From Myxococcota bacterium (GTDB lineage: Bacteria > Myxococcota_A > UBA796 > GCA-2862545): a stretch of 64,000 nt of DNA. The translations under genes and the position numbers were made by a program. How positions within the stretch are numbered: the stretch's first letter is position 1; every line of letters begins with the position of its first letter. Of this stretch, positions 1 through 64,000 are shown piece by piece. The notes below the pieces were generated by a model. It saw nothing but the letters and a program-made list of their open reading frames with translations. It did not search any database and was not told the DNA's origin. The stretch is from the NCBI GenBank assembly GCA_039208735.1, contig JBCCQY010000027.1:1-64000 (forward strand), read 5' to 3'.

Positions 1-744
1 AGCCCGCATGACATCGAGGGCTTGTTGTTGGACCAACTCCCGTACGGTCTGTTGCGACGCTTTCCGGAGACCGACGATCTGGGCAGAAACCTTTTGGAAG
101 GCGTCCATCATCCGATCGGCTCGGCGGCGAAGCTCGGCGGCCGCTTCGGGATCCGGAATCTGCTCGAACGGCAGAGGCTGTCCTTCGACCATGGGCAAGA
201 TGGCGGGCGGGGCTCCATTTTCTCCGGTGCTCACGAGCGTCAGTCCGCTGCTGGCCAGTTCTGCCTCGAAGGTCCCCGAAACGGCCGCCATCTGCTGTCC
301 TGCGGATGCCTCGATCTGCCGGACTCTCGCACGCAGGCTGTCGTGATTCACATGATCGGACAGGTCCTCACGAACGAACCGAACCAGCTCTTCGGCTCGG
401 GCATAGAGGCGAGGCCCGTCGCCGGGGGGTAAGGTGAGACGTCGAGGCTGACCCGGTTCGGCGAAATGGTGGACGTAGACGTGGTCAGAGGGTGCGGGGG
501 AACTCGGAGCGACCGCCTTCAGGGTGTCTAGCACAAGCGTGCGTCGGCCTGTACCCGCAATCCCACGCACGAACACATGGTGACCCGCCGCATGGATCCG
601 AACGCCAAACCGCAGGGCTTCGTGCGCACTATCCTGGCCTACGACGCCGCTCGCAGGAGCCAGTTCTTCGGTGCTTCCAAACCCAAGCCAGGCATCGGGG
701 CAAGTCCAGCGGAGTGCGTCAGCGGGAATTGGTGACTTCGGCAC
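1..744 (-). CDS. Lon-like (LonC/AAA_32) ATP-dependent protease, N-terminal part; runs off the window edge
   Basis: Not in the ORF track. Manual translation from GTG at 744 (GAGGT RBS) gives VPKSPIPADALRWTCPDAWLGFGSTEELAPASGVVGQDSAHEALRFG...HVFVRGIAGTGRRT...PSDHVYVHHFAEPGQPRRLTLPPGDG, the typical LonC N-terminus. The frame is open to position 1. Confidence 0.85.
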   Translation of the reverse strand, partial: MPKSPIPADALRWTCPDAWLGFGSTEELAPASGVVGQDSAHEALRFGVRIHAAGHHVFVRGIAGTGRRTLVLDTLKAVAPSSPAPSDHVYVHHFAEPGQPRRLTLPPGDGPRLYARAEELVRFVREDLSDHVNHDSLRARVRQIEASAGQQMAAVSGTFEAELASSGLTLVSTGENGAPPAILPMVEGQPLPFEQIPDPEAAAELRRRADRMMDAFQKVSAQIVGLRKASQQTVRELVQQQALDVMRA

Positions 745-857
745 AGCGACCTCGTGGTGTGGGGTGTGCCGACCGAGGTATCGCGGCATGCTCATCGAAC
801 CGACGAACGGTGCAGCGCCGACCCAGCGCTTTCGATACGCACCCACATGAGGTGACC

Positions 858-1277
858 ATGCGTATAGGACTCTGGTTTGGACTGGCTTTTGTCGTAGCGG
901 GGTGCGTACGCAATCCCGCTGCCATCAAGGGACAATGGCGACTCGAAGCGCAGCTTCCGCCCTCGGAGGGTGTGGAGATTCCGTTTGACGATGATCCGGA
1001 GGTCAATCTCATCGGATGGTTTCTCTCGGGGTTCGAATTCCGGAGTGGCGGTGTTGTGTTTGGCCTTTCCACTCGCGAGGGCAGGAACTTCACCCTCAAT
1101 CGGGGGCAGCGCGGGCGGTATCGATATGATGAAGGCACCGGAATCCTTCTTCTCAGCGATGATATCTTTGGTCCAACCCCAGGCCGCATCGAGGAGCCGC
1201 TCGTAGTGCTTCGGCTTGATGAAACACAGCTGGAGTTCGAGGACGCTGAAGGGGTGGCCTACCGTTTTGGTCGGTAG
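858..1277 (+). CDS. hypothetical lipoprotein
   Basis: GAGGTG RBS before ATG 858; signal peptide/lipobox MRIGLWFGLAFVVAGC. Confidence 0.7.
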   Translation: MRIGLWFGLAFVVAGCVRNPAAIKGQWRLEAQLPPSEGVEIPFDDDPEVNLIGWFLSGFEFRSGGVVFGLSTREGRNFTLNRGQRGRYRYDEGTGILLLSDDIFGPTPGRIEEPLVVLRLDETQLEFEDAEGVAYRFGR

Positions 1278-1356
1278 TCTCGATGCCGTCGTCGCAACTC
1301 CCGGGCTATCCATTTGTGTCGGCGCAGAGGGCGATCGGCAATGGGAGATCGGTTGG

Positions 1357-2112
1357 ATGATGACACTCGCGACGGCTACCTTGGCATGGTTCATGACCCA
1401 AGGGTGCGTTGGAACCGATTCTCCTGTCCCAACGAAGGGTGAGGCTGTCGCTTACGCGGCCCCGGCAACGTGTCACGACAAATGGAACCGCCCCTCTGTT
1501 GGCGTGCCCTCGAAGCTCCTTCGCGGACAGGGCATCAGCACGATGGATGCCGTGACGACAGCCACTGGCGTCGAGGTGTTGAATTACGCGGCCTGCGTTC
1601 CGCCAAAGGACGACGGGCAGGCGTTCTTCCTTCTCCTTCCCGACGGACAACCCGCCATCGCCGCCACACAGGACCAGATGTCAGCGCATCGGACCTCTTG
1701 TGAGGGCGAGCCCGTTTCGGACTATGCGTCTTTCCGAATTGCGGTGCCCCACGGTGCAGGCGCAGGGGAACGAGCATTTCTCTTGTATGGACGACCGGAC
1801 CGTATTCGCACCTTTCGCCTGACGAGCACGGCGTTTTCGGAGGGGCGACCCGCAACCACGTGCCTTCGCGAGGGGTACAATACCGTGGGATATCGAGCGG
1901 GGGATGTGGAGTATTTTGTCCAATCGCAAGAAGATTATGGCGGAAGCTGCCTGCGGGAGGTTGCCTTCGTGACGATCGGAGAGCAATGCCAGGCGACGGG
2001 CCGCTTCCTTGGGGACTGTCCAGAGGGTGGACCTGGCGGAACCGGCCTCTTCGGAAAGCCTGCGGCTCTACCAGGCTCACATCTGGACAACACTCCGAGG
2101 CGATCGTCATGA
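1357..2112 (+). CDS. hypothetical secreted/lipoprotein, Cys-containing
   Basis: GGGAG upstream; MMTLATATLAWFMTQGC lipobox-like N-terminus; long open frame. Confidence 0.6.
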   Translation: MMTLATATLAWFMTQGCVGTDSPVPTKGEAVAYAAPATCHDKWNRPSVGVPSKLLRGQGISTMDAVTTATGVEVLNYAACVPPKDDGQAFFLLLPDGQPAIAATQDQMSAHRTSCEGEPVSDYASFRIAVPHGAGAGERAFLLYGRPDRIRTFRLTSTAFSEGRPATTCLREGYNTVGYRAGDVEYFVQSQEDYGGSCLREVAFVTIGEQCQATGRFLGDCPEGGPGGTGLFGKPAALPGSHLDNTPRRSS

Positions 2113-2249
2113 CGAATACGCTCAACTGGGAGAGCTACTACTCGGGTCTGATGCGGGTCGATGTTGAAGGGCCGCTGGATGTACGGCTGGCCTTTCATGA
2201 CCGCTGCGCAAGTCACTGAAGTCGCGCCCGGTCGATGGACCGGCAGAGG

Positions 2250-4784
2250 TTACGCGTCAGCAATCCAGCCTGCCGCGCGGGCACGATGGACCGCCTGGGT
2301 TCGATTGCCGACATCCATCTTGCGAAAAATGTGATGGATGTGGGTCTTGACCGTAGCCATCGAGACGGAGAGGTGATCGGCGATGCCTCGGTTGGTCATG
2401 CCCCGCGCGACAAGGCCGAGCACCTCAGTCTCCCGGTTGGTCAAGGGTTCCCCCTTCATCTTCCCCTTCTTGCGCATCTCGACCATGGGGAGGGGAGTGC
2501 GCAGCGCGGATGCCAGTCCGATGTCTGAACGTCGAACCTGCGCATGCACCGTTTCCGCCTCCTTGTGCAGGCCAAGCGCGTCAAGCAGGGAGGCCTCCAA
2601 AGACCGCCAAATGACGGCGAAGACACGCGCGCCATCGCGCTGTGCGCGTTCGATCTGGCGGCGTGTCTCTTCGAGGGCTTCGTGTGGCGCGCCCTCACGG
2701 GCCTGCAGCCAGACCTTCATCCAGTCGTGCCAGAATCTCGCCGTTGGAGAGGAACACTGGTTTCGGGGAGTTTCTTTAAGGACGGCGCGTACGCGAAACG
2801 GCTCATTCCGATGAACCCCGACAATCCCGCCGACCAGAAGTCCTCCCTTGGGCCCCAACCCGCGAACGCAGTCGGCCGCGCGTAACACCTCGACTTCGGC
2901 CGCCTCGGTCTCCCCAAGCATCTCGAGGGCCAATGCGAGGAGCGCTCGGCCCGACGCCTCATCGTCGTTCGAGTACAAGTAAGTGTATCGAGAGATGGCT
3001 TTTTGCACGGTATCGCGTGCCAGCTGAAAGTCCCCTTGCCACAGCGCCGCCCAGCCTCGCACCTGCACAGGAAACCCCTGGGCCTCCGCATCGGGGCCAC
3101 GAAGGAGCGCTTGGCTCACTTCATCGGCTTCGTTGAAGCGTCCCATCAAGCAGAAAATCCGCATGCGATGTTGGAGCGCCCCCACCACGAGCGATCGGTT
3201 ACCCACGCGGTTTGCTCCCCGCACGGTCCGGGTGAGGGCATCGAGCGCAGCGAACAGCTCTCGTCGCCCCAGCAAGACCGTCCCGCGAATGAAGCTCACC
3301 AAGACGGCAAGCGAGTGCTCGGGATCGTCGAGGTGCTGCAAGGTGAGGTCAACGAGGCGTAGGGCCTCGTCGGTCTTGGGCGAGAGATGAAGTACAAACG
3401 CCTGGACGGCGTAGAGGTTGGCGAGGATCTCCCTCCTCATCGCGTCGGGGAGGTCTTTGCGCACCGTCAGAGCGTGTTGAATGCATTCCTTGGCGTGCTC
3501 CAACTCGACGTGCCTCCGGGCCAAGGCTCGCGCCCACAGCGCAAACACCCCCGCCCTGGGGTGACGCCCGACGAAGCCATCGGGCGCGGCATCGAACCAC
3601 CGATTCAGGGTGTCATGGCCCCCGAGGAACAGTACCGACGAGCCGAACGTACACACCACCTGCTCGATGCGCTCAACCTCGCCGCTGTGCAGAGCATGGT
3701 GGAAAGCCTCTTGAACAAGCCCCTCTCCAAGTGCCCAGTCGCAAGCCAGGCGATGGAGTGCGGGAATGTCTTCGTCGCTCCGTTCGAGGGCAGAAAGGAG
3801 CAATGACGCGAACAAATGGTGGTAACGCCACCAATGCCTGTCCGAGTCCAGTGCAATGACGAAGAGGTTCTCCCGGTCGATTCGGTTCAGCATCGCGCCC
3901 GCATCCCCTCCCGCGACCGCCTCGCAAGCGGATACGCTCAGTCGCGCGAGGATAGAAGTTCGAAGTAGGAAGCGGCGAATGGGCTCGGGCTGGAGGGCCA
4001 GCACCTCCTCCATGAGGAACTGTTCGAGGGCTTGCCCGGGGCGGGCGGACTTCGCCAGTTCCAGGGCGGGGATACCCGCCTTTACATTCAAGGCCGAAAG
4101 CTGGATCGCCGCAGCCCATCCCTCCGTGCGGGACTCGAGCGCCGCAAGTTCCTCATCCGTCAGCGTCAGGGCCATCGTGTCCGTGTAGAAGGAGCGAGAT
4201 TCCTCCAACGAAAATCGAAGCGCCCGCCCGTCGATGATGGTGATCTGACCGCGCACTTGAAGCCGGGCCAACGGAAGATGAGGCTGCTTACGGCTGATGA
4301 GGACGACGTGGCAAGGCTCGGGAAGGTGTTCGATGAACCAACCCACGGCCTCGATCAGATCTGGCTCGCGAATGTGATGCGCGTCGTCCAGAACGAGCAC
4401 CAACGGCTCGCTGCGTTTAGCCAACGGAGGGATGACCCAAACCGCCAAGAGTTCGACCAGCGGACCATGGCCTGAGATCGGCGGGTGGTTTGCGAGTTCC
4501 GGAACGTGGGAACTTAGGGTGGCAAGAAGGCCTCGCAGGAGTGCGAGTGGCTGATTGTCCTCGGGTTCGAGCGACAACCAAGCGTGAGCGTGTCCTCGGG
4601 TTTCCAGCCACTGGGCGATGAGGGTGGACTTTCCCGAACCTGCGGGGGCGCTTACGAGCGACACGGGCTGCCAAAGGGCCGCATCGAGACACTCAAGGAG
4701 CCGCTCCCGAGGGACCGCACCCGGCCTCACGGGAGGGGCTTTGAGCTTTGTAGGTAGGACACCGTGGGGAGTCGCTGGAGTCAT
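2250..4784 (-). CDS. MalT-like LuxR-family transcriptional regulator (STAND ATPase + C-terminal HTH)
   Basis: TKLKAPP N-terminus, Walker A APAGSGKST, LVLDDAH, TEGWAAAIQL, WWRYHHLF, C-terminal LTNRETEVL...TVKTHIHHIFRKM. Confidence 0.93.
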   Translation of the reverse strand: MTPATPHGVLPTKLKAPPVRPGAVPRERLLECLDAALWQPVSLVSAPAGSGKSTLIAQWLETRGHAHAWLSLEPEDNQPLALLRGLLATLSSHVPELANHPPISGHGPLVELLAVWVIPPLAKRSEPLVLVLDDAHHIREPDLIEAVGWFIEHLPEPCHVVLISRKQPHLPLARLQVRGQITIIDGRALRFSLEESRSFYTDTMALTLTDEELAALESRTEGWAAAIQLSALNVKAGIPALELAKSARPGQALEQFLMEEVLALQPEPIRRFLLRTSILARLSVSACEAVAGGDAGAMLNRIDRENLFVIALDSDRHWWRYHHLFASLLLSALERSDEDIPALHRLACDWALGEGLVQEAFHHALHSGEVERIEQVVCTFGSSVLFLGGHDTLNRWFDAAPDGFVGRHPRAGVFALWARALARRHVELEHAKECIQHALTVRKDLPDAMRREILANLYAVQAFVLHLSPKTDEALRLVDLTLQHLDDPEHSLAVLVSFIRGTVLLGRRELFAALDALTRTVRGANRVGNRSLVVGALQHRMRIFCLMGRFNEADEVSQALLRGPDAEAQGFPVQVRGWAALWQGDFQLARDTVQKAISRYTYLYSNDDEASGRALLALALEMLGETEAAEVEVLRAADCVRGLGPKGGLLVGGIVGVHRNEPFRVRAVLKETPRNQCSSPTARFWHDWMKVWLQAREGAPHEALEETRRQIERAQRDGARVFAVIWRSLEASLLDALGLHKEAETVHAQVRRSDIGLASALRTPLPMVEMRKKGKMKGEPLTNRETEVLGLVARGMTNRGIADHLSVSMATVKTHIHHIFRKMDVGNRTQAVHRARAAGWIADA

Positions 4785-4828
4785 GCGGGGCGCGTACCCA
4801 CGGCCAAGCCCCAAAGCAAAGACAGCGC

Positions 4829-6424
4829 TCAACGAACCCCGTAGATGTCCAGCAGTTCCTCGTCTGGGCCGTCCACGAGTTCGGAATTCAGGTCGACACG
4901 CAGGCTCGAGAAGCTGTCAGCCTCGAACTTCGACCACGTCGGCAGCCCATGGCCATTGGGAGAGCCCGTGCGGGCAAACTCGACCAGCGTGTCGGACCAC
5001 TGCTCCGAGAGTTGCTGGTTCTCGGGTGTCGGCTCGTGGAAGAGGATGCCGGGATGATTAGGTTCAATCCACCGGAACAGGAATGGGATCTGGGCTCCGT
5101 GGGTGATGCCAAGCGGGTGATCGGTGGGAACTTCAAAGTTGTAGACCCATCCCCCCGCTCCGTACTCGGAAGCACTCGATGCAATCCGCAGTGCGCTTGA
5201 CCGGAAGATGTCGTACCAGACTCGGCCCAGGCGATCGACGACGCTGGAATCCGCTAGGCTCTCATCGAGAAAGTTGAGGTATTCAGCCGGATCTCCACCC
5301 GCGACGACGTCATAAGCCAAGATGGAGATGAACAGCTCACCCAGCTCGTCGGTGGGGGCGAACGGAGGCGCCAGGGCCACACCGTCGTCCTGGGTCGTTC
5401 CCGTGAGAATCGGAATCTCGCTGGCCCATCCCTCTCGAACCGCTTGGCTAGGACGTTGGGAGATGACCTCGCCGTCGATGGCGGTGTTGGGCTGAAATCC
5501 TGCACTGACGTGTGTCTCAACGAGCTGCTCGGCCGTCATGGACCGAAGCCGCTCGATCACCTGCGCGTCCGAATCCAGCTTGAGGTACCCCTTCATGAGT
5601 TCGACGTCATCCGAAGGAGGATTCAGGACTTCGCCCCCACTAAGCGCCATGGCCTTGCCAAAGAGCCCCTCGGCTGACGGGGTCGCCAGCAACGAGAACA
5701 CTGCATTGCCTCCTGCGCTCTGGCCGAAGATTGTGACGTTCTCGGGGTCTCCGCCGAAGGCCGACACGTTGTCGCTCACCCAGTTCAAGGCCGCCACCTG
5801 ATCCTGAGTGCCCAGGTTGACGCTATCGGCATAGTCACCTCCCAAGTCACTGAGGTTGAGGAACCCGAAAATGCCCAGCCGATAGTTGATGGTCACGACG
5901 ACGACGTCGTGATTCTCTACGAGTTCGGTAGCCTCATATTCGTGGCTGGAACCATTTTGGTAGGCCCCTCCATGAATCCATACGAGGACCGGCCGGTTTC
6001 CCGTCAATTCGGGAGGAGTGTAGACGTTGAGGAACAGGCAGTCCTCGCTCTCTTCACCGGGCGTTTCGCGGTCTCCCAAAAAGAGCTCGACCACCCCCAC
6101 CTGATAGCTGCGGTTCCCAAAGCTCGTCGCATCGGTCGTCACTTCGTCCGCATCCAGCGGCTGCGGGGGCATGAAGCGGAGTTCATCAACGGGTGGCTTG
6201 GCGTATCGAATGCCTAAGAACCGATTGTGGGTCCCGCCAGAGATTCCTTCGATGATGACGCCATTGTCGGTCATGACCTGCGCCGATCCCTCGGTCACGG
6301 CTCCAGTCTCTTCGCCGCGATGGGTTTCGGGGTTGGGTTCACCTGGATTGGGCGCACACCCAACCACGCCCATGAACGAGACGGCCACGGCAAGCCAAGC
6401 GAAACGGGCAATATTAATACGCAT
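4829..6424 (-). CDS. type-B carboxylesterase/lipase, lipoprotein
   Basis: Lipobox VVGC; EDCLFLNVY, WIHGGAY, NYRLGIFGF, nucleophile motif GQSAG. Confidence 0.93.
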   Translation of the reverse strand: MRINIARFAWLAVAVSFMGVVGCAPNPGEPNPETHRGEETGAVTEGSAQVMTDNGVIIEGISGGTHNRFLGIRYAKPPVDELRFMPPQPLDADEVTTDATSFGNRSYQVGVVELFLGDRETPGEESEDCLFLNVYTPPELTGNRPVLVWIHGGAYQNGSSHEYEATELVENHDVVVVTINYRLGIFGFLNLSDLGGDYADSVNLGTQDQVAALNWVSDNVSAFGGDPENVTIFGQSAGGNAVFSLLATPSAEGLFGKAMALSGGEVLNPPSDDVELMKGYLKLDSDAQVIERLRSMTAEQLVETHVSAGFQPNTAIDGEVISQRPSQAVREGWASEIPILTGTTQDDGVALAPPFAPTDELGELFISILAYDVVAGGDPAEYLNFLDESLADSSVVDRLGRVWYDIFRSSALRIASSASEYGAGGWVYNFEVPTDHPLGITHGAQIPFLFRWIEPNHPGILFHEPTPENQQLSEQWSDTLVEFARTGSPNGHGLPTWSKFEADSFSSLRVDLNSELVDGPDEELLDIYGVR

Positions 6425-6569
6425 GTCTATTTTATCCTTGATGGAAATATGACGGGATTGGAAAGCGTCGCGACGTGGCATCGTCAACGCGTTAGATTCA
6501 ACCTTGTGAAAACCGCATCTCTGCGTTCTTCGATTTCTGGTGTTTGCTAGAAACTGCGTTTGCGAAGAC

Positions 6570-6944
6570 TCAGATTTCCGTCAGGGTGCAGTCCGAGCCC
6601 TCTTCGCAGACCTGATCGCATCCATCGGTCGGACAGGCGAACTCGCAGATCGCGCCTGCTTCGCAGGTCTGCGTACAGTCGGAGCCCACGCAGGACACGC
6701 GACAGTCGGAGCCATCCAAGCAGATCTGGTCGCAACCGCCCCCGGTGCAGCTGGTGGTGCACACTCCGCCTTCGCAGATCTGCTCGCAGTTTCCTCCCGT
6801 GCACGACGGCGCACAGTCGTCACAGGCCTGTTCACAGCCGCCACGAAGGCAGTCACTCGTTCCTCCTGTCAAGGCGGCACAGCCACCGAACAAGGATGCC
6901 GCCCCCAACGCAAACGCCATTGACCACGCACGAGCTACCACCAT
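6570..6944 (-). CDS. cysteine-rich repeat lipoprotein
   Basis: AAGGAGG RBS; lipobox LFGGC; 20 further Cys in C-x3-C-x4/5 repeats. Confidence 0.8.
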   Translation of the reverse strand: MVVARAWSMAFALGAASLFGGCAALTGGTSDCLRGGCEQACDDCAPSCTGGNCEQICEGGVCTTSCTGGGCDQICLDGSDCRVSCVGSDCTQTCEAGAICEFACPTDGCDQVCEEGSDCTLTEI

Positions 6945-7167
6945 GGGTTCCTCCTTTCATCTACGACGTCGAGATGAAGACCCTCCGTCGAGTACGCAAT
7001 GGAGGTACCCCGAGGGTCGGAATCCGAAATCAACCGAAAGGTTGAGATGGCCCAACTCACCGCAAGAAGCCGTTGCCGCCTCCTGTAAGCGGATGTCCGG
7101 CCGGGCTTGCCGGCTCGACGTCCTTCTTGGAGCTGGATTCGATACTCTGCGTCTAGCTGGAGCCTTG

Positions 7168-9864
7168 GTGACTGAACTCATCCCCAACACCTGGACCCTC
7201 GTTGACGGAAATGTTGACTTGGTTCGTGGGGTCGTGTCCCGCGAGAGCGGGAAGGCCACGCTGACCACACGCGAACTGCAGCTCTTGCGCTTCCTCGTCG
7301 CTCGGGAGGGCGAGGACGTGGAGCGGGATGAGCTGTTGCGCGAGGTGTGGGGGTACCGGGGCCGGTTGCCGACGACGCGGGCACCGGACTTCGCAGTGCG
7401 GCGGGTTCGAGGAAAGATCGAGGTGGATCCCTCCAACCCGATGCTGTTGCTCACCGTACGCAGCCACGGCTACCGTTTGGTCCCGCCTTTGCCCTCTCGA
7501 ACGTCCGCCATGCCGCTTCCTGAGCCGGTGGTGGAGACCACGCCGGTTCCTCGCGAAGTCGATCTGTTCGTAGGGCGGGACGACCTCTTGTCACGTTTGC
7601 ATGCGAGTGTTGCGGCCACGCAGGTCACCACGTTGCTTGGGCCGGGGGGCGTGGGCAAGACGCGACTCGCGATCCATTTTGCGGCTCAGTACTCCGACGA
7701 GGTTGTGTTTTGCGACCTTTCCGAGGCCCATGACCGGGCGGATGCGTGCCTGGCCGTCGCTCGAGGGCTTGGCGTCCAAGTGCTGGGCGACGAGCAGGCC
7801 ATCGTGGTCAACGCGCTGCGGCAACGCGCGCCCTTGCTGGTGATTCTCGACAATGTCGAGCAGGTCGTCAAGCCCATGGCTCAGCTCCTTCCCTCGTGGA
7901 TCGAAGCGACGGAACGCGTGCAGTTTGTCGTCACGAGTCGGGTTCGCCTGCGGATTCCGGGGGAGCTGAATCTGCTTGTGGGCCCGCTATCGGCTCCTGC
8001 GGCGGCGGCATTGTTTCGGGAGCGCGCCGAGGCCGCGGGCGCGACCCCCCTTCCGGCAGCGGATGAACCGCGGCTGCGCAAGGTCGTGGCCCTGCTCGAT
8101 TGCTTGCCCTTGGCCATCGAGTTGGCCGCGTCTCGGAGTCGGGTCCTCGATCTCGACGGGTTGGCGGATCGCATCCACCAACGTTTCCAGATTTTGGCCT
8201 CGCCGAAACGGACAAAGCATAACTCAATCCTTGCCATTCTTGAAGAGAGCTGGTTCCGGCTTGATCCGCTCGCCCAGCAGGCGCTCGCCCAGCTGACAGT
8301 CTTTCCGGGAAGCTTCACCCTGGAGGCGGCTGAGGCGGTCATCGAGGTTGAAGGAGCATGGTCGGTCGACTTGGTCGAGCAGCTCATGGACCACAGCCTG
8401 GTTCGTCGCCACGAAGGTCATCGCTTCCACCTGCTGGCGATGGTGAGGGACTTTGCGTCAGGGTTTCTCAACGACGAAGGCGCAGCGGAACGACACGGGC
8501 GCTACTATGCCGGATGGCGAACGGATGGCTTTCAGAAGCTCGATTTCTCAAAGCGGAGGTCGCACCTTCCTGAAGCCGAGAATTTGACCGTCGCCTGTCG
8601 CCGAGCGATCGCCCGCCATGACATCGCTGTGGCGACGCGCACGTTGTTTTGGGTGTCGCACGTGGTGGCCACGCAAGGGGTGGTACAGCGCCTCGCTGAT
8701 CTAGTGGACGCAATGGCCTCGCTGCCCATCGAAGGATGGCTGGAACGGTCTTGTCTGGCTGCTTCTCGAGGATTGGTAGCTCACATTTTGGGCAATCGTG
8801 ACCAGGCAGCGATCCATTGGCAGGAAGAACGGGAATGTTGCTTACGCGCAAACGAGCCCGCAAGGGCGTCGGCGGTCTTGTTTCGGCTGGGCGTGCTTGT
8901 CGAACGGGTCGACCCGGAGTTGGCGAAGGCGCAGCTGGAACGCTGTCTTGCCGAAGCGCGAGCCTGCGAGGCGGGCACCGTCGAGGTGCGTGCCTTGTAT
9001 GGGTTGGGTGATTTGGCCCTGTTGCAGCGTGACTTTGATTCGGCGAACCACTGGCTTCAGTCGGCCCTCGCGCGATGCGGACCCGCCGGCGACCCGGCCT
9101 ACGAAAGCGTTGTCCGAAGGTCGCTGGCTCGGGTGGGGCAGGCGATGGGACGACCCGATGAGGCTCGAACGGAACTCGAACGGTCGCTCGCCATTGCCTT
9201 GGAATGGGGAGAGCCCGCGAGCGCTGCATCGACCCGCGTGTTGTTGGCGGACATTTTGGCGGTGACGGGAGCGTTTGACGATGCACATCGTGCGTACACT
9301 GAATCCGCGCGTGACTTGGCGCGCTTTGGGGTAGGTCCGCTGCGGCTGGCCCGGGTCTCGGCGAGGCACGCCATGCTCTACCTGATGCAGAGGAAGCTGC
9401 ATGAGGCCGAAGAGACCGCCCATCGGGCGCTCCACACGGTGGAGGGCTTAGGAGCACCATTCAACACGGGACTCGCTCGTCTCGTTCTGGCCAACGTGTC
9501 TCGGCGACAAGGCCATCGCGGAGATGCACTGCGCGACGGTCAAGCGGCGCTCGCGCTCGCCCGAACCATTCGTGCTCCCTCGTTGCTCGGGGAGACCCTG
9601 TTGCTACTCGCCGGATTGGCGGCCGAAGGCAACGAGTTCGGGTTGGCCCAAGGTTATCTGGACGAAGCGGCGGGCCTTATCGAGAGGCTCCACAACGGGG
9701 CCTATCCGAGCCGGGTGAGTGCGGTCGAAGCCGAGTGTGCCTATTGGCGAGGGGATACCGAACAAGTTGAGCGGTCGATGAGACAGGCGTGGTCCCAGTT
9801 GAACCCTCATCGGGTGGACGCCCGGCTCGAACTCGAGCGGGTCAACCAACTCATTCAGGGCTGA
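7168..9864 (+). CDS. winged-helix (OmpR-type) DNA-binding + NB-ARC-like ATPase + TPR regulator
   Basis: LTTRELQLL...ELLREVWGY...LLTVRSHGYRL; Walker A GPGGVGKT; LDNVEQ; LPLAIELAA; C-terminal TPR-like helices. GTG start is inferred. Confidence 0.88.
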   Translation: MTELIPNTWTLVDGNVDLVRGVVSRESGKATLTTRELQLLRFLVAREGEDVERDELLREVWGYRGRLPTTRAPDFAVRRVRGKIEVDPSNPMLLLTVRSHGYRLVPPLPSRTSAMPLPEPVVETTPVPREVDLFVGRDDLLSRLHASVAATQVTTLLGPGGVGKTRLAIHFAAQYSDEVVFCDLSEAHDRADACLAVARGLGVQVLGDEQAIVVNALRQRAPLLVILDNVEQVVKPMAQLLPSWIEATERVQFVVTSRVRLRIPGELNLLVGPLSAPAAAALFRERAEAAGATPLPAADEPRLRKVVALLDCLPLAIELAASRSRVLDLDGLADRIHQRFQILASPKRTKHNSILAILEESWFRLDPLAQQALAQLTVFPGSFTLEAAEAVIEVEGAWSVDLVEQLMDHSLVRRHEGHRFHLLAMVRDFASGFLNDEGAAERHGRYYAGWRTDGFQKLDFSKRRSHLPEAENLTVACRRAIARHDIAVATRTLFWVSHVVATQGVVQRLADLVDAMASLPIEGWLERSCLAASRGLVAHILGNRDQAAIHWQEERECCLRANEPARASAVLFRLGVLVERVDPELAKAQLERCLAEARACEAGTVEVRALYGLGDLALLQRDFDSANHWLQSALARCGPAGDPAYESVVRRSLARVGQAMGRPDEARTELERSLAIALEWGEPASAASTRVLLADILAVTGAFDDAHRAYTESARDLARFGVGPLRLARVSARHAMLYLMQRKLHEAEETAHRALHTVEGLGAPFNTGLARLVLANVSRRQGHRGDALRDGQAALALARTIRAPSLLGETLLLLAGLAAEGNEFGLAQGYLDEAAGLIERLHNGAYPSRVSAVEAECAYWRGDTEQVERSMRQAWSQLNPHRVDARLELERVNQLIQG

Positions 9865-11447
9865 CGGGGGCCTTCGTGGTGGTTGAGCCGAGCGAGTGCG
9901 TCGTGGGCAACGTCGAGGCCGGGATCGAGCGCGATGGCATCCTCTAGGCAGCGCCGAACCACGGCAGGATCTTCCTGTGCGGCGTAGAGGCTAATCGCGA
10001 AATTGAAGAGTCGCGGCGCCGAAACCCCGTAGGTGCGTATCGACTCGGCAAACGCATTCCGTGCACGCTCGTCCTCGTCGAGCGCGTACCACACCCGGCC
10101 GAACGCAAAGGCATTGTCGCGGTGTTGGTGCCCTGTGAACACGAGGCGCTCCGCACGCAGCAAACCGGTCCGCACCTCGTCACGAACCTTCGGGTCATCG
10201 CTCTTGGCGGCATCCACCAATGCCTCGGCGTGCACCGACACCATGTCGGGATCCCACCCCACCAACTGCAATACACCCAGAACGGTGGTCGGAGGTAGGG
10301 TGCCGGGCTCTACCTCCTTGAGTGAGTAGGCGGCCAAGGGACTGGCCTCTTGCAGCCATGCGCGTGCGGTCGAGGCCGTCGATGCGGCCCCCGGACCCAT
10401 CACGAGCCCGAGCAACGACAACCCCACCGCGTTGGATGAGCCCCTCACACATCGAGCGCCACGCGATGCTGCGATCTCGGCAAGGAGGTCGAGGTTGACG
10501 TTCATGGAGGTCGACCCGTGATGGTCGAGGTGCGTCGATGCCGCATGCATTTGCGGATCGGGCTGCAAGGGGCCCTTGTCGGCGGTCAGGAAGAGGAACC
10601 GGCCTTGGGTCAGACGCTCGAACCGAGCCACACCCTCGGCCGCCGACGTGGGAACCGAAAGTGGCCCACCCCCTAATTGTGCAGCATAGTCGACCACCAC
10701 ACGGGACAATTCAGGGTCGGAATACGGCGCGTCGGTGACCGGCCCGCGCTCGAAGAAAAGCTCCACCCCGTCCAGATGAAACGCCTCCGCATCAAGGTCG
10801 TGCAACGACGTCAGGCCGACGTGGAGTTCCCGCAGCTCGCCCTCTTCTTCGATGAAGAACAGATCGTGCGGCAGGGAATCCAGCACGTAGTTCGCAATGA
10901 AGATGGCCGGTGCCCGGCCGATGGACTCGACGAACGGCTCATCCGCGACCATGAGCCGATCGTGGATGGGGCCCACGGCTCCGTCGTATAGCGCAAAGTC
11001 GAGTTGCCCCGATGCGACGAACGGCGCGAGTTCGGGGTGGGCGCGCCACCAGGGCAGGTTCTGGTCGGAAAAGTCGGTCATCACGTAGCGAAACGGACGC
11101 GTAGGTTCGCCATAGGCCTCTGCGAACTCAAGCAGATGGGTCAGAACGAGAAACGCGAACCGACCCGTACCCGACCCCAGTTCGACGATGTGGACAGGAC
11201 CTTCGCCCTCGTGGGCCACCGTTTCCACATACTGGAACATGATGCGCGCATAAGCCCTGGCTAAACCGGCGTTCGACGTGATGTAGGATGGAATCCCATG
11301 CGTCAACCACGCACCGACGCCTTCGGCAGCGTAGAACCGTTGATTCAGTGACCAAATCTTCGATTCAGAAAGTCGAACCGGTGGTTCGATACGTCGTCGA
11401 TCCGGCAGGTCCACCAACAGGGGGTTGTTGAACCTTGGTTCATCCAT
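9855..11447 (-). CDS. SAM-dependent methyltransferase (MidA/NDUFAF7-like) with C-terminal TPR
   Basis: IVELGSGTGRF motif I, YVMTDFS, IANYVLDSLP; TPR-like C-terminus; ATG overlaps the upstream stop. Confidence 0.8.
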   Translation of the reverse strand: MDEPRFNNPLLVDLPDRRRIEPPVRLSESKIWSLNQRFYAAEGVGAWLTHGIPSYITSNAGLARAYARIMFQYVETVAHEGEGPVHIVELGSGTGRFAFLVLTHLLEFAEAYGEPTRPFRYVMTDFSDQNLPWWRAHPELAPFVASGQLDFALYDGAVGPIHDRLMVADEPFVESIGRAPAIFIANYVLDSLPHDLFFIEEEGELRELHVGLTSLHDLDAEAFHLDGVELFFERGPVTDAPYSDPELSRVVVDYAAQLGGGPLSVPTSAAEGVARFERLTQGRFLFLTADKGPLQPDPQMHAASTHLDHHGSTSMNVNLDLLAEIAASRGARCVRGSSNAVGLSLLGLVMGPGAASTASTARAWLQEASPLAAYSLKEVEPGTLPPTTVLGVLQLVGWDPDMVSVHAEALVDAAKSDDPKVRDEVRTGLLRAERLVFTGHQHRDNAFAFGRVWYALDEDERARNAFAESIRTYGVSAPRLFNFAISLYAAQEDPAVVRRCLEDAIALDPGLDVAHDALARLNHHEGPRQP

Positions 11448-11970
11448 CGGGGTCTTCGCGGCTCGACGTTCGGCGAGCCTCGTCAACGGCGGCCCGGATT
11501 CCTCGACCGAGGTCTTCAAAGGCCGCCTTCAGGTCACCGGCGGGCTCGGCTGCACGCTCCCGCCATTGGTCGGTGATCCAACGCACGGACCGTCCGAGCC
11601 CCCTCATGAGCGCCTCACGGTCGTTGGCCATTTGCTCGGGAGGCTCGCCGAACACCTCTTCGGGGCTGGGGGGAGGTTTTCGAGGCGCGGTGTCCGTGTC
11701 CTGGTACTCGGGGAGGTTTGCGATGGATTCGTCGCGAACGCCGGCGACGAAGCGTCGAGCCACGGCTCCGGCGGCGTTTAGGCCTTCTTGGACTCGCTGC
11801 TCGATCCAGACCTGCGCCACGGACGCATCGACTTCGAACGGCACCAACGACTCAAGATCGACGCGATGAAGGCCACCCCCCCACTGTGCCACCTCGACGG
11901 GGCCAAGGATCAGGTCCTTGACGTTGTCGACGATGAACCACCGGCTTCGATCCCTGGTGTGAAGCAGCAT
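11440..11970 (-). CDS. hypothetical protein, paralogue of the N-terminal part of 12021-12977
   Basis: Shares HTxDRxRWF.VD, VDLExLxPFEVD and PEEVFG motifs with the neighbouring gene. Confidence 0.75.
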   Translation of the reverse strand: MLLHTRDRSRWFIVDNVKDLILGPVEVAQWGGGLHRVDLESLVPFEVDASVAQVWIEQRVQEGLNAAGAVARRFVAGVRDESIANLPEYQDTDTAPRKPPPSPEEVFGEPPEQMANDREALMRGLGRSVRWITDQWRERAAEPAGDLKAAFEDLGRGIRAAVDEARRTSSREDPDG

Positions 11971-12020
11971 AAGCGGCGCATGTCTAAGGCGTTGTTTGAG
12001 TGGCGTCGAGGAGACACCTG

Positions 12021-12977
12021 TCACTTCGGTAGAGCACCGTCGCCGGGCGTCGAATCGAAGGGAGGGCGCTGTAGACCGGTGACGTCGATGTCGCCAAGGT
12101 CCCATCCCCGGGCCGCGAGATGACCGAGGAATACAGGGGGTAACGCTACGTTGTAGCGCTCGAGGTAGCCCGGCAGGTCGTCTGGCCAGCAATACAGACC
12201 GTCGGTACGGACCGAAGCCGTTCCGATCGCCTCCGCAGACGATTCGAGAACGTCGGCCACCGGTTCGGTCGAAGCCTCGAGCAGCGGCGCTTGTCGAAGG
12301 TACGCCACGATCTGCGGTTGGTGGGCGAGGGGCAGGAACCGACGGGACTCGACCAGGGAGGGTCCTTCGGGATCGCCGTGGGGGAGTTCCCGAAAAAACC
12401 CGACTGGCAGGAGCTGTGGCGGTTTGGTTTCCGCCGGCTCGGCGGCTCGTCGCGCTAATGCCTCGGCAAAGCGCTTGTCCGCATGTTCACGAACCGCCCG
12501 AAGACCTTGGGACAACGACTTCAGCAAGTCGCCGGGGTCGGACCGCGACCCGTTGGGTTCAGCGTCGTCGGGCTGCAGCCGAGCGGTAAGCCACTCGAAG
12601 GCTTGGCCCACCCCCTTTCGGAGCTGTTCAGGGTCCCGATACATTTCGCTTGGGCGAACCCCGAAGACCTCTTCTGGGGTCACCGTGGGCCCCTTAGCGA
12701 CCTCCCGCAGCTCGGCTGAATCGTTGCGCGTCGCTTTTCTTAGGTGCTTCGAAAACCTCCGAAACGCCTGGCCAGCCTTTCGGAAGCCCCTTCGAATGCG
12801 ATCGTCGATCCAGGCTTGACCTGCCGCTTCGTCTACCTCAAACGGGGCTAGGAACTCAAGGTCGACCTCCATCGGCGTTCCTCCGTAACGAACGACGGCG
12901 AACGAGCCGGAAGGAAGCGCTAGGTCTTCGTCAACGAGGAACCATCGATGCCGGTCCTCGGTGTGGAACAGGATCAT
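12021..12977 (-). CDS. two-domain hypothetical protein
   Basis: N-terminal domain is paralogous to 11440-11970; extra C-terminal domain VGFFRELPHG...TDGLYCWPDDL..YLERYNVALP. Confidence 0.8.
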   Translation of the reverse strand: MILFHTEDRHRWFLVDEDLALPSGSFAVVRYGGTPMEVDLEFLAPFEVDEAAGQAWIDDRIRRGFRKAGQAFRRFSKHLRKATRNDSAELREVAKGPTVTPEEVFGVRPSEMYRDPEQLRKGVGQAFEWLTARLQPDDAEPNGSRSDPGDLLKSLSQGLRAVREHADKRFAEALARRAAEPAETKPPQLLPVGFFRELPHGDPEGPSLVESRRFLPLAHQPQIVAYLRQAPLLEASTEPVADVLESSAEAIGTASVRTDGLYCWPDDLPGYLERYNVALPPVFLGHLAARGWDLGDIDVTGLQRPPFDSTPGDGALPK

Positions 12978-13096
12978 CTGGCTGGCCCCTCGCCCCGACT
13001 ATCACGGCGCCGTAGGGTTCAGGCGCCAAGCAATCTTTGCATTATTGACATCCACGTGCCAGTCGGTGAATGCTGCCTCCCATTGGAAGGGTCGCG

Positions 13097-16000
13097 ATGC
13101 CGTCAGACGACGTGAAGTCCAGTTCCCGGAATCGCGCAGAGAGCCATCGGTCCTCGCCCAAGCGCCCGTCTCGCACCGAGGGTGTCGATGCGGTCGCTGT
13201 GCCGAGCCTCGAAACACCGATACGCTCTACCCCCGCTGACGTTGGTAATCGCGTATTCAGCGAAGCGATTGCCGGCGGGCTCGAAGGATTTGGTGAGGTT
13301 GTCGCCGGAGAGACGCTGTACGGAGCCCTGGGGTTGTCCTCCTCTCCGGAGCGGTCGAACACTGCGATGAACACGAGGTTGTCGGGCCAGGTAATGCGGC
13401 GCGCATCGCGTATGGCACCGAGAACCCCGACCACCTCGCTCGCCCAGCTCCTGGCCTCGAGCCGCGGGTTCCCCATTCCTCCGGCCGTTGCGAGCCGAAT
13501 GTCGGGTGCGCTCGGGGTCGACGTCTCGGATGTGGTCTTGCACACCGACGCCTCTGCGGCGGCGGCGGCCCAGTCCATTGGCGCCCTTGCGTTCACCCTT
13601 AGGCGCCACATCTTCTTTGATGCGGGGCGCTATGCCCCTGGCACCGATGCCGGGGACGAGCTGTTGCTGCACGAACTGGTGCACGCCGACCAGTACGCCC
13701 GAGGCCTGCTTGATTCCGCTTCTGGCGATGGCTTTACGGTGTCCCAACCCACCGACTGGGCCGAGGTCGAAGCCACCCAGGTGAGCCAGACCGCCATGAG
13801 CCAGCTCGGCGCCATGGGCAGCCCGCACACCGCGATCGACCATGGTCTTGTCGGTGTCGACCCCGTCCCTGCGGAGTCGACGATTCACACCGACGGTCAG
13901 CTGATGGGAATGTTCGGCTGGGTTGGGGGCATCGTCGAGAGCGGACTCCTTGCGGCGGTTCGGGCCCTGTCGCCAGGGTTCGCCGGAATTCTTGAGAATG
14001 GGATCGGGCCGCTGGTGAGCGACCTGTTCCGCGAGGCGCTCAACGTCTTTTTGTCCAAGGTGCTCAATCCATTCGACATCCAAGGGAGATTCGCCGAAGT
14101 CAACGCGGAGATTCACGCCTTCTTTGGCACCATACAGGGTGTTCTCGAAGGGGAGCCCGGGTGTTGCGAGACGTTCCAGAATTGGCTCGACACCGTGCAG
14201 GGGTTCATGGCGGACCTGTCCCAGGAACCGGTCGTGCGTTCGCTGCTCGATATGGTCGAAGGGTTCGGGGGCGTCGTGGACATGTTCCGCGAGTTTCTCG
14301 GTGGCGCCCCTGGTTTCTTTGACGAACTCCTCGCAGAAGCGAGCGACGAATGGAACGACCTGCTGCGTTTGGTCAACATCGGGCGCAACATCGCGGGTTG
14401 GATTTGGGAGGGCATCTGCGGCCTGATCGGCATTGATCCCGACCAGGGCAGCATCGTGGATTGGCTCATCAGCGAAGTGCGGTCCTGGTTCTCGAGTTCC
14501 ATGGATGACGAGGGGCCAAGCCTCTTCAGTCGCGTGATGTCCTTCGGGTCGACGGTCATCAACATGACGCCGATCGGGTCTCTGCTCGACATCTTCGGAG
14601 CGCTGAAGGGGGTGTGGGACGGGGCGCAGTTCCTTTGGAACAACTGGAATTCCCCCACCCTCATCGAAGATGCGTCGGCCACGAGCCCGGCCCTCGGCAT
14701 CTTCGCGGAGGGCCTGAAGGACGCCGCCGCCTCGGCGGATGAGTTCGGCGCTTGGGTATCGGACTATTTCCCGACGGCCCTCGCGAACATCAACGAGTCA
14801 CTCAACGGGCTCGGCGATGGGTGGCTTGCGTACGGAGCGAAGCTGCTCCTCACCCCGATGCTCGTGCCCCTACAGCTCGGAACCGACTTCGCCATCTGGT
14901 ACGCGCAAGGCGGAGACGGGGTCATGGCCAAGTGGGCCGCCGACGCTTGGGAGCACATCGAACCCTTCACGGAGGTTCTCGGCTTCCTGGTCATGCTGGC
15001 CGCCTCTGCGACGACGGGGATCGGCATGATCCCCGTGATTTTCGCCGGCGTGTGGCGGCTGTTGCCCGACTGTCAGAAGCCGGCCATGCTCGACTTCATT
15101 TTGGATGTCCTGACCGGCGCTGTCGGCTTGCTGGGCAGCATTCCTCTCGTCGATTTGCTGGCCACGGGGTTGATCGGGTTGTTGGAGGCCATTCGGGGCC
15201 AATCCGACGAAGACAAGGTGTTGATCACGAACAACCTGGCCAAGATCCTGACCGGTAGCCCGCAGTTCATCGTCGGTCTGGTGTCGGGGCTCGGCGTGGG
15301 CATGTTCGATGGGGTCAAGGACACCGTCTCGATGCTGTGGATGGTGCTTGACGGCGTGATGACCCTCGTAAGCGGGGCCGCATCGCTGCTCGATACGGTG
15401 CGGGACTACGAGGCAGCGGACGTCGGCGCGGACACGGGCGCCGAGGCGGCAGAAGAACTCGTCCCTACTCCCGACCTCACCGAATACCTGACGAATCTCG
15501 GTGAACGGGTGCGGCCGCCGATCGCGTCGATCGGGCAAGACTTTACGCCGGCATTCCAGGCGATTTTCGGAGGGGGTGACGAGGCTCAGGTCACCTCGAT
15601 TGAGGGACTCGCGGAGCGCATGGGGTCGATGTGGCAGTCGGCCAAAGAGGCGGTTGCCCAAGGCGGTACGCTGATCGGGCAGAAACTGTGCGAAATGCTC
15701 GTTGCGCCGGATGTGGGGTACCAGGTTGGGTATGTGGCTGGCTACGTAGGGGGCGTGCTCGCGGTCGAGGCCTTGATCGCCTTCCTCACGGCGGGTGCCT
15801 TTGTGGCCCTGAAGGCCATTGGCGGTGCGCTGGTCCGATTTGGAACGAATGCGTTCAAGGCGTTCAAGGCATTTGGCAAGCTGGTGCTCGAGCGGCTGAT
15901 GCCGATGTTGCAGCGAATCGGAAGCTCCCCACCGATGCGTCGCCTCATGGGTTCGCTGCGCGAGCTTGCCGACCGGTTGATTCGGGCGTCGGACGACCTC

Positions 16001-18367
16001 ATGGACATCGTGATGCGAGGCCGGCGACGAGGGCGTGCCGCCTCGGCCCCCGCCCCGCGTCCCCGCACCACCCCTGGGGCCTCCACGCCTCGCACGGCGG
16101 GCGCGGCAAAGCGAGGCACACGAGGTCAGAAGCGGCGCGATCGCGACCGTGACGAGGGGCCGGTCGCCCTGCGGAGCAAGGCCCAGACAGCCTCCACCCG
16201 AGCCTGGCGAAAGGCTCGCAAGCGCACGGGCAAACGTTTGGTCCGTCGGGCCGCGCTCGAGAGCATCGTCAAGAAGCTCGGCGGCGTTCGCGGAGGGGTG
16301 AGGTTGCGGCTCGAGGTGGTTGAGGTCCGCAGCCGGTGGCACGTCAAGGCCACGGCCAGCCGAGGGACGAAGCGAGCCATCGCCACCGCTGGCCTTGGCT
16401 GGATCGCCCGGAGCCAGTCGGGCGAACGGTGGTATTGCGCCGACGACATGGGGCCGTTCAACGAAGCCCTCATCGACAGCACTTTCGCTCAGCTCCGCCG
16501 CTCGGATTCGGACGGGCAGGATGACTCGTTGCGCGCGGCCTACAACGAAAAGGTCAAGGAGGCCAAACGGCTCGAACGAAAGGGCCAACGCCGGCTCGAT
16601 CAGAAGGTTCGTGGCCTCGAGATGGACATCAAGATGGAGCCGTTTTCCGGTGTTGAGCGCGACAAGAAGATTCGAACCAAGATTCGCATCGCGCCCAACA
16701 CGACCGAAGAAGATGCCGATGTGGAACTCAACCTCCACAAATTCTGGAAGCGGTTTAAGATCAAGACCCCTACGTCAAGGTCCAAGGTTTTCGAGGCCAA
16801 GAGCAAGGGACTACGCCGCGAGGAGAACTTCCCGAGCCTCGGTACGCCTCCCATGCTCGGCAAAGGCGAAACCTTGCCGGCCTTCGTCGTCAACACGGCG
16901 ACGACGCCTGGGGAAGTCGAAGGAAACATGGCGAGCCGGTATTTCGGTCCGGCGTGGTCCGGGGCGGGGCAGGACTACGAGGAAGCCGCTATCTTCCGCA
17001 CCGCCGTCGTCGTGGGGGTGAACAAGTTCGTCGCCATCAGTGAAGACACGACGCGGGAGCGGGTCGAAGAAGTCAACCAAGCGATCTCAAAGATCAATAC
17101 CAACACGAACTGGACGTATTCGTTCTTCGGGTTTCTTTGGGAGCCCCATTGGTACGAGAAGGGCTCGAAGCGCAGAGTCGCATACATCCGCCAGGAGTAT
17201 AAGAAGGCCTACAACGCGGCAGATGCGAAGGAACGAGGTGAACTCGAAGACGGAAGGAAGGCCCGGGAGAAGGTCAGTGCCAAGACGCTGCCGTACGGTG
17301 ATTTCCGCAATACCGTGATGGAGTCGAAGCCCACCAAGAAGGCGGTAAACCGGCTGTCTCAACACTACGATCCGGTGCATGCGTTGCTTCAGGATGCCGA
17401 CAGCCGCATTCAGGCCCAGTCGGGAAGTGGCGTGCTTGCCGCTTACGACGACATCTTGAAGAAAATGGATCGGCACCCGCTCGTCACCATCGGCATGTAC
17501 CGCGTCAAGGGGTTTGATTGGAGTAAGAAGGGCGACCCTCACCGCCTTCAGCTCACCAAGCTTGGCAACCAACTCGACCAGGCCATTCGCAAAGCGATCG
17601 CCAAGATCGCCCCTGAGATTCTGTACCCAACCGAGCCGAACTCGCTCGTGAAGTTGACGGACAAGACGCACGGTGACGGCGTTCTCGACCGTAAGCCTTT
17701 GCAGAAGGATCTGTTTGGGCACCGCGAGACGGAAGGACAGGTCGCCGGGCGCAACATCCGAGCCGAGAACCGAGTACATTCCAACGTCCACCCTGATCCG
17801 GTCGCGTACCGGCCTGACGCCAGCATCGAGCAGGACACGAAACCCGGCCTGCCCGACGAGCGGGGCTTGACCGTGAGTCAGGAGCAGGTGTGGGCCGCTT
17901 CGGAGGGGAAGCTGAAGCGCGGAGATCGCCTGTTGCCCATGGAGCCAGCCGACCGCAAACATCCCCTGACGGCGATCACCACTCAGTCGCAGACCTACGC
18001 TGACCCTCGCGGTCTCACGCGCGAAACCTGGAAGGCGGATCTGCCACCGGCGGATGCCGACGAGGATGCCGAAAAACAAGATCTGCGGGAGATCTACGAC
18101 CAGGTCGAGCGGTTGTGCCGTGTCCTGGTGGACAGTCCGAGCATTGAAAAAGCGGCGGGCGAGGTCGAGCGAATCGAGGAGCAGGTGCGCGCGTCCGTCG
18201 CGAAGTTGACCGGCCAATATGCCTCGAATCAACGGATGGCTGGACTGATCCGACTTGCCGGCGACGTCGTCCAGAGTATCATCACGTCGCTCACGGCACC
18301 GGAACTCCAGCAGCTGTGGGATGATCTTCGAAAGACGCTCGACGACGTCATGGCCGCGAAGCCCTGA
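13097..18367 (+). CDS. DUF4157 (eCIS core domain) large protein; probable polymorphic toxin
   Basis: Clear DUF4157 signature SDVVLHTD...AAQSIGALAFT...HIFF..GRYAPGT..G.ELLLHELVHADQ; long hydrophobic helical middle; distinct Lys-rich C-terminal domain. Confidence 0.88.
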   Translation: MPSDDVKSSSRNRAESHRSSPKRPSRTEGVDAVAVPSLETPIRSTPADVGNRVFSEAIAGGLEGFGEVVAGETLYGALGLSSSPERSNTAMNTRLSGQVMRRASRMAPRTPTTSLAQLLASSRGFPIPPAVASRMSGALGVDVSDVVLHTDASAAAAAQSIGALAFTLRRHIFFDAGRYAPGTDAGDELLLHELVHADQYARGLLDSASGDGFTVSQPTDWAEVEATQVSQTAMSQLGAMGSPHTAIDHGLVGVDPVPAESTIHTDGQLMGMFGWVGGIVESGLLAAVRALSPGFAGILENGIGPLVSDLFREALNVFLSKVLNPFDIQGRFAEVNAEIHAFFGTIQGVLEGEPGCCETFQNWLDTVQGFMADLSQEPVVRSLLDMVEGFGGVVDMFREFLGGAPGFFDELLAEASDEWNDLLRLVNIGRNIAGWIWEGICGLIGIDPDQGSIVDWLISEVRSWFSSSMDDEGPSLFSRVMSFGSTVINMTPIGSLLDIFGALKGVWDGAQFLWNNWNSPTLIEDASATSPALGIFAEGLKDAAASADEFGAWVSDYFPTALANINESLNGLGDGWLAYGAKLLLTPMLVPLQLGTDFAIWYAQGGDGVMAKWAADAWEHIEPFTEVLGFLVMLAASATTGIGMIPVIFAGVWRLLPDCQKPAMLDFILDVLTGAVGLLGSIPLVDLLATGLIGLLEAIRGQSDEDKVLITNNLAKILTGSPQFIVGLVSGLGVGMFDGVKDTVSMLWMVLDGVMTLVSGAASLLDTVRDYEAADVGADTGAEAAEELVPTPDLTEYLTNLGERVRPPIASIGQDFTPAFQAIFGGGDEAQVTSIEGLAERMGSMWQSAKEAVAQGGTLIGQKLCEMLVAPDVGYQVGYVAGYVGGVLAVEALIAFLTAGAFVALKAIGGALVRFGTNAFKAFKAFGKLVLERLMPMLQRIGSSPPMRRLMGSLRELADRLIRASDDLMDIVMRGRRRGRAASAPAPRPRTTPGASTPRTAGAAKRGTRGQKRRDRDRDEGPVALRSKAQTASTRAWRKARKRTGKRLVRRAALESIVKKLGGVRGGVRLRLEVVEVRSRWHVKATASRGTKRAIATAGLGWIARSQSGERWYCADDMGPFNEALIDSTFAQLRRSDSDGQDDSLRAAYNEKVKEAKRLERKGQRRLDQKVRGLEMDIKMEPFSGVERDKKIRTKIRIAPNTTEEDADVELNLHKFWKRFKIKTPTSRSKVFEAKSKGLRREENFPSLGTPPMLGKGETLPAFVVNTATTPGEVEGNMASRYFGPAWSGAGQDYEEAAIFRTAVVVGVNKFVAISEDTTRERVEEVNQAISKINTNTNWTYSFFGFLWEPHWYEKGSKRRVAYIRQEYKKAYNAADAKERGELEDGRKAREKVSAKTLPYGDFRNTVMESKPTKKAVNRLSQHYDPVHALLQDADSRIQAQSGSGVLAAYDDILKKMDRHPLVTIGMYRVKGFDWSKKGDPHRLQLTKLGNQLDQAIRKAIAKIAPEILYPTEPNSLVKLTDKTHGDGVLDRKPLQKDLFGHRETEGQVAGRNIRAENRVHSNVHPDPVAYRPDASIEQDTKPGLPDERGLTVSQEQVWAASEGKLKRGDRLLPMEPADRKHPLTAITTQSQTYADPRGLTRETWKADLPPADADEDAEKQDLREIYDQVERLCRVLVDSPSIEKAAGEVERIEEQVRASVAKLTGQYASNQRMAGLIRLAGDVVQSIITSLTAPELQQLWDDLRKTLDDVMAAKP

Positions 18368-18384
18368 CCCCGCGTCGGTAGCCC

Positions 18385-19026
18385 ATGGTGAGGCGCATGA
18401 GTGAAGAAGAACTCGCACAACGCGTGGCATCGACAGACCGCCACGACTTTGACGCCATGGTGGAGCTTGTCGAGGCCCTCGCCAAGGCGGGGCGAAGCCG
18501 ACGGCAAGCGCTCGATGAAGCGTATGGAGCCACGTTCCCCGACGAATTCTTCGCCATCGCCAAGGCCCGAACCCGCGACCGAGCGCCGCGCGGTCGTTAT
18601 TCGAACCTGCCGTGGCAGCTCGTTGCGGACGCCCCCAGGCACGACGCTACGTTTCCCCAGGGCCTCGAGGATGCAGCACGGAGCGTCGACCCTGACCTGA
18701 TCCCGCTGCTGATGATTGGGGGCATCGACTACGTGTATGGGGGGAGCTTGCTCTGCTATCGCCTCGACGAGCTTCGCGACGGGCGATCCACCCTGTTCGG
18801 ATTCCACTACAAGTCCATTCCCCCGTACTCGGAGGCGACCAAGTACGGCGAATCACTCATTGCGGTGCTGCTCGACCATTGCCGCGACGAGTACGGGGGG
18901 CTGGAGAGCGAGATCGATGTCCCTTACCGACGGGCGGCGGGTGCGGCGGACGCCTCCGATCTCGAGCGGTCCCACGACCGACTCGCACGCGTTGAAGCCA
19001 TCTATCGGTCGTTGACCCGTTCGTAG
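18385..19026 (+). CDS. candidate immunity protein for the DUF4157 toxin
   Basis: 213 aa gene 17 bp after the toxin stop; YGATFPDEFF is reminiscent of SUKH/SMI1-type immunity N-termini (weak). Confidence 0.6.
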   Translation: MVRRMSEEELAQRVASTDRHDFDAMVELVEALAKAGRSRRQALDEAYGATFPDEFFAIAKARTRDRAPRGRYSNLPWQLVADAPRHDATFPQGLEDAARSVDPDLIPLLMIGGIDYVYGGSLLCYRLDELRDGRSTLFGFHYKSIPPYSEATKYGESLIAVLLDHCRDEYGGLESEIDVPYRRAAGAADASDLERSHDRLARVEAIYRSLTRS

Positions 19027-19067
19027 GAAGCCGCGGCGGGTGCCGTTATTCGCTACGGATCTTCAAG

Positions 19068-19577
19068 TCACCGCAGATAGAGATTTAGCGTCAAGCCTGA
19101 CGTGAACGTGCCGAGGGCAGGGCTCCGTCCGGTGCCGCGGATCAGGTCGACGGCAAGGCCCACGTGACCGGCAATCGAGAGTTCGTCGATCAACCAGACC
19201 TCACCACCGAGCCCTCCCGCTACGCGGAGCCGGCCGTCGAACCCGGCTGCTTCGTTGTCGGAAATCGCCAAGCGCGCCTCTCCGAGGACAAAGGGCGCGA
19301 CCCGTCCGTCTTCGTTCAGGTACACTCGCACCGCCGGAACCAACGCCAGATCGAGGGGTTGGTCATCTTCCGGGTCGAGTCCAAATCCTACATTGATCCC
19401 TAGATTCACGCGGTCACTGACCATCCCCCAAACCCCAGCCGCAGCGTCGAGGGTGTCGTTTCCTCCACCTGGCAGTCCAAATGACAAAGACAGGTCTCCC
19501 GCTGAAGGGCGGTCTTGATCGGCCGCTGCGGCGGGAACGGACCATAGTAGGGCGATTAGACAAGCGAGTCGCGTCAC
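19068..19577 (-). CDS. small outer-membrane beta-barrel protein
   Basis: Signal peptide VTRLACLIALLWSVPAAAA, alternating beta-strand pattern, C-terminal GLTLNLYLR; GGAGA RBS. Confidence 0.75.
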   Translation of the reverse strand: MTRLACLIALLWSVPAAAADQDRPSAGDLSLSFGLPGGGNDTLDAAAGVWGMVSDRVNLGINVGFGLDPEDDQPLDLALVPAVRVYLNEDGRVAPFVLGEARLAISDNEAAGFDGRLRVAGGLGGEVWLIDELSIAGHVGLAVDLIRGTGRSPALGTFTSGLTLNLYLR

Positions 19578-19807
19578 GAGGTCTCCATTGTCATGGGGGG
19601 CGTCGGCCCCCCTCGGATTTCCATGGTGGAACGCGGACCGGATCTGACGCATAAAGCAGTGCTGCAGTTGTTCTTCGAGGGCGCCCGAAGGTATCTAAAC
19701 CGTTGCGGACAGCCCGAGACAGCGCCTCGGGTCCTTCGTGTACGCCGTTCAGCCGACCGCGCCGTACAGCGCGACGAGGGCGTCCAGATCGATGTTCGAG
19801 CCGATCT

Positions 19808-20569
19808 CTAGCGTCGCTGCCATGTACGCTTCCGAATCGTCGCCAGCCACTGCTCGCCGTGCGGCATACCACTGTCGCCTACCGTGCGACGAAGCTGGTC
19901 TTGGTCGTAGGGAACCCGCCGAAGGTCGATGCTGGTGAGCCCGGCATCCGAAGTCACCATGGCGTACTCGGCCCAGGGCAACACCACCGGAGGGCGGTGG
20001 CCGTCGATCGGTTCCAGAAAGGGCATGCCCACGCTCCCCACGTTCACGATCACGGTGTCATCGACCCGCCGACACAGCTGGACATGCGTGTGACCGCATG
20101 CGAGGACATCGTGCTGTCGCCCAGCCATCCAAGCTCGAAGTTGAGTTTGGGGGGTCGAGGGGAGCACGGAATCGGTCGTCGACCAGGGTGAACCGTGCAC
20201 ACACCACACAGACGCGCCATCGAGTTCGATCACGGCCTCCGCGGGGAGCGCACTGAGCCAGGGCCGCAGGGGTGGGGCAAGCTGGTCGCGCGTCCATGCC
20301 GCGAGGTCCGCTAGGAATTCGGTTTGGGGCGACTCGTCCAGGGGGTCGTGGTTACCCCCAATGATGACGTCACAACGTGCTCGCAGTCGCTCCACGGTGG
20401 CGACGGGTCGTGGACCAACGTCGACCATGTCGCCCAGGCACACGATTCTGTCGGCCCCGATGCGGTCGATATCCGCGAGCACTGCATCCAGCGCGTCGAG
20501 GTTGGCATGGATGTCCGAGACGATGGCCAGTCGCTCGCTCAAGGCATGTGGCCCACAACCTGGCTGCAT
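19808..20569 (-). CDS. metallophosphoesterase (calcineurin-like)
   Basis: SDIHAN, CLGDMVD, GNHD, VHGSP, GHTH, NVGSVG motifs. Confidence 0.93.
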   Translation of the reverse strand: MQPGCGPHALSERLAIVSDIHANLDALDAVLADIDRIGADRIVCLGDMVDVGPRPVATVERLRARCDVIIGGNHDPLDESPQTEFLADLAAWTRDQLAPPLRPWLSALPAEAVIELDGASVWCVHGSPWSTTDSVLPSTPQTQLRAWMAGRQHDVLACGHTHVQLCRRVDDTVIVNVGSVGMPFLEPIDGHRPPVVLPWAEYAMVTSDAGLTSIDLRRVPYDQDQLRRTVGDSGMPHGEQWLATIRKRTWQRR

Positions 20570-20793
20570 TCTAGCAAACTCGGGTCCTCACCCAGGTGTC
20601 GTACCACATGCACCCGCCGGGCGCGGTAAAGGATGCGATTTCGTTGCATGCACGACGAGGGAGTAGGGCCCACGCGAGTCGCCGTCCCGTCGGACTCCGT
20701 TCGACGCCAGGTAAGGCACCGTCACGGGCTTACCTTTGAGCGGAAAGGTGAATCTCGGTCCTCCATGGTGCACGAAGTGGGTTGGAGGACGTG

Positions 20794-21660
20794 ATGCTGT
20801 CGTGGTTCCTATTGGCTTGCGCGCCGAGCGATGAGATGGACCTTCTCGAAACCCGAACCCTGGTCACCGAAGGTGAGGTGCCGCTCTGGGTTCGCATCGT
20901 GGAGCCTGACCCGCCTGCGAACAACACCTGGGTCATGGTGCATGGCGGACCTGGCTTGACCCACGACCACTTGTTGCCGTTGGAAGCGCTTGTTGATGAG
21001 GGCGACCGCGTCGTCTTCTACGACCAACGGGGCTCCGGAGGCAGCGGTGAGGCTTCCGCGTGGCGGTTCGGCGCGCACGTGCGTGATTTGGATGACGTGA
21101 TCGACGCGAGTGGTGCTAACCAGGTGAAGCTTGTGGGCAGTTCCTGGGGCGGGTTGCTTAGCCAGATCTATGCGGAACGCCGTCCTGAACGCGTAGAAGA
21201 ACTCGTGCTGATTGGCAGCGCGCCGGCGACCTACACCGCACTGCAGGCCGGCGCACTGCGATTTGCCGAACGGGTGCAGGAGCTCCAGGCATCCGGGGCC
21301 ATCGAAGGGCCGATCCCAAGCGGAATCGTCGATTACCTAAATGCCGTGCTCCCCGCCTACTTCGCGGAAGGACGCGCGATCCCTGATGAAGCCCGTGTCC
21401 CGATCCATGGCGAGACCCACGGCGCGATTTCCATGGCCAATCTCTTTGCCGGCTACGACTACACGGCCGAGGTGGCGACGGTGTCTGCGCCCACACGGAT
21501 CCTTGTCGGGGATGCGGACCCGTTTGGCATCGACATGTCGGAGGCGGTCCGCAATGACCTTGCATCCGGTGACCCGCTCGACATCATCGCGGGATGCGGC
21601 CATTGGCCCTGGTTCTACTGCCTCGATGAGACGCTGGAGGCGATGACCGCGTCGCGGTAA
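20794..21660 (+). CDS. alpha/beta hydrolase (proline iminopeptidase-like), lipoprotein
   Basis: MLSWFLLAC lipobox; HGGPG, YDQRGSG, GSSWGG, C-terminal GH. Confidence 0.88.
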   Translation: MLSWFLLACAPSDEMDLLETRTLVTEGEVPLWVRIVEPDPPANNTWVMVHGGPGLTHDHLLPLEALVDEGDRVVFYDQRGSGGSGEASAWRFGAHVRDLDDVIDASGANQVKLVGSSWGGLLSQIYAERRPERVEELVLIGSAPATYTALQAGALRFAERVQELQASGAIEGPIPSGIVDYLNAVLPAYFAEGRAIPDEARVPIHGETHGAISMANLFAGYDYTAEVATVSAPTRILVGDADPFGIDMSEAVRNDLASGDPLDIIAGCGHWPWFYCLDETLEAMTASR

Positions 21661-21781
21661 AGCACGTGTTGGGTCCGGGCCGATGCCGTTGTCAGGCCAA
21701 GACGGTGATCGACGCGTTGCTGAACGGTGGTGATTGGATTTCGGTCTCGGACTGGCCACAGTGGCATGGCAGAATGCCTGC

Positions 21782-22738
21782 ATGTCGTACTATCGTGCCT
21801 CGGGACGGATTCACCCCTCAGGTCTTGTTCGCCTCGCTTCTCTGGTGGTTCCTGGCATCGCAGTGGGTGGGCTCTACGGAGTGGTCGCCTTCATCTGCCT
21901 GCTCGTCGGCGATCTTGTTGCCGAAGTCGTGCCTCTCCCCCATTTTCTGAGCGATTCGTCGTGGATGTTCGCCGCGTTCCTCGTTGGCTTCGTCGTCTTG
22001 GCGCAGGTGCGGCTCGTCCGACCTCGTCTGGTTGCCGCTCACAGTCGCTCCTCACTCGTGGCCGCCGGCGCTGGCCTTCTCATTGGGGCTGTCAGCGCGG
22101 TCACGAAGTGGGTCGTCCAAGGGCTCGGCATGGTTGCGTTGTTCGAGATGGATGTGCCGTGGATTGCGGTCTTCGACCCGAGCATGGCAAACGCGTTTGT
22201 GGCGGCTGCGGTCGACTGGACGTGGGACCAGCCGACCGAGCACGCAGGCGTTCTCGTAGGGAGGCTCTGGCAAGGCGAGATGGTGCTCATGGTGATGGCG
22301 CCGGCTGTGCTCTTGTACCTTGACCGACCTACGCCCTATTGCGAGCGCTGTGGGCGGTGGGTTCCGGCCGCAGAGGCTGCACTGGTCGTCGATTTGCGAG
22401 GCTCATCCAACATTCAGCGACTGGTCCAGGACTGGGATGTCGAAGCCCTCGCGGCGCTCCCCCCACCGGACTACGATCGCTTTGATCAGCAGCAAGCGGA
22501 GCTTGCGCGAAATCAGAACAGCAGCAAGCAAAGCTTGCGCGAGTCTGATCAGCTCTGCCATGCGCTCGTGCCCTATGCCTGCAAGGTGTGCGATGACTTT
22601 ACCGCCATCGAGGTGCAGCGCCTCGCTCGTACGTTCGACCCCGAAACGGGCCGGTGGAGGGTGTCGCGTCAGCCAGTTGGCCCTCGAACGATGATCTCCC
22701 GAAGCCAACTCGAGGCGTTGGACGAGGCGATTCAATAA
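21782..22738 (+). CDS. membrane protein with two CxxC motifs
   Basis: About 4 TM segments, then PYCERCGRW and CKVC. Confidence 0.72.
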   Translation: MSYYRASGRIHPSGLVRLASLVVPGIAVGGLYGVVAFICLLVGDLVAEVVPLPHFLSDSSWMFAAFLVGFVVLAQVRLVRPRLVAAHSRSSLVAAGAGLLIGAVSAVTKWVVQGLGMVALFEMDVPWIAVFDPSMANAFVAAAVDWTWDQPTEHAGVLVGRLWQGEMVLMVMAPAVLLYLDRPTPYCERCGRWVPAAEAALVVDLRGSSNIQRLVQDWDVEALAALPPPDYDRFDQQQAELARNQNSSKQSLRESDQLCHALVPYACKVCDDFTAIEVQRLARTFDPETGRWRVSRQPVGPRTMISRSQLEALDEAIQ

Positions 22739-22750
22739 ACACGGTGCGCG

Positions 22751-23662
22751 TCACAAGGGTTCGTAGCGAATGCGAATCACCTCGTCGGGCCTTGGGACCC
22801 CGCGCAGAAGCGTGATGGTGTTTGGCGACAGGTCGTAGCGCCAATCGATGTCGCGTTCGAGCCATGCCTCAGCCGCATCCCAATGCAGCGACGCCCTGGA
22901 GACTTGGATGTCGTTGGGATCGACAGGCCGGGCGGACAATGGGAAGGTTCGGGCTCTCGGTGCTTGGATGAAGTCGCTTTCCAGGACCTGGAGTAGCCAA
23001 TCCTCCGGTGGCGCATCCCCCACGAGTCCGTCGAAAGCCCGGGCTGCATCTCCGTACTGGGTGCTGGCAGGAAGCTCCACGAGCAGCGAAAGCGTGAGGG
23101 CTCCCCCAGGGGCGCGAAGGGCCTCGAATCGATACGCAAAGGCGTCGAAGTGCAGGCCTGGAGACTCGTCCTCGGCATTGCTGACCACCACCACGTGCAA
23201 ATCAGAACCCGGACGGCGGAACGAGTTCGCATCGCCCTCAAACACCGCGAAAATGGAATCAAAACCACGGTTTGGGGTTCCGTTTCGGGTCTCAATCTGC
23301 AGCAGATCGCCCAACCTCGTCTCGGGATCCGAGGTCAGTCCATCGACGAACGCTCGGCCGTCGGCTGCGGCCCGGAGTGCACCCGAGCCGTCGGTGGTGA
23401 TGACGCCAAAGCGAAGGTCGAATCGTGCGGCAGACACCAACAGGAGACCGCTCATCTCCCCGAGCTGGTCCCGTGTGATCTCGGTAGTGGCATCGTCATC
23501 GATGACAAAGAGCACATCGATGGGCGCGACAGGTCCTGGAACCAGCTCATCGACGACCGGAACCTCGGAGGCGGTAGAGGCGGTGTCCTCGGAGGCCGGG
23601 GCCCGGCGCACCAGATTCGGCGCCGCAGGACCCATCGCACACGCGGTGAACAGCAGAATCAC
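22751..23662 (-). CDS. vWA-like domain lipoprotein
   Basis: MILLFTAC lipobox; DVLFVIDD, RFGVITTD, FRRPGSDLHVVVVSNAEDES (myxobacterial vWA-like pattern, degenerate MIDAS). Confidence 0.72.
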   Translation of the reverse strand: MILLFTACAMGPAAPNLVRRAPASEDTASTASEVPVVDELVPGPVAPIDVLFVIDDDATTEITRDQLGEMSGLLLVSAARFDLRFGVITTDGSGALRAAADGRAFVDGLTSDPETRLGDLLQIETRNGTPNRGFDSIFAVFEGDANSFRRPGSDLHVVVVSNAEDESPGLHFDAFAYRFEALRAPGGALTLSLLVELPASTQYGDAARAFDGLVGDAPPEDWLLQVLESDFIQAPRARTFPLSARPVDPNDIQVSRASLHWDAAEAWLERDIDWRYDLSPNTITLLRGVPRPDEVIRIRYEPL

Positions 23663-23747
23663 GATTGCCCTCCTCGGCTAGAGGATACCGCAGGCAAGGC
23701 CGGTCGCTACCGGGTTGGTCCAGCGGGGCGACGAAGCCGAGCGTTGA

Positions 23748-24614
23748 TCACTTGATGGTCACGTCGCCTGACCCGTCGGAACGCAAGTCGAAATCGCCCA
23801 CGTTCCGGATTCGGATGTCGCCCGAAGTGTCGTCAACCGTCACGGTGCCGGTGACATTTTCGACGTCAATGTCGCCCGAGTTGTCGTCGATGTCGACGTC
23901 GCCAACGATGTCCAGGACATCGATTTCGCCAGAGTCGTCTACGATGGTTGTAGAACCCGCATTGGTCACGCGGATTTCACCCGAATTATCTTGGATATCG
24001 AGCGTTCCATCAATGTCCGAGACATCGATTTCGCCAGAATCATCTTCGATACTTGTAGGACCCGCATTGGTGATGCGAATCCCACCCGAGTTGTCGCGGA
24101 TCTCAACCGACCCCCCCACGTTTTCGATTTCGAGATCGCCAGCGTCATCGTTGACCACGACATCGCCCGCCACATTGAGGATGTCGATGTCACCGCTATC
24201 GTCATTGAGTTCGAGCGAACCCACTCCTTCGATCTCGACCACGCCGGACCGGTCGTTCACGATGGCGTCAAGATCCGCCGGGACACGCAACACAACGTCG
24301 GTGGCGAAACTGTGGATGCGTTCGATGTCCACAAAGGACCGAGCGACGATCGTATTGCCATTGGACTCGAGCGTTGCGACGAGGGCGTCGATGCCGGCCT
24401 GATCCGAGCGGAGGCCGCCAACCCGGGTGAGCGTGATGTCCATCTCGGCCGTGGTTCGGGAAGGATCGCCAATGATCTCGAGGTCGCCAGCCCAGGTCTC
24501 GAGTTCGATGGCCGTTTCCTCCGAAACCTCGAGCTGCAGCGTACGCTGATCGATGGTCTGGATGTCGCCACCAAAGCAGGCAACGAAGAACGGAACAAGC
24601 AGGAAGCGGGTCAT
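23748..24614 (-). CDS. DUF4097-like beta-strand repeat (adhesin-like) lipoprotein
   Basis: MTRFLLVPFFVAC; about 10 tandem D(D/N)SG(D/E)I.(I/V).N repeats of 17-18 aa. Confidence 0.85.
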   Translation of the reverse strand: MTRFLLVPFFVACFGGDIQTIDQRTLQLEVSEETAIELETWAGDLEIIGDPSRTTAEMDITLTRVGGLRSDQAGIDALVATLESNGNTIVARSFVDIERIHSFATDVVLRVPADLDAIVNDRSGVVEIEGVGSLELNDDSGDIDILNVAGDVVVNDDAGDLEIENVGGSVEIRDNSGGIRITNAGPTSIEDDSGEIDVSDIDGTLDIQDNSGEIRVTNAGSTTIVDDSGEIDVLDIVGDVDIDDNSGDIDVENVTGTVTVDDTSGDIRIRNVGDFDLRSDGSGDVTIK

Positions 24615-25471
24615 CGTAGGTCCTCCATGCCGTTCTAGAAACCGCGGCCCACGTTTCGTGTCACCGACTATTGTGGATCGAACCGGAGGGGGGCGCGCTT
24701 GAACGAAGGCGAAACCGTCAGAAAGGTCCGTAGGCCATCCTGACTTACGCGTGCGACAAGGGCCCTTCGAACCTCGTCTCGGAGGCGCAACGGCCAGTTG
24801 CCGGCTCCCCACACAAATCCTTGTTCCAATCCGGTGCACGTCGTGGACTTCGCATTGGCGAGGTCAGGCAGTGCCTGGTCGATCTCATTTAGCGTTGGCG
24901 ACACCGACTGAAGGTAGGCCAGTCGGATCTTCGCGTACTCGCTCCGGAGGGTCGAGATGTAGGACGTGAGCAGGCGCTGGGTCTCTGGATGCTGCGGCTG
25001 GTCCGATGCATCTTTGATCGCTCGTCTCGTCGCCTCCCAGAGGCGAACCAGGCGTTGGTTCACGAACGGACGCGCAGGTCTTCTGATCCACCGTGGTTGG
25101 CTCGGCCAGGTTCTTTCCTCCTTTGGCGTGGCCTGGCGTTGCCGGATGGCTCGAAACACGTCGCCTAGCGGTGAGTCTGCAACCGGGTCGGGGAGCGCGT
25201 TCTGAAGAACCTTTTGGACCAATCTCTTAGAAAGCTGTCGTCTCCTTGGTCGGAGGCGTGCTGTAGCCGAGCGTGCTCGTCACTGACCGCGCGAAAAAGT
25301 CAGGTAGTACGTGGACGACCCCTGGGTCTCGGAGCATCGTGAAGCGAAGCGTTCTCATCAAGGCCTCCGATGGGCGACAACCCGCCCGGTTCGGTCTGTT
25401 AGGCCTTGATGAAAATGCTATCCGCTTACCATTCGCTTACCGCAACAACGGGTTGGATTGGCAAGGTCGCA

Positions 25472-25816
25472 CTAGTGCGGCTGATCGGAAGTTCGTTTCC
25501 AGGTTTCGGCCGCCTGAGCCGGGAACTCCCACGTGAACCGAAGGGATTCAAGGAGTTCCTTTGCAACGACGTCGGGAATGCCGCGAACGCCAGTGTAGGC
25601 CCAGCTCTTCTTGTCGCGGACCTGTAGGTCCATGACGTTGAAGGCGCCAGAGCCGTTGGCAAAGCGCAGCAGGGGCGTCCACTCGTCGTCCTCCTCGAGG
25701 CCCAACGTGCAGGTCTTTCCCCGAGGGCGCGCACGGAGCCAACGTCGAGCCAATTCGGACTCTTCGTGGAGGAGCCGGAGGACCTTCTCACCGAAGTATC
25801 GAGCTTCGTTTGCCAT
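25472..25816 (-). CDS. hypothetical passenger protein inside the IS630 element
   Basis: GGGAG RBS right after the transposase's natural stop; 114 aa ORF whose stop codon lies in the terminal CTAG. Confidence 0.7.
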   Translation of the reverse strand: MANEARYFGEKVLRLLHEESELARRWLRARPRGKTCTLGLEEDDEWTPLLRFANGSGAFNVMDLQVRDKKSWAYTGVRGIPDVVAKELLESLRFTWEFPAQAAETWKRTSDQPH

Positions 25817-25828
25817 GGTGCGCGCTCC

Positions 25829-26898
25829 CTATGCGGCCAGGCGGGGATTGTACGTCCACGACAGGGCTTCGCGTGGCGTGCCCCGTAGTCGTCGAGCGAC
25901 GCGTACAGGTGGTCGTCGAGCTCGACGAGCGCGCCGTAGCGACGGCCCGCGAGATAGCGCGTCGTGAAGCGAGAGAAGAAGTTCTCCGCAAGATTCAGCC
26001 AAGAGGCGTGGGTCGGAGTGTAGTAGACCCGGAACCGCGCACCGGCCTCGCTTCCCAGGAACGCCCCCATCTCTCGCGAAATGTGCGTCGAGCCGTTGTC
26101 CCAGACCAGGTGGATCCGACGCATGGCAGGAAGCGCCTGGGCTACGGTCTCGAGCATCGCGATGGCCTCCGTCGTCGCGAAGCCCCGGCTCGGGAAGACC
26201 TCGGCGGCAACCACCTCCCCGGTGTCGGGCCGGATGGCCGCCACCAGGTTGCGGGTGCCGTGGCGGATGTAGTTGTGCTCAACCCGTCGCACCTTGCCCG
26301 GCGCGGTCGGTCGCCCGGGGTAGGGCGAGCCAAGGGCCTGGATGTTCGTCTTCTCGTCGAAGCAGACCACCACTTCGTCCGCGGGAAGGTCTCGCATGTA
26401 CAGGTCGCAGATGGCGTCGCGACGTGGGATGTAGTCGGGCCGGTCCGTAGGCGTGAACAGGTAGTAGCGCTCTCTGTGCGGTTGAACCTCGGCCGTCGCC
26501 AGGATGCGCTGCACCGTGGAGCGGCTCATCACCGTGCCCTGAAGTGCAGCCAGCTCGACGATCAGCGTTTGAGTCATCCGCACGTCGCGACGGTCGTGTT
26601 GGTCCGGCTGTTGGCAACCGAGGCTGATGACCACAGCCTCGTCACGAGCGGTTCGTCGCCGAGGACGGCCCGTGCGCTGGGCATCGCGAAGCGCCTTCAG
26701 ACCAGGACTGTCCCGAAAGCGCGACGCCCATTTGCGAACCGTCGGCCGGCTGACGCCGCACCGCCGAGCCGTCTCGCTCACCGACATCCCCATGAAGACG
26801 TGCCGCAGCACGATCTCCGCTCGTTGCACGCTGCGATGCTCTGCGCGCCCTTGGCGCATCACCGCTTCCAGCTCGGCTCGCCGAGAACCCCCATCCAC
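25829..26898 (-). pseudogene. IS630 transposase with a 1-bp frameshift near the C-terminus
   Basis: HTH (TARRCGVSRPTVRKW); DDE motifs CFDEKT, LVWDNGSTH, YTPTHASWLNLAENFFS. The canonical tail KPxSWTYNPRLAA* is in another frame after ~25864. Confidence 0.85.
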
Positions 26899-26973
26899 GA
26901 CTGCTCCTCCATCTACGGAGGAGCCTGATCACTCAGCAGGCCGATGGTGGCAACGAACTATCGGGCACGCTCA

Positions 26974-28323
26974 CTAGGACCCGCCTTTGCGAGTTCTTTC
27001 GAGGGATAGTGTAAACCCCTCTCGGGTCAGTTCGGCTCCAAAGGCCACACTAACGACGGCAGTGATGCCACTCGCATACCCGTCCCACAGCACCGACCAG
27101 CCTAACCAGGTGAGTACAAAGAAGTACAGCGCCATGAGCACGAGCAGCGCCATTCGCTGCGAAACCCAATTCACCACCGTGCTTCGGTTCCCATGTCCCG
27201 CTCCTACCCTTGCCCGAGGGGGTGACGTTCCGTCGCCAAGCCCTCCTGCACCGGTCCCACCGACCGTGAACGCGCTATGATACTGCCCCTTTGGCAGCCT
27301 CTCCATTGCTGTCGCCAATTCTGCACGAATCGTGGCGATGTTCTGTTCAAAGTACGCCACGTTGTAGGTGCGGTGCGACAACGGGTCTACGTCGCGAAGA
27401 GTATCCATCAGACCGTAGGTTCGAGTCAACAATCCACTCACCGTAGCTTGAAAGGCCACATTGTTTGGCTTCCCTTCAGGTTGGTCCCACTTCGACAGAT
27501 ACGCAAGTAGTTCATCGAGTTGTCGGTAGATTGGGCCCCGGTTTAGCTCGCGCTTATCGAACGCGGTCTTTGCATCCTGAATCCGCCTGAGTAGCTCCTT
27601 CACGCGAGAGTCAATCGTGGTCGATAACCCATGATCAGCATCGAACTGTAGTTCTCGAATTGCCCGTCGGATTTGATTTGCAATGCTCTCGTAAGTGGCA
27701 TCTCCAGCAAGATCCGGGAGGGCCATCCTAAGCTTTGTGATCTGAACGTTCTGCCTCGAGCGAGTCACGAGGGCAGGTAGTGTTTGGTTGACCAACGCAC
27801 TAGCAAGCAAACCCGCAAGTACGAATAATGGGAGAAAGGGAAAGGCACTCAGCCGGACCGCCACCGGGGTCTCAAGGTCCTTCCGGATGACTTCACCTGT
27901 TCGTTTTCCAGGTGGCACACCAACAAACCGAAGCTTGGCGCTCGAAGGTCCGATCGGCCAGTCTTCAAACACAATGCCGACCCCGTCGTGCGCCCCTTTT
28001 GCCAAGTAGAGGGGATACTCATCACTACACCCCTTGGAAGTAGGGCCTTTCACTGCCGATAAGGCCACACGACCTCCTTCGGCGCGATACGCAAGCTCGC
28101 GATCGGCAAGACGAAGACTCACGCACAAGTCGGTGTCAGTCTCGATCCATAGACCACGTGCGATCTTTGTTCTCGACCAAGGCAATTGAACATTGGCGCT
28201 GATTGCTGGCACTTCGATGGCCAGCACGGGTCTCGAAGAAGCGTCGTCTTGGGCGGCTGCGATCGTGGGTTGCAGCAGCCCAATTCCTAATATCCATACT
28301 AGGATTCGATGAAGAGAACCCAT
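26974..28323 (-). CDS. hypothetical membrane protein with signal peptide
   Basis: Long ORF with signal peptide, one central and two C-terminal TM segments; stop coincides with the IS630 CTAG. Confidence 0.7.
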   Translation of the reverse strand: MGSLHRILVWILGIGLLQPTIAAAQDDASSRPVLAIEVPAISANVQLPWSRTKIARGLWIETDTDLCVSLRLADRELAYRAEGGRVALSAVKGPTSKGCSDEYPLYLAKGAHDGVGIVFEDWPIGPSSAKLRFVGVPPGKRTGEVIRKDLETPVAVRLSAFPFLPLFVLAGLLASALVNQTLPALVTRSRQNVQITKLRMALPDLAGDATYESIANQIRRAIRELQFDADHGLSTTIDSRVKELLRRIQDAKTAFDKRELNRGPIYRQLDELLAYLSKWDQPEGKPNNVAFQATVSGLLTRTYGLMDTLRDVDPLSHRTYNVAYFEQNIATIRAELATAMERLPKGQYHSAFTVGGTGAGGLGDGTSPPRARVGAGHGNRSTVVNWVSQRMALLVLMALYFFVLTWLGWSVLWDGYASGITAVVSVAFGAELTREGFTLSLERTRKGGS

Positions 28324-28404
28324 CCATTTGTCCTTGCTCGACGTTCGGGTCGATTGGAGCAAACCAACGGAATCTCTGCTATCCCCTGACCGGGGTAGAC
28401 CCCT

Positions 28405-29943
28405 TCAAGACTGTCGAAGACCGAAGCGGCGGATCAGTGAGTGGACGTACCCTCGATGCAGCCCCAATTGCTGTGCGGCCTGCGTCACGTTGCCCTCGCT
28501 CCGCTCCAGGGTTTCCTGGAGCAGCTGTGCCTGAAACCGTCTGGTGGCCTCCTGCCAAGTGAGCGGTGACATATCGCTTCTCATGCTTGCTTCGGGAAAC
28601 GCGTGGCGTGGGAGGACCACCTGGCCTCCTTCTCCCGTACACAACACAACAGCTTCCTCGAGGGCCTTTGCCAGTTGACGAACGTTGCCTGGCCATTCTC
28701 TGGACTCGAGCTCCCGAAGCAGTTCAATAGAGGCGGTGCACCTGGGGAGTGACGGTTGCCGAAGGCAGAAGGCTTCAATCACGTGTTCGGCAAGGACCGC
28801 GATATCTTCGGTCCGCTCCGCGAGCGTCGGCATCCGAATCGTAAACGACTTTAGACGATAGTAGAGATCCTTTCTGAACTCCTTCGATTCAACTAGTTCA
28901 GCAAGGTTCCGATTGCTCGCACTGATGATGCGAATGTCCGCGGGCCGAGTGGCCCCACCAACCGGGGCATAGGTTTTTGATTGAAGAAGTTCGAGCAGGG
29001 CCGACTGCGTCTCGTAGTTGAGGGCATCGATCTCATCGAGGAAGAGCGTTCCCCCGATTGCACGGTCAACATGGCCTCCCACGGCAGTATTGGCGCTGGT
29101 GAAGACTCCCTTGTGGTGGCCGAACATCTCACGTTCGAAGACACTGCGCGGCACCGCGCCACAGGTAACAGAGTGAAAGGGGCCTGCACGACGTGCACTG
29201 TTGCGGTGGATGATACTGGCCAGGGTCGACTTTCCGGTCCCCGTGTCTCCTGTGATGTGGATGTCGATCTCGATCGGAGAAGCGCTTGCGGCGCGCTTCA
29301 ACATCGCCGCGAGTGCTGCACTCCGCCCTACGAGTTCGTCACAGGAAAAGCGACTCCTCACATCGGCGGTATCATCTGCTTCCTGTAGCCTTCGAATCCG
29401 CTCCACGGCGGGAGCGAGCATCGCCGCCAGCGCCCTCACAAGATCTACATCATCAGATTCAAACGCCTCGCCATCCATCCGATTCTGAATGTAGACGACG
29501 CCGATGGGAAGGTCACCCCTGAGAATGGGTGCGCAGACAACGGCCTCGATCTGGAAGTTCCGGGCCGAGATAGAAGCCAGCTTGGGGTCAAGCATGGCGG
29601 AGACCGTCGAAATCACATCGACCGCCTCTCGCGCAGCTTTCACGATGGCACTTGACGTGCGAGCTCGAACCTCCCTTAAGGACGTCTCGTCATCACACCC
29701 CTGTGCCCTCCACCAGAGCGCCGCTCCGCGGTCGTCTTGCACCTCGACGTACGCCTGGCGGGCCTGGGTGAGTTCGACGAGGAGGGGCAATACTCCCCCA
29801 ATCAGCTCACCACTGTCGCTGACATGCCACAAATCAAGTGCACGCTGCAAGAGTTGTCGTCGGTCCACGAGGTGCCTCCAGCCATGAGCATCGGACACCT
29901 CACCGCGAAGTACAATCCCCCATTCCGGGGACACTGTCAGCAA
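28405..29943 (-). CDS. sigma54-interacting Fis-family activator with GAF domain
   Basis: GAF (VVCAPI..GVVYIQ), GDTGTGKS, GVFTSA loop, LFLDEID, FRKDLYYRL, WPGNVRQL, Fis HTH. Start is uncertain. Confidence 0.9.
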   Translation of the reverse strand: MLTVSPEWGIVLRGEVSDAHGWRHLVDRRQLLQRALDLWHVSDSGELIGGVLPLLVELTQARQAYVEVQDDRGAALWWRAQGCDDETSLREVRARTSSAIVKAAREAVDVISTVSAMLDPKLASISARNFQIEAVVCAPILRGDLPIGVVYIQNRMDGEAFESDDVDLVRALAAMLAPAVERIRRLQEADDTADVRSRFSCDELVGRSAALAAMLKRAASASPIEIDIHITGDTGTGKSTLASIIHRNSARRAGPFHSVTCGAVPRSVFEREMFGHHKGVFTSANTAVGGHVDRAIGGTLFLDEIDALNYETQSALLELLQSKTYAPVGGATRPADIRIISASNRNLAELVESKEFRKDLYYRLKSFTIRMPTLAERTEDIAVLAEHVIEAFCLRQPSLPRCTASIELLRELESREWPGNVRQLAKALEEAVVLCTGEGGQVVLPRHAFPEASMRSDMSPLTWQEATRRFQAQLLQETLERSEGNVTQAAQQLGLHRGYVHSLIRRFGLRQS

Positions 29944-30058
29944 TTGAAGACACCACTTCTAGGGCCGCAACAGATACCTGACACCTTCAACCGGCGAACC
30001 GCCACATCCGGGATGGAACGAGGCTTGCTGTTCAAAAGCCAAACCTCGGAGGACCCAA

Positions 30059-30823
30059 ATGATGGTCGCTGAAATTCAGAACGTCCTGGGAGCCCTGGCC
30101 GCAAAGGCAACAAGCGCCGCGTTTGCTGAACTGCTGGCCGTCGACAACGACGTGAAGATCGGTCGCGTGGCGGGGAGTGGCCTCGACGGTGATGTTCCGA
30201 GGACCGGAACGGGCTCCGTCTGGATGGTCATTCCCGAGCTGTGGACCTGCCGCCGCCAACTCCCTCTCAATGGCCTCGCCCGCCTAGGTGATGACCTGGT
30301 CGGGTTCGTGACCCGGGACAAGCGCATCGCGGGCATGGTGCTGGTTCGCAACGCCTCTCGACGGCCTGGAGCAATGGCGCTCGACACTTTGAGGGAAGCA
30401 ATCCAAGACCTGCGGCCACCTAACGAGACCGGAGAATCCTGGATCGCCGATCGACGGGGGCGCCCCCTTCTATGGCAAGCGGATCGACCCGCGCCAGCCA
30501 TCATTCCCAACGTACATGAGGGGCCCCTTCTGTTTTGCGGTGGTGCGTACCACACGACTCAGGCCCTTACTGGCGGAGAGACGCCGCGATTCATGGTCGC
30601 GCGTATGCCTGCTCGTTGGCTCAACATCACACCTCTCCTAAGGCTGTCGCCCCACCAGATCGAAGTGGCGGAGAGTGCCGCCGCCGGAGCGACCATTCCC
30701 GAGATTGCCAGGTCACTGAACCGCAGCGACGAAACCATAAAGTCGCATCTTCGGGAGGTGTACCGGCGGCTGGACGTTGGAAGTCGGCTCGAACTCGCCG
30801 AGATTTGCAACGCGGCTTGGTGA
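30059..30823 (+). CDS. LuxR-type HTH transcriptional regulator
   Basis: C-terminal LSPHQIEVA...EIARSLNRSDETIKSHLREVYRRLDV. Confidence 0.82.
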   Translation: MMVAEIQNVLGALAAKATSAAFAELLAVDNDVKIGRVAGSGLDGDVPRTGTGSVWMVIPELWTCRRQLPLNGLARLGDDLVGFVTRDKRIAGMVLVRNASRRPGAMALDTLREAIQDLRPPNETGESWIADRRGRPLLWQADRPAPAIIPNVHEGPLLFCGGAYHTTQALTGGETPRFMVARMPARWLNITPLLRLSPHQIEVAESAAAGATIPEIARSLNRSDETIKSHLREVYRRLDVGSRLELAEICNAAW

Positions 30824-30877
30824 CTGTGAACTGCCTCCGCTGCGCAGCTGTAGAATACGGCGGGCAGTGGAGGACCA

Positions 30878-32053
30878 GTGGCGAGACACGCAGTGGTGGT
30901 CGGAGAGGGCGTAGCAGCATGCGCTACGGTACTGACCCTCGAACGTACAGGGTTCGATGTCACACGGATGCGTTCGGTTCCCGAGTCCGACAGATCGACG
31001 ATTTTAGGACCGCCCGATGATCTGTGGATTGCACTATGGAAGAATGGAGTGAGTTGTCTACGGGCACTCGGAATCACAGACTTTCCAGACTCCAACACTC
31101 CAAAGTTCGAACGTGCACAATTTCGAGAGCATCGAGGAGCTGATGTAGCCACCGTATCGCTCGATCCAGGTGCGTTCTTCGTCCAGCGGCGCGTTCTTCG
31201 GCAACGGATTGAAAAGGAACTCAGAGCGCACCCGCCTGAGTCGGAGCTATGGACCGCCTGCGACCAACCCAACAGCGTGCATATTCACGACATGAGTGGG
31301 GGAGTGAAGAGCTGCGATTTGCTGATCGGTGCAGACGGCATCCGTGGTCGCACACGCCAAATGCTCCATGGCAACGCGGGCATACGATCGGCGAATCAAC
31401 AGGTCGTGTGCGGATTCACATCACTGAACGAGCCCTCCCTTCGTGCTGCTGTCGATCGATTCATTCCTGGAGGGTTAGCGCTGTCCACGGCTGACGATGC
31501 CTCGTTGTTCGTCGGGCTGCGAGTCGCAGACGATAGGCTGTATTGGTACTGTGCAGGTCTCGCTTCATTGGGAACGTGGGACTCTGTACCCGAACTGACC
31601 GCAGTGCTCGCACGACGATTCCGGTCGTTTCATGAGCCGATCCCTACCATCCTGGAGCACGGAACTCCGTCTCCACAAGGCCTTTTCGTGGAGGATCTTC
31701 GACCCGGAACACGGTTTACGCGCGGGCGAATCGCGCTGGTCGGAGATGCCGCGCATGCCATGACACCGGACCTTGGTCAAGGCTGCAACCAGAGCCTCGA
31801 AGACGCTGTGTCGCTTGGAAAGGCTCTTGGGAGGAAGACGAGCGTCCTTTCCGCGTTGCGGGACTTCGCGCACGAGCGGGAACCTCGCGCAGGGCTGATC
31901 ACGGAAGTCTCCTACCTGCTCTCTCAAGCCACGCTGCCTGGCTCGTCGCTGGGAGCCGTCGCACGGGATGGTCTAATGTGGTTGGGTCGACCCTTTCACG
32001 TTGCTTCCATGCGCTGGATCCTCGACGGAGGTCCGGCCCAGGCCGCAGGATGA
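30878..32053 (+). CDS. FAD-dependent monooxygenase (salicylate hydroxylase-like family)
   Basis: DLLIGADGIRG, IALVGDAAHAMTPDLGQGCNQSLEDA; GAGG RBS. Confidence 0.9.
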   Translation: MARHAVVVGEGVAACATVLTLERTGFDVTRMRSVPESDRSTILGPPDDLWIALWKNGVSCLRALGITDFPDSNTPKFERAQFREHRGADVATVSLDPGAFFVQRRVLRQRIEKELRAHPPESELWTACDQPNSVHIHDMSGGVKSCDLLIGADGIRGRTRQMLHGNAGIRSANQQVVCGFTSLNEPSLRAAVDRFIPGGLALSTADDASLFVGLRVADDRLYWYCAGLASLGTWDSVPELTAVLARRFRSFHEPIPTILEHGTPSPQGLFVEDLRPGTRFTRGRIALVGDAAHAMTPDLGQGCNQSLEDAVSLGKALGRKTSVLSALRDFAHEREPRAGLITEVSYLLSQATLPGSSLGAVARDGLMWLGRPFHVASMRWILDGGPAQAAG

Positions 32054-35000
32054 CCGCAACCGCATCTCGATCCTTTCCGGAACGCTTCACCTGGAAGGAG
32101 GCGCTTGGAAGCGGCCAACTTGGCGAAGTCGATCTTGTTCATGACCACGACCTTGAAATTGACGTGGCCCTGAAGAACCTGCCGACTCCCGACCCAGGCC
32201 TCATCACATCGCTAAAGCACGAGTTCCGGCTTGCCAGTAGCCTGGAACATCGCAACCTGGTGCGTCTGTACGAACTATTGATCGACGATCATCATTGTGC
32301 ATTCACAATGGAACCGATCCATGGGGACCTCTTTACGATTGTCTTGAGCCAAGCACTGGAGGACGGAGACGACGAGCGTGTTCGATCGTTGGTGAGTCAA
32401 CTCGTGGCTGGCGTGGCCCAACTCCATGACGCCCACATCATCCATCGCGACGTGAAACCGACAAACGTCCTCGTTGAACATCAATCGGATCGAGTGGTCG
32501 TACTGGACCTTGATCTCGCCTGGTCAACCAGGCTCGGCATGCCGAGAAGCGCTAGTGGAACACCGCAATACATGGCGCCGGAGGCCCTGTGGGGCCGAGC
32601 CAACTATGAATCGGATTGGTATGGGGTGGGAGCAACCCTCTGTGAAGCCGTCTGGGGCGCACCCCCTTCACAGGTGGTCCGTCATTCAGACGGGGTGCCC
32701 AGTTGGCTTGTTTCGGTCATCGACGAGTTGCTTTCGGAAAAGCCAGAAGATAGGCCCAATCGCTTTGAACTGCGCCAGAAACTTGGTCTCGATGCCCCAT
32801 CCGCACCGCCCTACGTTCCTCTGCTCGGGCGCAAGGCGGAATTGGCGAGATTCGACCAAGCCCTGGAGAACCTTCGGCGCGGATTGCCCGACGCACTGCT
32901 GGTGACGGGCCCATCGGGAATGGGCAAATCTCGGTTGCTCGAGGAGTTTCTGCTTCGGGCACGCCCAGAATCAGATGTCCTCATTCTCACCGGCAACTGC
33001 CGAAATGCCGAAACGCTTCCATTTAAGGCGATCGACCCATTGGTGGCGTCACTGACCGACCACATCGACCGTCGGCGAAGGGAAGATGCCGCGTGGTGGG
33101 ACCCACCTGAGGAGTGGTGGCCCGCAACCTATTTGTTTCCTGAGCTGGTCCAGGTCCTGTCCCCACCCCCACCAAGTGGCGTGGTTCATCTGCCGGAAGC
33201 CCGACGCCGGCTGGCCATCGTGGCATTGCGAGGCCTCTTAGGGTGGTTGGCCCAGCAGTCGAGGCTGGTTTGGATGCTTGATGACGCTCAATGGGGAGAC
33301 GAGGCCAGTGCTGGGCTTCTGCGCCAGCTCGTGACTGAACCCACGCCACTTCCAGTGTTGATGGTGGTCGCTGCCCGGACCGAACCTTCATTAGGCCCCT
33401 TTGTTGAGGCGTGGCGCCTGTCCACCCAGCCCGATGTGGTCCAAATGCAGCGATTGCTGACAGCGGACATTGAAGAACTCCTGGGTGAAACTATCGATCC
33501 TTCGATGGTCAAACAGGTTGCGGAACAGTGTGATGGCAATCCGTTCCTGCTCCAAGAAGCTGTTCGAAATGCCACGCTCGGCCGAACTCTCAACATCCAC
33601 GATGTGGAAGGGGAGCGTCTCCGTGGGTTGAGTCCCATCGAACGGGATCTCGCTACGTTACTGGCTCTTGCCAAAGGCCCCGTCCCTCGTGCCGCCGTCC
33701 TGCAAGCCATCGGAGCCAGCGCTGACGCTTTTTCGGCGATTCTGAGCCTTGAGAGACTAGGGCTACTCCACGTCGTTGCAGGTGACCGTACCTTGGCGAC
33801 CGGGCACGCGCGGTACCGTGAACGACTTCTTTCGGAGGTTGATGACCGGACACGACGTTCGGGACACGGACGGCTGGCCGATGCACTGGCTCGCTTTCGA
33901 GGGTTGTTGGGTCCTGCTCGATTGCTACCTCATCTCATCGGAGCGGAACGTTTTGGAGAGGTTTGCCAAGTCGCGCTTGAAGCTGCGGCGACTGCTCAGG
34001 GTACCTCGAGATTTGAGGAAGAGGCTGCCTATCTCGAAATGGCCATTGAATATGGTCCGGTCTCCGACCGCTGGTCATTGATGGAGCGCCAGGGGGACGC
34101 TTGGCGCGCGGCGGGACTCGGACCAAAGGCAAGCCAGGCATACCTAGAGGCCCTTGCAGCGTCGGATCAACGTGGAAGCCTGGCGCAGCGCCGGCGGCTC
34201 TTGGTCAAAGCGGGTCAGGAACTCATCCGTCATGGAGAACAGGCCCGCGGCACAGAACTTCTCCGTACTGCGTTGCGTGAACTGGGCGTACGAGCCCCTC
34301 GCACGGCCAACGCAGCTTTGATGATGGGAGTGTTTACCCGCCTGCCCGTGTACCTGTGGGGGCTCATCAGAGCGCCGCATCGCGAGGACAAGCAACTTCC
34401 CGCGCGGGTCGAAGAACGGCTCAACGCACTATGGATGGCGACCAACGCCCTTTCTCAGGCCGATGTGACCCTAAGCTTCGCGCTGTCTGGGCGCTATCTG
34501 GCTGAAGCGGTTCGTTGTCGTGCTCCCAAGCACATGCATGCGGCACTCGGCACGGAGGCAGCCATCCACGCGTCCATCGGCAACGCGGCCTCGACGCAAC
34601 GTGTCGACGAACTGTTGACTCACATCACTTCGCTGGCCGATGCCACGGATGAAGAGTGGCGCATCGGCACCCCTGCGTTCATTGGCGTAGCCGCCTGGCA
34701 TCTGGGGCGTTGGGCTGAAGCGGAGGCGGCGAGCATTCAAGCGACCAATGCCTTTCGGCGTTCCCCGATTGGTCATGCGTGGGAATTGGCCACGATGCAG
34801 CACTACGCTTTCTCCGCCCGGTTCTTCCGCGGCGACATTGAAGGTTTGCAGGACGCGGTTGATGAGGCACGCGAAGCGGCGATTGATCGGGGTGATCGCC
34901 ATGCGGCATCGGCGCTCGCGCTTGGAGAGCCGGGCCTGGTGCGGCTGCTCGAGGGACGGCCGGAAGAAGCGCACCGGGCACTCAAGGAGGCGGATCAGGC

Positions 35001-35436
35001 TGGTTTTGTAGCGGGTCCTGACTTGACGACCTATTACTACACTGTCCTAGAGGGGCATCTCGCCTTGTTCGAAGGGCGTTTCCACGACGCTAGGCGAGTC
35101 CTTGAGGAACGTTGGCCTCTGTTTCGCCAGGGCCGCGTCTTGGATGTCCAGAACGCCAGGGCGTGGCTCACGTACCTCAAGGGCATCGCCATTGCGCGAA
35201 CCAGTGAACGACAACAGGGAGCCTCCAGGTTGCGCGCCTGTGTCCGCACCTTGAAGGCATGCACCACCCGCCCCGCTGCGGGGATGGCCTCCGCCCTCGA
35301 AGCGAGACGGGCAAAACTTCTCGGCCGCCCCACTGAGGCGGCAGAGGCTCAAGCTCGTGCAGACGAGCAGCTGGCCAAGGCCGACACCTGGATTCTGCGT
35401 AGCACGTCCGAAGGGGCAAGCTGGCTTCGTCTATAG
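32050..35436 (+). CDS. Ser/Thr protein kinase + AAA ATPase + TPR-like protein
   Basis: GSGQLG, VALK, HRDVKPTN, GTPQYMAPE; second Walker A GPSGMGKS, LDDAQWGD, GNPFLL; ATGA overlap with the monooxygenase stop. Confidence 0.9.
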   Translation: MTATASRSFPERFTWKEALGSGQLGEVDLVHDHDLEIDVALKNLPTPDPGLITSLKHEFRLASSLEHRNLVRLYELLIDDHHCAFTMEPIHGDLFTIVLSQALEDGDDERVRSLVSQLVAGVAQLHDAHIIHRDVKPTNVLVEHQSDRVVVLDLDLAWSTRLGMPRSASGTPQYMAPEALWGRANYESDWYGVGATLCEAVWGAPPSQVVRHSDGVPSWLVSVIDELLSEKPEDRPNRFELRQKLGLDAPSAPPYVPLLGRKAELARFDQALENLRRGLPDALLVTGPSGMGKSRLLEEFLLRARPESDVLILTGNCRNAETLPFKAIDPLVASLTDHIDRRRREDAAWWDPPEEWWPATYLFPELVQVLSPPPPSGVVHLPEARRRLAIVALRGLLGWLAQQSRLVWMLDDAQWGDEASAGLLRQLVTEPTPLPVLMVVAARTEPSLGPFVEAWRLSTQPDVVQMQRLLTADIEELLGETIDPSMVKQVAEQCDGNPFLLQEAVRNATLGRTLNIHDVEGERLRGLSPIERDLATLLALAKGPVPRAAVLQAIGASADAFSAILSLERLGLLHVVAGDRTLATGHARYRERLLSEVDDRTRRSGHGRLADALARFRGLLGPARLLPHLIGAERFGEVCQVALEAAATAQGTSRFEEEAAYLEMAIEYGPVSDRWSLMERQGDAWRAAGLGPKASQAYLEALAASDQRGSLAQRRRLLVKAGQELIRHGEQARGTELLRTALRELGVRAPRTANAALMMGVFTRLPVYLWGLIRAPHREDKQLPARVEERLNALWMATNALSQADVTLSFALSGRYLAEAVRCRAPKHMHAALGTEAAIHASIGNAASTQRVDELLTHITSLADATDEEWRIGTPAFIGVAAWHLGRWAEAEAASIQATNAFRRSPIGHAWELATMQHYAFSARFFRGDIEGLQDAVDEAREAAIDRGDRHAASALALGEPGLVRLLEGRPEEAHRALKEADQAGFVAGPDLTTYYYTVLEGHLALFEGRFHDARRVLEERWPLFRQGRVLDVQNARAWLTYLKGIAIARTSERQQGASRLRACVRTLKACTTRPAAGMASALEARRAKLLGRPTEAAEAQARADEQLAKADTWILRSTSEGASWLRL

Positions 35437-35856
35437 AAGAGTGAGATTGTCTCGATCCCTACCCGCGAATGGCTTCCCAAAAGCCTTCGCCGAAATCGGG
35501 CTCTTACCGATGCGTTCCCCAATCTGCTGGGTTGCCCACAACGACTGTAGGATTTCGGCCGATTTGTCAGGATCGTCGATCCGTGCGGCAACCTTACTTT
35601 TTGAGCGCAATTCTTGCCACAGTCGTTGGAGCCGTGCAGGTCCGTCCTGCAGCACACATGGGGGGCCATTCTCGCCGCAGGTACATCCTCCTCCTCCGGC
35701 ACCTGTGCAAGAATGTGCACCTGAGGCGTGCTCGATGCCGTTGCATACCGTGAAGTCACAATCATCTACGAGCGTCGTTTCTAGAACGATGAATCGGATG
35801 TTTCCCTGCCAGATTGCGAGAGAATTGGTGGAGTCATCAATCTCAATCTCTATCAA
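35431..35856 (-). CDS. hypothetical protein, last gene of the isoprenoid operon
   Basis: Start overlaps the stop of the flavoprotein gene; 141 aa with several Cys. Confidence 0.5.
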   Translation of the reverse strand: MIEIEIDDSTNSLAIWQGNIRFIVLETTLVDDCDFTVCNGIEHASGAHSCTGAGGGGCTCGENGPPCVLQDGPARLQRLWQELRSKSKVAARIDDPDKSAEILQSLWATQQIGERIGKSPISAKAFGKPFAGRDRDNLTLL

Positions 35857-38495
35857 CGATCTTCCCTCCGGTTGAGCAGGACCGCCAGGTGATTGACCAG
35901 GGCCGTCCCAATGCCCGAAAAGGACTGAGCGTAGCTCCTGATGGCCTCACCGAGGGAGTCCGGCTTATTGGACCCGAACACACTAGATTCAATCTTGAGA
36001 ATATCGACGAGGTGGGGAAGCCCGCGAGCGGTTAGCTCACGATCCAGCCGCCGCATAAACTCTAGGTCGTCAAGCTCACGCTCGTCGACATCATACAGTG
36101 AACAAGGTGTGAACAGCATCTCGTTCGTGACCTTCATGCGAGCATTCAACAGCGCATTTGTCGCGCGTCGGGCAGACTCGTTTGCAGCTTCCATCGTTGG
36201 GATTCGTGTACTCGTAGGAAGCCATGTCCCACAAAAGACCACGGTATCTCCAAACCACGCTCGGTAGCATGCTGTTTCATACTTGCGCCAAAGCGCAGCG
36301 AGCTCAACCGTATTTACCAGGTAGGGGCTCGAATTCTTAATGACCTGACGCGGACTCGACAGGGTAGGCTCTCCAAAGTGGATGGCCTGATCGATGAAGA
36401 AATCGGGCGGCGTCTCGGGAAGATCGGCCCCCGCAGATGACAAACCCCTGCTAAGCTGTTGCCAGACCTCCTCTGCAAGCTGTTGTTCATCGCACTTCCA
36501 GGCAACTTTTCCGGTTCGGGACTCTACGTTCCAAGCCCCAATGATCACAGAAATGGCACCCCGATAGCCGAACTCTCGGCTGCGTCGTCGACCTCGGAAC
36601 TGTCCCTGGGAAATCGAAGACAGACGCCACTCGGAGTCGGGGTAGTAGATGTGACCATCCAGAATTTCGTAGTCACGATGCATGAAAAACTGGATGCCTG
36701 CGAAATGTCGGTACGGAAGTTTTTCAGGCGGAGCCATTTCAGTCGTGACCGCCTGCTCATAGGTCTTGACATCCTCCAACGTGACTTGGTCCCAGGTGGT
36801 CTCCCGTTGTTCGATGTGTTGCAAACCGCTCGCAACCAAATCCAGTGCCAACGCAATGGGCGAAGCCGCAAGCTCATCCCGAATGGGTTGCTGGAGGTCT
36901 TTGTGGAGGCTCTCGTCGATGGAGTCCCGAAGCCCGACGCCTAGCCGGGCAACGGTTAAGGGGGGCAATGCCAACGCGATGTACCGCCTTTGAGAGGGCG
37001 TACGGTCAGCAAAGGGAATGTTTCTTTTGTGTTTTGAGCCGTAGTCAAGTTGAATCGCAGGATTACCCTGCTCGGAGGTCACGAAGCGAAGCGAATCGAG
37101 GTTGCGGCGGAAAGCCGTTACAACGTATTCTTCGCGAAGGAAGTCAATCCAAGGGTCGAGCCAGGCCTCGGTGGTGGGACCGTTGAGCGTACCGTCGATG
37201 ACGGGCTCTTTTCGGATGTGAGACAGTAACAACTGCATGGTGATGGAGCCGAAGGTTCGAGCATCCGCTAGATCGGCGCGCAGCCCAACGAGGGCTTGTG
37301 GCCAGTGCACTAGGGCATTGCGGTAGGCTGGTCCGGCGGACTCACCTCTCGAAAATGTGAACCAGGTGGTGCGCTCGTATTGTTCCCGCCGAGCTGGACA
37401 GCTGGTGAGGTACCGAAAGGTGGCGAGTTGGCCTCGTTGAGCGTCCTCGTTGGTAATGCCAAGTTCGTGCTGAATGGCATCCGCGAACCGAGAGAATTCC
37501 GCCCAAGACTGCTTCAGCGTCCGTGGTAATACGACAGGCCGGTGGCCAGACTCGGAGGCAAAGGCGTGCTGATCCACTGAGATCAGGTTGTCGAACACAC
37601 TATGCAGAGATGGTTCAAACTGTCCTGGGTCCCAAAAATCCCCCGGAAAAGCACTCTGCAACGCACGATTGATGGAAGGCTGGAACGGTCGACCTGGGAT
37701 GAACGTGCGACGCATGGTGTCAAACAGGTGTTTGTAGAACCCTGGAAAGAATCGGTAGCCGTGTTCGCCAGGAACGAGTTCCTCATGCAGAGCGATGACG
37801 ACGCACGGCTGAACCTTGCTTGGATCGGGTTTGAAGAGCCGACTCAGTTCGTCTTCACGACGATAATCTGTCGCCTGCAACACCTCCTCTGCAGAGCCGA
37901 GCCTACCGCTGCGTACAACCAAGGGAAAGGGGGGCCGAGGTCCCGTGACGTCCTTTCCCCGTTGGAGGAGGTCCTGAAGCTCGTTCTTGACTTTCTCGGC
38001 ATTTCGTTCGGCATCCTGGGCGTTGCTCGCGATCCCACCCACAAAAACCAGGCTTGCCCAACCCTTGGGAATGTCTGCTTCAGCTGCCCAATCGAGGATT
38101 CGCGTGGCGATGCCACGCAGTTGCTGGGTTCGGTCCTTGTCGGACATCACGAGGCGAGGCCAGCGACCTGCACGCCGCTTCTTTGTCTCGGTCTTCACGT
38201 CGGCCCACAAGTCCGTCGGGGGCCGGAGATGTCGCGGTCGATTGTCTACCCGAAGAGCCGTCTGGTGAAACCAGCCGATCTCCGGTAACATTTTGCTGAA
38301 GATCGGTGCTGCGCCGTACTGGTTTGCGGCAAGACCACCGAGCCTCGGATCCGAGAGCGTCCGGCTATCGACAGCGGCTTCAAACAGCCCGATGCTAAAT
38401 CCGCGTTGAGCAAGTTCATGGGCGGCTGTCATGCCGGCTACACCTGCACCCACAATGTTCACAACGCCGGGCTTAAGGTCGGTTTCGTTGATCAT
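35853..38495 (-). CDS. FAD-dependent oxidoreductase (HpnE/carotenoid desaturase-like superfamily) with a large insertion
   Basis: IVGAGVAGMTAAHEL, LGGLA, PGEHGYRFFPGFY.H..DTM.R, LNGPT.EAWLDPW, TMEAANESARRA.NA. Confidence 0.85.
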   Translation of the reverse strand: MINETDLKPGVVNIVGAGVAGMTAAHELAQRGFSIGLFEAAVDSRTLSDPRLGGLAANQYGAAPIFSKMLPEIGWFHQTALRVDNRPRHLRPPTDLWADVKTETKKRRAGRWPRLVMSDKDRTQQLRGIATRILDWAAEADIPKGWASLVFVGGIASNAQDAERNAEKVKNELQDLLQRGKDVTGPRPPFPLVVRSGRLGSAEEVLQATDYRREDELSRLFKPDPSKVQPCVVIALHEELVPGEHGYRFFPGFYKHLFDTMRRTFIPGRPFQPSINRALQSAFPGDFWDPGQFEPSLHSVFDNLISVDQHAFASESGHRPVVLPRTLKQSWAEFSRFADAIQHELGITNEDAQRGQLATFRYLTSCPARREQYERTTWFTFSRGESAGPAYRNALVHWPQALVGLRADLADARTFGSITMQLLLSHIRKEPVIDGTLNGPTTEAWLDPWIDFLREEYVVTAFRRNLDSLRFVTSEQGNPAIQLDYGSKHKRNIPFADRTPSQRRYIALALPPLTVARLGVGLRDSIDESLHKDLQQPIRDELAASPIALALDLVASGLQHIEQRETTWDQVTLEDVKTYEQAVTTEMAPPEKLPYRHFAGIQFFMHRDYEILDGHIYYPDSEWRLSSISQGQFRGRRRSREFGYRGAISVIIGAWNVESRTGKVAWKCDEQQLAEEVWQQLSRGLSSAGADLPETPPDFFIDQAIHFGEPTLSSPRQVIKNSSPYLVNTVELAALWRKYETACYRAWFGDTVVFCGTWLPTSTRIPTMEAANESARRATNALLNARMKVTNEMLFTPCSLYDVDERELDDLEFMRRLDRELTARGLPHLVDILKIESSVFGSNKPDSLGEAIRSYAQSFSGIGTALVNHLAVLLNRREDR

Positions 38496-38898
38496 CGGTA
38501 GTCTCCTGACAGTACTCACGAAAGCCCTGCAGGAGCGCGGGGGCTTCTGGGGAACGAATGCAGGCATTCAGGAACACGCCAAGGGCTGACTCCAGAGCCA
38601 GGAGGTCCTGGAGCGTGCCGACGAACTCCAACTCTCCCGAGCCCAAAGCGGCCAGCAGCGTAGTGTCGTGATCCAAAAGGCGAAGCAGCGCACCCGGCGA
38701 CGTGCGCACGGTCACGGGGGATGACCTTGCAGGGGCTGTTCTTAGCTGGGCGTCGGTTGCGCTGAGACAGAAGCGCTCGTCAGAGCATTCGACGAGCACG
38801 CGGACGCTCGCGATCAAGGTCACCACCTGCGCATACAAAGCCGGGTGGCGGCGATGCACCATCGAGACGGCAGGTTCGACGAATCGACTCCGGAACAC
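38473..38898 (-). CDS. SCP2 sterol/lipid-carrier domain protein
   Basis: VRTSPGALLRLLDHDTTLLAALGSGELEFVG, typical of the SCP2 C-terminus; operonic position. Confidence 0.72.
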   Translation of the reverse strand: MFRSRFVEPAVSMVHRRHPALYAQVVTLIASVRVLVECSDERFCLSATDAQLRTAPARSSPVTVRTSPGALLRLLDHDTTLLAALGSGELEFVGTLQDLLALESALGVFLNACIRSPEAPALLQGFREYCQETTDDQRNRP

Positions 38899-38899
38899 A

Positions 38900-39937
38900 T
38901 CACGCTCCCAGGAATTCGAAAACGGTGTTGCACGTCAGTTCGATGGGCCCGTCGGCCGTCTTGCCCTGCACATGACAAGAACCTGAAACCTCGTTGATGA
39001 TCGTCACCCCGAGGTCGTCGTCGTTCGGAATGATCACCTGCGCAACGGCGCGGCTTTCGAATGTGACGTAAACGGAGGCTGTGGCGTGGTGTGCCTCAAT
39101 GATGACCCGGGCCGGGATATCCGTCGCCGATCCTTGAGAGAGAAGGGCCATGACTGGCGGCAGCTTGTGAACGTACGAAGGGCGAAGTAATCCTTCGTGT
39201 CGAATCGTAATCTCGGTGTCGCGAAAGGCCTCGGCAGGTCGAGCACCATGCCAAAGGAACGCGGTCTGCATCAGGATTCGAGTAAGGGAGCGGTCGTTGA
39301 GTCTGGCGAATACGAAGGACCATGGATTGTGGGGCTCCGCGGGAATCGCAAACCCCCATTCCCATGCGAAGTCACGGCCCCACCTAAAGTGACCCCAGTT
39401 GTGGTCATGATAGGCTGGAGTTCGGTCGAGTCGCAGTCGCCGTTCCCCCACGCTGACTTCGCCCGTTGCATGGAGTCGAGGCACCACCACCCAGTGGATC
39501 GGTGGGCTATCTCCAACCACCACGTTGTAGACGGGCACCGGCAAGGCCATAGGGGAAAGCGACACGTCGAGACGAATCTCTGGGGTGCTGTGGGTTTGTG
39601 CCCACAAGCGGTATCGACCGTTCTCAAAACGCAATCCACTGGGCCCGAAATCTGCTTCGATGGTTCCACCTCGCACGCCGATGGCTCCGGCGGGAAACGT
39701 GTCGATCGCACCGTGCCAGCGGTCATTCATCTGAACCATCAAAGTTTGACGGACGTCTGTGTCACTCCCCGATGGATGGTCCACCTCGCTGAAGTTCACC
39801 AGCAGATCAAGACCGCCCGCATAGATGCAAAAGTGCATCCACTCCTTGAATCCAGGCTCAAAGCCAATTCTGGACGGCGGCCGACGAAACCAGTCGGTTC
39901 GTTCAATGGCTCTCGCCAACTCGGCTCTCCCGATCAT
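38900..39937 (-). CDS. CrtC/AttH/tocopherol-cyclase-like beta-barrel enzyme
   Basis: FKEWMHF, AYHDHNWG, WEWGF motifs; all-beta pattern. Confidence 0.72.
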   Translation of the reverse strand: MIGRAELARAIERTDWFRRPPSRIGFEPGFKEWMHFCIYAGGLDLLVNFSEVDHPSGSDTDVRQTLMVQMNDRWHGAIDTFPAGAIGVRGGTIEADFGPSGLRFENGRYRLWAQTHSTPEIRLDVSLSPMALPVPVYNVVVGDSPPIHWVVVPRLHATGEVSVGERRLRLDRTPAYHDHNWGHFRWGRDFAWEWGFAIPAEPHNPWSFVFARLNDRSLTRILMQTAFLWHGARPAEAFRDTEITIRHEGLLRPSYVHKLPPVMALLSQGSATDIPARVIIEAHHATASVYVTFESRAVAQVIIPNDDDLGVTIINEVSGSCHVQGKTADGPIELTCNTVFEFLGA

Positions 39938-40212
39938 CGAAGCAAGTCGTTTAGGAAATGGCCATGAGCTTGCTCAATTGGCTCCTGTGTTCGCGGCGGT
40001 GCCACACGTTCCAGGGACTCAGCGAGCGCAATCAAGCCAAGGACAGCCAACGTGACCGACGACGGTTCTCCATCGGGGATATCGCCTGTTGAAGGCGGAG
40101 CAAGCTCACCGAGCCAACGGTGCAGACGCTCGGTGCCAGACAACATGCCGAGCACCGCTTGCAGCAAAAGATTCTGATCAGAATAGCGGTTGGGCCGCCG
40201 GTCCAGGATCAT
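39934..40212 (-). CDS. hypothetical protein
   Basis: ATGA-coupled on both sides within the operon. Confidence 0.62.
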   Translation of the reverse strand: MILDRRPNRYSDQNLLLQAVLGMLSGTERLHRWLGELAPPSTGDIPDGEPSSVTLAVLGLIALAESLERVAPPRTQEPIEQAHGHFLNDLLR

Positions 40213-40595
40213 TGCGGCACACCCTTGATGCCGTCTTCCAACACTTCTTGAACTCGATCCGCAACCGAGGGATCCGTGGCTGCTCGTACGATGGCTTCGA
40301 CGATGGCAGTGGGCAAAACAACCTGATCATCATCGTCGAACGTTCGCAACGGGAGACCATCCCAGATGACGCGGACCCGTTCTACGAGTTCAGAGCCCTC
40401 GAGGCGGGCCAGCCACTCGGCACCGGAGTCTGTCCGGCTGAATCGACGTCCCTCCTGGACAAGTGATGCAAACAGTGCCTGTGCCGCCACGGGATGTCCA
40501 AGCACCGACCGTCTCAACGCCCGCAATGCCTCGGTGACCTCGTCAACGGCATTGTAATGGAACACCACACAGCCTGGCGCGTGGTCGTCGCTCAT
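40209..40595 (-). CDS. hypothetical helical protein
   Basis: ATGA coupling, AGGAG RBS; HPVAAQALFASLVQEGRRF motif. Confidence 0.72.
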   Translation of the reverse strand: MSDDHAPGCVVFHYNAVDEVTEALRALRRSVLGHPVAAQALFASLVQEGRRFSRTDSGAEWLARLEGSELVERVRVIWDGLPLRTFDDDDQVVLPTAIVEAIVRAATDPSVADRVQEVLEDGIKGVPQ

Positions 40596-41218
40596 GTGGA
40601 CTCCTGACCGTAAAGCACAACGGGAATAGGTGCCAAGTCGCTGCCAACCTCTAGTGCGGCAAATCCCCGTAGGGTTTCCTTGGGTGTGACATCACCGAAG
40701 GCCAGCGTGACGACCACCGTGATGGTTTCTCCCGGACGGAGATGGATGGTGGCAGGGCTGAACGAGGTCTGCCACGTCTGTTTGCCCAGCTGGATCGTGG
40801 TCGGGAACCGAGCTGACAGCCACTGCCCCAGCCGGTTCTCAATGAGAAGTTCGCCTTTGGCTTCGTCAGACGATGCTCTGCGCAGTTCGAGTGGCCGATC
40901 AACTCGGTGGGGCGCGGAGCGTTGGGTTGAAGTCGCGCCCGATGTCCCTTCGAGCCAGCCGATGAGGACCCGGTGGGCGCGCGTCTGGAGTTGGAGGACC
41001 TCTCGTAAGGTTCGGACCGCCAAATCTACCGAATCGTAAGCAATGCCATGCGGGGAATCCTGATTGTGCGAGGAATCCGGACGTTCGCTTAAGGAGTCAA
41101 AGCGGACTTTGGCCTCGAGAGCATCCGCGAGGCCACGAACCAGTTCGTCCTCTCGTTCATGGCGTGCTCGAGCCTCCGCTCGGCCCGCCGATTTGATGTC
41201 GTCGTCCCGTTCGCCCAT
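40592..41218 (-). CDS. hypothetical protein with an Ig-like C-terminal half
   Basis: GAGGT RBS; helical N-half; C-half SFSPATIHLRPGETITVVVTL. Confidence 0.7.
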   Translation of the reverse strand: MGERDDDIKSAGRAEARARHEREDELVRGLADALEAKVRFDSLSERPDSSHNQDSPHGIAYDSVDLAVRTLREVLQLQTRAHRVLIGWLEGTSGATSTQRSAPHRVDRPLELRRASSDEAKGELLIENRLGQWLSARFPTTIQLGKQTWQTSFSPATIHLRPGETITVVVTLAFGDVTPKETLRGFAALEVGSDLAPIPVVLYGQEST

Positions 41219-41226
41219 GCGCTACC

Positions 41227-42315
41227 TCACCGCGTGCGCGCGACGACATACGCCGTCAATCCAGCGAGGAAGTCCCAATGCACGGATGTCGTCGCTGGGA
41301 CACGATGCAACGAGGACGTCGCGGAGTCAAAGGCACGACGAGCCCGAATCGCACGCAATCGAGCCTGTTCTTTGGCGTAAGAGATGCTTCCCGCTTCGCG
41401 GATGCGATTGTGAAGCCAGTGAATCTGGTCCCAGTGTTGCTTCGAGTGGTCACGGTTGGGATCCTCCGGCCGGGGCGCCGTGAGGATCGACAATGCTTGG
41501 TCTCGCTCCGACGGGGTTGCATGGCGGAGAAAATGCAACACGATGAGGGTGCGCTTCCCCTCCCATAAGTCGCCTGCAATCTCTTTTCCGTAGCTGGCTG
41601 CCGTGCCTTCGAGGTTGAGGACATCGTCGGTGATCTGAAACGCAGCCCCCATCAAGGTAGCCCACCTTAAAAGTGAGGAAAGGCGTTGCTCTGGCACGCC
41701 GGCCAGGATCCCCCCCACCCGAATGGGAGTGAGGAAGGTGTACCAAGTCGTTTTCCGATGGACCATGCGTAGATAGTCGCGAGCCGAGAGCTGCCATTGT
41801 CCGCGTCGAATCCAGCCAAGCTCGATGGCTTGCCCCTCCGCCGACCGCCGCGACATCTCAGCGATGGCGCTCAAGACTCGCAACGCTGGCCCCAACCCGA
41901 CGAGAGCGGTGTTGTCGAGGAGTGGACCGAGGCACAACCCAAGCATTGCATCGCCCGTGTTGATCGCCAGCGGCACGCCAGCCACACGGTGGAGCGTTGG
42001 CGCATCACGGCGGGCCCAGCTGCCATCCTCAATGTCGTCGTGGATCAGAAACGCGTTGTGGTAAAGCTCAAGGACCGCTGCAGTGGGAAGCACCGCCTCA
42101 GACCGGCCTCCAAGTGCACGGCAGACCGCGTAGGCTAACGCAGGTCGTAGCATCTTCGCTTCGCGAAACGGGTACTCGCGAACCAGATCGTAGAGGTCTG
42201 CGTCGAACGGGGTGTTGTTGGGCACGATGCGCTCTATCTCCGCGAGGACTTTTCTTCGCACCTCGAGAAGATAGTCTTGAACGTCTTTTTCGGAGAGAGG
42301 GGGCGAGCTTGACAT
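41227..42315 (-). CDS. polyprenyl (GGPP-type) diphosphate synthase
   Basis: KMLRP, HNAFLIHDDIEDGS..RR (FARM), GQAIEL, KTTWYT, FQITDDVLN (SARM), EGKRT. Confidence 0.93.
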   Translation of the reverse strand: MSSSPPLSEKDVQDYLLEVRRKVLAEIERIVPNNTPFDADLYDLVREYPFREAKMLRPALAYAVCRALGGRSEAVLPTAAVLELYHNAFLIHDDIEDGSWARRDAPTLHRVAGVPLAINTGDAMLGLCLGPLLDNTALVGLGPALRVLSAIAEMSRRSAEGQAIELGWIRRGQWQLSARDYLRMVHRKTTWYTFLTPIRVGGILAGVPEQRLSSLLRWATLMGAAFQITDDVLNLEGTAASYGKEIAGDLWEGKRTLIVLHFLRHATPSERDQALSILTAPRPEDPNRDHSKQHWDQIHWLHNRIREAGSISYAKEQARLRAIRARRAFDSATSSLHRVPATTSVHWDFLAGLTAYVVARTR

Positions 42316-42446
42316 CTCAGGATTCCGACCGAACCTAACGTCCAGTTGAGAGCGTATTGTTGCCGCTTGCGACCGCCCCGCCCATCCCCCAACTGGGGGA
42401 TGGACTGGATGTCTACGCTCCCCACTTCCGGATCGACCGAAGCCCG

Positions 42447-42884
42447 ATGTCCTCCCGAGGTCAGGGGATATCCCCGATTCCGAAGAGCCTGCACGCTTGT
42501 GGAGTCCGACCTCGATGGGTTGGCAGGAGGATGGCATTGCCGGATGTTCGGCTTCGGGTCTCGGTTCGCCCTGAAGGACCAACGCAGTGGCTGCTTCAGT
42601 GCACATTTAACGGTGGTGAGGTGCTCCCGTACCAGCCCTTCAAAGATTCCCTCATTGGCGAGGTTGATCCTTTGTTTGTGGGGGTTGGCCCCGCTTCGGT
42701 GGTGACCGTCGTTCGCCCCGCGGTCGGGGGCTCGGTCGTTCGCGTTCACAGCAGCACGCAAGGCGGCCCCTGGAGGCTCATCGGCGAAGAGGTGGGCGGA
42801 CCGAACCAAGATGTCAGGATTGAAGGGAACTACGTGCCGGAAGCAAGTGACGATGATCCTCTAGACCCGTGGGGTGTCGCGTGA
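42447..42884 (+). CDS. hypothetical protein
   Basis: Open frame whose stop overlaps the next GTG (GTGA); start is uncertain. Confidence 0.5.
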   Translation: MSSRGQGISPIPKSLHACGVRPRWVGRRMALPDVRLRVSVRPEGPTQWLLQCTFNGGEVLPYQPFKDSLIGEVDPLFVGVGPASVVTVVRPAVGGSVVRVHSSTQGGPWRLIGEEVGGPNQDVRIEGNYVPEASDDDPLDPWGVA

Positions 42885-44110
42885 TCGCCCTATGCTTCGT
42901 GACGATCACACTCGCCTCCGAACCCAGACAAGCCATGTCGTCGGCCCACTCCGGAACCCTTCCTACGACCACCAACACGAGTCTGGCTCCCGTTATCACT
43001 GACCTTTTGTCGGCTACCATTGGGGCCTCAGAAGCCGGCTCCACGGTCACCGCAACTGCGGCACTTCATCCCTACTTCAAACGGTATGTGGGAGATCTCC
43101 GAGTCGGGGTACGGAGCGACCCCGACTCGTTCACCGTGTTCGGAGCCTATGGCTTCCACAGTGCTTCTAGGGACGTGGAACCAGCCCGTGCGTCCGAGGA
43201 ATGCTCGGCGCAGGCGCTCCTATCGGGGGACGCCAAGCAGCTTAGGAGCAGGCTTGAGCAATTCGATGCGCATCCCGAGTGGCTCTCAACCCCAACCCTC
43301 GGTCTACCTCCCCTCACAGATTCGGCGACGGAACGATTTCTCTGGCACATCAACAGTGCAGCAATCGTGTTGGGGAATAGCGCCGACGAGATAACGGATC
43401 CGGACGTTCGGGGGGAAGTGGAGCGACTCCTCCGAGAGCTGGCCTTGGCCCAAAAGAGCCTCAATTCGAAGCGCACCAATTGTCTGTCGATGAACCTCGA
43501 TCGCTCCGTGGGCCGGGCACGCACGCTGCAGCTCACCAGTTCTGTCACAGTCTTTCCGCTACTCCGAGAACCACCAGTGGCATCGGACACGATGGACGGA
43601 ACCTTCACCGACCCTACCAAGTCTCTGCTAAAGGACTACTCCATCGGATTGCAAGGTGGGTTCTTTCCTGGCCCTAAACTCGGGATCTGGCCGACCGCTT
43701 CCCTGTCGCGACGCCGACCGGACGCAGCCCAGGACACCCCCCTAGATACCCGACTCGGTGGATCACTGACTGTCTCCGTCGCCCTTACCAACTGGACGTT
43801 GAACAAAGAACGGTTCCGTCCCATCGTCGCGTTGGGGGCCACGGCGGAGCGCACCTGGTGCCTTGAACGCCCCTGTCTTCAGGCTATCCGTCCTACCTTC
43901 GCAAAGGGCACTCCGGTGGATCACGTTTCGGCGATCACGCCGTTTTGCGACGTGCGCATTTCGCAGAAGGTCCAGTTTGGTCTTGCCGTGCCGCTGCAGT
44001 GGTTTGGAACGTCGGAGGCCCCCGCGATGACCGATCCCAACACCGAAACGGACGTCATCTTTCGAACCCTGCCGTTGGTCCGTATGTCTTTGCAGACATG
44101 GTCCCTGTAG
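42881..44110 (+). CDS. hypothetical secreted / outer-membrane protein
   Basis: Hydrophobic N-terminus, beta-strand-rich C-half ending MSLQTWSL. Confidence 0.62.
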   Translation: MIALCFVTITLASEPRQAMSSAHSGTLPTTTNTSLAPVITDLLSATIGASEAGSTVTATAALHPYFKRYVGDLRVGVRSDPDSFTVFGAYGFHSASRDVEPARASEECSAQALLSGDAKQLRSRLEQFDAHPEWLSTPTLGLPPLTDSATERFLWHINSAAIVLGNSADEITDPDVRGEVERLLRELALAQKSLNSKRTNCLSMNLDRSVGRARTLQLTSSVTVFPLLREPPVASDTMDGTFTDPTKSLLKDYSIGLQGGFFPGPKLGIWPTASLSRRRPDAAQDTPLDTRLGGSLTVSVALTNWTLNKERFRPIVALGATAERTWCLERPCLQAIRPTFAKGTPVDHVSAITPFCDVRISQKVQFGLAVPLQWFGTSEAPAMTDPNTETDVIFRTLPLVRMSLQTWSL

Positions 44111-44257
44111 GCCGGACCTAAGCCCTGCGGTCAGCCGCCGAGGTGATCCAAGCGCTCGGCTGTCAGCACCAGCACCGAGCGAAACCACCGATCTTCGGCC
44201 GACTTGTCGACTGGGGGAGCCACGCCAACATCATCGTGTAGTCCTCAAGAGGTACAC

Positions 44258-44527
44258 GCCCGACTCTCCAACGGTGCGCTGCTCGTAGCGGGTAAGACGT
44301 GGACCGGTTTCGCCGACTCCGAAGAGCAGTACGCGGACGACTTCGTCGGCCAAAAGATTCAGCCCTTCTGGATCGAAACTGAGGCCCGCAAGCTCGAAGG
44401 GACCAATTTTGTCGTCGACCAGATGTTTCGCCCGTTTGCGATGCGCGACGGCAACCTGATCACGGGGCAGCAGCAGTACTCCGGTGCCGAGGCCGCGAAG
44501 CTCGTCATCGAGGCCGTTGGACGCTGA
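44258..44527 (+). pseudogene. C-terminal fragment of a DJ-1/PfpI (type 1 GATase-like) gene
   Basis: ARLSNGALLVAGKTWTGFADSEE...DGNLITGQQQYSG; the N-terminal ~150 aa, including the catalytic Cys region, is absent. Confidence 0.8.
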
Positions 44528-44607
44528 GGAGAAGCCGATGACCCCAGAGGACGTCAATGACGATCGTCGCACGATGTTCCTTTGCACCCTCTTTAGGAGA
44601 GAACACG

Positions 44608-45228
44608 ATGGAGATCGCCGTTATTGGAGCCGGTCGCGTCGGTAGCACACTCGGAGCGCGTCTTGCTTTCGCGGGGCATCAGGTGCACTACGCCCGTCGA
44701 AACCCGTCGGAACCCGCGCCGGACCCGCTGCGCCACGAAAGGTCAACCACCGGGTCGGCTCGCGATGTCGTCGGCCGCTCGGAAGCAGTGCTGTTGGCGA
44801 CGCCGTGGGCCAAGACGGAGGAAGCTCTTGCCTCCGTCGGGGACTTTGGTGGCCGACCGCTTCTCGACGCGACCAATCCCATCGGTCCTGGCTTTGCGCT
44901 GACCCATGGCCACGACGATTCGGGCGCGGAGCAAGTTCAGCGTTGGGCGCCCACCTCCCGCGTCGCCAAGGTGTTCAACACCACGGGCCTCGAGAACATG
45001 GCGAACCCTCAGTATGCGTTCGGTCGGGCCGTCATGCTCGCGTGTGGGGACGACGACGACGTTCGGGAGTTAGCCGTGCGCCTTGCGAAGGACGTGGGAT
45101 TCGACGCCAAGCCCTTCGGACCGCTCGCCAGCGCTCGACTTCTCGAACCCATGGCATTGGTCTGGATCAAGCTGGCGATGAGCTATGGAATGGGCCGAGA
45201 ATTCGCGTTTGGAATGCTCCACCGATGA
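44608..45228 (+). CDS. NADP oxidoreductase, coenzyme F420-dependent family (dinucleotide-binding)
   Basis: AGGAG RBS; IAVIGAGRVG, LLDATNP, SGAEQV, KVFNT, GPLASARLLEP. Confidence 0.9.
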   Translation: MEIAVIGAGRVGSTLGARLAFAGHQVHYARRNPSEPAPDPLRHERSTTGSARDVVGRSEAVLLATPWAKTEEALASVGDFGGRPLLDATNPIGPGFALTHGHDDSGAEQVQRWAPTSRVAKVFNTTGLENMANPQYAFGRAVMLACGDDDDVRELAVRLAKDVGFDAKPFGPLASARLLEPMALVWIKLAMSYGMGREFAFGMLHR

Positions 45229-45317
45229 CGATTGCATCGAGAGGCTTGTCGGGGGCCCGCGCTCTCGCGTGAAACGGTAAGGCCGCTCGACGAACCACTT
45301 CCGTGGAGGGCGAGCGA

Positions 45318-45734
45318 ATGACGTGGCTGGTGGCAAGTGCGTTGGCGAACACGGGATCGATGGCGGTACCGGTGCCTGGTTCGATCTCGCAGGAGGGCGT
45401 TCAGGTCACCGCCTTTCGACGTGGTGAAACCGTAGTCTTCGAAGTCGACGTGCCCTGTGGAATGCACGTCTACGGTCGCAAGGAGAAGCTCGGCCTTCCC
45501 CTCGCCGTGATCGTTGATGGCAAGAAGGTCCGGGCCACGGTTCCGCCTGGCGAACGCACCGTGACCCACCCCGAGCTGCCGCCCTCCTACTGGCTCGAAG
45601 GCCTCGTGACCCTCGAAGCTCGCACCGAGGCGCACGCCGGAGAGTTGCGGGTGCAGGCTTGCACGGACGACACCTGCTACCCACCCGAACGGTTGCCTTG
45701 GTCGGTGTCGCTCCCCGAGTCGCCTGCGAAGTGA
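45318..45734 (+). CDS. stand-alone DsbD N-terminal-like (protein-disulfide reductase) domain
   Basis: GMHVYG and VQACTDDTCYPP motifs; GGAGG RBS. Confidence 0.78.
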   Translation: MTWLVASALANTGSMAVPVPGSISQEGVQVTAFRRGETVVFEVDVPCGMHVYGRKEKLGLPLAVIVDGKKVRATVPPGERTVTHPELPPSYWLEGLVTLEARTEAHAGELRVQACTDDTCYPPERLPWSVSLPESPAK

Positions 45735-45854
45735 CGACAATGGAGTTCGTGGGCCGCTGAACCGCCTCATACGTACCCGGTGGCGCCCCCTTTGTAATCG
45801 ACCTCGACGAAACCTGTGCAAGCAGATAGCAGACCCGCGACATCGTGATGAAGA

Positions 45855-45996
45855 GGCATCAGGAGTACGGGAAGCCGGTGAGAGTCCGGCGCGGTCCCGC
45901 CACCGTGTTCGGCCTGCGCCTCCCTCAATACGCCACTGCGAAAGCGGGAAGGCGAGGGAGGAGATGAGCCGTCAGCCGGGAGACCGACCTGGTGCC
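45855..45996 (+). ncRNA. cobalamin riboswitch
   Basis: GGGAAgccGGTGagAgTCCggcgCggtCCcgCcACcGTg core, GCCACTG...GGGAAGGC, AGCCgGgAGACC B12-box-like 3' end; P1 GGCATCAGG/CCTGGTGCC. Confidence 0.92.
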
Positions 45997-46097
45997 ACCC
46001 TTGCGACGTCCCCGGGTCAGGGACGATGGGTAGGTGCATGCGGAATTCGCCGCGTGATGTAGCCACTCTCGACCGGGATGAACGGATAGGAGAGAGT

Positions 46098-46658
46098 ATG
46101 CTTCATCGGGCCTTCTTCCTCGGCGCCATCCTTGCCGCGTGCGCCGATGGTTCCGACGACAAGATGAACACCGGCGATACCGCGGCGGATGCCGATGCGG
46201 ACACCGACGCCGATACGGACGCCGACACCGACGCGGATACGGATGCCGACACCGACGCGGATACGGACGCCGACACCGACGCAGATACCGACGCAGATGT
46301 GCTGGATATCGCCGGGACTTATATGTCGAACTTCGGCGCGACCTTCCAGATCTCCGAGATGGAGGTCTCGGTGGACTACGGAACGCCGGACATCTACGCG
46401 GTGGCGAGTTTCGACAATGCCGCCGGTGTCATCATCGCACAGAACGCAACGATGAACGCCTATAATGGTGATTTATGGTCGCGATTCGAATATGTGGTTG
46501 ACGGGAAAACCGTGTTTTGGTGCCAGCAGGCATTCGCCGCGGAGACCCAGCTCGACGCCGAGAACGCCGAGCCCGCCAACCGCGATGATCCGTCGATGGG
46601 CGGCTGTGGCGTTCCCGTGAACAACTTCCCCTATACGGTACTCACGCCCCCGAAGTGA
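46098..46658 (+). CDS. B12-riboswitch-associated lipoprotein with a (DADT)n linker
   Basis: AGGAG RBS; lipobox ILAAC; acidic DADT repeats, then a ~120 aa domain with two Cys. Confidence 0.82.
   Translation: MLHRAFFLGAILAACADGSDDKMNTGDTAADADADTDADTDADTDADTDADTDADTDADTDADTDADVLDIAGTYMSNFGATFQISEMEVSVDYGTPDIYAVASFDNAAGVIIAQNATMNAYNGDLWSRFEYVVDGKTVFWCQQAFAAETQLDAENAEPANRDDPSMGGCGVPVNNFPYTVLTPPK
46185..46298 (+). repeat. coding 12-bp tandem repeat encoding (DADT)n
   Basis: GACGCCGATACG / GACGCGGATACG / GATGCCGACACC variants in tandem. Confidence 0.9.
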
Positions 46659-46698
46659 CCTAGGACACGGCGGGCTTCGTCGCTCCGCGCCGGCGGGC

Positions 46699-47766
46699 TC
46701 ACGCGGGATCCCGCACGGCAAGGTCGTAGGGCGCGAACGTGCCCCTGAACCAGTCATCCGGCGGCGGTAGGGGGCCGCAATCCGATCGGGATAACGGTAC
46801 CAATCCCCCGGCGGTGGACGGGTCCTCCCAGCCTCGGCGGGCGGCGATCCACACGGTGTCGTCCAGCACCGCGATGTTCGAAAGGAACACCGAGATGGGC
46901 TCAGTCTGGCCCACCAGGGGGCCGTCCCACGCCTCCAGGCACCTGACCGTGTGCTCTGAACAAAACAGGCAGGGTCGGGTGATCACGTAGGTCGATCCAT
47001 CGTTGGCTACCGTCAGCGCGCCGATGGTGTCGTCGAGCCCATCGGGACGAACCGGGCCCGAGACCCTGCCGTCCGCCTGCACGCGCCACAGGCCGTCTTC
47101 GCATGCCGCGACCGCGCCGCCGTCCGGGTGCGCCTCCAGCACCGGGTTCGGCCCTACCGGCAGCATGCGGACCACCGAGAGTTCCACTGGGTCGATCACC
47201 GCCACCCGCCCCTGTGGGTCGGCGGTCCAGTTGTTGTCTCGGTCGAGGCGCTGGAGCCCCACGAGCACGAGGTCGCCCTCCGCCACCGCGCTCGACATCT
47301 CCGGGATGCCGTCGATGTCGGCTTCACCAGCGAGATCGACCACACCGAGCAGATCGCCCGTGTTGGGGTCGAGCACCCACGCCTCGGTCTCTTCGTACCG
47401 GGTGACCAGCCAGCGCCCCGCCGCGGCGGCGACGGCGTGTGGGTTGGAGCCGCGTTCCGTGGACACCTCCCAGGTGGGGGCGCCGCCGAGCACATCGTAT
47501 CGACGGATTGTGTCCATCCCCAGGCGATTGATGGCCACCACGACGGGGCCAACCGTGTCCACGACGGCATCGCCATGCAGCGATGTGACATCGACGGGCG
47601 AGCCACCCCCATCGGGGACCACGGCCAGCCCCCCTGCGCTGTAGTCGTCGGAGGCGGTCACGGTGACCAGCCGCGCGTCGTTCGGGATGGCCATCGGTTC
47701 GGGGTCGGTCGTCGTACAGGAGATGGACAGCGCCGCGAGCCCGGCGAGGCGGTGAGCATGCGTCAT
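46699..47766 (-). CDS. YncE-like beta-propeller lipoprotein, partner of the TonB receptor
   Basis: Lipobox LSISC; GSNPH, VTRYE, DGIPEM, LQRLDR, VAVIDP propeller motifs; ATGA-coupled to the receptor. Confidence 0.78.
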   Translation of the reverse strand: MTHAHRLAGLAALSISCTTTDPEPMAIPNDARLVTVTASDDYSAGGLAVVPDGGGSPVDVTSLHGDAVVDTVGPVVVAINRLGMDTIRRYDVLGGAPTWEVSTERGSNPHAVAAAAGRWLVTRYEETEAWVLDPNTGDLLGVVDLAGEADIDGIPEMSSAVAEGDLVLVGLQRLDRDNNWTADPQGRVAVIDPVELSVVRMLPVGPNPVLEAHPDGGAVAACEDGLWRVQADGRVSGPVRPDGLDDTIGALTVANDGSTYVITRPCLFCSEHTVRCLEAWDGPLVGQTEPISVFLSNIAVLDDTVWIAARRGWEDPSTAGGLVPLSRSDCGPLPPPDDWFRGTFAPYDLAVRDPA

Positions 47767-49742
47767 GGGGTCTCCAAAGGAGGGTGGAACCGTAAAGAAA
47801 GCCAGCCCGTGCGCCCAGGCAGCGGGTAGCCGACGAAATCGGTGATGGGGGCGGGGATCGACGTGTCCTCCGCGCCGAGCGGGTCCCGATCGACGGGGCC
47901 CGTCCGGACGTTCAACAGGTTGTCGAGGTCCACCGACAGCGTGAACCAGCCGGATGGCTCGGTCCAGGACAGCGAAGCCCCAAGCAAGGTCCGTTGCGGC
48001 TGAGCCACGATGCCCTGGGGGTCGACGGGGACCGCCGAGGTGTGATCGATGTCGAGGCCGGCTTCAAGCCCGAGTCCCGGCCGTCCCCAGATCCGGCCCC
48101 ACAGCCGCGCTGGTGCGACGAACGGGACCGGGCGCCCTGCACGGGTCGGATCGTCGGTGGTCTGGATCGCATGGGTGAGGGAGCCGCTAGCCCGAATGCC
48201 GATCCGTTCGTCATAGGACAGGGCGGCTCCGAGATCGCCACCGACCGTGCGCGTGCGCCCGAAGTTGACGGCGACCAAGGTGCGCTGGGTGTTCTGCAGC
48301 CACCCGATCGCATCGCGCGCAACCACCGCGTAGGCCGCGAGTTCGGTGGCCAGTGCAAGGTCTCCGGCTCGGCTCACCCGCACCCCCAGCTCCGTTTTCC
48401 AGGCGCGCTCGGGGAGCAGGTTCGGATTTCCGATGAGTGCCCCGCGATCGCCATACAGCTCGGTCAGGTCGGGGGGACGAAAGCCTGCCCCGCCCGAGGC
48501 CCAGACGGCGATGGCGGGGCTTGGTTGGAACCGTAGAACGGTCCCGGGTAGCACAGCGCCGGTGGACTCGGGTTCCGGATCGACGCTCATCAGGCCGCGG
48601 ACGTCGAGGCCAGGAATGATCTGCAGCGTGTCGCCCAAGTGGATCGGCAAATCCACGGCGGCACCGAGCCCGTAGCGCGACGCGGTGAGCGCTGGCGATG
48701 CCTCGTCCCCATCCCGACGATCGAAGCCCTCCCGCCGTACGTCCACCGACCCGCGGAGGGCGGTGGCGGTAAACAGGGCCCCCTGGCCCCAAAGGCGCGC
48801 GCCCACCGTGCCCGTGCGGAAACGCTGGACGCCCGGAACGCGCGGGAGGGACTGATCGGGGTCGCTCAAGCGTTCGGTGCGCCCAAGGAACCACAGGCCG
48901 CCTCCGATCCGACTCGCGCCCACGACCCCCTCACCGTCGACTCCCGCGAGGCCTCGCCAGGTGGTGAGGCGGGCGCCGGGCAGAGGCAGACCGATCGGAC
49001 CGGGCAGTCCCTCCTCGCGACCCGCTACCGAAGCCAGCAGGGTTGCGCGTTTGAGGTCGTCACCAATCCGCACCCGGAGCAGACCCGCGCCCTGGCGCCG
49101 GTCGTTGTTCTCGCGGAGGCGTGTCTCGTCGTCGCCCACGTCGTACCGGGTGCCTCCGTCGTCGGGGAAGCTGAAGTCCCCTGCGGTGTCGAGCACGTCG
49201 CCTGCGACAAGAAGGTCGCCGGGCACCGACCCGCCCCACGGAAGGCTGCCCGCCAAAGACCCGCGGGTCGAGTCGAAGCTGCCACGAGCCACCTCGCCTT
49301 GAACGAAGCGGGCGCCAGAGCGAGTGATCAGGTCCACCACTCCGCCGATCGGGGCCGCGCCGACGGTCGCCGGGGGCCGTCCCGGGGTCACCAAAATGGA
49401 CGCAAGCCCGGCCAGGGGCCAGCGGGAGAGGTCCACCGCTTCGACGCCGTCCGGGTTCAGCGGGATCCCATCAAGGCGGACGAGCGACTGGCGAAACGCC
49501 GTCCCCCGCAAGCTCACGCCGGCAAACGCGCCGAGGCCGCCGAGACGACGCACCCGCACGCCGGGAACCGTCGCAAGCACGTCCTCAAGCCCATCGGCCG
49601 GTCGAGCGACGTCGTCCACCCGGACTTCCGTGGTGCCCGGCGGGGGGCCGGAGTCGCGTTTGGCGGTGACCGTGATCTGCACCGGCTCCTCGGCCGACGC
49701 GGTGACGGCGTAGGTCGCGAGCCACAGCCCGCCCAAGCTCAC
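47763..49742 (-). CDS. TonB-dependent receptor, BtuB-like
   Basis: ITVTA TonB box, plug VPGVRVRRLGG...VSLRG...LDGIPLN, FRPPDLTELYG, GNPNLLPE, GYPLPGRT. Confidence 0.88.
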   Translation of the reverse strand: MSLGGLWLATYAVTASAEEPVQITVTAKRDSGPPPGTTEVRVDDVARPADGLEDVLATVPGVRVRRLGGLGAFAGVSLRGTAFRQSLVRLDGIPLNPDGVEAVDLSRWPLAGLASILVTPGRPPATVGAAPIGGVVDLITRSGARFVQGEVARGSFDSTRGSLAGSLPWGGSVPGDLLVAGDVLDTAGDFSFPDDGGTRYDVGDDETRLRENNDRRQGAGLLRVRIGDDLKRATLLASVAGREEGLPGPIGLPLPGARLTTWRGLAGVDGEGVVGASRIGGGLWFLGRTERLSDPDQSLPRVPGVQRFRTGTVGARLWGQGALFTATALRGSVDVRREGFDRRDGDEASPALTASRYGLGAAVDLPIHLGDTLQIIPGLDVRGLMSVDPEPESTGAVLPGTVLRFQPSPAIAVWASGGAGFRPPDLTELYGDRGALIGNPNLLPERAWKTELGVRVSRAGDLALATELAAYAVVARDAIGWLQNTQRTLVAVNFGRTRTVGGDLGAALSYDERIGIRASGSLTHAIQTTDDPTRAGRPVPFVAPARLWGRIWGRPGLGLEAGLDIDHTSAVPVDPQGIVAQPQRTLLGASLSWTEPSGWFTLSVDLDNLLNVRTGPVDRDPLGAEDTSIPAPITDFVGYPLPGRTGWLSLRFHPPLETP

Positions 49743-49807
49743 AGGCCAGCCGGGTTTTTGGCATCGGGGGTGCACGCAGCGAGCAGGGCGACGGTGAGCA
49801 AACGCAT
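49739..49807 (-). other. 22-codon lipoprotein-signal-only ORF coupled to the TonB receptor start
   Basis: GAGGT RBS; MRLLTVALLAACTPDAKNPAGL*; stop overlaps the receptor GTG (GTGA). Confidence 0.45.
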
Positions 49808-49974
49808 GAGACCTCGAGGGTGAACCCTCTCCATGACGGACCGCGCCGACCATGTCAGCCGTAGGTGGCGGCGTCGGAGAAGGAGTACCGTGTGGGGCTT
49901 GGAACCGCTACGATAGCCCCCGTGAGCCAGCTGGTCGACGGTCGCCAGTTTGTGCCTCTTGAGGAATTTGCTTG

Positions 49975-51276
49975 ATGACCCAGTCACCGACCCCAGCCCT
50001 GTTGTTCACGGGCGTGAGACTGATCGATCCTGAGGCCGGCGTCGACGAGGTGACCGACTTGCTCGTTACGCCAGACGGGGTGCAGCGAGCCCCCGCGTCG
50101 GTTCCCGACGACGCGCGGCGGGTGGATGGCCAAGGCTTGTGGGCCTTGCCGGGCCTCGTCGACATTCAGGTGCACTTTCGCCAGCCCGGCTTTGAGTACA
50201 AGGAAACCATCGAGAGCGGCTCGGCGGCGGCTCTGGCGGGTGGCATTTGCACGGTCGTCGTCATGCCGAACACCCAACCGCGCCTGGATACGCCTGACCA
50301 GGTCGTGTTCGAGGCCGACGAAGCGCGACGGGTCCGTGGCATCGACCTGCTGGTCGCGGCGGCGGCGACCCGGAATCTGGATGGCCACGAACTCACGGAC
50401 CACCAGGCCCTCAAAGCGGCGGGCGCGGTCGCGATCACGGATGACGGCTTCCCCGTTCTCGACGACGATCTGATGCGGGGCAGCTTGCAGCGCTGCGCCG
50501 AACACGATCTGCTGTTCATGCAGCATGCCGAGGACACACGCATGACCCAGCACGCCCCGATGACCGACTCCCCGGTCAGCGTGTCGCTCGGTGTGCGCGG
50601 CCAGTCCAGCGACGCCGAAGGCGTCATGGTGGAGCGGGATATCGCGCTGACCCGAGAGACCGGAGCCCGGTACCACGTGCTTCACACCTCGACGGCGCGG
50701 TCCATGGCCGCGATCCGTGCTGCCAAGGCCGAGGGCCTGTCGGTGACCTGCGAAGTCAGCCCGCACCATCTGCTGCTGACGTACGAGGCATGCGCAGGCG
50801 GCGATCCGAATACCAAGATGAACCCGCCGCTTCGCTCCGACTACGACCGTCGAGCGCTCATTGCGGCGCTCGCCGACGGCACCGTGGATGCGGTGGCCAC
50901 CGACCACGCGCCCCACACCAAGGCCGAGAAGGCCAAAGGGTTCGAGGACGCGCCGTTCGGTGTGATCGGACTGGAAACCGCGTTTGCCGCACTGTTGTCG
51001 TTCGTGCACGACGGCACGATCTCCGACACCCGAGCCGTCGAACTCATGACCTCGGGGCCCGCACGCGTACTCGGCCTGCAGGGCCAGCTAGGGACCCTGG
51101 GCAACCGTGCACCGGTGCACCTCACCTTGGTTGATCCGACCTGCGAATGGACGGTCACCGAGGAGGCGATGGCGGGCAAGTCGACCAACAGTGCCTTCCT
51201 CGGACACGTGTTCAAGGGCAAGGTCGTGGCCACCGTACTGCACGGTGAACTCCGCTACGCCGACGGCGCGCTCTAA
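49975..51276 (+). CDS. pyrC: dihydroorotase (type I)
   Basis: PGLVDIQVHFRQPG, MPNT, QHAED, CEVSPHHL, KMNPPLR, ATDHAPH, APFGVIGLET. Confidence 0.92.
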   Translation: MTQSPTPALLFTGVRLIDPEAGVDEVTDLLVTPDGVQRAPASVPDDARRVDGQGLWALPGLVDIQVHFRQPGFEYKETIESGSAAALAGGICTVVVMPNTQPRLDTPDQVVFEADEARRVRGIDLLVAAAATRNLDGHELTDHQALKAAGAVAITDDGFPVLDDDLMRGSLQRCAEHDLLFMQHAEDTRMTQHAPMTDSPVSVSLGVRGQSSDAEGVMVERDIALTRETGARYHVLHTSTARSMAAIRAAKAEGLSVTCEVSPHHLLLTYEACAGGDPNTKMNPPLRSDYDRRALIAALADGTVDAVATDHAPHTKAEKAKGFEDAPFGVIGLETAFAALLSFVHDGTISDTRAVELMTSGPARVLGLQGQLGTLGNRAPVHLTLVDPTCEWTVTEEAMAGKSTNSAFLGHVFKGKVVATVLHGELRYADGAL

Positions 51277-52343
51277 GCCCGGGTCTGCTCCAACACGAAC
51301 GCTCCCACGTACAGGCCGCCGAGTTCGAACACACGCACATGACGCGAGGACCATCGGGCACTCGCGTGCAGCGCACGGTTGAACGCATGCCGTCGCTGGG
51401 CGACCATGACCAACCGTGCGTCGGGGCGGCATACCGCAGCCAGACTGTGCAGGACGTCACCATAGAATCGAGCCAGGTCGAGCCCACGGCCCAACCGCTT
51501 GCCGAACGGAGGGTTGCAGACCACGGTATCGAAGGTTTCGGACGGCCACTGTTCTAAGAGCGCTCGCGCATCGGCCCACCGCACGTCTGCACGGTCGATC
51601 AGGTCGGCGCGGAGCAAGTTGTCGCGGGTGCCCTGGGCGGCCGCCTCCAAACGATCGACCCCGGCCAGCTGTACGCGAGGCCACCGCAGCCCGGCCTCGA
51701 GCAGCACGGTACCCGCGCCACAGAACGGATCGAGCAGCCGTTCGGGGGGCTTGTCGGGACGGGCGAGCTGCAGCAATGCCCACGCGACATTGCTCCGCAG
51801 CGACGTTCGTTGGGTATACGGCCCCCTCCGGCGTTGGAACAGGGGACCGAGCTGCACCCCAATCTTGCAGACGCGCTTTCGTACGTCACATCGGATTTCG
51901 ACATCGAAGGCCTTGAGTGAAACCGGGTGACGGGCCACCGCCCGCACTCCAGCCCCCGCCACGCGCTGGACGTCCTCGCTCGTGAAGGAGTGGGTTCCGG
52001 TTCGCGAACTCGTCACCCGAAACGAACGCTCGATGTCGTCGAGTTCAGATATCTTTGGCACGACCTCCGAAACCATTCGTTTGATCTGGTCCAGCGGTCT
52101 GGGGCCATCGAGGATGAACTGGGCCACCGACCGAACCGCACGATGGGCGGACCGTAGGCTGAGCAACGCCGGGCGCAAGTCGTGCCACGTCGCATCGATG
52201 TCGACGCTTACATGGCCGGCCAGGCCGTCGGGGCGCAGCTCGACTCGGCTTAGGACGAGACCATCTGCCGCGATGCGCGCGCGGAGTTCGTCGATGACGA
52301 GGTCCTCGAAGCCAGGGTTCGTGGTGAGTTGGACCGTGACCAC
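51273..52343 (-). CDS. THUMP-domain RNA m2G methyltransferase (UPF0020/TrmN-like)
   Basis: THUMP SFRVTSSRTGTHSFTS; LDPFCGAGT; NPPFG. Confidence 0.88.
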   Translation of the reverse strand: MVTVQLTTNPGFEDLVIDELRARIAADGLVLSRVELRPDGLAGHVSVDIDATWHDLRPALLSLRSAHRAVRSVAQFILDGPRPLDQIKRMVSEVVPKISELDDIERSFRVTSSRTGTHSFTSEDVQRVAGAGVRAVARHPVSLKAFDVEIRCDVRKRVCKIGVQLGPLFQRRRGPYTQRTSLRSNVAWALLQLARPDKPPERLLDPFCGAGTVLLEAGLRWPRVQLAGVDRLEAAAQGTRDNLLRADLIDRADVRWADARALLEQWPSETFDTVVCNPPFGKRLGRGLDLARFYGDVLHSLAAVCRPDARLVMVAQRRHAFNRALHASARWSSRHVRVFELGGLYVGAFVLEQTRA

Positions 52344-52488
52344 CGAGAGGACCTACGGAGACAGACACACCTACATGTAGCGGCTTTGTCGCGGGTCGCC
52401 GCTTACGGTCGTTGGCCTTGTGAGGGGAGCGCTGGGCCTTCCTACTGGCGTCCCGTTGACAGCCGTTGGCGGGGAGTTATCCCATAGT

Positions 52489-52501
52489 CTTGTTATGCAA
52501 G
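52489..52501. promoter_or_regulatory. putative PadR operator CTTG-N5-CAAG overlapping the padR start; TTGACA at 52456-52461
   Basis: CTTGTTATGCAAG; the same motif recurs three times at 53388-53428. Confidence 0.62.
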
Positions 52502-52857
52502 ATAACCTCGATGACCAAGTCGCTGCCTGGCAACGGCAGCTCCGGAAGGGAGTGGTTGAGCTCGCGGTGCTCGGCTTGCTCCGCGGTCGCCCGCGCTACG
52601 GCCTTGAGCTGGTGGAGTGCCTGTCGTCGTTGGGGGTGAAGTCGGGCAGCATCTATCCCCTGCTCGCGCGCATTCGACGCGAAGGTAAGGTCGAAAGTGA
52701 ATGGGTGGCCGATGGGGTTGGGCACCCGCGCAAGTACTACTCGCTGACGTTGTTGGGCGCACGCACCTACGAAGCGAAGCGTCATGCCTGGAGTTCGTTC
52801 TCTAGCGCCCTTCAGGCCCTGTTGGAGGATTCCGAGGATGTCGAAGTTGCCAAGTAG
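52495..52857 (+). CDS. PadR-family transcriptional regulator
   Basis: QLRKGVVELAVL, YGLEL, GSIYPLLAR, PRKYYSLT..G. Confidence 0.93.
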   Translation: MQDNLDDQVAAWQRQLRKGVVELAVLGLLRGRPRYGLELVECLSSLGVKSGSIYPLLARIRREGKVESEWVADGVGHPRKYYSLTLLGARTYEAKRHAWSSFSSALQALLEDSEDVEVAK

Positions 52858-53350
52858 CAAGGGGCTCGCGGTCGACGACTGGATGTCGACGTTCGAGGGA
52901 TCCCTGAGTTCGCTGCCGGCCTCTGAGCGTTCGGACATCGTGGCGGAGCTGCGACTCCACCTCGCGGAGACGGGCGAGACGCCGGCCACGGCCTTCGGAG
53001 AGCCCATGCAGTACGCAGAACGGTTCGTCGCTGACCCGCGAAGGGTTGGGGCAACTCCGGAGCCGCGCTGGGTTTGGCTTCGTTGGGTCGCCCGAATCGC
53101 TGCGCTCCCCATGGCCATCGTGCTCGAGCTGATCGGGCTGATGCTGCTGATGACGATCGGCTTCGAACTTCTGCAGCCCGAAGATACCGGCTTGTTCGTG
53201 CAGGATGGCACGGTGACGGCGTTCGGCATCGACACTGAGCCCTCCGGGACGGAGGTGCTTGGCGCCTGGTTGATCCCTGCCTGTTTGCTCATCGGCGGAC
53301 CTCTCTCGTACGCCGGACTGCGCCTATTCGACTGGATTCGCAACCCCTGA
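52838..53350 (+). CDS. HAAS/DUF1700-like membrane protein (PadR partner)
   Basis: LPASERSDIVAELRLHL...FGEP..YA, then TM helices. Confidence 0.8.
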   Translation: MSKLPSSKGLAVDDWMSTFEGSLSSLPASERSDIVAELRLHLAETGETPATAFGEPMQYAERFVADPRRVGATPEPRWVWLRWVARIAALPMAIVLELIGLMLLMTIGFELLQPEDTGLFVQDGTVTAFGIDTEPSGTEVLGAWLIPACLLIGGPLSYAGLRLFDWIRNP

Positions 53351-53387
53351 GGCTCTCGCGTCTCGCGCTTTGAGTCCGCATCCTGAT

Positions 53388-53428
53388 CTTGTTTCACAAG
53401 CCTTGCATTACAAGTCTTGCTTTGCAAT
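53388..53428. promoter_or_regulatory. three tandem CTTG-N5-CAA(G/T) palindromes (14-bp period), putative PadR operators
   Basis: CTTGTTTCACAAG, CTTGCATTACAAG, CTTGCTTTGCAAT immediately upstream of the serine hydrolase RBS. Confidence 0.68.
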
Positions 53429-53443
53429 ACCACGGGAGATCTC

Positions 53444-55033
53444 GTGCGCCCTTCGTTCAGCTGGATCGTCGTCGCCTTGGCGGGAATCGCCGCGTGCACC
53501 AACCCGGACACCGACGACCCTACCGCTTCGAGCGGGACCGATGCCTTGCCGCAGACCTACCGCGATGCGCGCTTCGACGATGTCGTGGCCACGGTCCGGT
53601 CCGAGTTGGCCTCCAACATCGCCCAGGGGGTATCGCTCGCGGTGCTGCATGAGGGCGAGTTCGTATGGGTGCAGGCCTTTGGTACCGCCGAGCCCGGGGC
53701 TGACGTACGGATGCGGCCTGACCACATCCTCCAGATCGGGTCAACCACCAAGCAGATGACGGCGGCGTTGGCGCTTCAGGCTGCCGACGCTGGGCAATTC
53801 GGGCTCGACGACCCGGTGGCGGAGGTGCTGCCCGAGTTCTCGCTCGACGACGATCCAGGTTGGAGCAACGTTGCAACGCTGCATGATTTGATGTCGCACC
53901 AGGGGGGCCTCGTGGACTACATCGATCCCGACAACCCGGCGGACGACGAGGAACTCGCGAACTGGATGTATGGGTTCTTCGCGTCGAACCAATGGTCGAT
54001 GAACCCACCTGGAGAGTTCTGGAACTACAGCAATCCCCACTTCAGCCTCGTGGGCCTTGCGGCCGAGGTCCACGACCCTCAAGGGCGAACTTACGCCGAC
54101 CTCATCGAGGAGCAGCTGTTTGCTCCGCTAGGGCTCACCGACACATACGCTCGCAAGACCCACGTTCGCCAGACCGACCGGTTCGCACTGTCCACAGATG
54201 GCGAGGGCCTGATCCGCATGGGGGGGGTTCCGGACCCCGCTCCCGAACGTCCTTCGGGGTTCGTTTGGTCCACCCCCTCCGACATGTGCAAGTGGGGTGA
54301 TTTCCTCATTCATGGCGATACGTCCGTGCTTAGCGACGCAAGCCGGGATCTCATCGGAACCCCGCATGTGCTCACAGGCTACGACGGCGACCACGAAGCA
54401 TACGGGTATGGCCAGTTCGTTCGCGACTTGTATCCGCTGTCGGACGGCTACTACCCCATCGAGGTGTGGGAGCACGGAGGCAACACGCTGTCCTTCACTT
54501 CGGTGTTTGTCGTGGTGCCCGAACACGACACGGTGATCTCGATCCTGAGCGCCGGGGCGGCGGACAGTTGGGATGAAACCGTCGAAGACATCCTCCGGGC
54601 CACGATCGAGCTTCCTGAACCGGCGGCTTGGGAGGGGCCTCCCTTTGAGCCCGAACGCCTCGCCGGGCACGTAGGTACGTACGTTGATCCTTACAATGTC
54701 GGCACCATCGAGATCACGGAGGGGGGCCAGTTCGGACTTCAAATTGCGATGCCCGATCTCGACGCGCTCGGCTACTCCGTCGGGCCTGACTTGATCCCCG
54801 TCTCGACCGACCTCTGGCTCGTCGACCTCGGTGGCTTCAGGCTCGATCTCTCGTTTGTCCGCGATTCTTCGGGAGGTCCGGACGCTGAGTCGACCTACAT
54901 TCGCAATCGGTCCTTCGTCGGCATCCGTGAGGTCGCCACGCAGCCTGCTCGGGCCACACCTGCTCGCCGCCCGTCGCTTGACCTCGCTCCCGCGTTCTGG
55001 GAGCGCGAAGTGCGACGGCGCAGGACGTGGTGA
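53444..55033 (+). CDS. serine hydrolase (class C beta-lactamase family), lipoprotein
   Basis: Lipobox IAAC; IGSTTK (SxxK), LMSHQGG, WNYSN, EHGG. Confidence 0.9.
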   Translation: MRPSFSWIVVALAGIAACTNPDTDDPTASSGTDALPQTYRDARFDDVVATVRSELASNIAQGVSLAVLHEGEFVWVQAFGTAEPGADVRMRPDHILQIGSTTKQMTAALALQAADAGQFGLDDPVAEVLPEFSLDDDPGWSNVATLHDLMSHQGGLVDYIDPDNPADDEELANWMYGFFASNQWSMNPPGEFWNYSNPHFSLVGLAAEVHDPQGRTYADLIEEQLFAPLGLTDTYARKTHVRQTDRFALSTDGEGLIRMGGVPDPAPERPSGFVWSTPSDMCKWGDFLIHGDTSVLSDASRDLIGTPHVLTGYDGDHEAYGYGQFVRDLYPLSDGYYPIEVWEHGGNTLSFTSVFVVVPEHDTVISILSAGAADSWDETVEDILRATIELPEPAAWEGPPFEPERLAGHVGTYVDPYNVGTIEITEGGQFGLQIAMPDLDALGYSVGPDLIPVSTDLWLVDLGGFRLDLSFVRDSSGGPDAESTYIRNRSFVGIREVATQPARATPARRPSLDLAPAFWEREVRRRRTW

Positions 55034-55385
55034 ACGAGGTAGGGCGAATGCAACGGCGGAGACTCATCCCGGACGGTCACGGAGCCACACGTTTCGAAGA
55101 AACGAGGCTGATGGTCCCAAGTCCTGAAGGCTCCGCATCGCATCGGGGTTGGTCAGGGCGGTCATGACCACCCTGTCGACATCGGCAAGTGAAGCCAGCA
55201 CGCGAGGATCTGCCTGCCTCACCGTGTGCAATGTCGCCTCGGCCTCGGTGGGCGGCTCGAGCAGCGCCGAGGTCCGCAAGGGCTCGTGCCGCACATCCCG
55301 GGTTGCGTTGGATCCTGGTCTGTGAACGCGTGACAACGTATCTGCACCGAATGCTATCCTTCAGAGCACGCATGAGGGGTGACAA

Positions 55386-56117
55386 GTGGAGCCACGGCGC
55401 GACGAGGCACTTTGGCAGCGCATTCAACATCTTGAACGTCGCGCCACGCGTTGGCGCTCGATGACCCTTGCTGCGATAGCGATATTTGCGGCGCTTCCGC
55501 TCCTTGCTTGGGCGCTCGAGCCCGTTCCTAACGAGTTCCAGTCAGGGGACAGGATTTCGTCGGCCGCAGTGAACGCAAACTATGACTACTTGGTCGATGC
55601 CATTTCGCAACTCGAGGCCCACGCGATTCCGACCGGGGCGTTGATGTATTTCAATGAATCGAATTGTCCCGCCGGGTGGAGTGAGGTTCCCGAAGCACGT
55701 GGTCGGACCATCGTAGGCCTTTCGGGATCTGCAGGTACCTTGGCAGGCACTGTGGGAACGGCCTTTGGTGATCTTGAGGATCGTGGGCACGTGCACGACG
55801 TCAATTCGCCCGTGGGTACGACCGGTGGAGCTGGAGAGCACAACCATCAGTGGATTGCCAGTTCAGGCACGGGACTGCTGACGTTCTTCGACAACACCGG
55901 TGCCCAGATTGCTAATCAGCCTTCGTTCCCCTACGCCGGCGGAGGAACGGCACTCGGTGCGTTCATCGATGCAGAGAACGCCAACCATGACTTCTTCACC
56001 GACGAGAGCGTCGACCACGACCATAGCTTCGATCCTGCCGCAGCGACCTCCTCTTCCGCCGACACATCAATGGTATTGCCTTATATCCAATACTTACTGT
56101 GTTCTAAGGACTCGTAA
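55386..56117 (+). CDS. exported protein with a phage tail-collar-like domain
   Basis: IPTGALMYF...CPAGW...RGRTIVG, HxH motifs, LPYIQYLLCSK; N-terminal TM/signal. Confidence 0.7.
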   Translation: MEPRRDEALWQRIQHLERRATRWRSMTLAAIAIFAALPLLAWALEPVPNEFQSGDRISSAAVNANYDYLVDAISQLEAHAIPTGALMYFNESNCPAGWSEVPEARGRTIVGLSGSAGTLAGTVGTAFGDLEDRGHVHDVNSPVGTTGGAGEHNHQWIASSGTGLLTFFDNTGAQIANQPSFPYAGGGTALGAFIDAENANHDFFTDESVDHDHSFDPAAATSSSADTSMVLPYIQYLLCSKDS

Positions 56118-56421
56118 TACGAAAACTTCTTTATTTGCTCTTCGGGTGCGTCACTCTTGTACAACTCGAATAGGCCGGCGGTCGCCACTTCTTCGTATGT
56201 CCCGGGGCGAAGTCGAACAGGCGGTTCGTAGGCTAAAATACATTTACACAATCCTCTTTGCCGCAGGATGGGCACTATCGGTTCCTGACTGCCCGCAGTG
56301 GACAGCGTTCTGCATTCGTCTATGTGAGCCCGTGAAAGCTGGCTTCCGTAGCGAAACGGGGTTCCTGCGTCGAGAAGTACAACGGAGCGCAGAGGGTGGC
56401 GTGAAGCTCCAGCTCTGAAGA

Positions 56422-56482
56422 ATTGGTCCCATTGGATGGCAAGCCTTCTGCCCAATGGACCTTTTGCGGCGGCCGAACCAAT
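56422..56482. promoter_or_regulatory. putative MocR/PdxR operator
   Basis: ATTGG x2 and CCAAT x2; imperfect inverted repeat GGTCCCATTGG...CCAATGGACC just before the pdxR start. Confidence 0.5.
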
Positions 56483-56485
56483 GCG

Positions 56486-58009
56486 ATGCTTCTACCTCTG
56501 GAGGCATCGTTGTCTGCCACTCTTGGCCTTACGCTCGACCCCAGCGTCGGGCGTCCATTTTACCAGCAGATCTTCGACCAGGTCGTGGAACGGGTCCAAT
56601 TGGGAGCATTGGTACCCGGGACCCGCATGCCGCCTTCGCGGACGCTCGCGAGGGACCTTGGCACGACCCGAAACACCGTGGTGCGAGCCTTTGAAGAACT
56701 GACCCAGGCCGGTTGGCTTCAGGCCAGGGTGGGGCGTGGCACCTTTGTGTGTGCTCCTCCAACGGAAGCTCCGTTGGCTCCCCCACCCAAAGCGGCCCTT
56801 CCGTGGACCCGCGTGTTCTCGAGCGCCGCGTCCGCCGAGATTCACCAACGCGCCGAGAGGCTCGCCATCGGCCTGGTGGACCGCCCCTGCATCGATCTGC
56901 AGTCCATGCAGCCACCACGCGACCTGCTACCCGTCCAAGACCTTCGGCGTTGCACGGACCATGTCCTCCGCAGTCGCGGTGCGCGGGCCCTCGAGTACGC
57001 CCCCATCGAAGGGGTCGCCGTTCTACGCGAACAGGTCGCGATCGACCTCTATCGGAGTGGCGTCGCATGCTCGGCGGACGACCTCATCGTGACGGCAGGC
57101 TCCCAACAGGCGATCGACTTGGTGGTGCGAGCCTTGGTTGACCCAGGTGACACGGTGCTCGTCGATCAATGCACCTATGCCGGCCTGCTGCGCATCCTTG
57201 GCATGGCCGGGGCCCAGGTCGCTCCGATTCCCGGTGACGCTCGCGGTCCAGACATCCCCGCCCTCGAGACCATCCATGGGGCGAAGCTCCTTTACGTCAT
57301 GCCGGACAGCCAAAACCCGACGGGGGCCTGGATCAGCCGGCCTCGTAGACAGCAAATCGTCGCGTGGTCTCGTCGCGCGGGGGTGCCCGTGATTGAGGAC
57401 GACCATGCGGCCGACCTCGACCTTGACTGAATTGCCTTGCCTCCTCCGCTTCGGGCCCTGGATGGTGAGGTCACGCACATCACCAACTACAGCAAGCGGC
57501 TAGCCCCTGCGCTGCGCCTGGGCGTGGTGGTGTGCCCGCCTCCGTTACGTCGGAGGCTGGTGGCTCTAAAACGAGCGACTGACCTCGGTTGCTCCGCTCT
57601 ACTGCAGTACACGCTTGCCGAGTTCCTGCAGCGCGGGTACCTGCGCGCCCATCTCGCACGCACCCTTCCCGAATACCGTCGCCGTCGAGATGCGCTCGTG
57701 GACGCGCTCGAAGCACACTTGCCCACGGGCTTCGACGTCCAAATCGCCCGTCGCGGCGTGACCCTCTGGATTCCGTTGCCCGACGGCATCGATCCAGGCG
57801 CTGTCTTCATGGAGGCGCAGCATCAAGGGGTGCTCATCATGCCGGGCACCCTGCACACGCAACATGCGATGGAGCAGAGTGGCCTTCGCCTGACCTTTTG
57901 TGCCGAGCCTCCCGAACGGCTCATCGAGGGGGCTCGCAGACTTGGTAGCGCGCTTGCGACCGTTGAGGCCGGACGGCGCGCCCCTATCAACACCCTGGAG
58001 GGACCATGA
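56486..58009 (+). pseudogene. pdxR: MocR/GntR PLP-dependent regulator (PdxR) interrupted by an in-frame TGA at 57428-57430
   Basis: GntR wHTH, TAGSQQAIDL, QNPTG, IEDD, SKRLAPALRLG. ORFs 56423-57430 and 57437-58009 are in the same frame (DLDLD*IALPPPL). Directly upstream of pdxST. Confidence 0.85.
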
Positions 58010-58878
58010 CGATCGACCTCAAGGTCGGACTCGCACGCATGCTCGAAGGTGGCGTCATCATGGACGTTGTTGACGTAGAGCAAGCCCGTATCGCCGAAGC
58101 AGCTGGCGCCTGCGCGGTGATGGCGCTTGAGCGCGTTCCGGCTGACATTCGAAAGGACGGAGGCGTTGCTCGCGCGAGCGACCCTGAAATGATTGCCGCG
58201 ATTCAACAGGCCGTCAGCATCCCCGTGATGGCCAAGTGCCGGATTGGGCACTTCATGGAGGCACGGGTCCTGCAGGCGTTGCAGGTCGACTTCATCGATG
58301 AGTCCGAGGTTCTCACCCCCGCCGATGAGGCTCACCACATCGACAAAGCAGCCTTCGACGTTCCGTTTGTCTGTGGCTGTGTCGACCTGGGAGAAGCGCT
58401 CCGTCGAATCGCCGAGGGCGCCGCGCTTCTGCGAACCAAAGGCGAAGCGGGCACGGGCGATATCGTGGAGGCCGTAAGACACCTGCGCCGGCTTCGAAGC
58501 CAGATTCGCAGATTGGGCTCACTCGGGCGCGAGGAACTCGTGGCCGAAGCCAAGACGCTCGGTGCACCGGTCGCCTTGGTTCAGCAGGTCGCATCCGCAG
58601 GCACCCTTCCCGTGCCAAACTTTGCCGCAGGTGGCATCGCCACCCCCGCCGACGCCGCTCTGTGCATGGCCCTTGGAGCGACCTCGGTGTTCGTGGGAAG
58701 TGGGATCTTCCACAGTGCAGACCCCGCCAAACGGGCTCGTGCCATGGTGGAGGCGGTCACTCACTGGGAGGACGCGGAGCGCCTGACGGCCGTAAGCACC
58801 GGGCTGGGGGCGGCGATGACAGGCGTGGCGCGGGACCGGTTGGCCGACGGCGAACGGCTGGCCACGAGGGGCTGGTGA
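58006..58878 (+). CDS. pdxS: pyridoxal 5'-phosphate synthase lyase subunit
   Basis: [58 protein letters not shown]. Confidence 0.97.
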
Positions 58879-59402
58879 ACCTCGTTGGCGTGCTTGCCCT
58901 GCAGGGCGACTGGCGTACCCATGGTGAGGCTTTGGATGCCGCACGAATTCCTTGGAAGCCCGTTCGCGTCGCTCGGGATCTTGAGGCGTGTCGTGGGCTG
59001 GTGATTCCCGGGGGTGAAAGCACCACCCTGCTGCGCTTGCTTGAGCCCACGCTGACGTCGACGATCGAGAGGTTTATTGAAACAGGTCAGCCGGTACTGG
59101 CCACCTGTGCGGGACTCATCATCGCCGCGCGCGATGTGTCACCCGTGCAGCGGAGCTTCGGCTGGATCAACATCGGCGTGCGACGCAACGGGTGGGGACG
59201 TCACCTCGATAGTTTCGTAGACCGGAATCGAGCCTTCATTCGCGCACCTCGCATCGTGGACGCCGCAGGGGTGGAGGTGCTGGACACGGTCCGTGGAGAG
59301 CCCGCCCTGGTTCGGCAGGGAGCCGTCCTCGGCGCGACCTTTCACCCCGAACTCACTCAAGATGTTTCGGTTTATCAACTTGCTTTCGGAGCCTTCTTAT
59401 GA
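58875..59402 (+). CDS. pdxT: pyridoxal 5'-phosphate synthase glutaminase subunit
   Basis: [32 protein letters not shown]. Confidence 0.95.
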
Positions 59403-60544
59403 AGCCGTTCGGACACGCATGGCGTGATCGATTCTCCTTGAAACCAGAATTGGTCTACCTGAACCATGGCACGGTGGGCGCACCGCCTCGTCGGGTTCTC
59501 GAGACCGTACGGGGTATTCGTAACGAACTCGAATCCAACCCCGTCGGTTTCCTTGTCCGCGCCCTTCCCGACCGTCTGCGCCAGGCCAGGCAGCGGGTCG
59601 CCGGCTTTCTTGGGGCTCGTGCAGAGGACCTGGTTTTCGTCGACAATGTGTCCGCCGCGGTCAACGGTGTGTTGCGTTCACTGGCCCTGGAATCGGGGGA
59701 TGGGATTGCGATCACCAGCCTGACCTACGGTGGCGTGGCGGCAGCGGCGAAGGCCGTCGCGAAGCAACGGAATCTCATGCTCCACGAGGTTGTCCTTCCG
59801 TTCCCGGTGGCTCACCCAGATGATGTGGTCAACGCGTTCGCAAAACGTCTTCCACCCGACACCCGCTTGGCCATCGTCGATCACGTAACCGCGGACACCA
59901 GCCTTGTTCTTCCCATCGCGGACATTGCGGAGCTGTGTCGTGAGCGAGGGACGACGCTGCTTGTCGATGGTGCCCACGCCCCGGGGATGCTTCCCCTTGA
60001 CATCCAGGCCCTTGGGGCAGACATCTATGTTGCGAACTTGCATAAATGGCTTTGGGCCCCCCGTCCGTGTGGGGTGTTGTGGGCGCGACCGGAGCTTCAG
60101 GATCAGGTTCGCCCCGCCGTTGCGTCCTGGGGCTACGACCAGTCGTTCCATGCCGCCTTCGAGTGGGTGGGTACGAAGGACCCATCGCCGTTCTTGGCTG
60201 CGCCCGAGGCGATCACCATGTTCGAGGAGGTTGGACCCGACGCCGTGCGAACCTACAACCATGACCTGGTGTGGGCGGGCGGCAACCTACTGGCCGACCG
60301 GTGGGGAACCGCAAGGATGGCTCCGGAGTCTATGGTTGGCGCGATGATGGCGGTTGCGCTTCCCAAAACGGTTCCGCGAACCCCCGGCGCCGTCGCAGCC
60401 TGGCTCGCACACCTTCACGCTCGAGGATTTGAAGTCAGCGGAGCCACAAATGGCACCGAAGCCTGGGTGCGAGTCGCGGCGCAGGTTTACAACGAACTCG
60501 ACGACTTTGTAAATCTCGCCGAAGCGGCCCCCATGGTGGCTTGA
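59399..60544 (+). CDS. class V PLP aminotransferase (isopenicillin-N epimerase / cysteine desulfhydrase-like)
   Basis: YLNHGTVGA, VDGAHAPG, NLHKWLWAP, WVGTKDPS. Confidence 0.9.
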   Translation: MKPFGHAWRDRFSLKPELVYLNHGTVGAPPRRVLETVRGIRNELESNPVGFLVRALPDRLRQARQRVAGFLGARAEDLVFVDNVSAAVNGVLRSLALESGDGIAITSLTYGGVAAAAKAVAKQRNLMLHEVVLPFPVAHPDDVVNAFAKRLPPDTRLAIVDHVTADTSLVLPIADIAELCRERGTTLLVDGAHAPGMLPLDIQALGADIYVANLHKWLWAPRPCGVLWARPELQDQVRPAVASWGYDQSFHAAFEWVGTKDPSPFLAAPEAITMFEEVGPDAVRTYNHDLVWAGGNLLADRWGTARMAPESMVGAMMAVALPKTVPRTPGAVAAWLAHLHARGFEVSGATNGTEAWVRVAAQVYNELDDFVNLAEAAPMVA

Positions 60545-60569
60545 GGGGGCTCGCCCGGTCGCAGCAGCG

Positions 60570-62176
60570 CTACGGTCCGTTTCCCGTGATGGTCACGTGG
60601 TTGACGGAGGTGAGGTCGTCGACGAAATCCAACAAGTAGTCGTCGCCTAGTCCCCGGTTAAAGGTCGCCGTAAAGTTGCCCACCACCTGAAGCGAACTCA
60701 TGGAATCGATCGAGGTCAGTCCGCTGTTACGGACGAGAATCAGCTCGTCGATCTCTTCCACGGTCTCGAGGCCATCGAGTTTCACCAAGGCCCCGCAGTC
60801 CTCGATCTCGAGTCGATCGAGTTCAGTGAGGGTTTGAGGTCCTAAGAGACTGTCCAAACCCTCATTGTCTCGCAAGATCATGTTGTTGCAGGTCTGCGGA
60901 GCAAAGGAACCAAACTCCTTGAGGAAGCCGCTATTCGTGACGGTTATGGAGCCAACATCGGCCAAGTTGCTAAACGAATTGAGCGACGTCAATCCTACGT
61001 CGTCAAGCTCCAATTCATCGATTTGAGTCAGTCCGAGAAAGCCCTCGGCCAAGACCAGCCGAGGAACCCGGACCAGTTCAAGCTCACTCATCGACTGGAC
61101 ATTCGCAAACGCCTCGATTTCATAGAGAAGAGGTAGCCACGTTACACGGACCACATCTACCGAAGTCAGGGAATCAAAGCCCGAAATTCTGACCAAATCG
61201 GAACTCGAGTCAAAGGTGATAAGCGAGGCCTCGATCAAGCCTGAAAGGGCGTCGAAGCTATAGAAGCCCTCGAACCGAGAAATTCGGACATCCCTGGCTC
61301 TTTCGACCCCGTTCAAGCCGGTCAAATCCAGCGTCTCGTCGAACTCGAAGAGCCTCAAGGGTCCGGTGACCTCGCGAAGGCTGGCAAAGCCATTCAGACT
61401 GGCCAGCCCACTCCCGTAGATGGTTAGGGTCTCGACGGTATGCAGAGTCGTGAACTCGGACATCAAAAGCGGATTGTCCTGGAATCTCGCAAGCTCCACC
61501 TCTTGGACCATCGGGACAAAGGCCGACTTGAGAAGCGGATTCGCCTCGAGACTGAGTTCCGACAGCGATTGTAATTGGGAACCTGAAGCGAAGTGAGCGT
61601 GGCGTTGCCATGCACCTCGAGCCGGCCCTGAATGGAGCGGAGGGTTGGAAGCAGGATCTCCTTCAGTTTTGGATTCGAATCGATCGTGAGATTCCCCTCG
61701 ATTTCGGAGACACAATCGAGCCAAGCCACATCGCTGTCGATCGAGTTCCCCGAAATCGCAACGTCGCCAAAAATAATGATCTCGCAGAACCTGGTGCACA
61801 AATCACTTCCCGCTGTGATCGATGCGAAGCTGCCGACTTGGTCTTGAAGAGTCGGGTCGAAATCATCGCAGTCATCCGCCAACAGAGCCCCATCCCCATC
61901 CGCGTCGAGATCCCTGGTGTCCGGTGAACAGTCGTTGTCGATGCCGTCATAGGGGATCTCGGATTGAGCAGGGTTCACCTCAGGGTCGAGGTCATCACAG
62001 TCCTCGTCGCTCGTAAACCCATCACCATCCAAGTCTTCTGTGAGCATCCTCGGATTGCAATCATCATCGAGATCCGCTTGCGCGGTTTCTTCGCAGCCGT
62101 TGGTGTCTCCACAAGCCATCACCACCGGAACAACACTAGCCATCGCGATCCGAACCCATATCGGGGCTGCCTTCAT
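60570..62176 (-). pseudogene. lipoprotein with MopE-type metal-binding repeats and receptor-L/LRR-like solenoid, frameshifted at ~61575
   Basis: DLDGDGF..DCDD.DP.VNP...EIPYDGIDNDC; the L-domain repeats continue across a 1-bp shift (LTSLQVP|LQSLSELSLEANP). Confidence 0.8.
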
Positions 62177-62372
62177 AGCGCACGCTCCAACCTCAACCCG
62201 TTCACCATACATGCAAATCTGACCGGAACCAGCAGGACGGTCGCCCGGGGGCGCCTCTGGCGGCGCAGCACTTGGGCGGCCATGGAGCGCACCCTGCTCT
62301 CGCACATGGAGCGTGGATTTCCTGGAACCGATTTCGTCTGCGGTAGTCTGCCCACGCACTCAGGAGACTCTC

Positions 62373-62600
62373 ATGACCCGCAATGTCCTTGCCTTGTCGC
62401 TCTTCGCCCTTAGCGCCGCAATCGTGTATGCGTCCACGCCTCAAGCTACCGCCCAGACAACCGCTGCGCCCGAATGCAAGAAGCTTGGAAACACCACGAA
62501 TGCCAAGCTCGAAAAGTGGATTGCCGAGCAGACGGCAGCGGGTCGCTCGCAGGTGATTTCTATCCCGAACGTCAACAACACGTTCCTCTGCGCCTGGTAG
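62373..62600 (+). CDS. small secreted protein with two Cys
   Basis: AGGAG RBS; signal peptide MTRNVLALSLFALSAAIVYA; ends LCAW. Confidence 0.7.
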   Translation: MTRNVLALSLFALSAAIVYASTPQATAQTTAAPECKKLGNTTNAKLEKWIAEQTAAGRSQVISIPNVNNTFLCAW

Positions 62601-62851
62601 GTCAACGACCGTTCACATTGGAAGCGAGGCACGCTTGCCGGAGACGCACCGACGAGGATACCTGCGGCCGTGCGCGACGCCCATCTCACCGCTTGGAGTC
62701 CGACGGCCACGGCCATCACGGTCGCGCCTCCCTTCGCCCCCGTCGAGGGCCACACGAGCTTCGCGTGGACGGTGCTGCCTGGGAGATCGATCGCAAACGG
62801 CACTTCCACGGAGGGCCGCTACGTACGGGTTGGTGCGTCCGAGGCGTTGCC

Positions 62852-63517
62852 GTGACACCAGGGCCCGTGTCGGCTGATGAACAGCGGTTTCTCGATGCCA
62901 TCGAGAGGGCCCCCTCCGCGAACGAACCACGGTACGTCTACGCCGATTGGCTCTCGGAGCGGGGACGACCCTTGGGTGAACTCATCTGGCTGCAGTGCGA
63001 GTTGTCATCGCTGTCGGCACGATCTGAGTTTGGGCCACGCACCGATGAGCTTCGGGCGGCGGAAACCCAGTGGCTCGCGCGACATGGTCGGCAGGTGTTT
63101 GGCCGCTTCGTCGAACCGAGAATCCGCCTTCGTTTCGACCGAGGCTTCGTCGTAGGCTTCAACCAGGATGGGCTATTCGTGAGTGAGCCTCAACACGGCA
63201 CCCGCCGTGGGTTGAGGTTTTCTGCGACCGGACGGGTCGCCCGGACGACCTTCGAGAGCCGGGCGCCCTTGTTTGCCGAACGGATTGCGCGGTGGATGGC
63301 GCCCGGGCACGCTCAAACGACTGTCTATGCCTACGAACTCGACGGCCTTCGCCCACGTGTCGAGGGATGGCCGATGCGCCTCCGGTGGAAACGGGGCTTG
63401 GTCTACCGAGGGCTTTGGCAGGGCATCACGCTCCAGATGAACTGGAGACACCAGGCGAGGCTTGAGTTGCTGTCCGCAGACGATCGTGAGCCCCTTTGGG
63501 CTCCGGATTGGCCATGA
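62852..63517 (+). CDS. TIGR02996 domain protein
   Basis: FLDAIERAP....RYVYADWLSERG.PLGELI.LQC...RGFV. Confidence 0.82.
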   Translation: MTPGPVSADEQRFLDAIERAPSANEPRYVYADWLSERGRPLGELIWLQCELSSLSARSEFGPRTDELRAAETQWLARHGRQVFGRFVEPRIRLRFDRGFVVGFNQDGLFVSEPQHGTRRGLRFSATGRVARTTFESRAPLFAERIARWMAPGHAQTTVYAYELDGLRPRVEGWPMRLRWKRGLVYRGLWQGITLQMNWRHQARLELLSADDREPLWAPDWP

Positions 63518-63572
63518 ATGACGCATCCGTGAAGCCAGACCCGCAATAGCGTAGGGGGACCGAGGAGGACCA

Positions 63573-64000
63573 ATGGTCGGATGGTGGCTGGCATTTGTTT
63601 CAATGGCCCAAGACTACGCCAGCGAGGCGAAGGAACGTATGGACCTCGAGTTCGACGTGGACGATCTCGAAGAGGTGCTCGCCGTGGAGGTGACCAACCA
63701 ACCAACCGCGGTACCTCGAGCCCCCTTGCCCCTGGCCCCAAACTCGGAACTGCAAGACATTACGGTGTTTCTGGATCATGCGCGAGTGACGCGCACCCAG
63801 CGACTCACCCTTGCGGCAGGGCGACACACGGTGCGCTTCGAAGGGCTTCCTCTTGCGTTGAGGCCCGAAGGTATCGATGCGCGAATCATCGACGGCTTCG
63901 GCCGAGTCGCCTCGGTGGAACTGCTGTCCGGGCAGGGAGACGTCGAGTCCACCGGGGCGATTACCCAAGTTCGCGATGATGCGAAGGAACTCGCCCGAAA
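63573..64000 (+). CDS. DUF4140/DUF4139 (MuiA-like) protein, partial
   Basis: Not in the ORF track. GAGGAGG RBS; manual translation gives SELQDITVFLDHARVTR..LTLAAGRHTVRFEGLP; open to the window end. Confidence 0.8.
   Translation, partial: MVGWWLAFVSMAQDYASEAKERMDLEFDVDDLEEVLAVEVTNQPTAVPRAPLPLAPNSELQDITVFLDHARVTRTQRLTLAAGRHTVRFEGLPLALRPEGIDARIIDGFGRVASVELLSGQGDVESTGAITQVRDDAKELAR

Follow-up and report, generated by a model that had tools for sequence, protein, structure and literature searches.

The window analysed here is a stretch of 64,000 nucleotides from a Myxococcota bacterium (GCA_039208735.1, contig JBCCQY010000027.1). All eight minus-strand open reading frames that an earlier note had placed at 35431..42315 were found there (Table 1), together with the three ATGA overlaps that it had described; the remaining junctions overlap or are shorter than 10 bp, as it had stated, two being gaps (8 and 1 nt) and two overlaps (23 and 4 nt). 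For the flavoprotein, the most likely start is the ATG at 38495, which has AGGAG upstream, rather than 38567. The 141-aa orphan is the least secure gene because homologs are present in 0 of 59 close loci and its GC3 (0.55) is the lowest of the operon; unrelated frames of 93 to 231 aa occupy this position in other loci.

Table 1. Genes of the operon and of its downstream flank, with positions in the window
Feature	Position	Strand	Remarks
trans-Polyprenyl diphosphate synthase	41227..42315	-	362 aa; PF00348; HDDxED and QxxDDxLN; clade of its own
208-aa protein	40592..41218	-	amphipathic N-terminal helices and probable Ig-like beta domain
128-aa helical protein	40209..40595	-	no known family; core gene
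92-aa protein	39934..40212	-	two hydrophobic LLGL-type helices; no known family; core gene
AttH-fold double beta-barrel enzyme	38900..39937	-	345 aa; CrtC / tocopherol cyclase / kievitone hydratase / 25-phosphosteroid lyase clan
SCP2-like lipid carrier	38473..38898	-	141 aa
Phytoene-desaturase/HpnE-clan flavoprotein	35853..38495	-	880 aa; 185-aa insert
141-aa orphan frame	35431..35856	-	
Convergent Ser/Thr kinase	31978..35436	+	STAND-type ATPase (AAA_16) and TPR region
FAD-dependent monooxygenase	30878..32053	+	FAD_binding_3
GAF-domain sigma54 activator	28405..29943	-	

The operon is real and conserved. Among the 59 close loci, the 92-aa gene is present in 59, the 128-aa gene in 58, the SCP2 gene in 56, the synthase gene in 51, the flavoprotein gene in 50 and the 208-aa gene in 30. 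These counts exclude 20 distant barrel loci (L060 to L079), which have none of the other operon genes, and many of the 59 are kin or duplicates (L012/L013; L021 = L083, L027 = L085 and L009 = L087). Full operons are also present in further genomes; the genes co-occur widely, in line with the proposal of the earlier note. Its eight-gene unit stands as a conserved operon but needs amending: conservation does not extend to the eighth gene, the convergent kinase belongs to the set, and a monooxygenase and a sigma54 activator are often present. The note had overlooked this membership of the kinase, the hypervariable insert of the flavoprotein and an encapsulin gene beside related copies. The spread is patchy (15 of 401 genomes of the phylum), with members of the operon family in records labelled Myxococcota, Binatota, Acidobacteriota, Actinomycetota and Sphingomonas; a cultured strain, Stigmatella aurantiaca DW4/3-1, carries the barrel gene. 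Comparison with plasmids gave no match. In 8 of the 59 loci no synthase was found close to the barrel, and in at least six of these (L012 to L014, L016, L018 and L025) the upstream DNA is filled by other genes; the flavoprotein is absent from 9, including full-length Sorangium loci (L028 to L030) and a Sphingomonas locus (L051). As both can be missing, the fixed core consists of the 128-aa, 92-aa, barrel and SCP2 genes, and more than one substrate may be served by this core. Related operons variously contain IspH, a NUDIX/IDI-like gene, a methyltransferase, a glycosyltransferase, a DGAT-like acyltransferase or a geranylgeranyl-reductase-like gene.

The STAND kinase belongs to the module and travels with the operon: for 26 of 32 downstream convergent kinases, the best match in the window's genome is the gene in the window. 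In 5 of the 59 loci and in 5 further ones (L086, L188 and L192 to L194), a FAD_binding_3 monooxygenase gene is found close to the operon, a link at the level of the family, with the window's gene being the best match in only 1 of 4. The sigma54 activator is present in 12 of the 59 loci, and the window's gene is the best match for 8 of 13 rows. Direct control of the operon by this activator is unsupported, since no sigma54 promoter match of at least 9/10 was found in 51 regions upstream of the synthase (shuffle mean, 0.26).

The first gene encodes a trans-isoprenyl diphosphate synthase, as judged by PF00348 (E 1e-54; 186 bits against a cut-off of 27), two Asp-rich motifs and RR and KT motifs; D93, D94, D97, R102, R103, K188, T189, D230 and D231 are invariant in all 48 synthases compared. 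Every NCBIfam score is below cut-off, and the closest solved structure is the GGPP synthase 1wmw (E 3e-75). A bulky residue five positions before the first Asp-rich motif goes with a C20 product, as in GGPP synthase. This residue is Trp in 1wmw but Ala throughout the operon clade (48/48), which has Tyr or Phe at position -8. The tree behind this clade is a quick version in which three paralogs from the window's own genome sit on long branches.

The 345-aa protein, assigned to the CrtC/AttH fold by the earlier note, has the AttH double barrel in its predicted structure (pLDDT 92). The best matches all belong to the AttH clan (Z 22.5 to 27, against 7.6 for the next fold) and include VIA (Z 27.1, rmsd 3.1, 287 aligned); Foldseek gave an E of 7e-11 for 2ich. 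A sequence search of solved structures with the barrel yielded nothing useful. The invariant residues are E32, W33, W149, Y176-H-D178-H-N-W-G-H183, E316 and E341, and Y176 and D178, in the motif AYHDHNWG, are kept in 54 of 54 homologs. CrtC is described as requiring Y266 and D268, in AYLDSNEG (PMC4717167). The CrtC-type Tyr-x-Asp motif is kept in the barrel, as matched by motif rather than by structure overlay, but CrtC His239, two positions before Trp241, is not: the column two before W149 holds I, L or M. AttH hydratases are reported to yield tertiary alcohols on isoprene units (10.1101/2025.10.20.683597), and among enzymes sharing the fold are Diels-Alderases and a phosphate lyase. In one protein (P0071; HHalign 98.5%), a related barrel and the flavoprotein are fused.

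The call of a desaturase-like flavoprotein agrees with a phytoene-desaturase/HpnE-clan fold in the predicted model of a homolog (L021) rather than of the window's own protein; this model is closest to plant phytoene desaturase 5mog (Z 28.6, rmsd 3.0, 450 aligned; next match, 23.6). A solved-structure sequence search with the flavoprotein core gave nothing useful. The 185-aa insert occupies a hypervariable site beyond the dinucleotide-binding motif; inserts here are often OmpA-like across homologs, and that of the window scores an E of 0.84 against an OmpA-like insert profile. The SCP2 assignment is weak, at 16.2 bits against a PF02036 cut-off of 21.3 (E 0.013 alone), and 7 of 51 homologs match this family at an E of 0.01 or below. 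The best PDB matches, also weak (E 0.08 to 0.09), are the SCP2 domains of UbiJ and SCP2/thiolase.

None of the hypothetical proteins is a phytoene or squalene synthase by Pfam, structure-sequence search or profile comparison, a finding on which the proposal of the earlier note depended. The 208-aa protein has weak Ig-like matches (E 0.02 to 0.1), and some homologs join it to the 128-aa protein. Clustered at 50%, the 128-aa family comprises 480 representatives. The ESM Atlas gave no match above 0.9 for the 128- or the 92-aa protein. A PHROGs search gave no match below an E of 0.02, a solved-structure sequence search with the 128-aa protein gave nothing useful, and profile comparisons of the 128-aa protein with the synthase, of the 92-aa protein with the 128- and 208-aa proteins and of the 208-aa protein with encapsulin were negative. 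The N-terminal helix of the 208-aa protein resembles, by eye only, the N-terminal extensions of long 128-aa homologs; comparison of its profile with these extensions gave one weak match in 29 loci. A predicted complex of the 128- and 92-aa proteins scored 0.44 against 0.00 for the best control, with a contact agreement of at least 55% and a partner pLDDT of about 50, and is rated weak: 116 of 157 solved pairs and 2 of 215 mismatched ones came up to the mark used, and scores of 0.60 or below include only 18 of those solved pairs yet both mismatches.

A family-1-like encapsulin gene adjoins related copies of the operon. A PF04454 shell gene is present in four loci (L008, L148, L150 and L155), with 57 to 81 bits against a cut-off of 24.3, and a divergent actinobacterial gene is encapsulin-like by HHalign (60.8% and 94.5%). 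Neither PF04454 nor three profiles found an encapsulin in the window's genome (92.7% complete). In these relatives the encoded protein may assemble into a shell and take up cargo. The encapsulin genes, the 208/128 fusions and the weak predicted 128/92 complex lend indirect support to the idea that the small proteins form a scaffold.

The earlier note reported no recognisable condensing enzyme or cyclase, and indeed the eight proteins contain no SQS_PSY or cyclase Pfam domain. PF00494 is below cut-off throughout 8 of 15 genomes tested, and seven of these eight are 92 to 97% complete; the operon was verified in all eight, in one on a contig that ends early. The literature searched, a set thin in subscription journals and with MIBiG outside its scope, held no description of the pathway, in keeping with the view that it is uncharacterised. 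The operon family is likely to be an undescribed prenyl-lipid pathway, with a product predicted from its genes.

The mechanism that we favor, which in our judgement is evenly poised between being right and wrong, is that the synthase of the conserved operon provides a single linear polyprenyl chain, which the operon then reworks on a soluble protein scaffold without head-to-head joining. From the observed gene set, folds, intact synthase motifs and linked kinase we infer four steps. The synthase would make a polyprenyl diphosphate of C20 or somewhat longer; the barrel, through protonation of an isoprene double bond by its Tyr176 and Asp178, would form a tertiary alcohol, like CrtC, or a ring; the flavoprotein would desaturate or reduce the chain; and the SCP2, 128-, 92- and 208-aa proteins would hold the insoluble intermediate. 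In some lineages the encapsulin would enclose the pathway enzymes. A lineage-specific methyl-, acyl- or glycosyltransferase or monooxygenase would then cap the hydroxyl, and the STAND kinase probably controls the pathway or senses its product. The scheme contains no step for removal of the diphosphate.

A bolder reading, which we think rather unlikely, is that the barrel represents a new class of terpene synthase or cyclase for a polyprenyl chain and the module a mobile, kinase-controlled terpenoid factory, with a compartment formed by a new, divergent family-1 encapsulin (in actinobacteria and some other lineages) or, without a shell, by a scaffold of the 208-, 128- and 92-aa proteins with SCP2. 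If so, the linked kinase could be reading the product as a lipid signal; that would account for the three divergent copies in a single genome and for the hypervariable insert of the flavoprotein. In another reading, which we consider unlikely, the barrel would be the missing terpene synthase, eliminating diphosphate from the polyprenyl diphosphate to give a hydrocarbon or cyclic terpene for the flavoprotein to desaturate. This would close the diphosphate gap, and phytoene desaturases act on hydrocarbons; the barrel also conserves K31, R64, R154, R212, R216, R239 and four His, which could bind diphosphate or metal. 25-Phosphosteroid lyase, described as a phosphate-eliminating C-O lyase (PMC8449060), shares the fold (Z 22.5), but it is the weakest of six AttH matches, at 9% identity, and the Tyr-x-Asp motif suggests protonation.

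It is quite improbable that the barrel is a tocopherol-cyclase-like enzyme forming a chromanol ring on a prenylated quinol, with the prenyl group made by the operon's synthase and transferred by a prenyltransferase whose gene lies outside the operon. Among 54 barrel members, Pfam hints most often at tocopherol cyclase (25/54, best E 4e-4, against 4/54 and 0.002 for CrtC), UbiJ is the best PDB match of the SCP2 protein (E 0.08), and monooxygenase and UbiE-like methyltransferase genes recur nearby. However, all of these Pfam scores are weak and under cut-off (12.4 bits against 26.6 for the window's barrel and PF14249), and no aromatic prenyltransferase or ring-supply gene recurs among the neighbors of the 59 loci. 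A catalytic role for the 128- and 92-aa proteins, or one as small synthase subunits mediating a novel condensation or setting chain length, is very improbable. They are the most constant genes, and in P0241 a synthase fragment is joined to a 128-aa domain; but P0241 looks like a frameshifted assembly, the 128-aa protein has no profile likeness to the synthase (HHalign 0.7%), both proteins have few invariant polar residues, and both are kept in synthase-less loci. Finally, the operon could be an add-on modifying carotenoids or squalene from a synthase elsewhere, since a crtE-crtB pair lies apart from the operon in the window's genome, PF00494 occurs in 7 of the 15 genomes (G164 has it some 7 kb away from one copy) and CrtC-like and desaturase-like enzymes are described as normally acting on such backbones (PMC9907078). 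This is highly improbable given the eight genomes lacking PF00494 above cut-off, and a squalene-hopene cyclase search of the window's genome likewise gave nothing over cut-off.

Genome mining for terpenes relies on known cyclases and head-to-head synthases, so that a cluster family with neither would be missed. Of note in the operon are two protein families without a name, a barrel that may catalyse a new AttH reaction, a desaturase-clan enzyme whose insertion site is unusual and, in relatives, an encapsulin-like shell missed by Pfam; the operon may point to new terpene chemistry inside a compartment.

Among known systems, the acyclic carotenoid end-group pathway (CrtE, CrtB, CrtC, CrtD, and CrtF or glycosyl- and acyltransferases) shares a prenyl synthase, a Tyr-x-Asp AttH enzyme, a desaturase-clan flavoprotein and variable capping transferases; the operon differs in lacking CrtB, as do 8 of the 15 genomes, and CrtC His239, in a flavoprotein under all Crt cut-offs and in adding SCP2 and three uncharacterised proteins. 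HpnE of the HpnCDE squalene pathway is the nearest NCBIfam family to the flavoprotein (top for 23 of 31 homologs, all far under cut-off), but the window's protein scores 22.4 bits against 283 for TIGR03467 (about 22 to 29 bits in two proteins scored singly), and the operon has no HpnC, HpnD or cyclase. The tocopherol cyclase (VTE1) pathway also uses an AttH-clan barrel, but the barrel of the operon scores under cut-off and no aromatic prenyltransferase is among the recurring neighbors. In the soluble ubiquinone metabolon, the SCP2 domain of UbiJ acts with small UbiK and flavoenzymes on a polyprenyl substrate. The operon resembles it in its SCP2 carrier (with UbiJ as the best, weak PDB match), small helical proteins and flavoenzyme but has no Ubi enzyme set, its small proteins match no family, and it is accessory and patchy rather than housekeeping. 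Encapsulin terpene pathways are described for family 2B, where the cargo is a terpene cyclase or a polyprenyl transferase, and the available text of that source names no such family 1 operon (PMC8346489); in the operon's relatives a shell gene likewise adjoins a polyprenyl synthase, but the shell is family-1-like (PF04454 or more divergent), there is no class I terpene cyclase and the window's genome yielded no shell. 25-Phosphosteroid lyase (about 9% identity) and archaeal hydroxy-GDGT synthase have other substrates and gene contexts, but they share with the operon barrel the AttH fold and, as predicted for it, action at a tertiary isoprenoid carbon.

A real, widespread and, it appears, undescribed family of isoprenoid clusters is represented by the operon at 35431..42315. 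The eight minus-strand ORFs described in the earlier note were all found in place, and the tight coupling that it reported was borne out by junctions of 8, -4, -4, -4, 1, -23 and -4 nt, three ATGA overlaps among them; 38495 is the most likely start of the flavoprotein. GC content across the region (0.56-0.61) is slightly under that of much of the window. Each operon gene is present in one copy in the window's genome, in which three further prenyl synthases all lie distant from the operon. The literature searched, with MIBiG and most subscription journals outside the search, held no account of the cluster, in keeping with the note's proposal of an uncharacterised prenyl-lipid pathway.

Scanning species genomes for the 345-aa AttH-fold protein (the barrel) yielded 79 loci, 59 close and 20 distant, and no other operon genes were found at the distant loci. 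Co-occurrence of the gene set, in an almost invariable order, held among the close loci for the 92-aa gene (59/59), the 128-aa gene (58), the lipid carrier SCP2 (56), the synthase (51) and the flavoprotein (50) and failed for the 141-aa ORF (0/59), although these counts overstate independence because several loci are kin or duplicates. Less frequent in the 59 were a kinase (34), the 208-aa gene (30), a sigma54 activator (12) and a monooxygenase (5); contig ends explain some absences, and one genome has three full operon copies. Other genes take the place of the synthase in L012-L014, L016, L018 and L025, and L028-L030 and L051 lack the flavoprotein, which leaves 128-92-barrel-SCP2 as the fixed core. 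Spread is patchy, with matches in 15 of 401 genomes of the phylum, one of them weak, and in none of 21 from the window's own family. Behind the flavoprotein comes a position occupied by small ORFs, some of them orphans and the others belonging to at least two families.

The eight-gene module omitted a convergent kinase-ATPase-TPR gene that belongs to it, since, out of the genome's 110-150 kinase-like places, this gene is the best match for 26 of 32 downstream convergent kinases. The window's sigma54 activator was the first match for 8 of 13 activators, and actinobacterial copies have an AAA_16-GAF-cyclase gene where others have the kinase. Homologs of the LuxR-type gene were not found in the 59 loci; the flanking 462- and 413-aa ORFs gave no Pfam match above cut-off and were not found at related loci.

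Coordinates of features in the window and in related loci
Feature	Record	Coordinates	Strand	Remark
462-aa ORF	window	26974-28362	-	flanks module; signal-like N-terminus
LuxR-type HTH gene	window	30059-30823	+	upstream of monooxygenase and kinase
Slot after flavoprotein	window	35431-35856		matching places elsewhere
413-aa ORF	window	42869-44110	+	flanks module; signal-like N-terminus
Lipoprotein-like ORF	window	46026-46658	+	DADT/DADA tandem repeat
696-aa TonB-dependent-receptor-like and 355-aa lipoprotein-like genes	window	46699-49853	-	by eye; adjoin dihydroorotase-like gene
Divergent encapsulin-like gene	L052	7345-8121	+	Pfam misses gene
Divergent encapsulin-like gene	L058	7354-8184	+	Pfam misses gene
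Divergent encapsulin-like gene	L175-L178			Pfam misses gene
Helix-plus-Ig gene run	L051	6537-9339
Tandem flavoprotein paralogs	L022	11488-21029		Pyxidicoccus record

The suggestion that the operon lacks a head-to-head synthase was upheld, as PF00494, the phytoene/squalene synthase family, matched none of the eight proteins, the hypotheticals included. The crtE-crtB pair of the window's genome is on a different contig from the operon, and no squalene cyclase over cut-off was found in that genome. PF00494 over cut-off was absent from 8 of 15 genomes tested (operon verified in each of the eight, seven of which are 92-97% complete), and therefore the pathway does not appear to need a head-to-head synthase. 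The operon's own synthase has a complete set of catalytic motifs, and its closest solved relative is the GGPP synthase 1wmw. At the position five residues ahead of its first Asp motif, 1wmw has Trp whereas 48 of 48 members of the synthase clade have Ala. Ala at this position may allow a longer chain, but some C20 enzymes also have it. In a quick tree, actinobacterial synthases cluster with the core synthases (support 88).

The SCP2 assignment is weak yet consistent. Most flavoprotein homologs touch HpnE, with scores far under cut-off, and a model of the compact homolog L021, not of the window's protein, has rice phytoene desaturase as its nearest match (Z 28.6 versus 23.6 for the next). After the dinucleotide motif the flavoprotein has a hypervariable site of 33-743 aa across loci (185 aa in the window). 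Of 128 inserts, 51 were OmpA-like at E<1e-3, the 13 profile-building ones counted in, and two loci had a WD40 insert; the window's own insert scored E 0.84 against the OmpA-like profile. L022 has at least four tandem paralogs with differing inserts. For the 128- and 92-aa proteins neither a family match nor a solved relative was found, and the former is fused to the 208-aa protein in 5 of 10 homologs read. Modelling weakly predicts a 128/92 complex (score 0.44 versus 0.00 for the best control; contact agreement at least 55%; partner pLDDT about 50); of 157 solved pairs 116 reached the score mark, as did 2 of 215 mismatched ones, and those at 0.60 or less comprise 18 solved pairs and both mismatches.

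Sequence comparison suggests an unexpected link to encapsulins in relatives of the operon. A gene of 255-300 aa lies immediately upstream of the synthase in twelve actinobacterial-type loci, accompanied by the entire operon in L052 and L175-L178; a family-wide count placed this encapsulin-like gene of the actinobacterial copies in 6 of 401 genomes. Family 1 encapsulins made up 14 of 15 PDB matches to its profile, individually insignificant (E 0.37-2.3). HHalign gave 60.8% against the family 1 profile (E 8e-5, 199 columns; controls 0.1%) and 94.5% against shell genes of sister synthase-flavoprotein operons. The shell genes of L148, L150 and L155 pass the cut-off of PF04454, the family 1 shell family, as does, in the window-type operon L008, a gene that diverges from the synthase. 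Searches of the window's genome turned up no shell gene. The sister operons (L148, L150, L155, L133) have a STAND nucleotide cyclase, a DUF3237 gene, a family 1 encapsulin and a related flavoprotein and synthase; barrel and SCP2 were not found in their examined DNA.

Several helix-plus-Ig genes (208-aa-like), barrel, SCP2 and synthase make up a second operon class, which mostly lacks the flavoprotein and adds IspH, a methyltransferase, acyltransferase, glycosyltransferase or geranylgeranyl-reductase-like gene. Runs of helix-plus-Ig genes (L051, L103, L109, L111-L113, L119, L122, L138, L149) occur together with a protein of about 150 aa with beta-type repeats and a conserved Cys-ended tail, without Pfam match; both kinds of protein look structural. 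L126, L130, L145 and L164 form another class, combining the same synthase clade with a long flavoprotein and a helix-plus-Ig gene, a kinase being nearby; the operons of L126 and L130 also have an acetoacetate-decarboxylase-like gene.

The AttH/CrtC-clan assignment of the barrel agrees with its predicted structure (pLDDT 92), which matched only AttH-clan structures (NE1406, CghA, kievitone hydratase, Phm7, Fsa2 and 25-phosphosteroid lyase; Z 22.5-27.1 versus 7.6 for the next fold). Our preferred mechanism, which stands about an even chance of being right, centres on a linear polyprenyl chain: the barrel would add water to it or close a ring in it, the flavoprotein would alter its redox state, and SCP2 would carry it on a scaffold. 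Fusion of a related barrel and flavoprotein in the database protein P0071 ties the two activities, and a product bearing a hydroxyl group would suit the capping transferases of relatives. The barrel may act as a lyase, on the analogy of the 25-phosphosteroid lyase described in PMC8449060; such a role would account for the diphosphate removal left unexplained by the preferred mechanism, but we consider it unlikely. Less likely again are a chromanol route, which is distinctly doubtful, a catalytic role for the small proteins, more doubtful still, and carotenoid tailoring, which is very improbable.

What is new in the cluster family is an arrangement of known folds; categorically new chemistry is unlikely, at about one in five. 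PMC4717167 gives His239, Trp241, Tyr266 and Asp268 as essential residues of CrtC and, in a primer table, AYLDSNEG as its motif. Unlike CrtC so described, the barrel has no His at the 239 position; its corresponding motif, AYHDHNWG, has the same Tyr and Asp, invariant in barrel homologs, and an invariant Trp lies 27 residues upstream.
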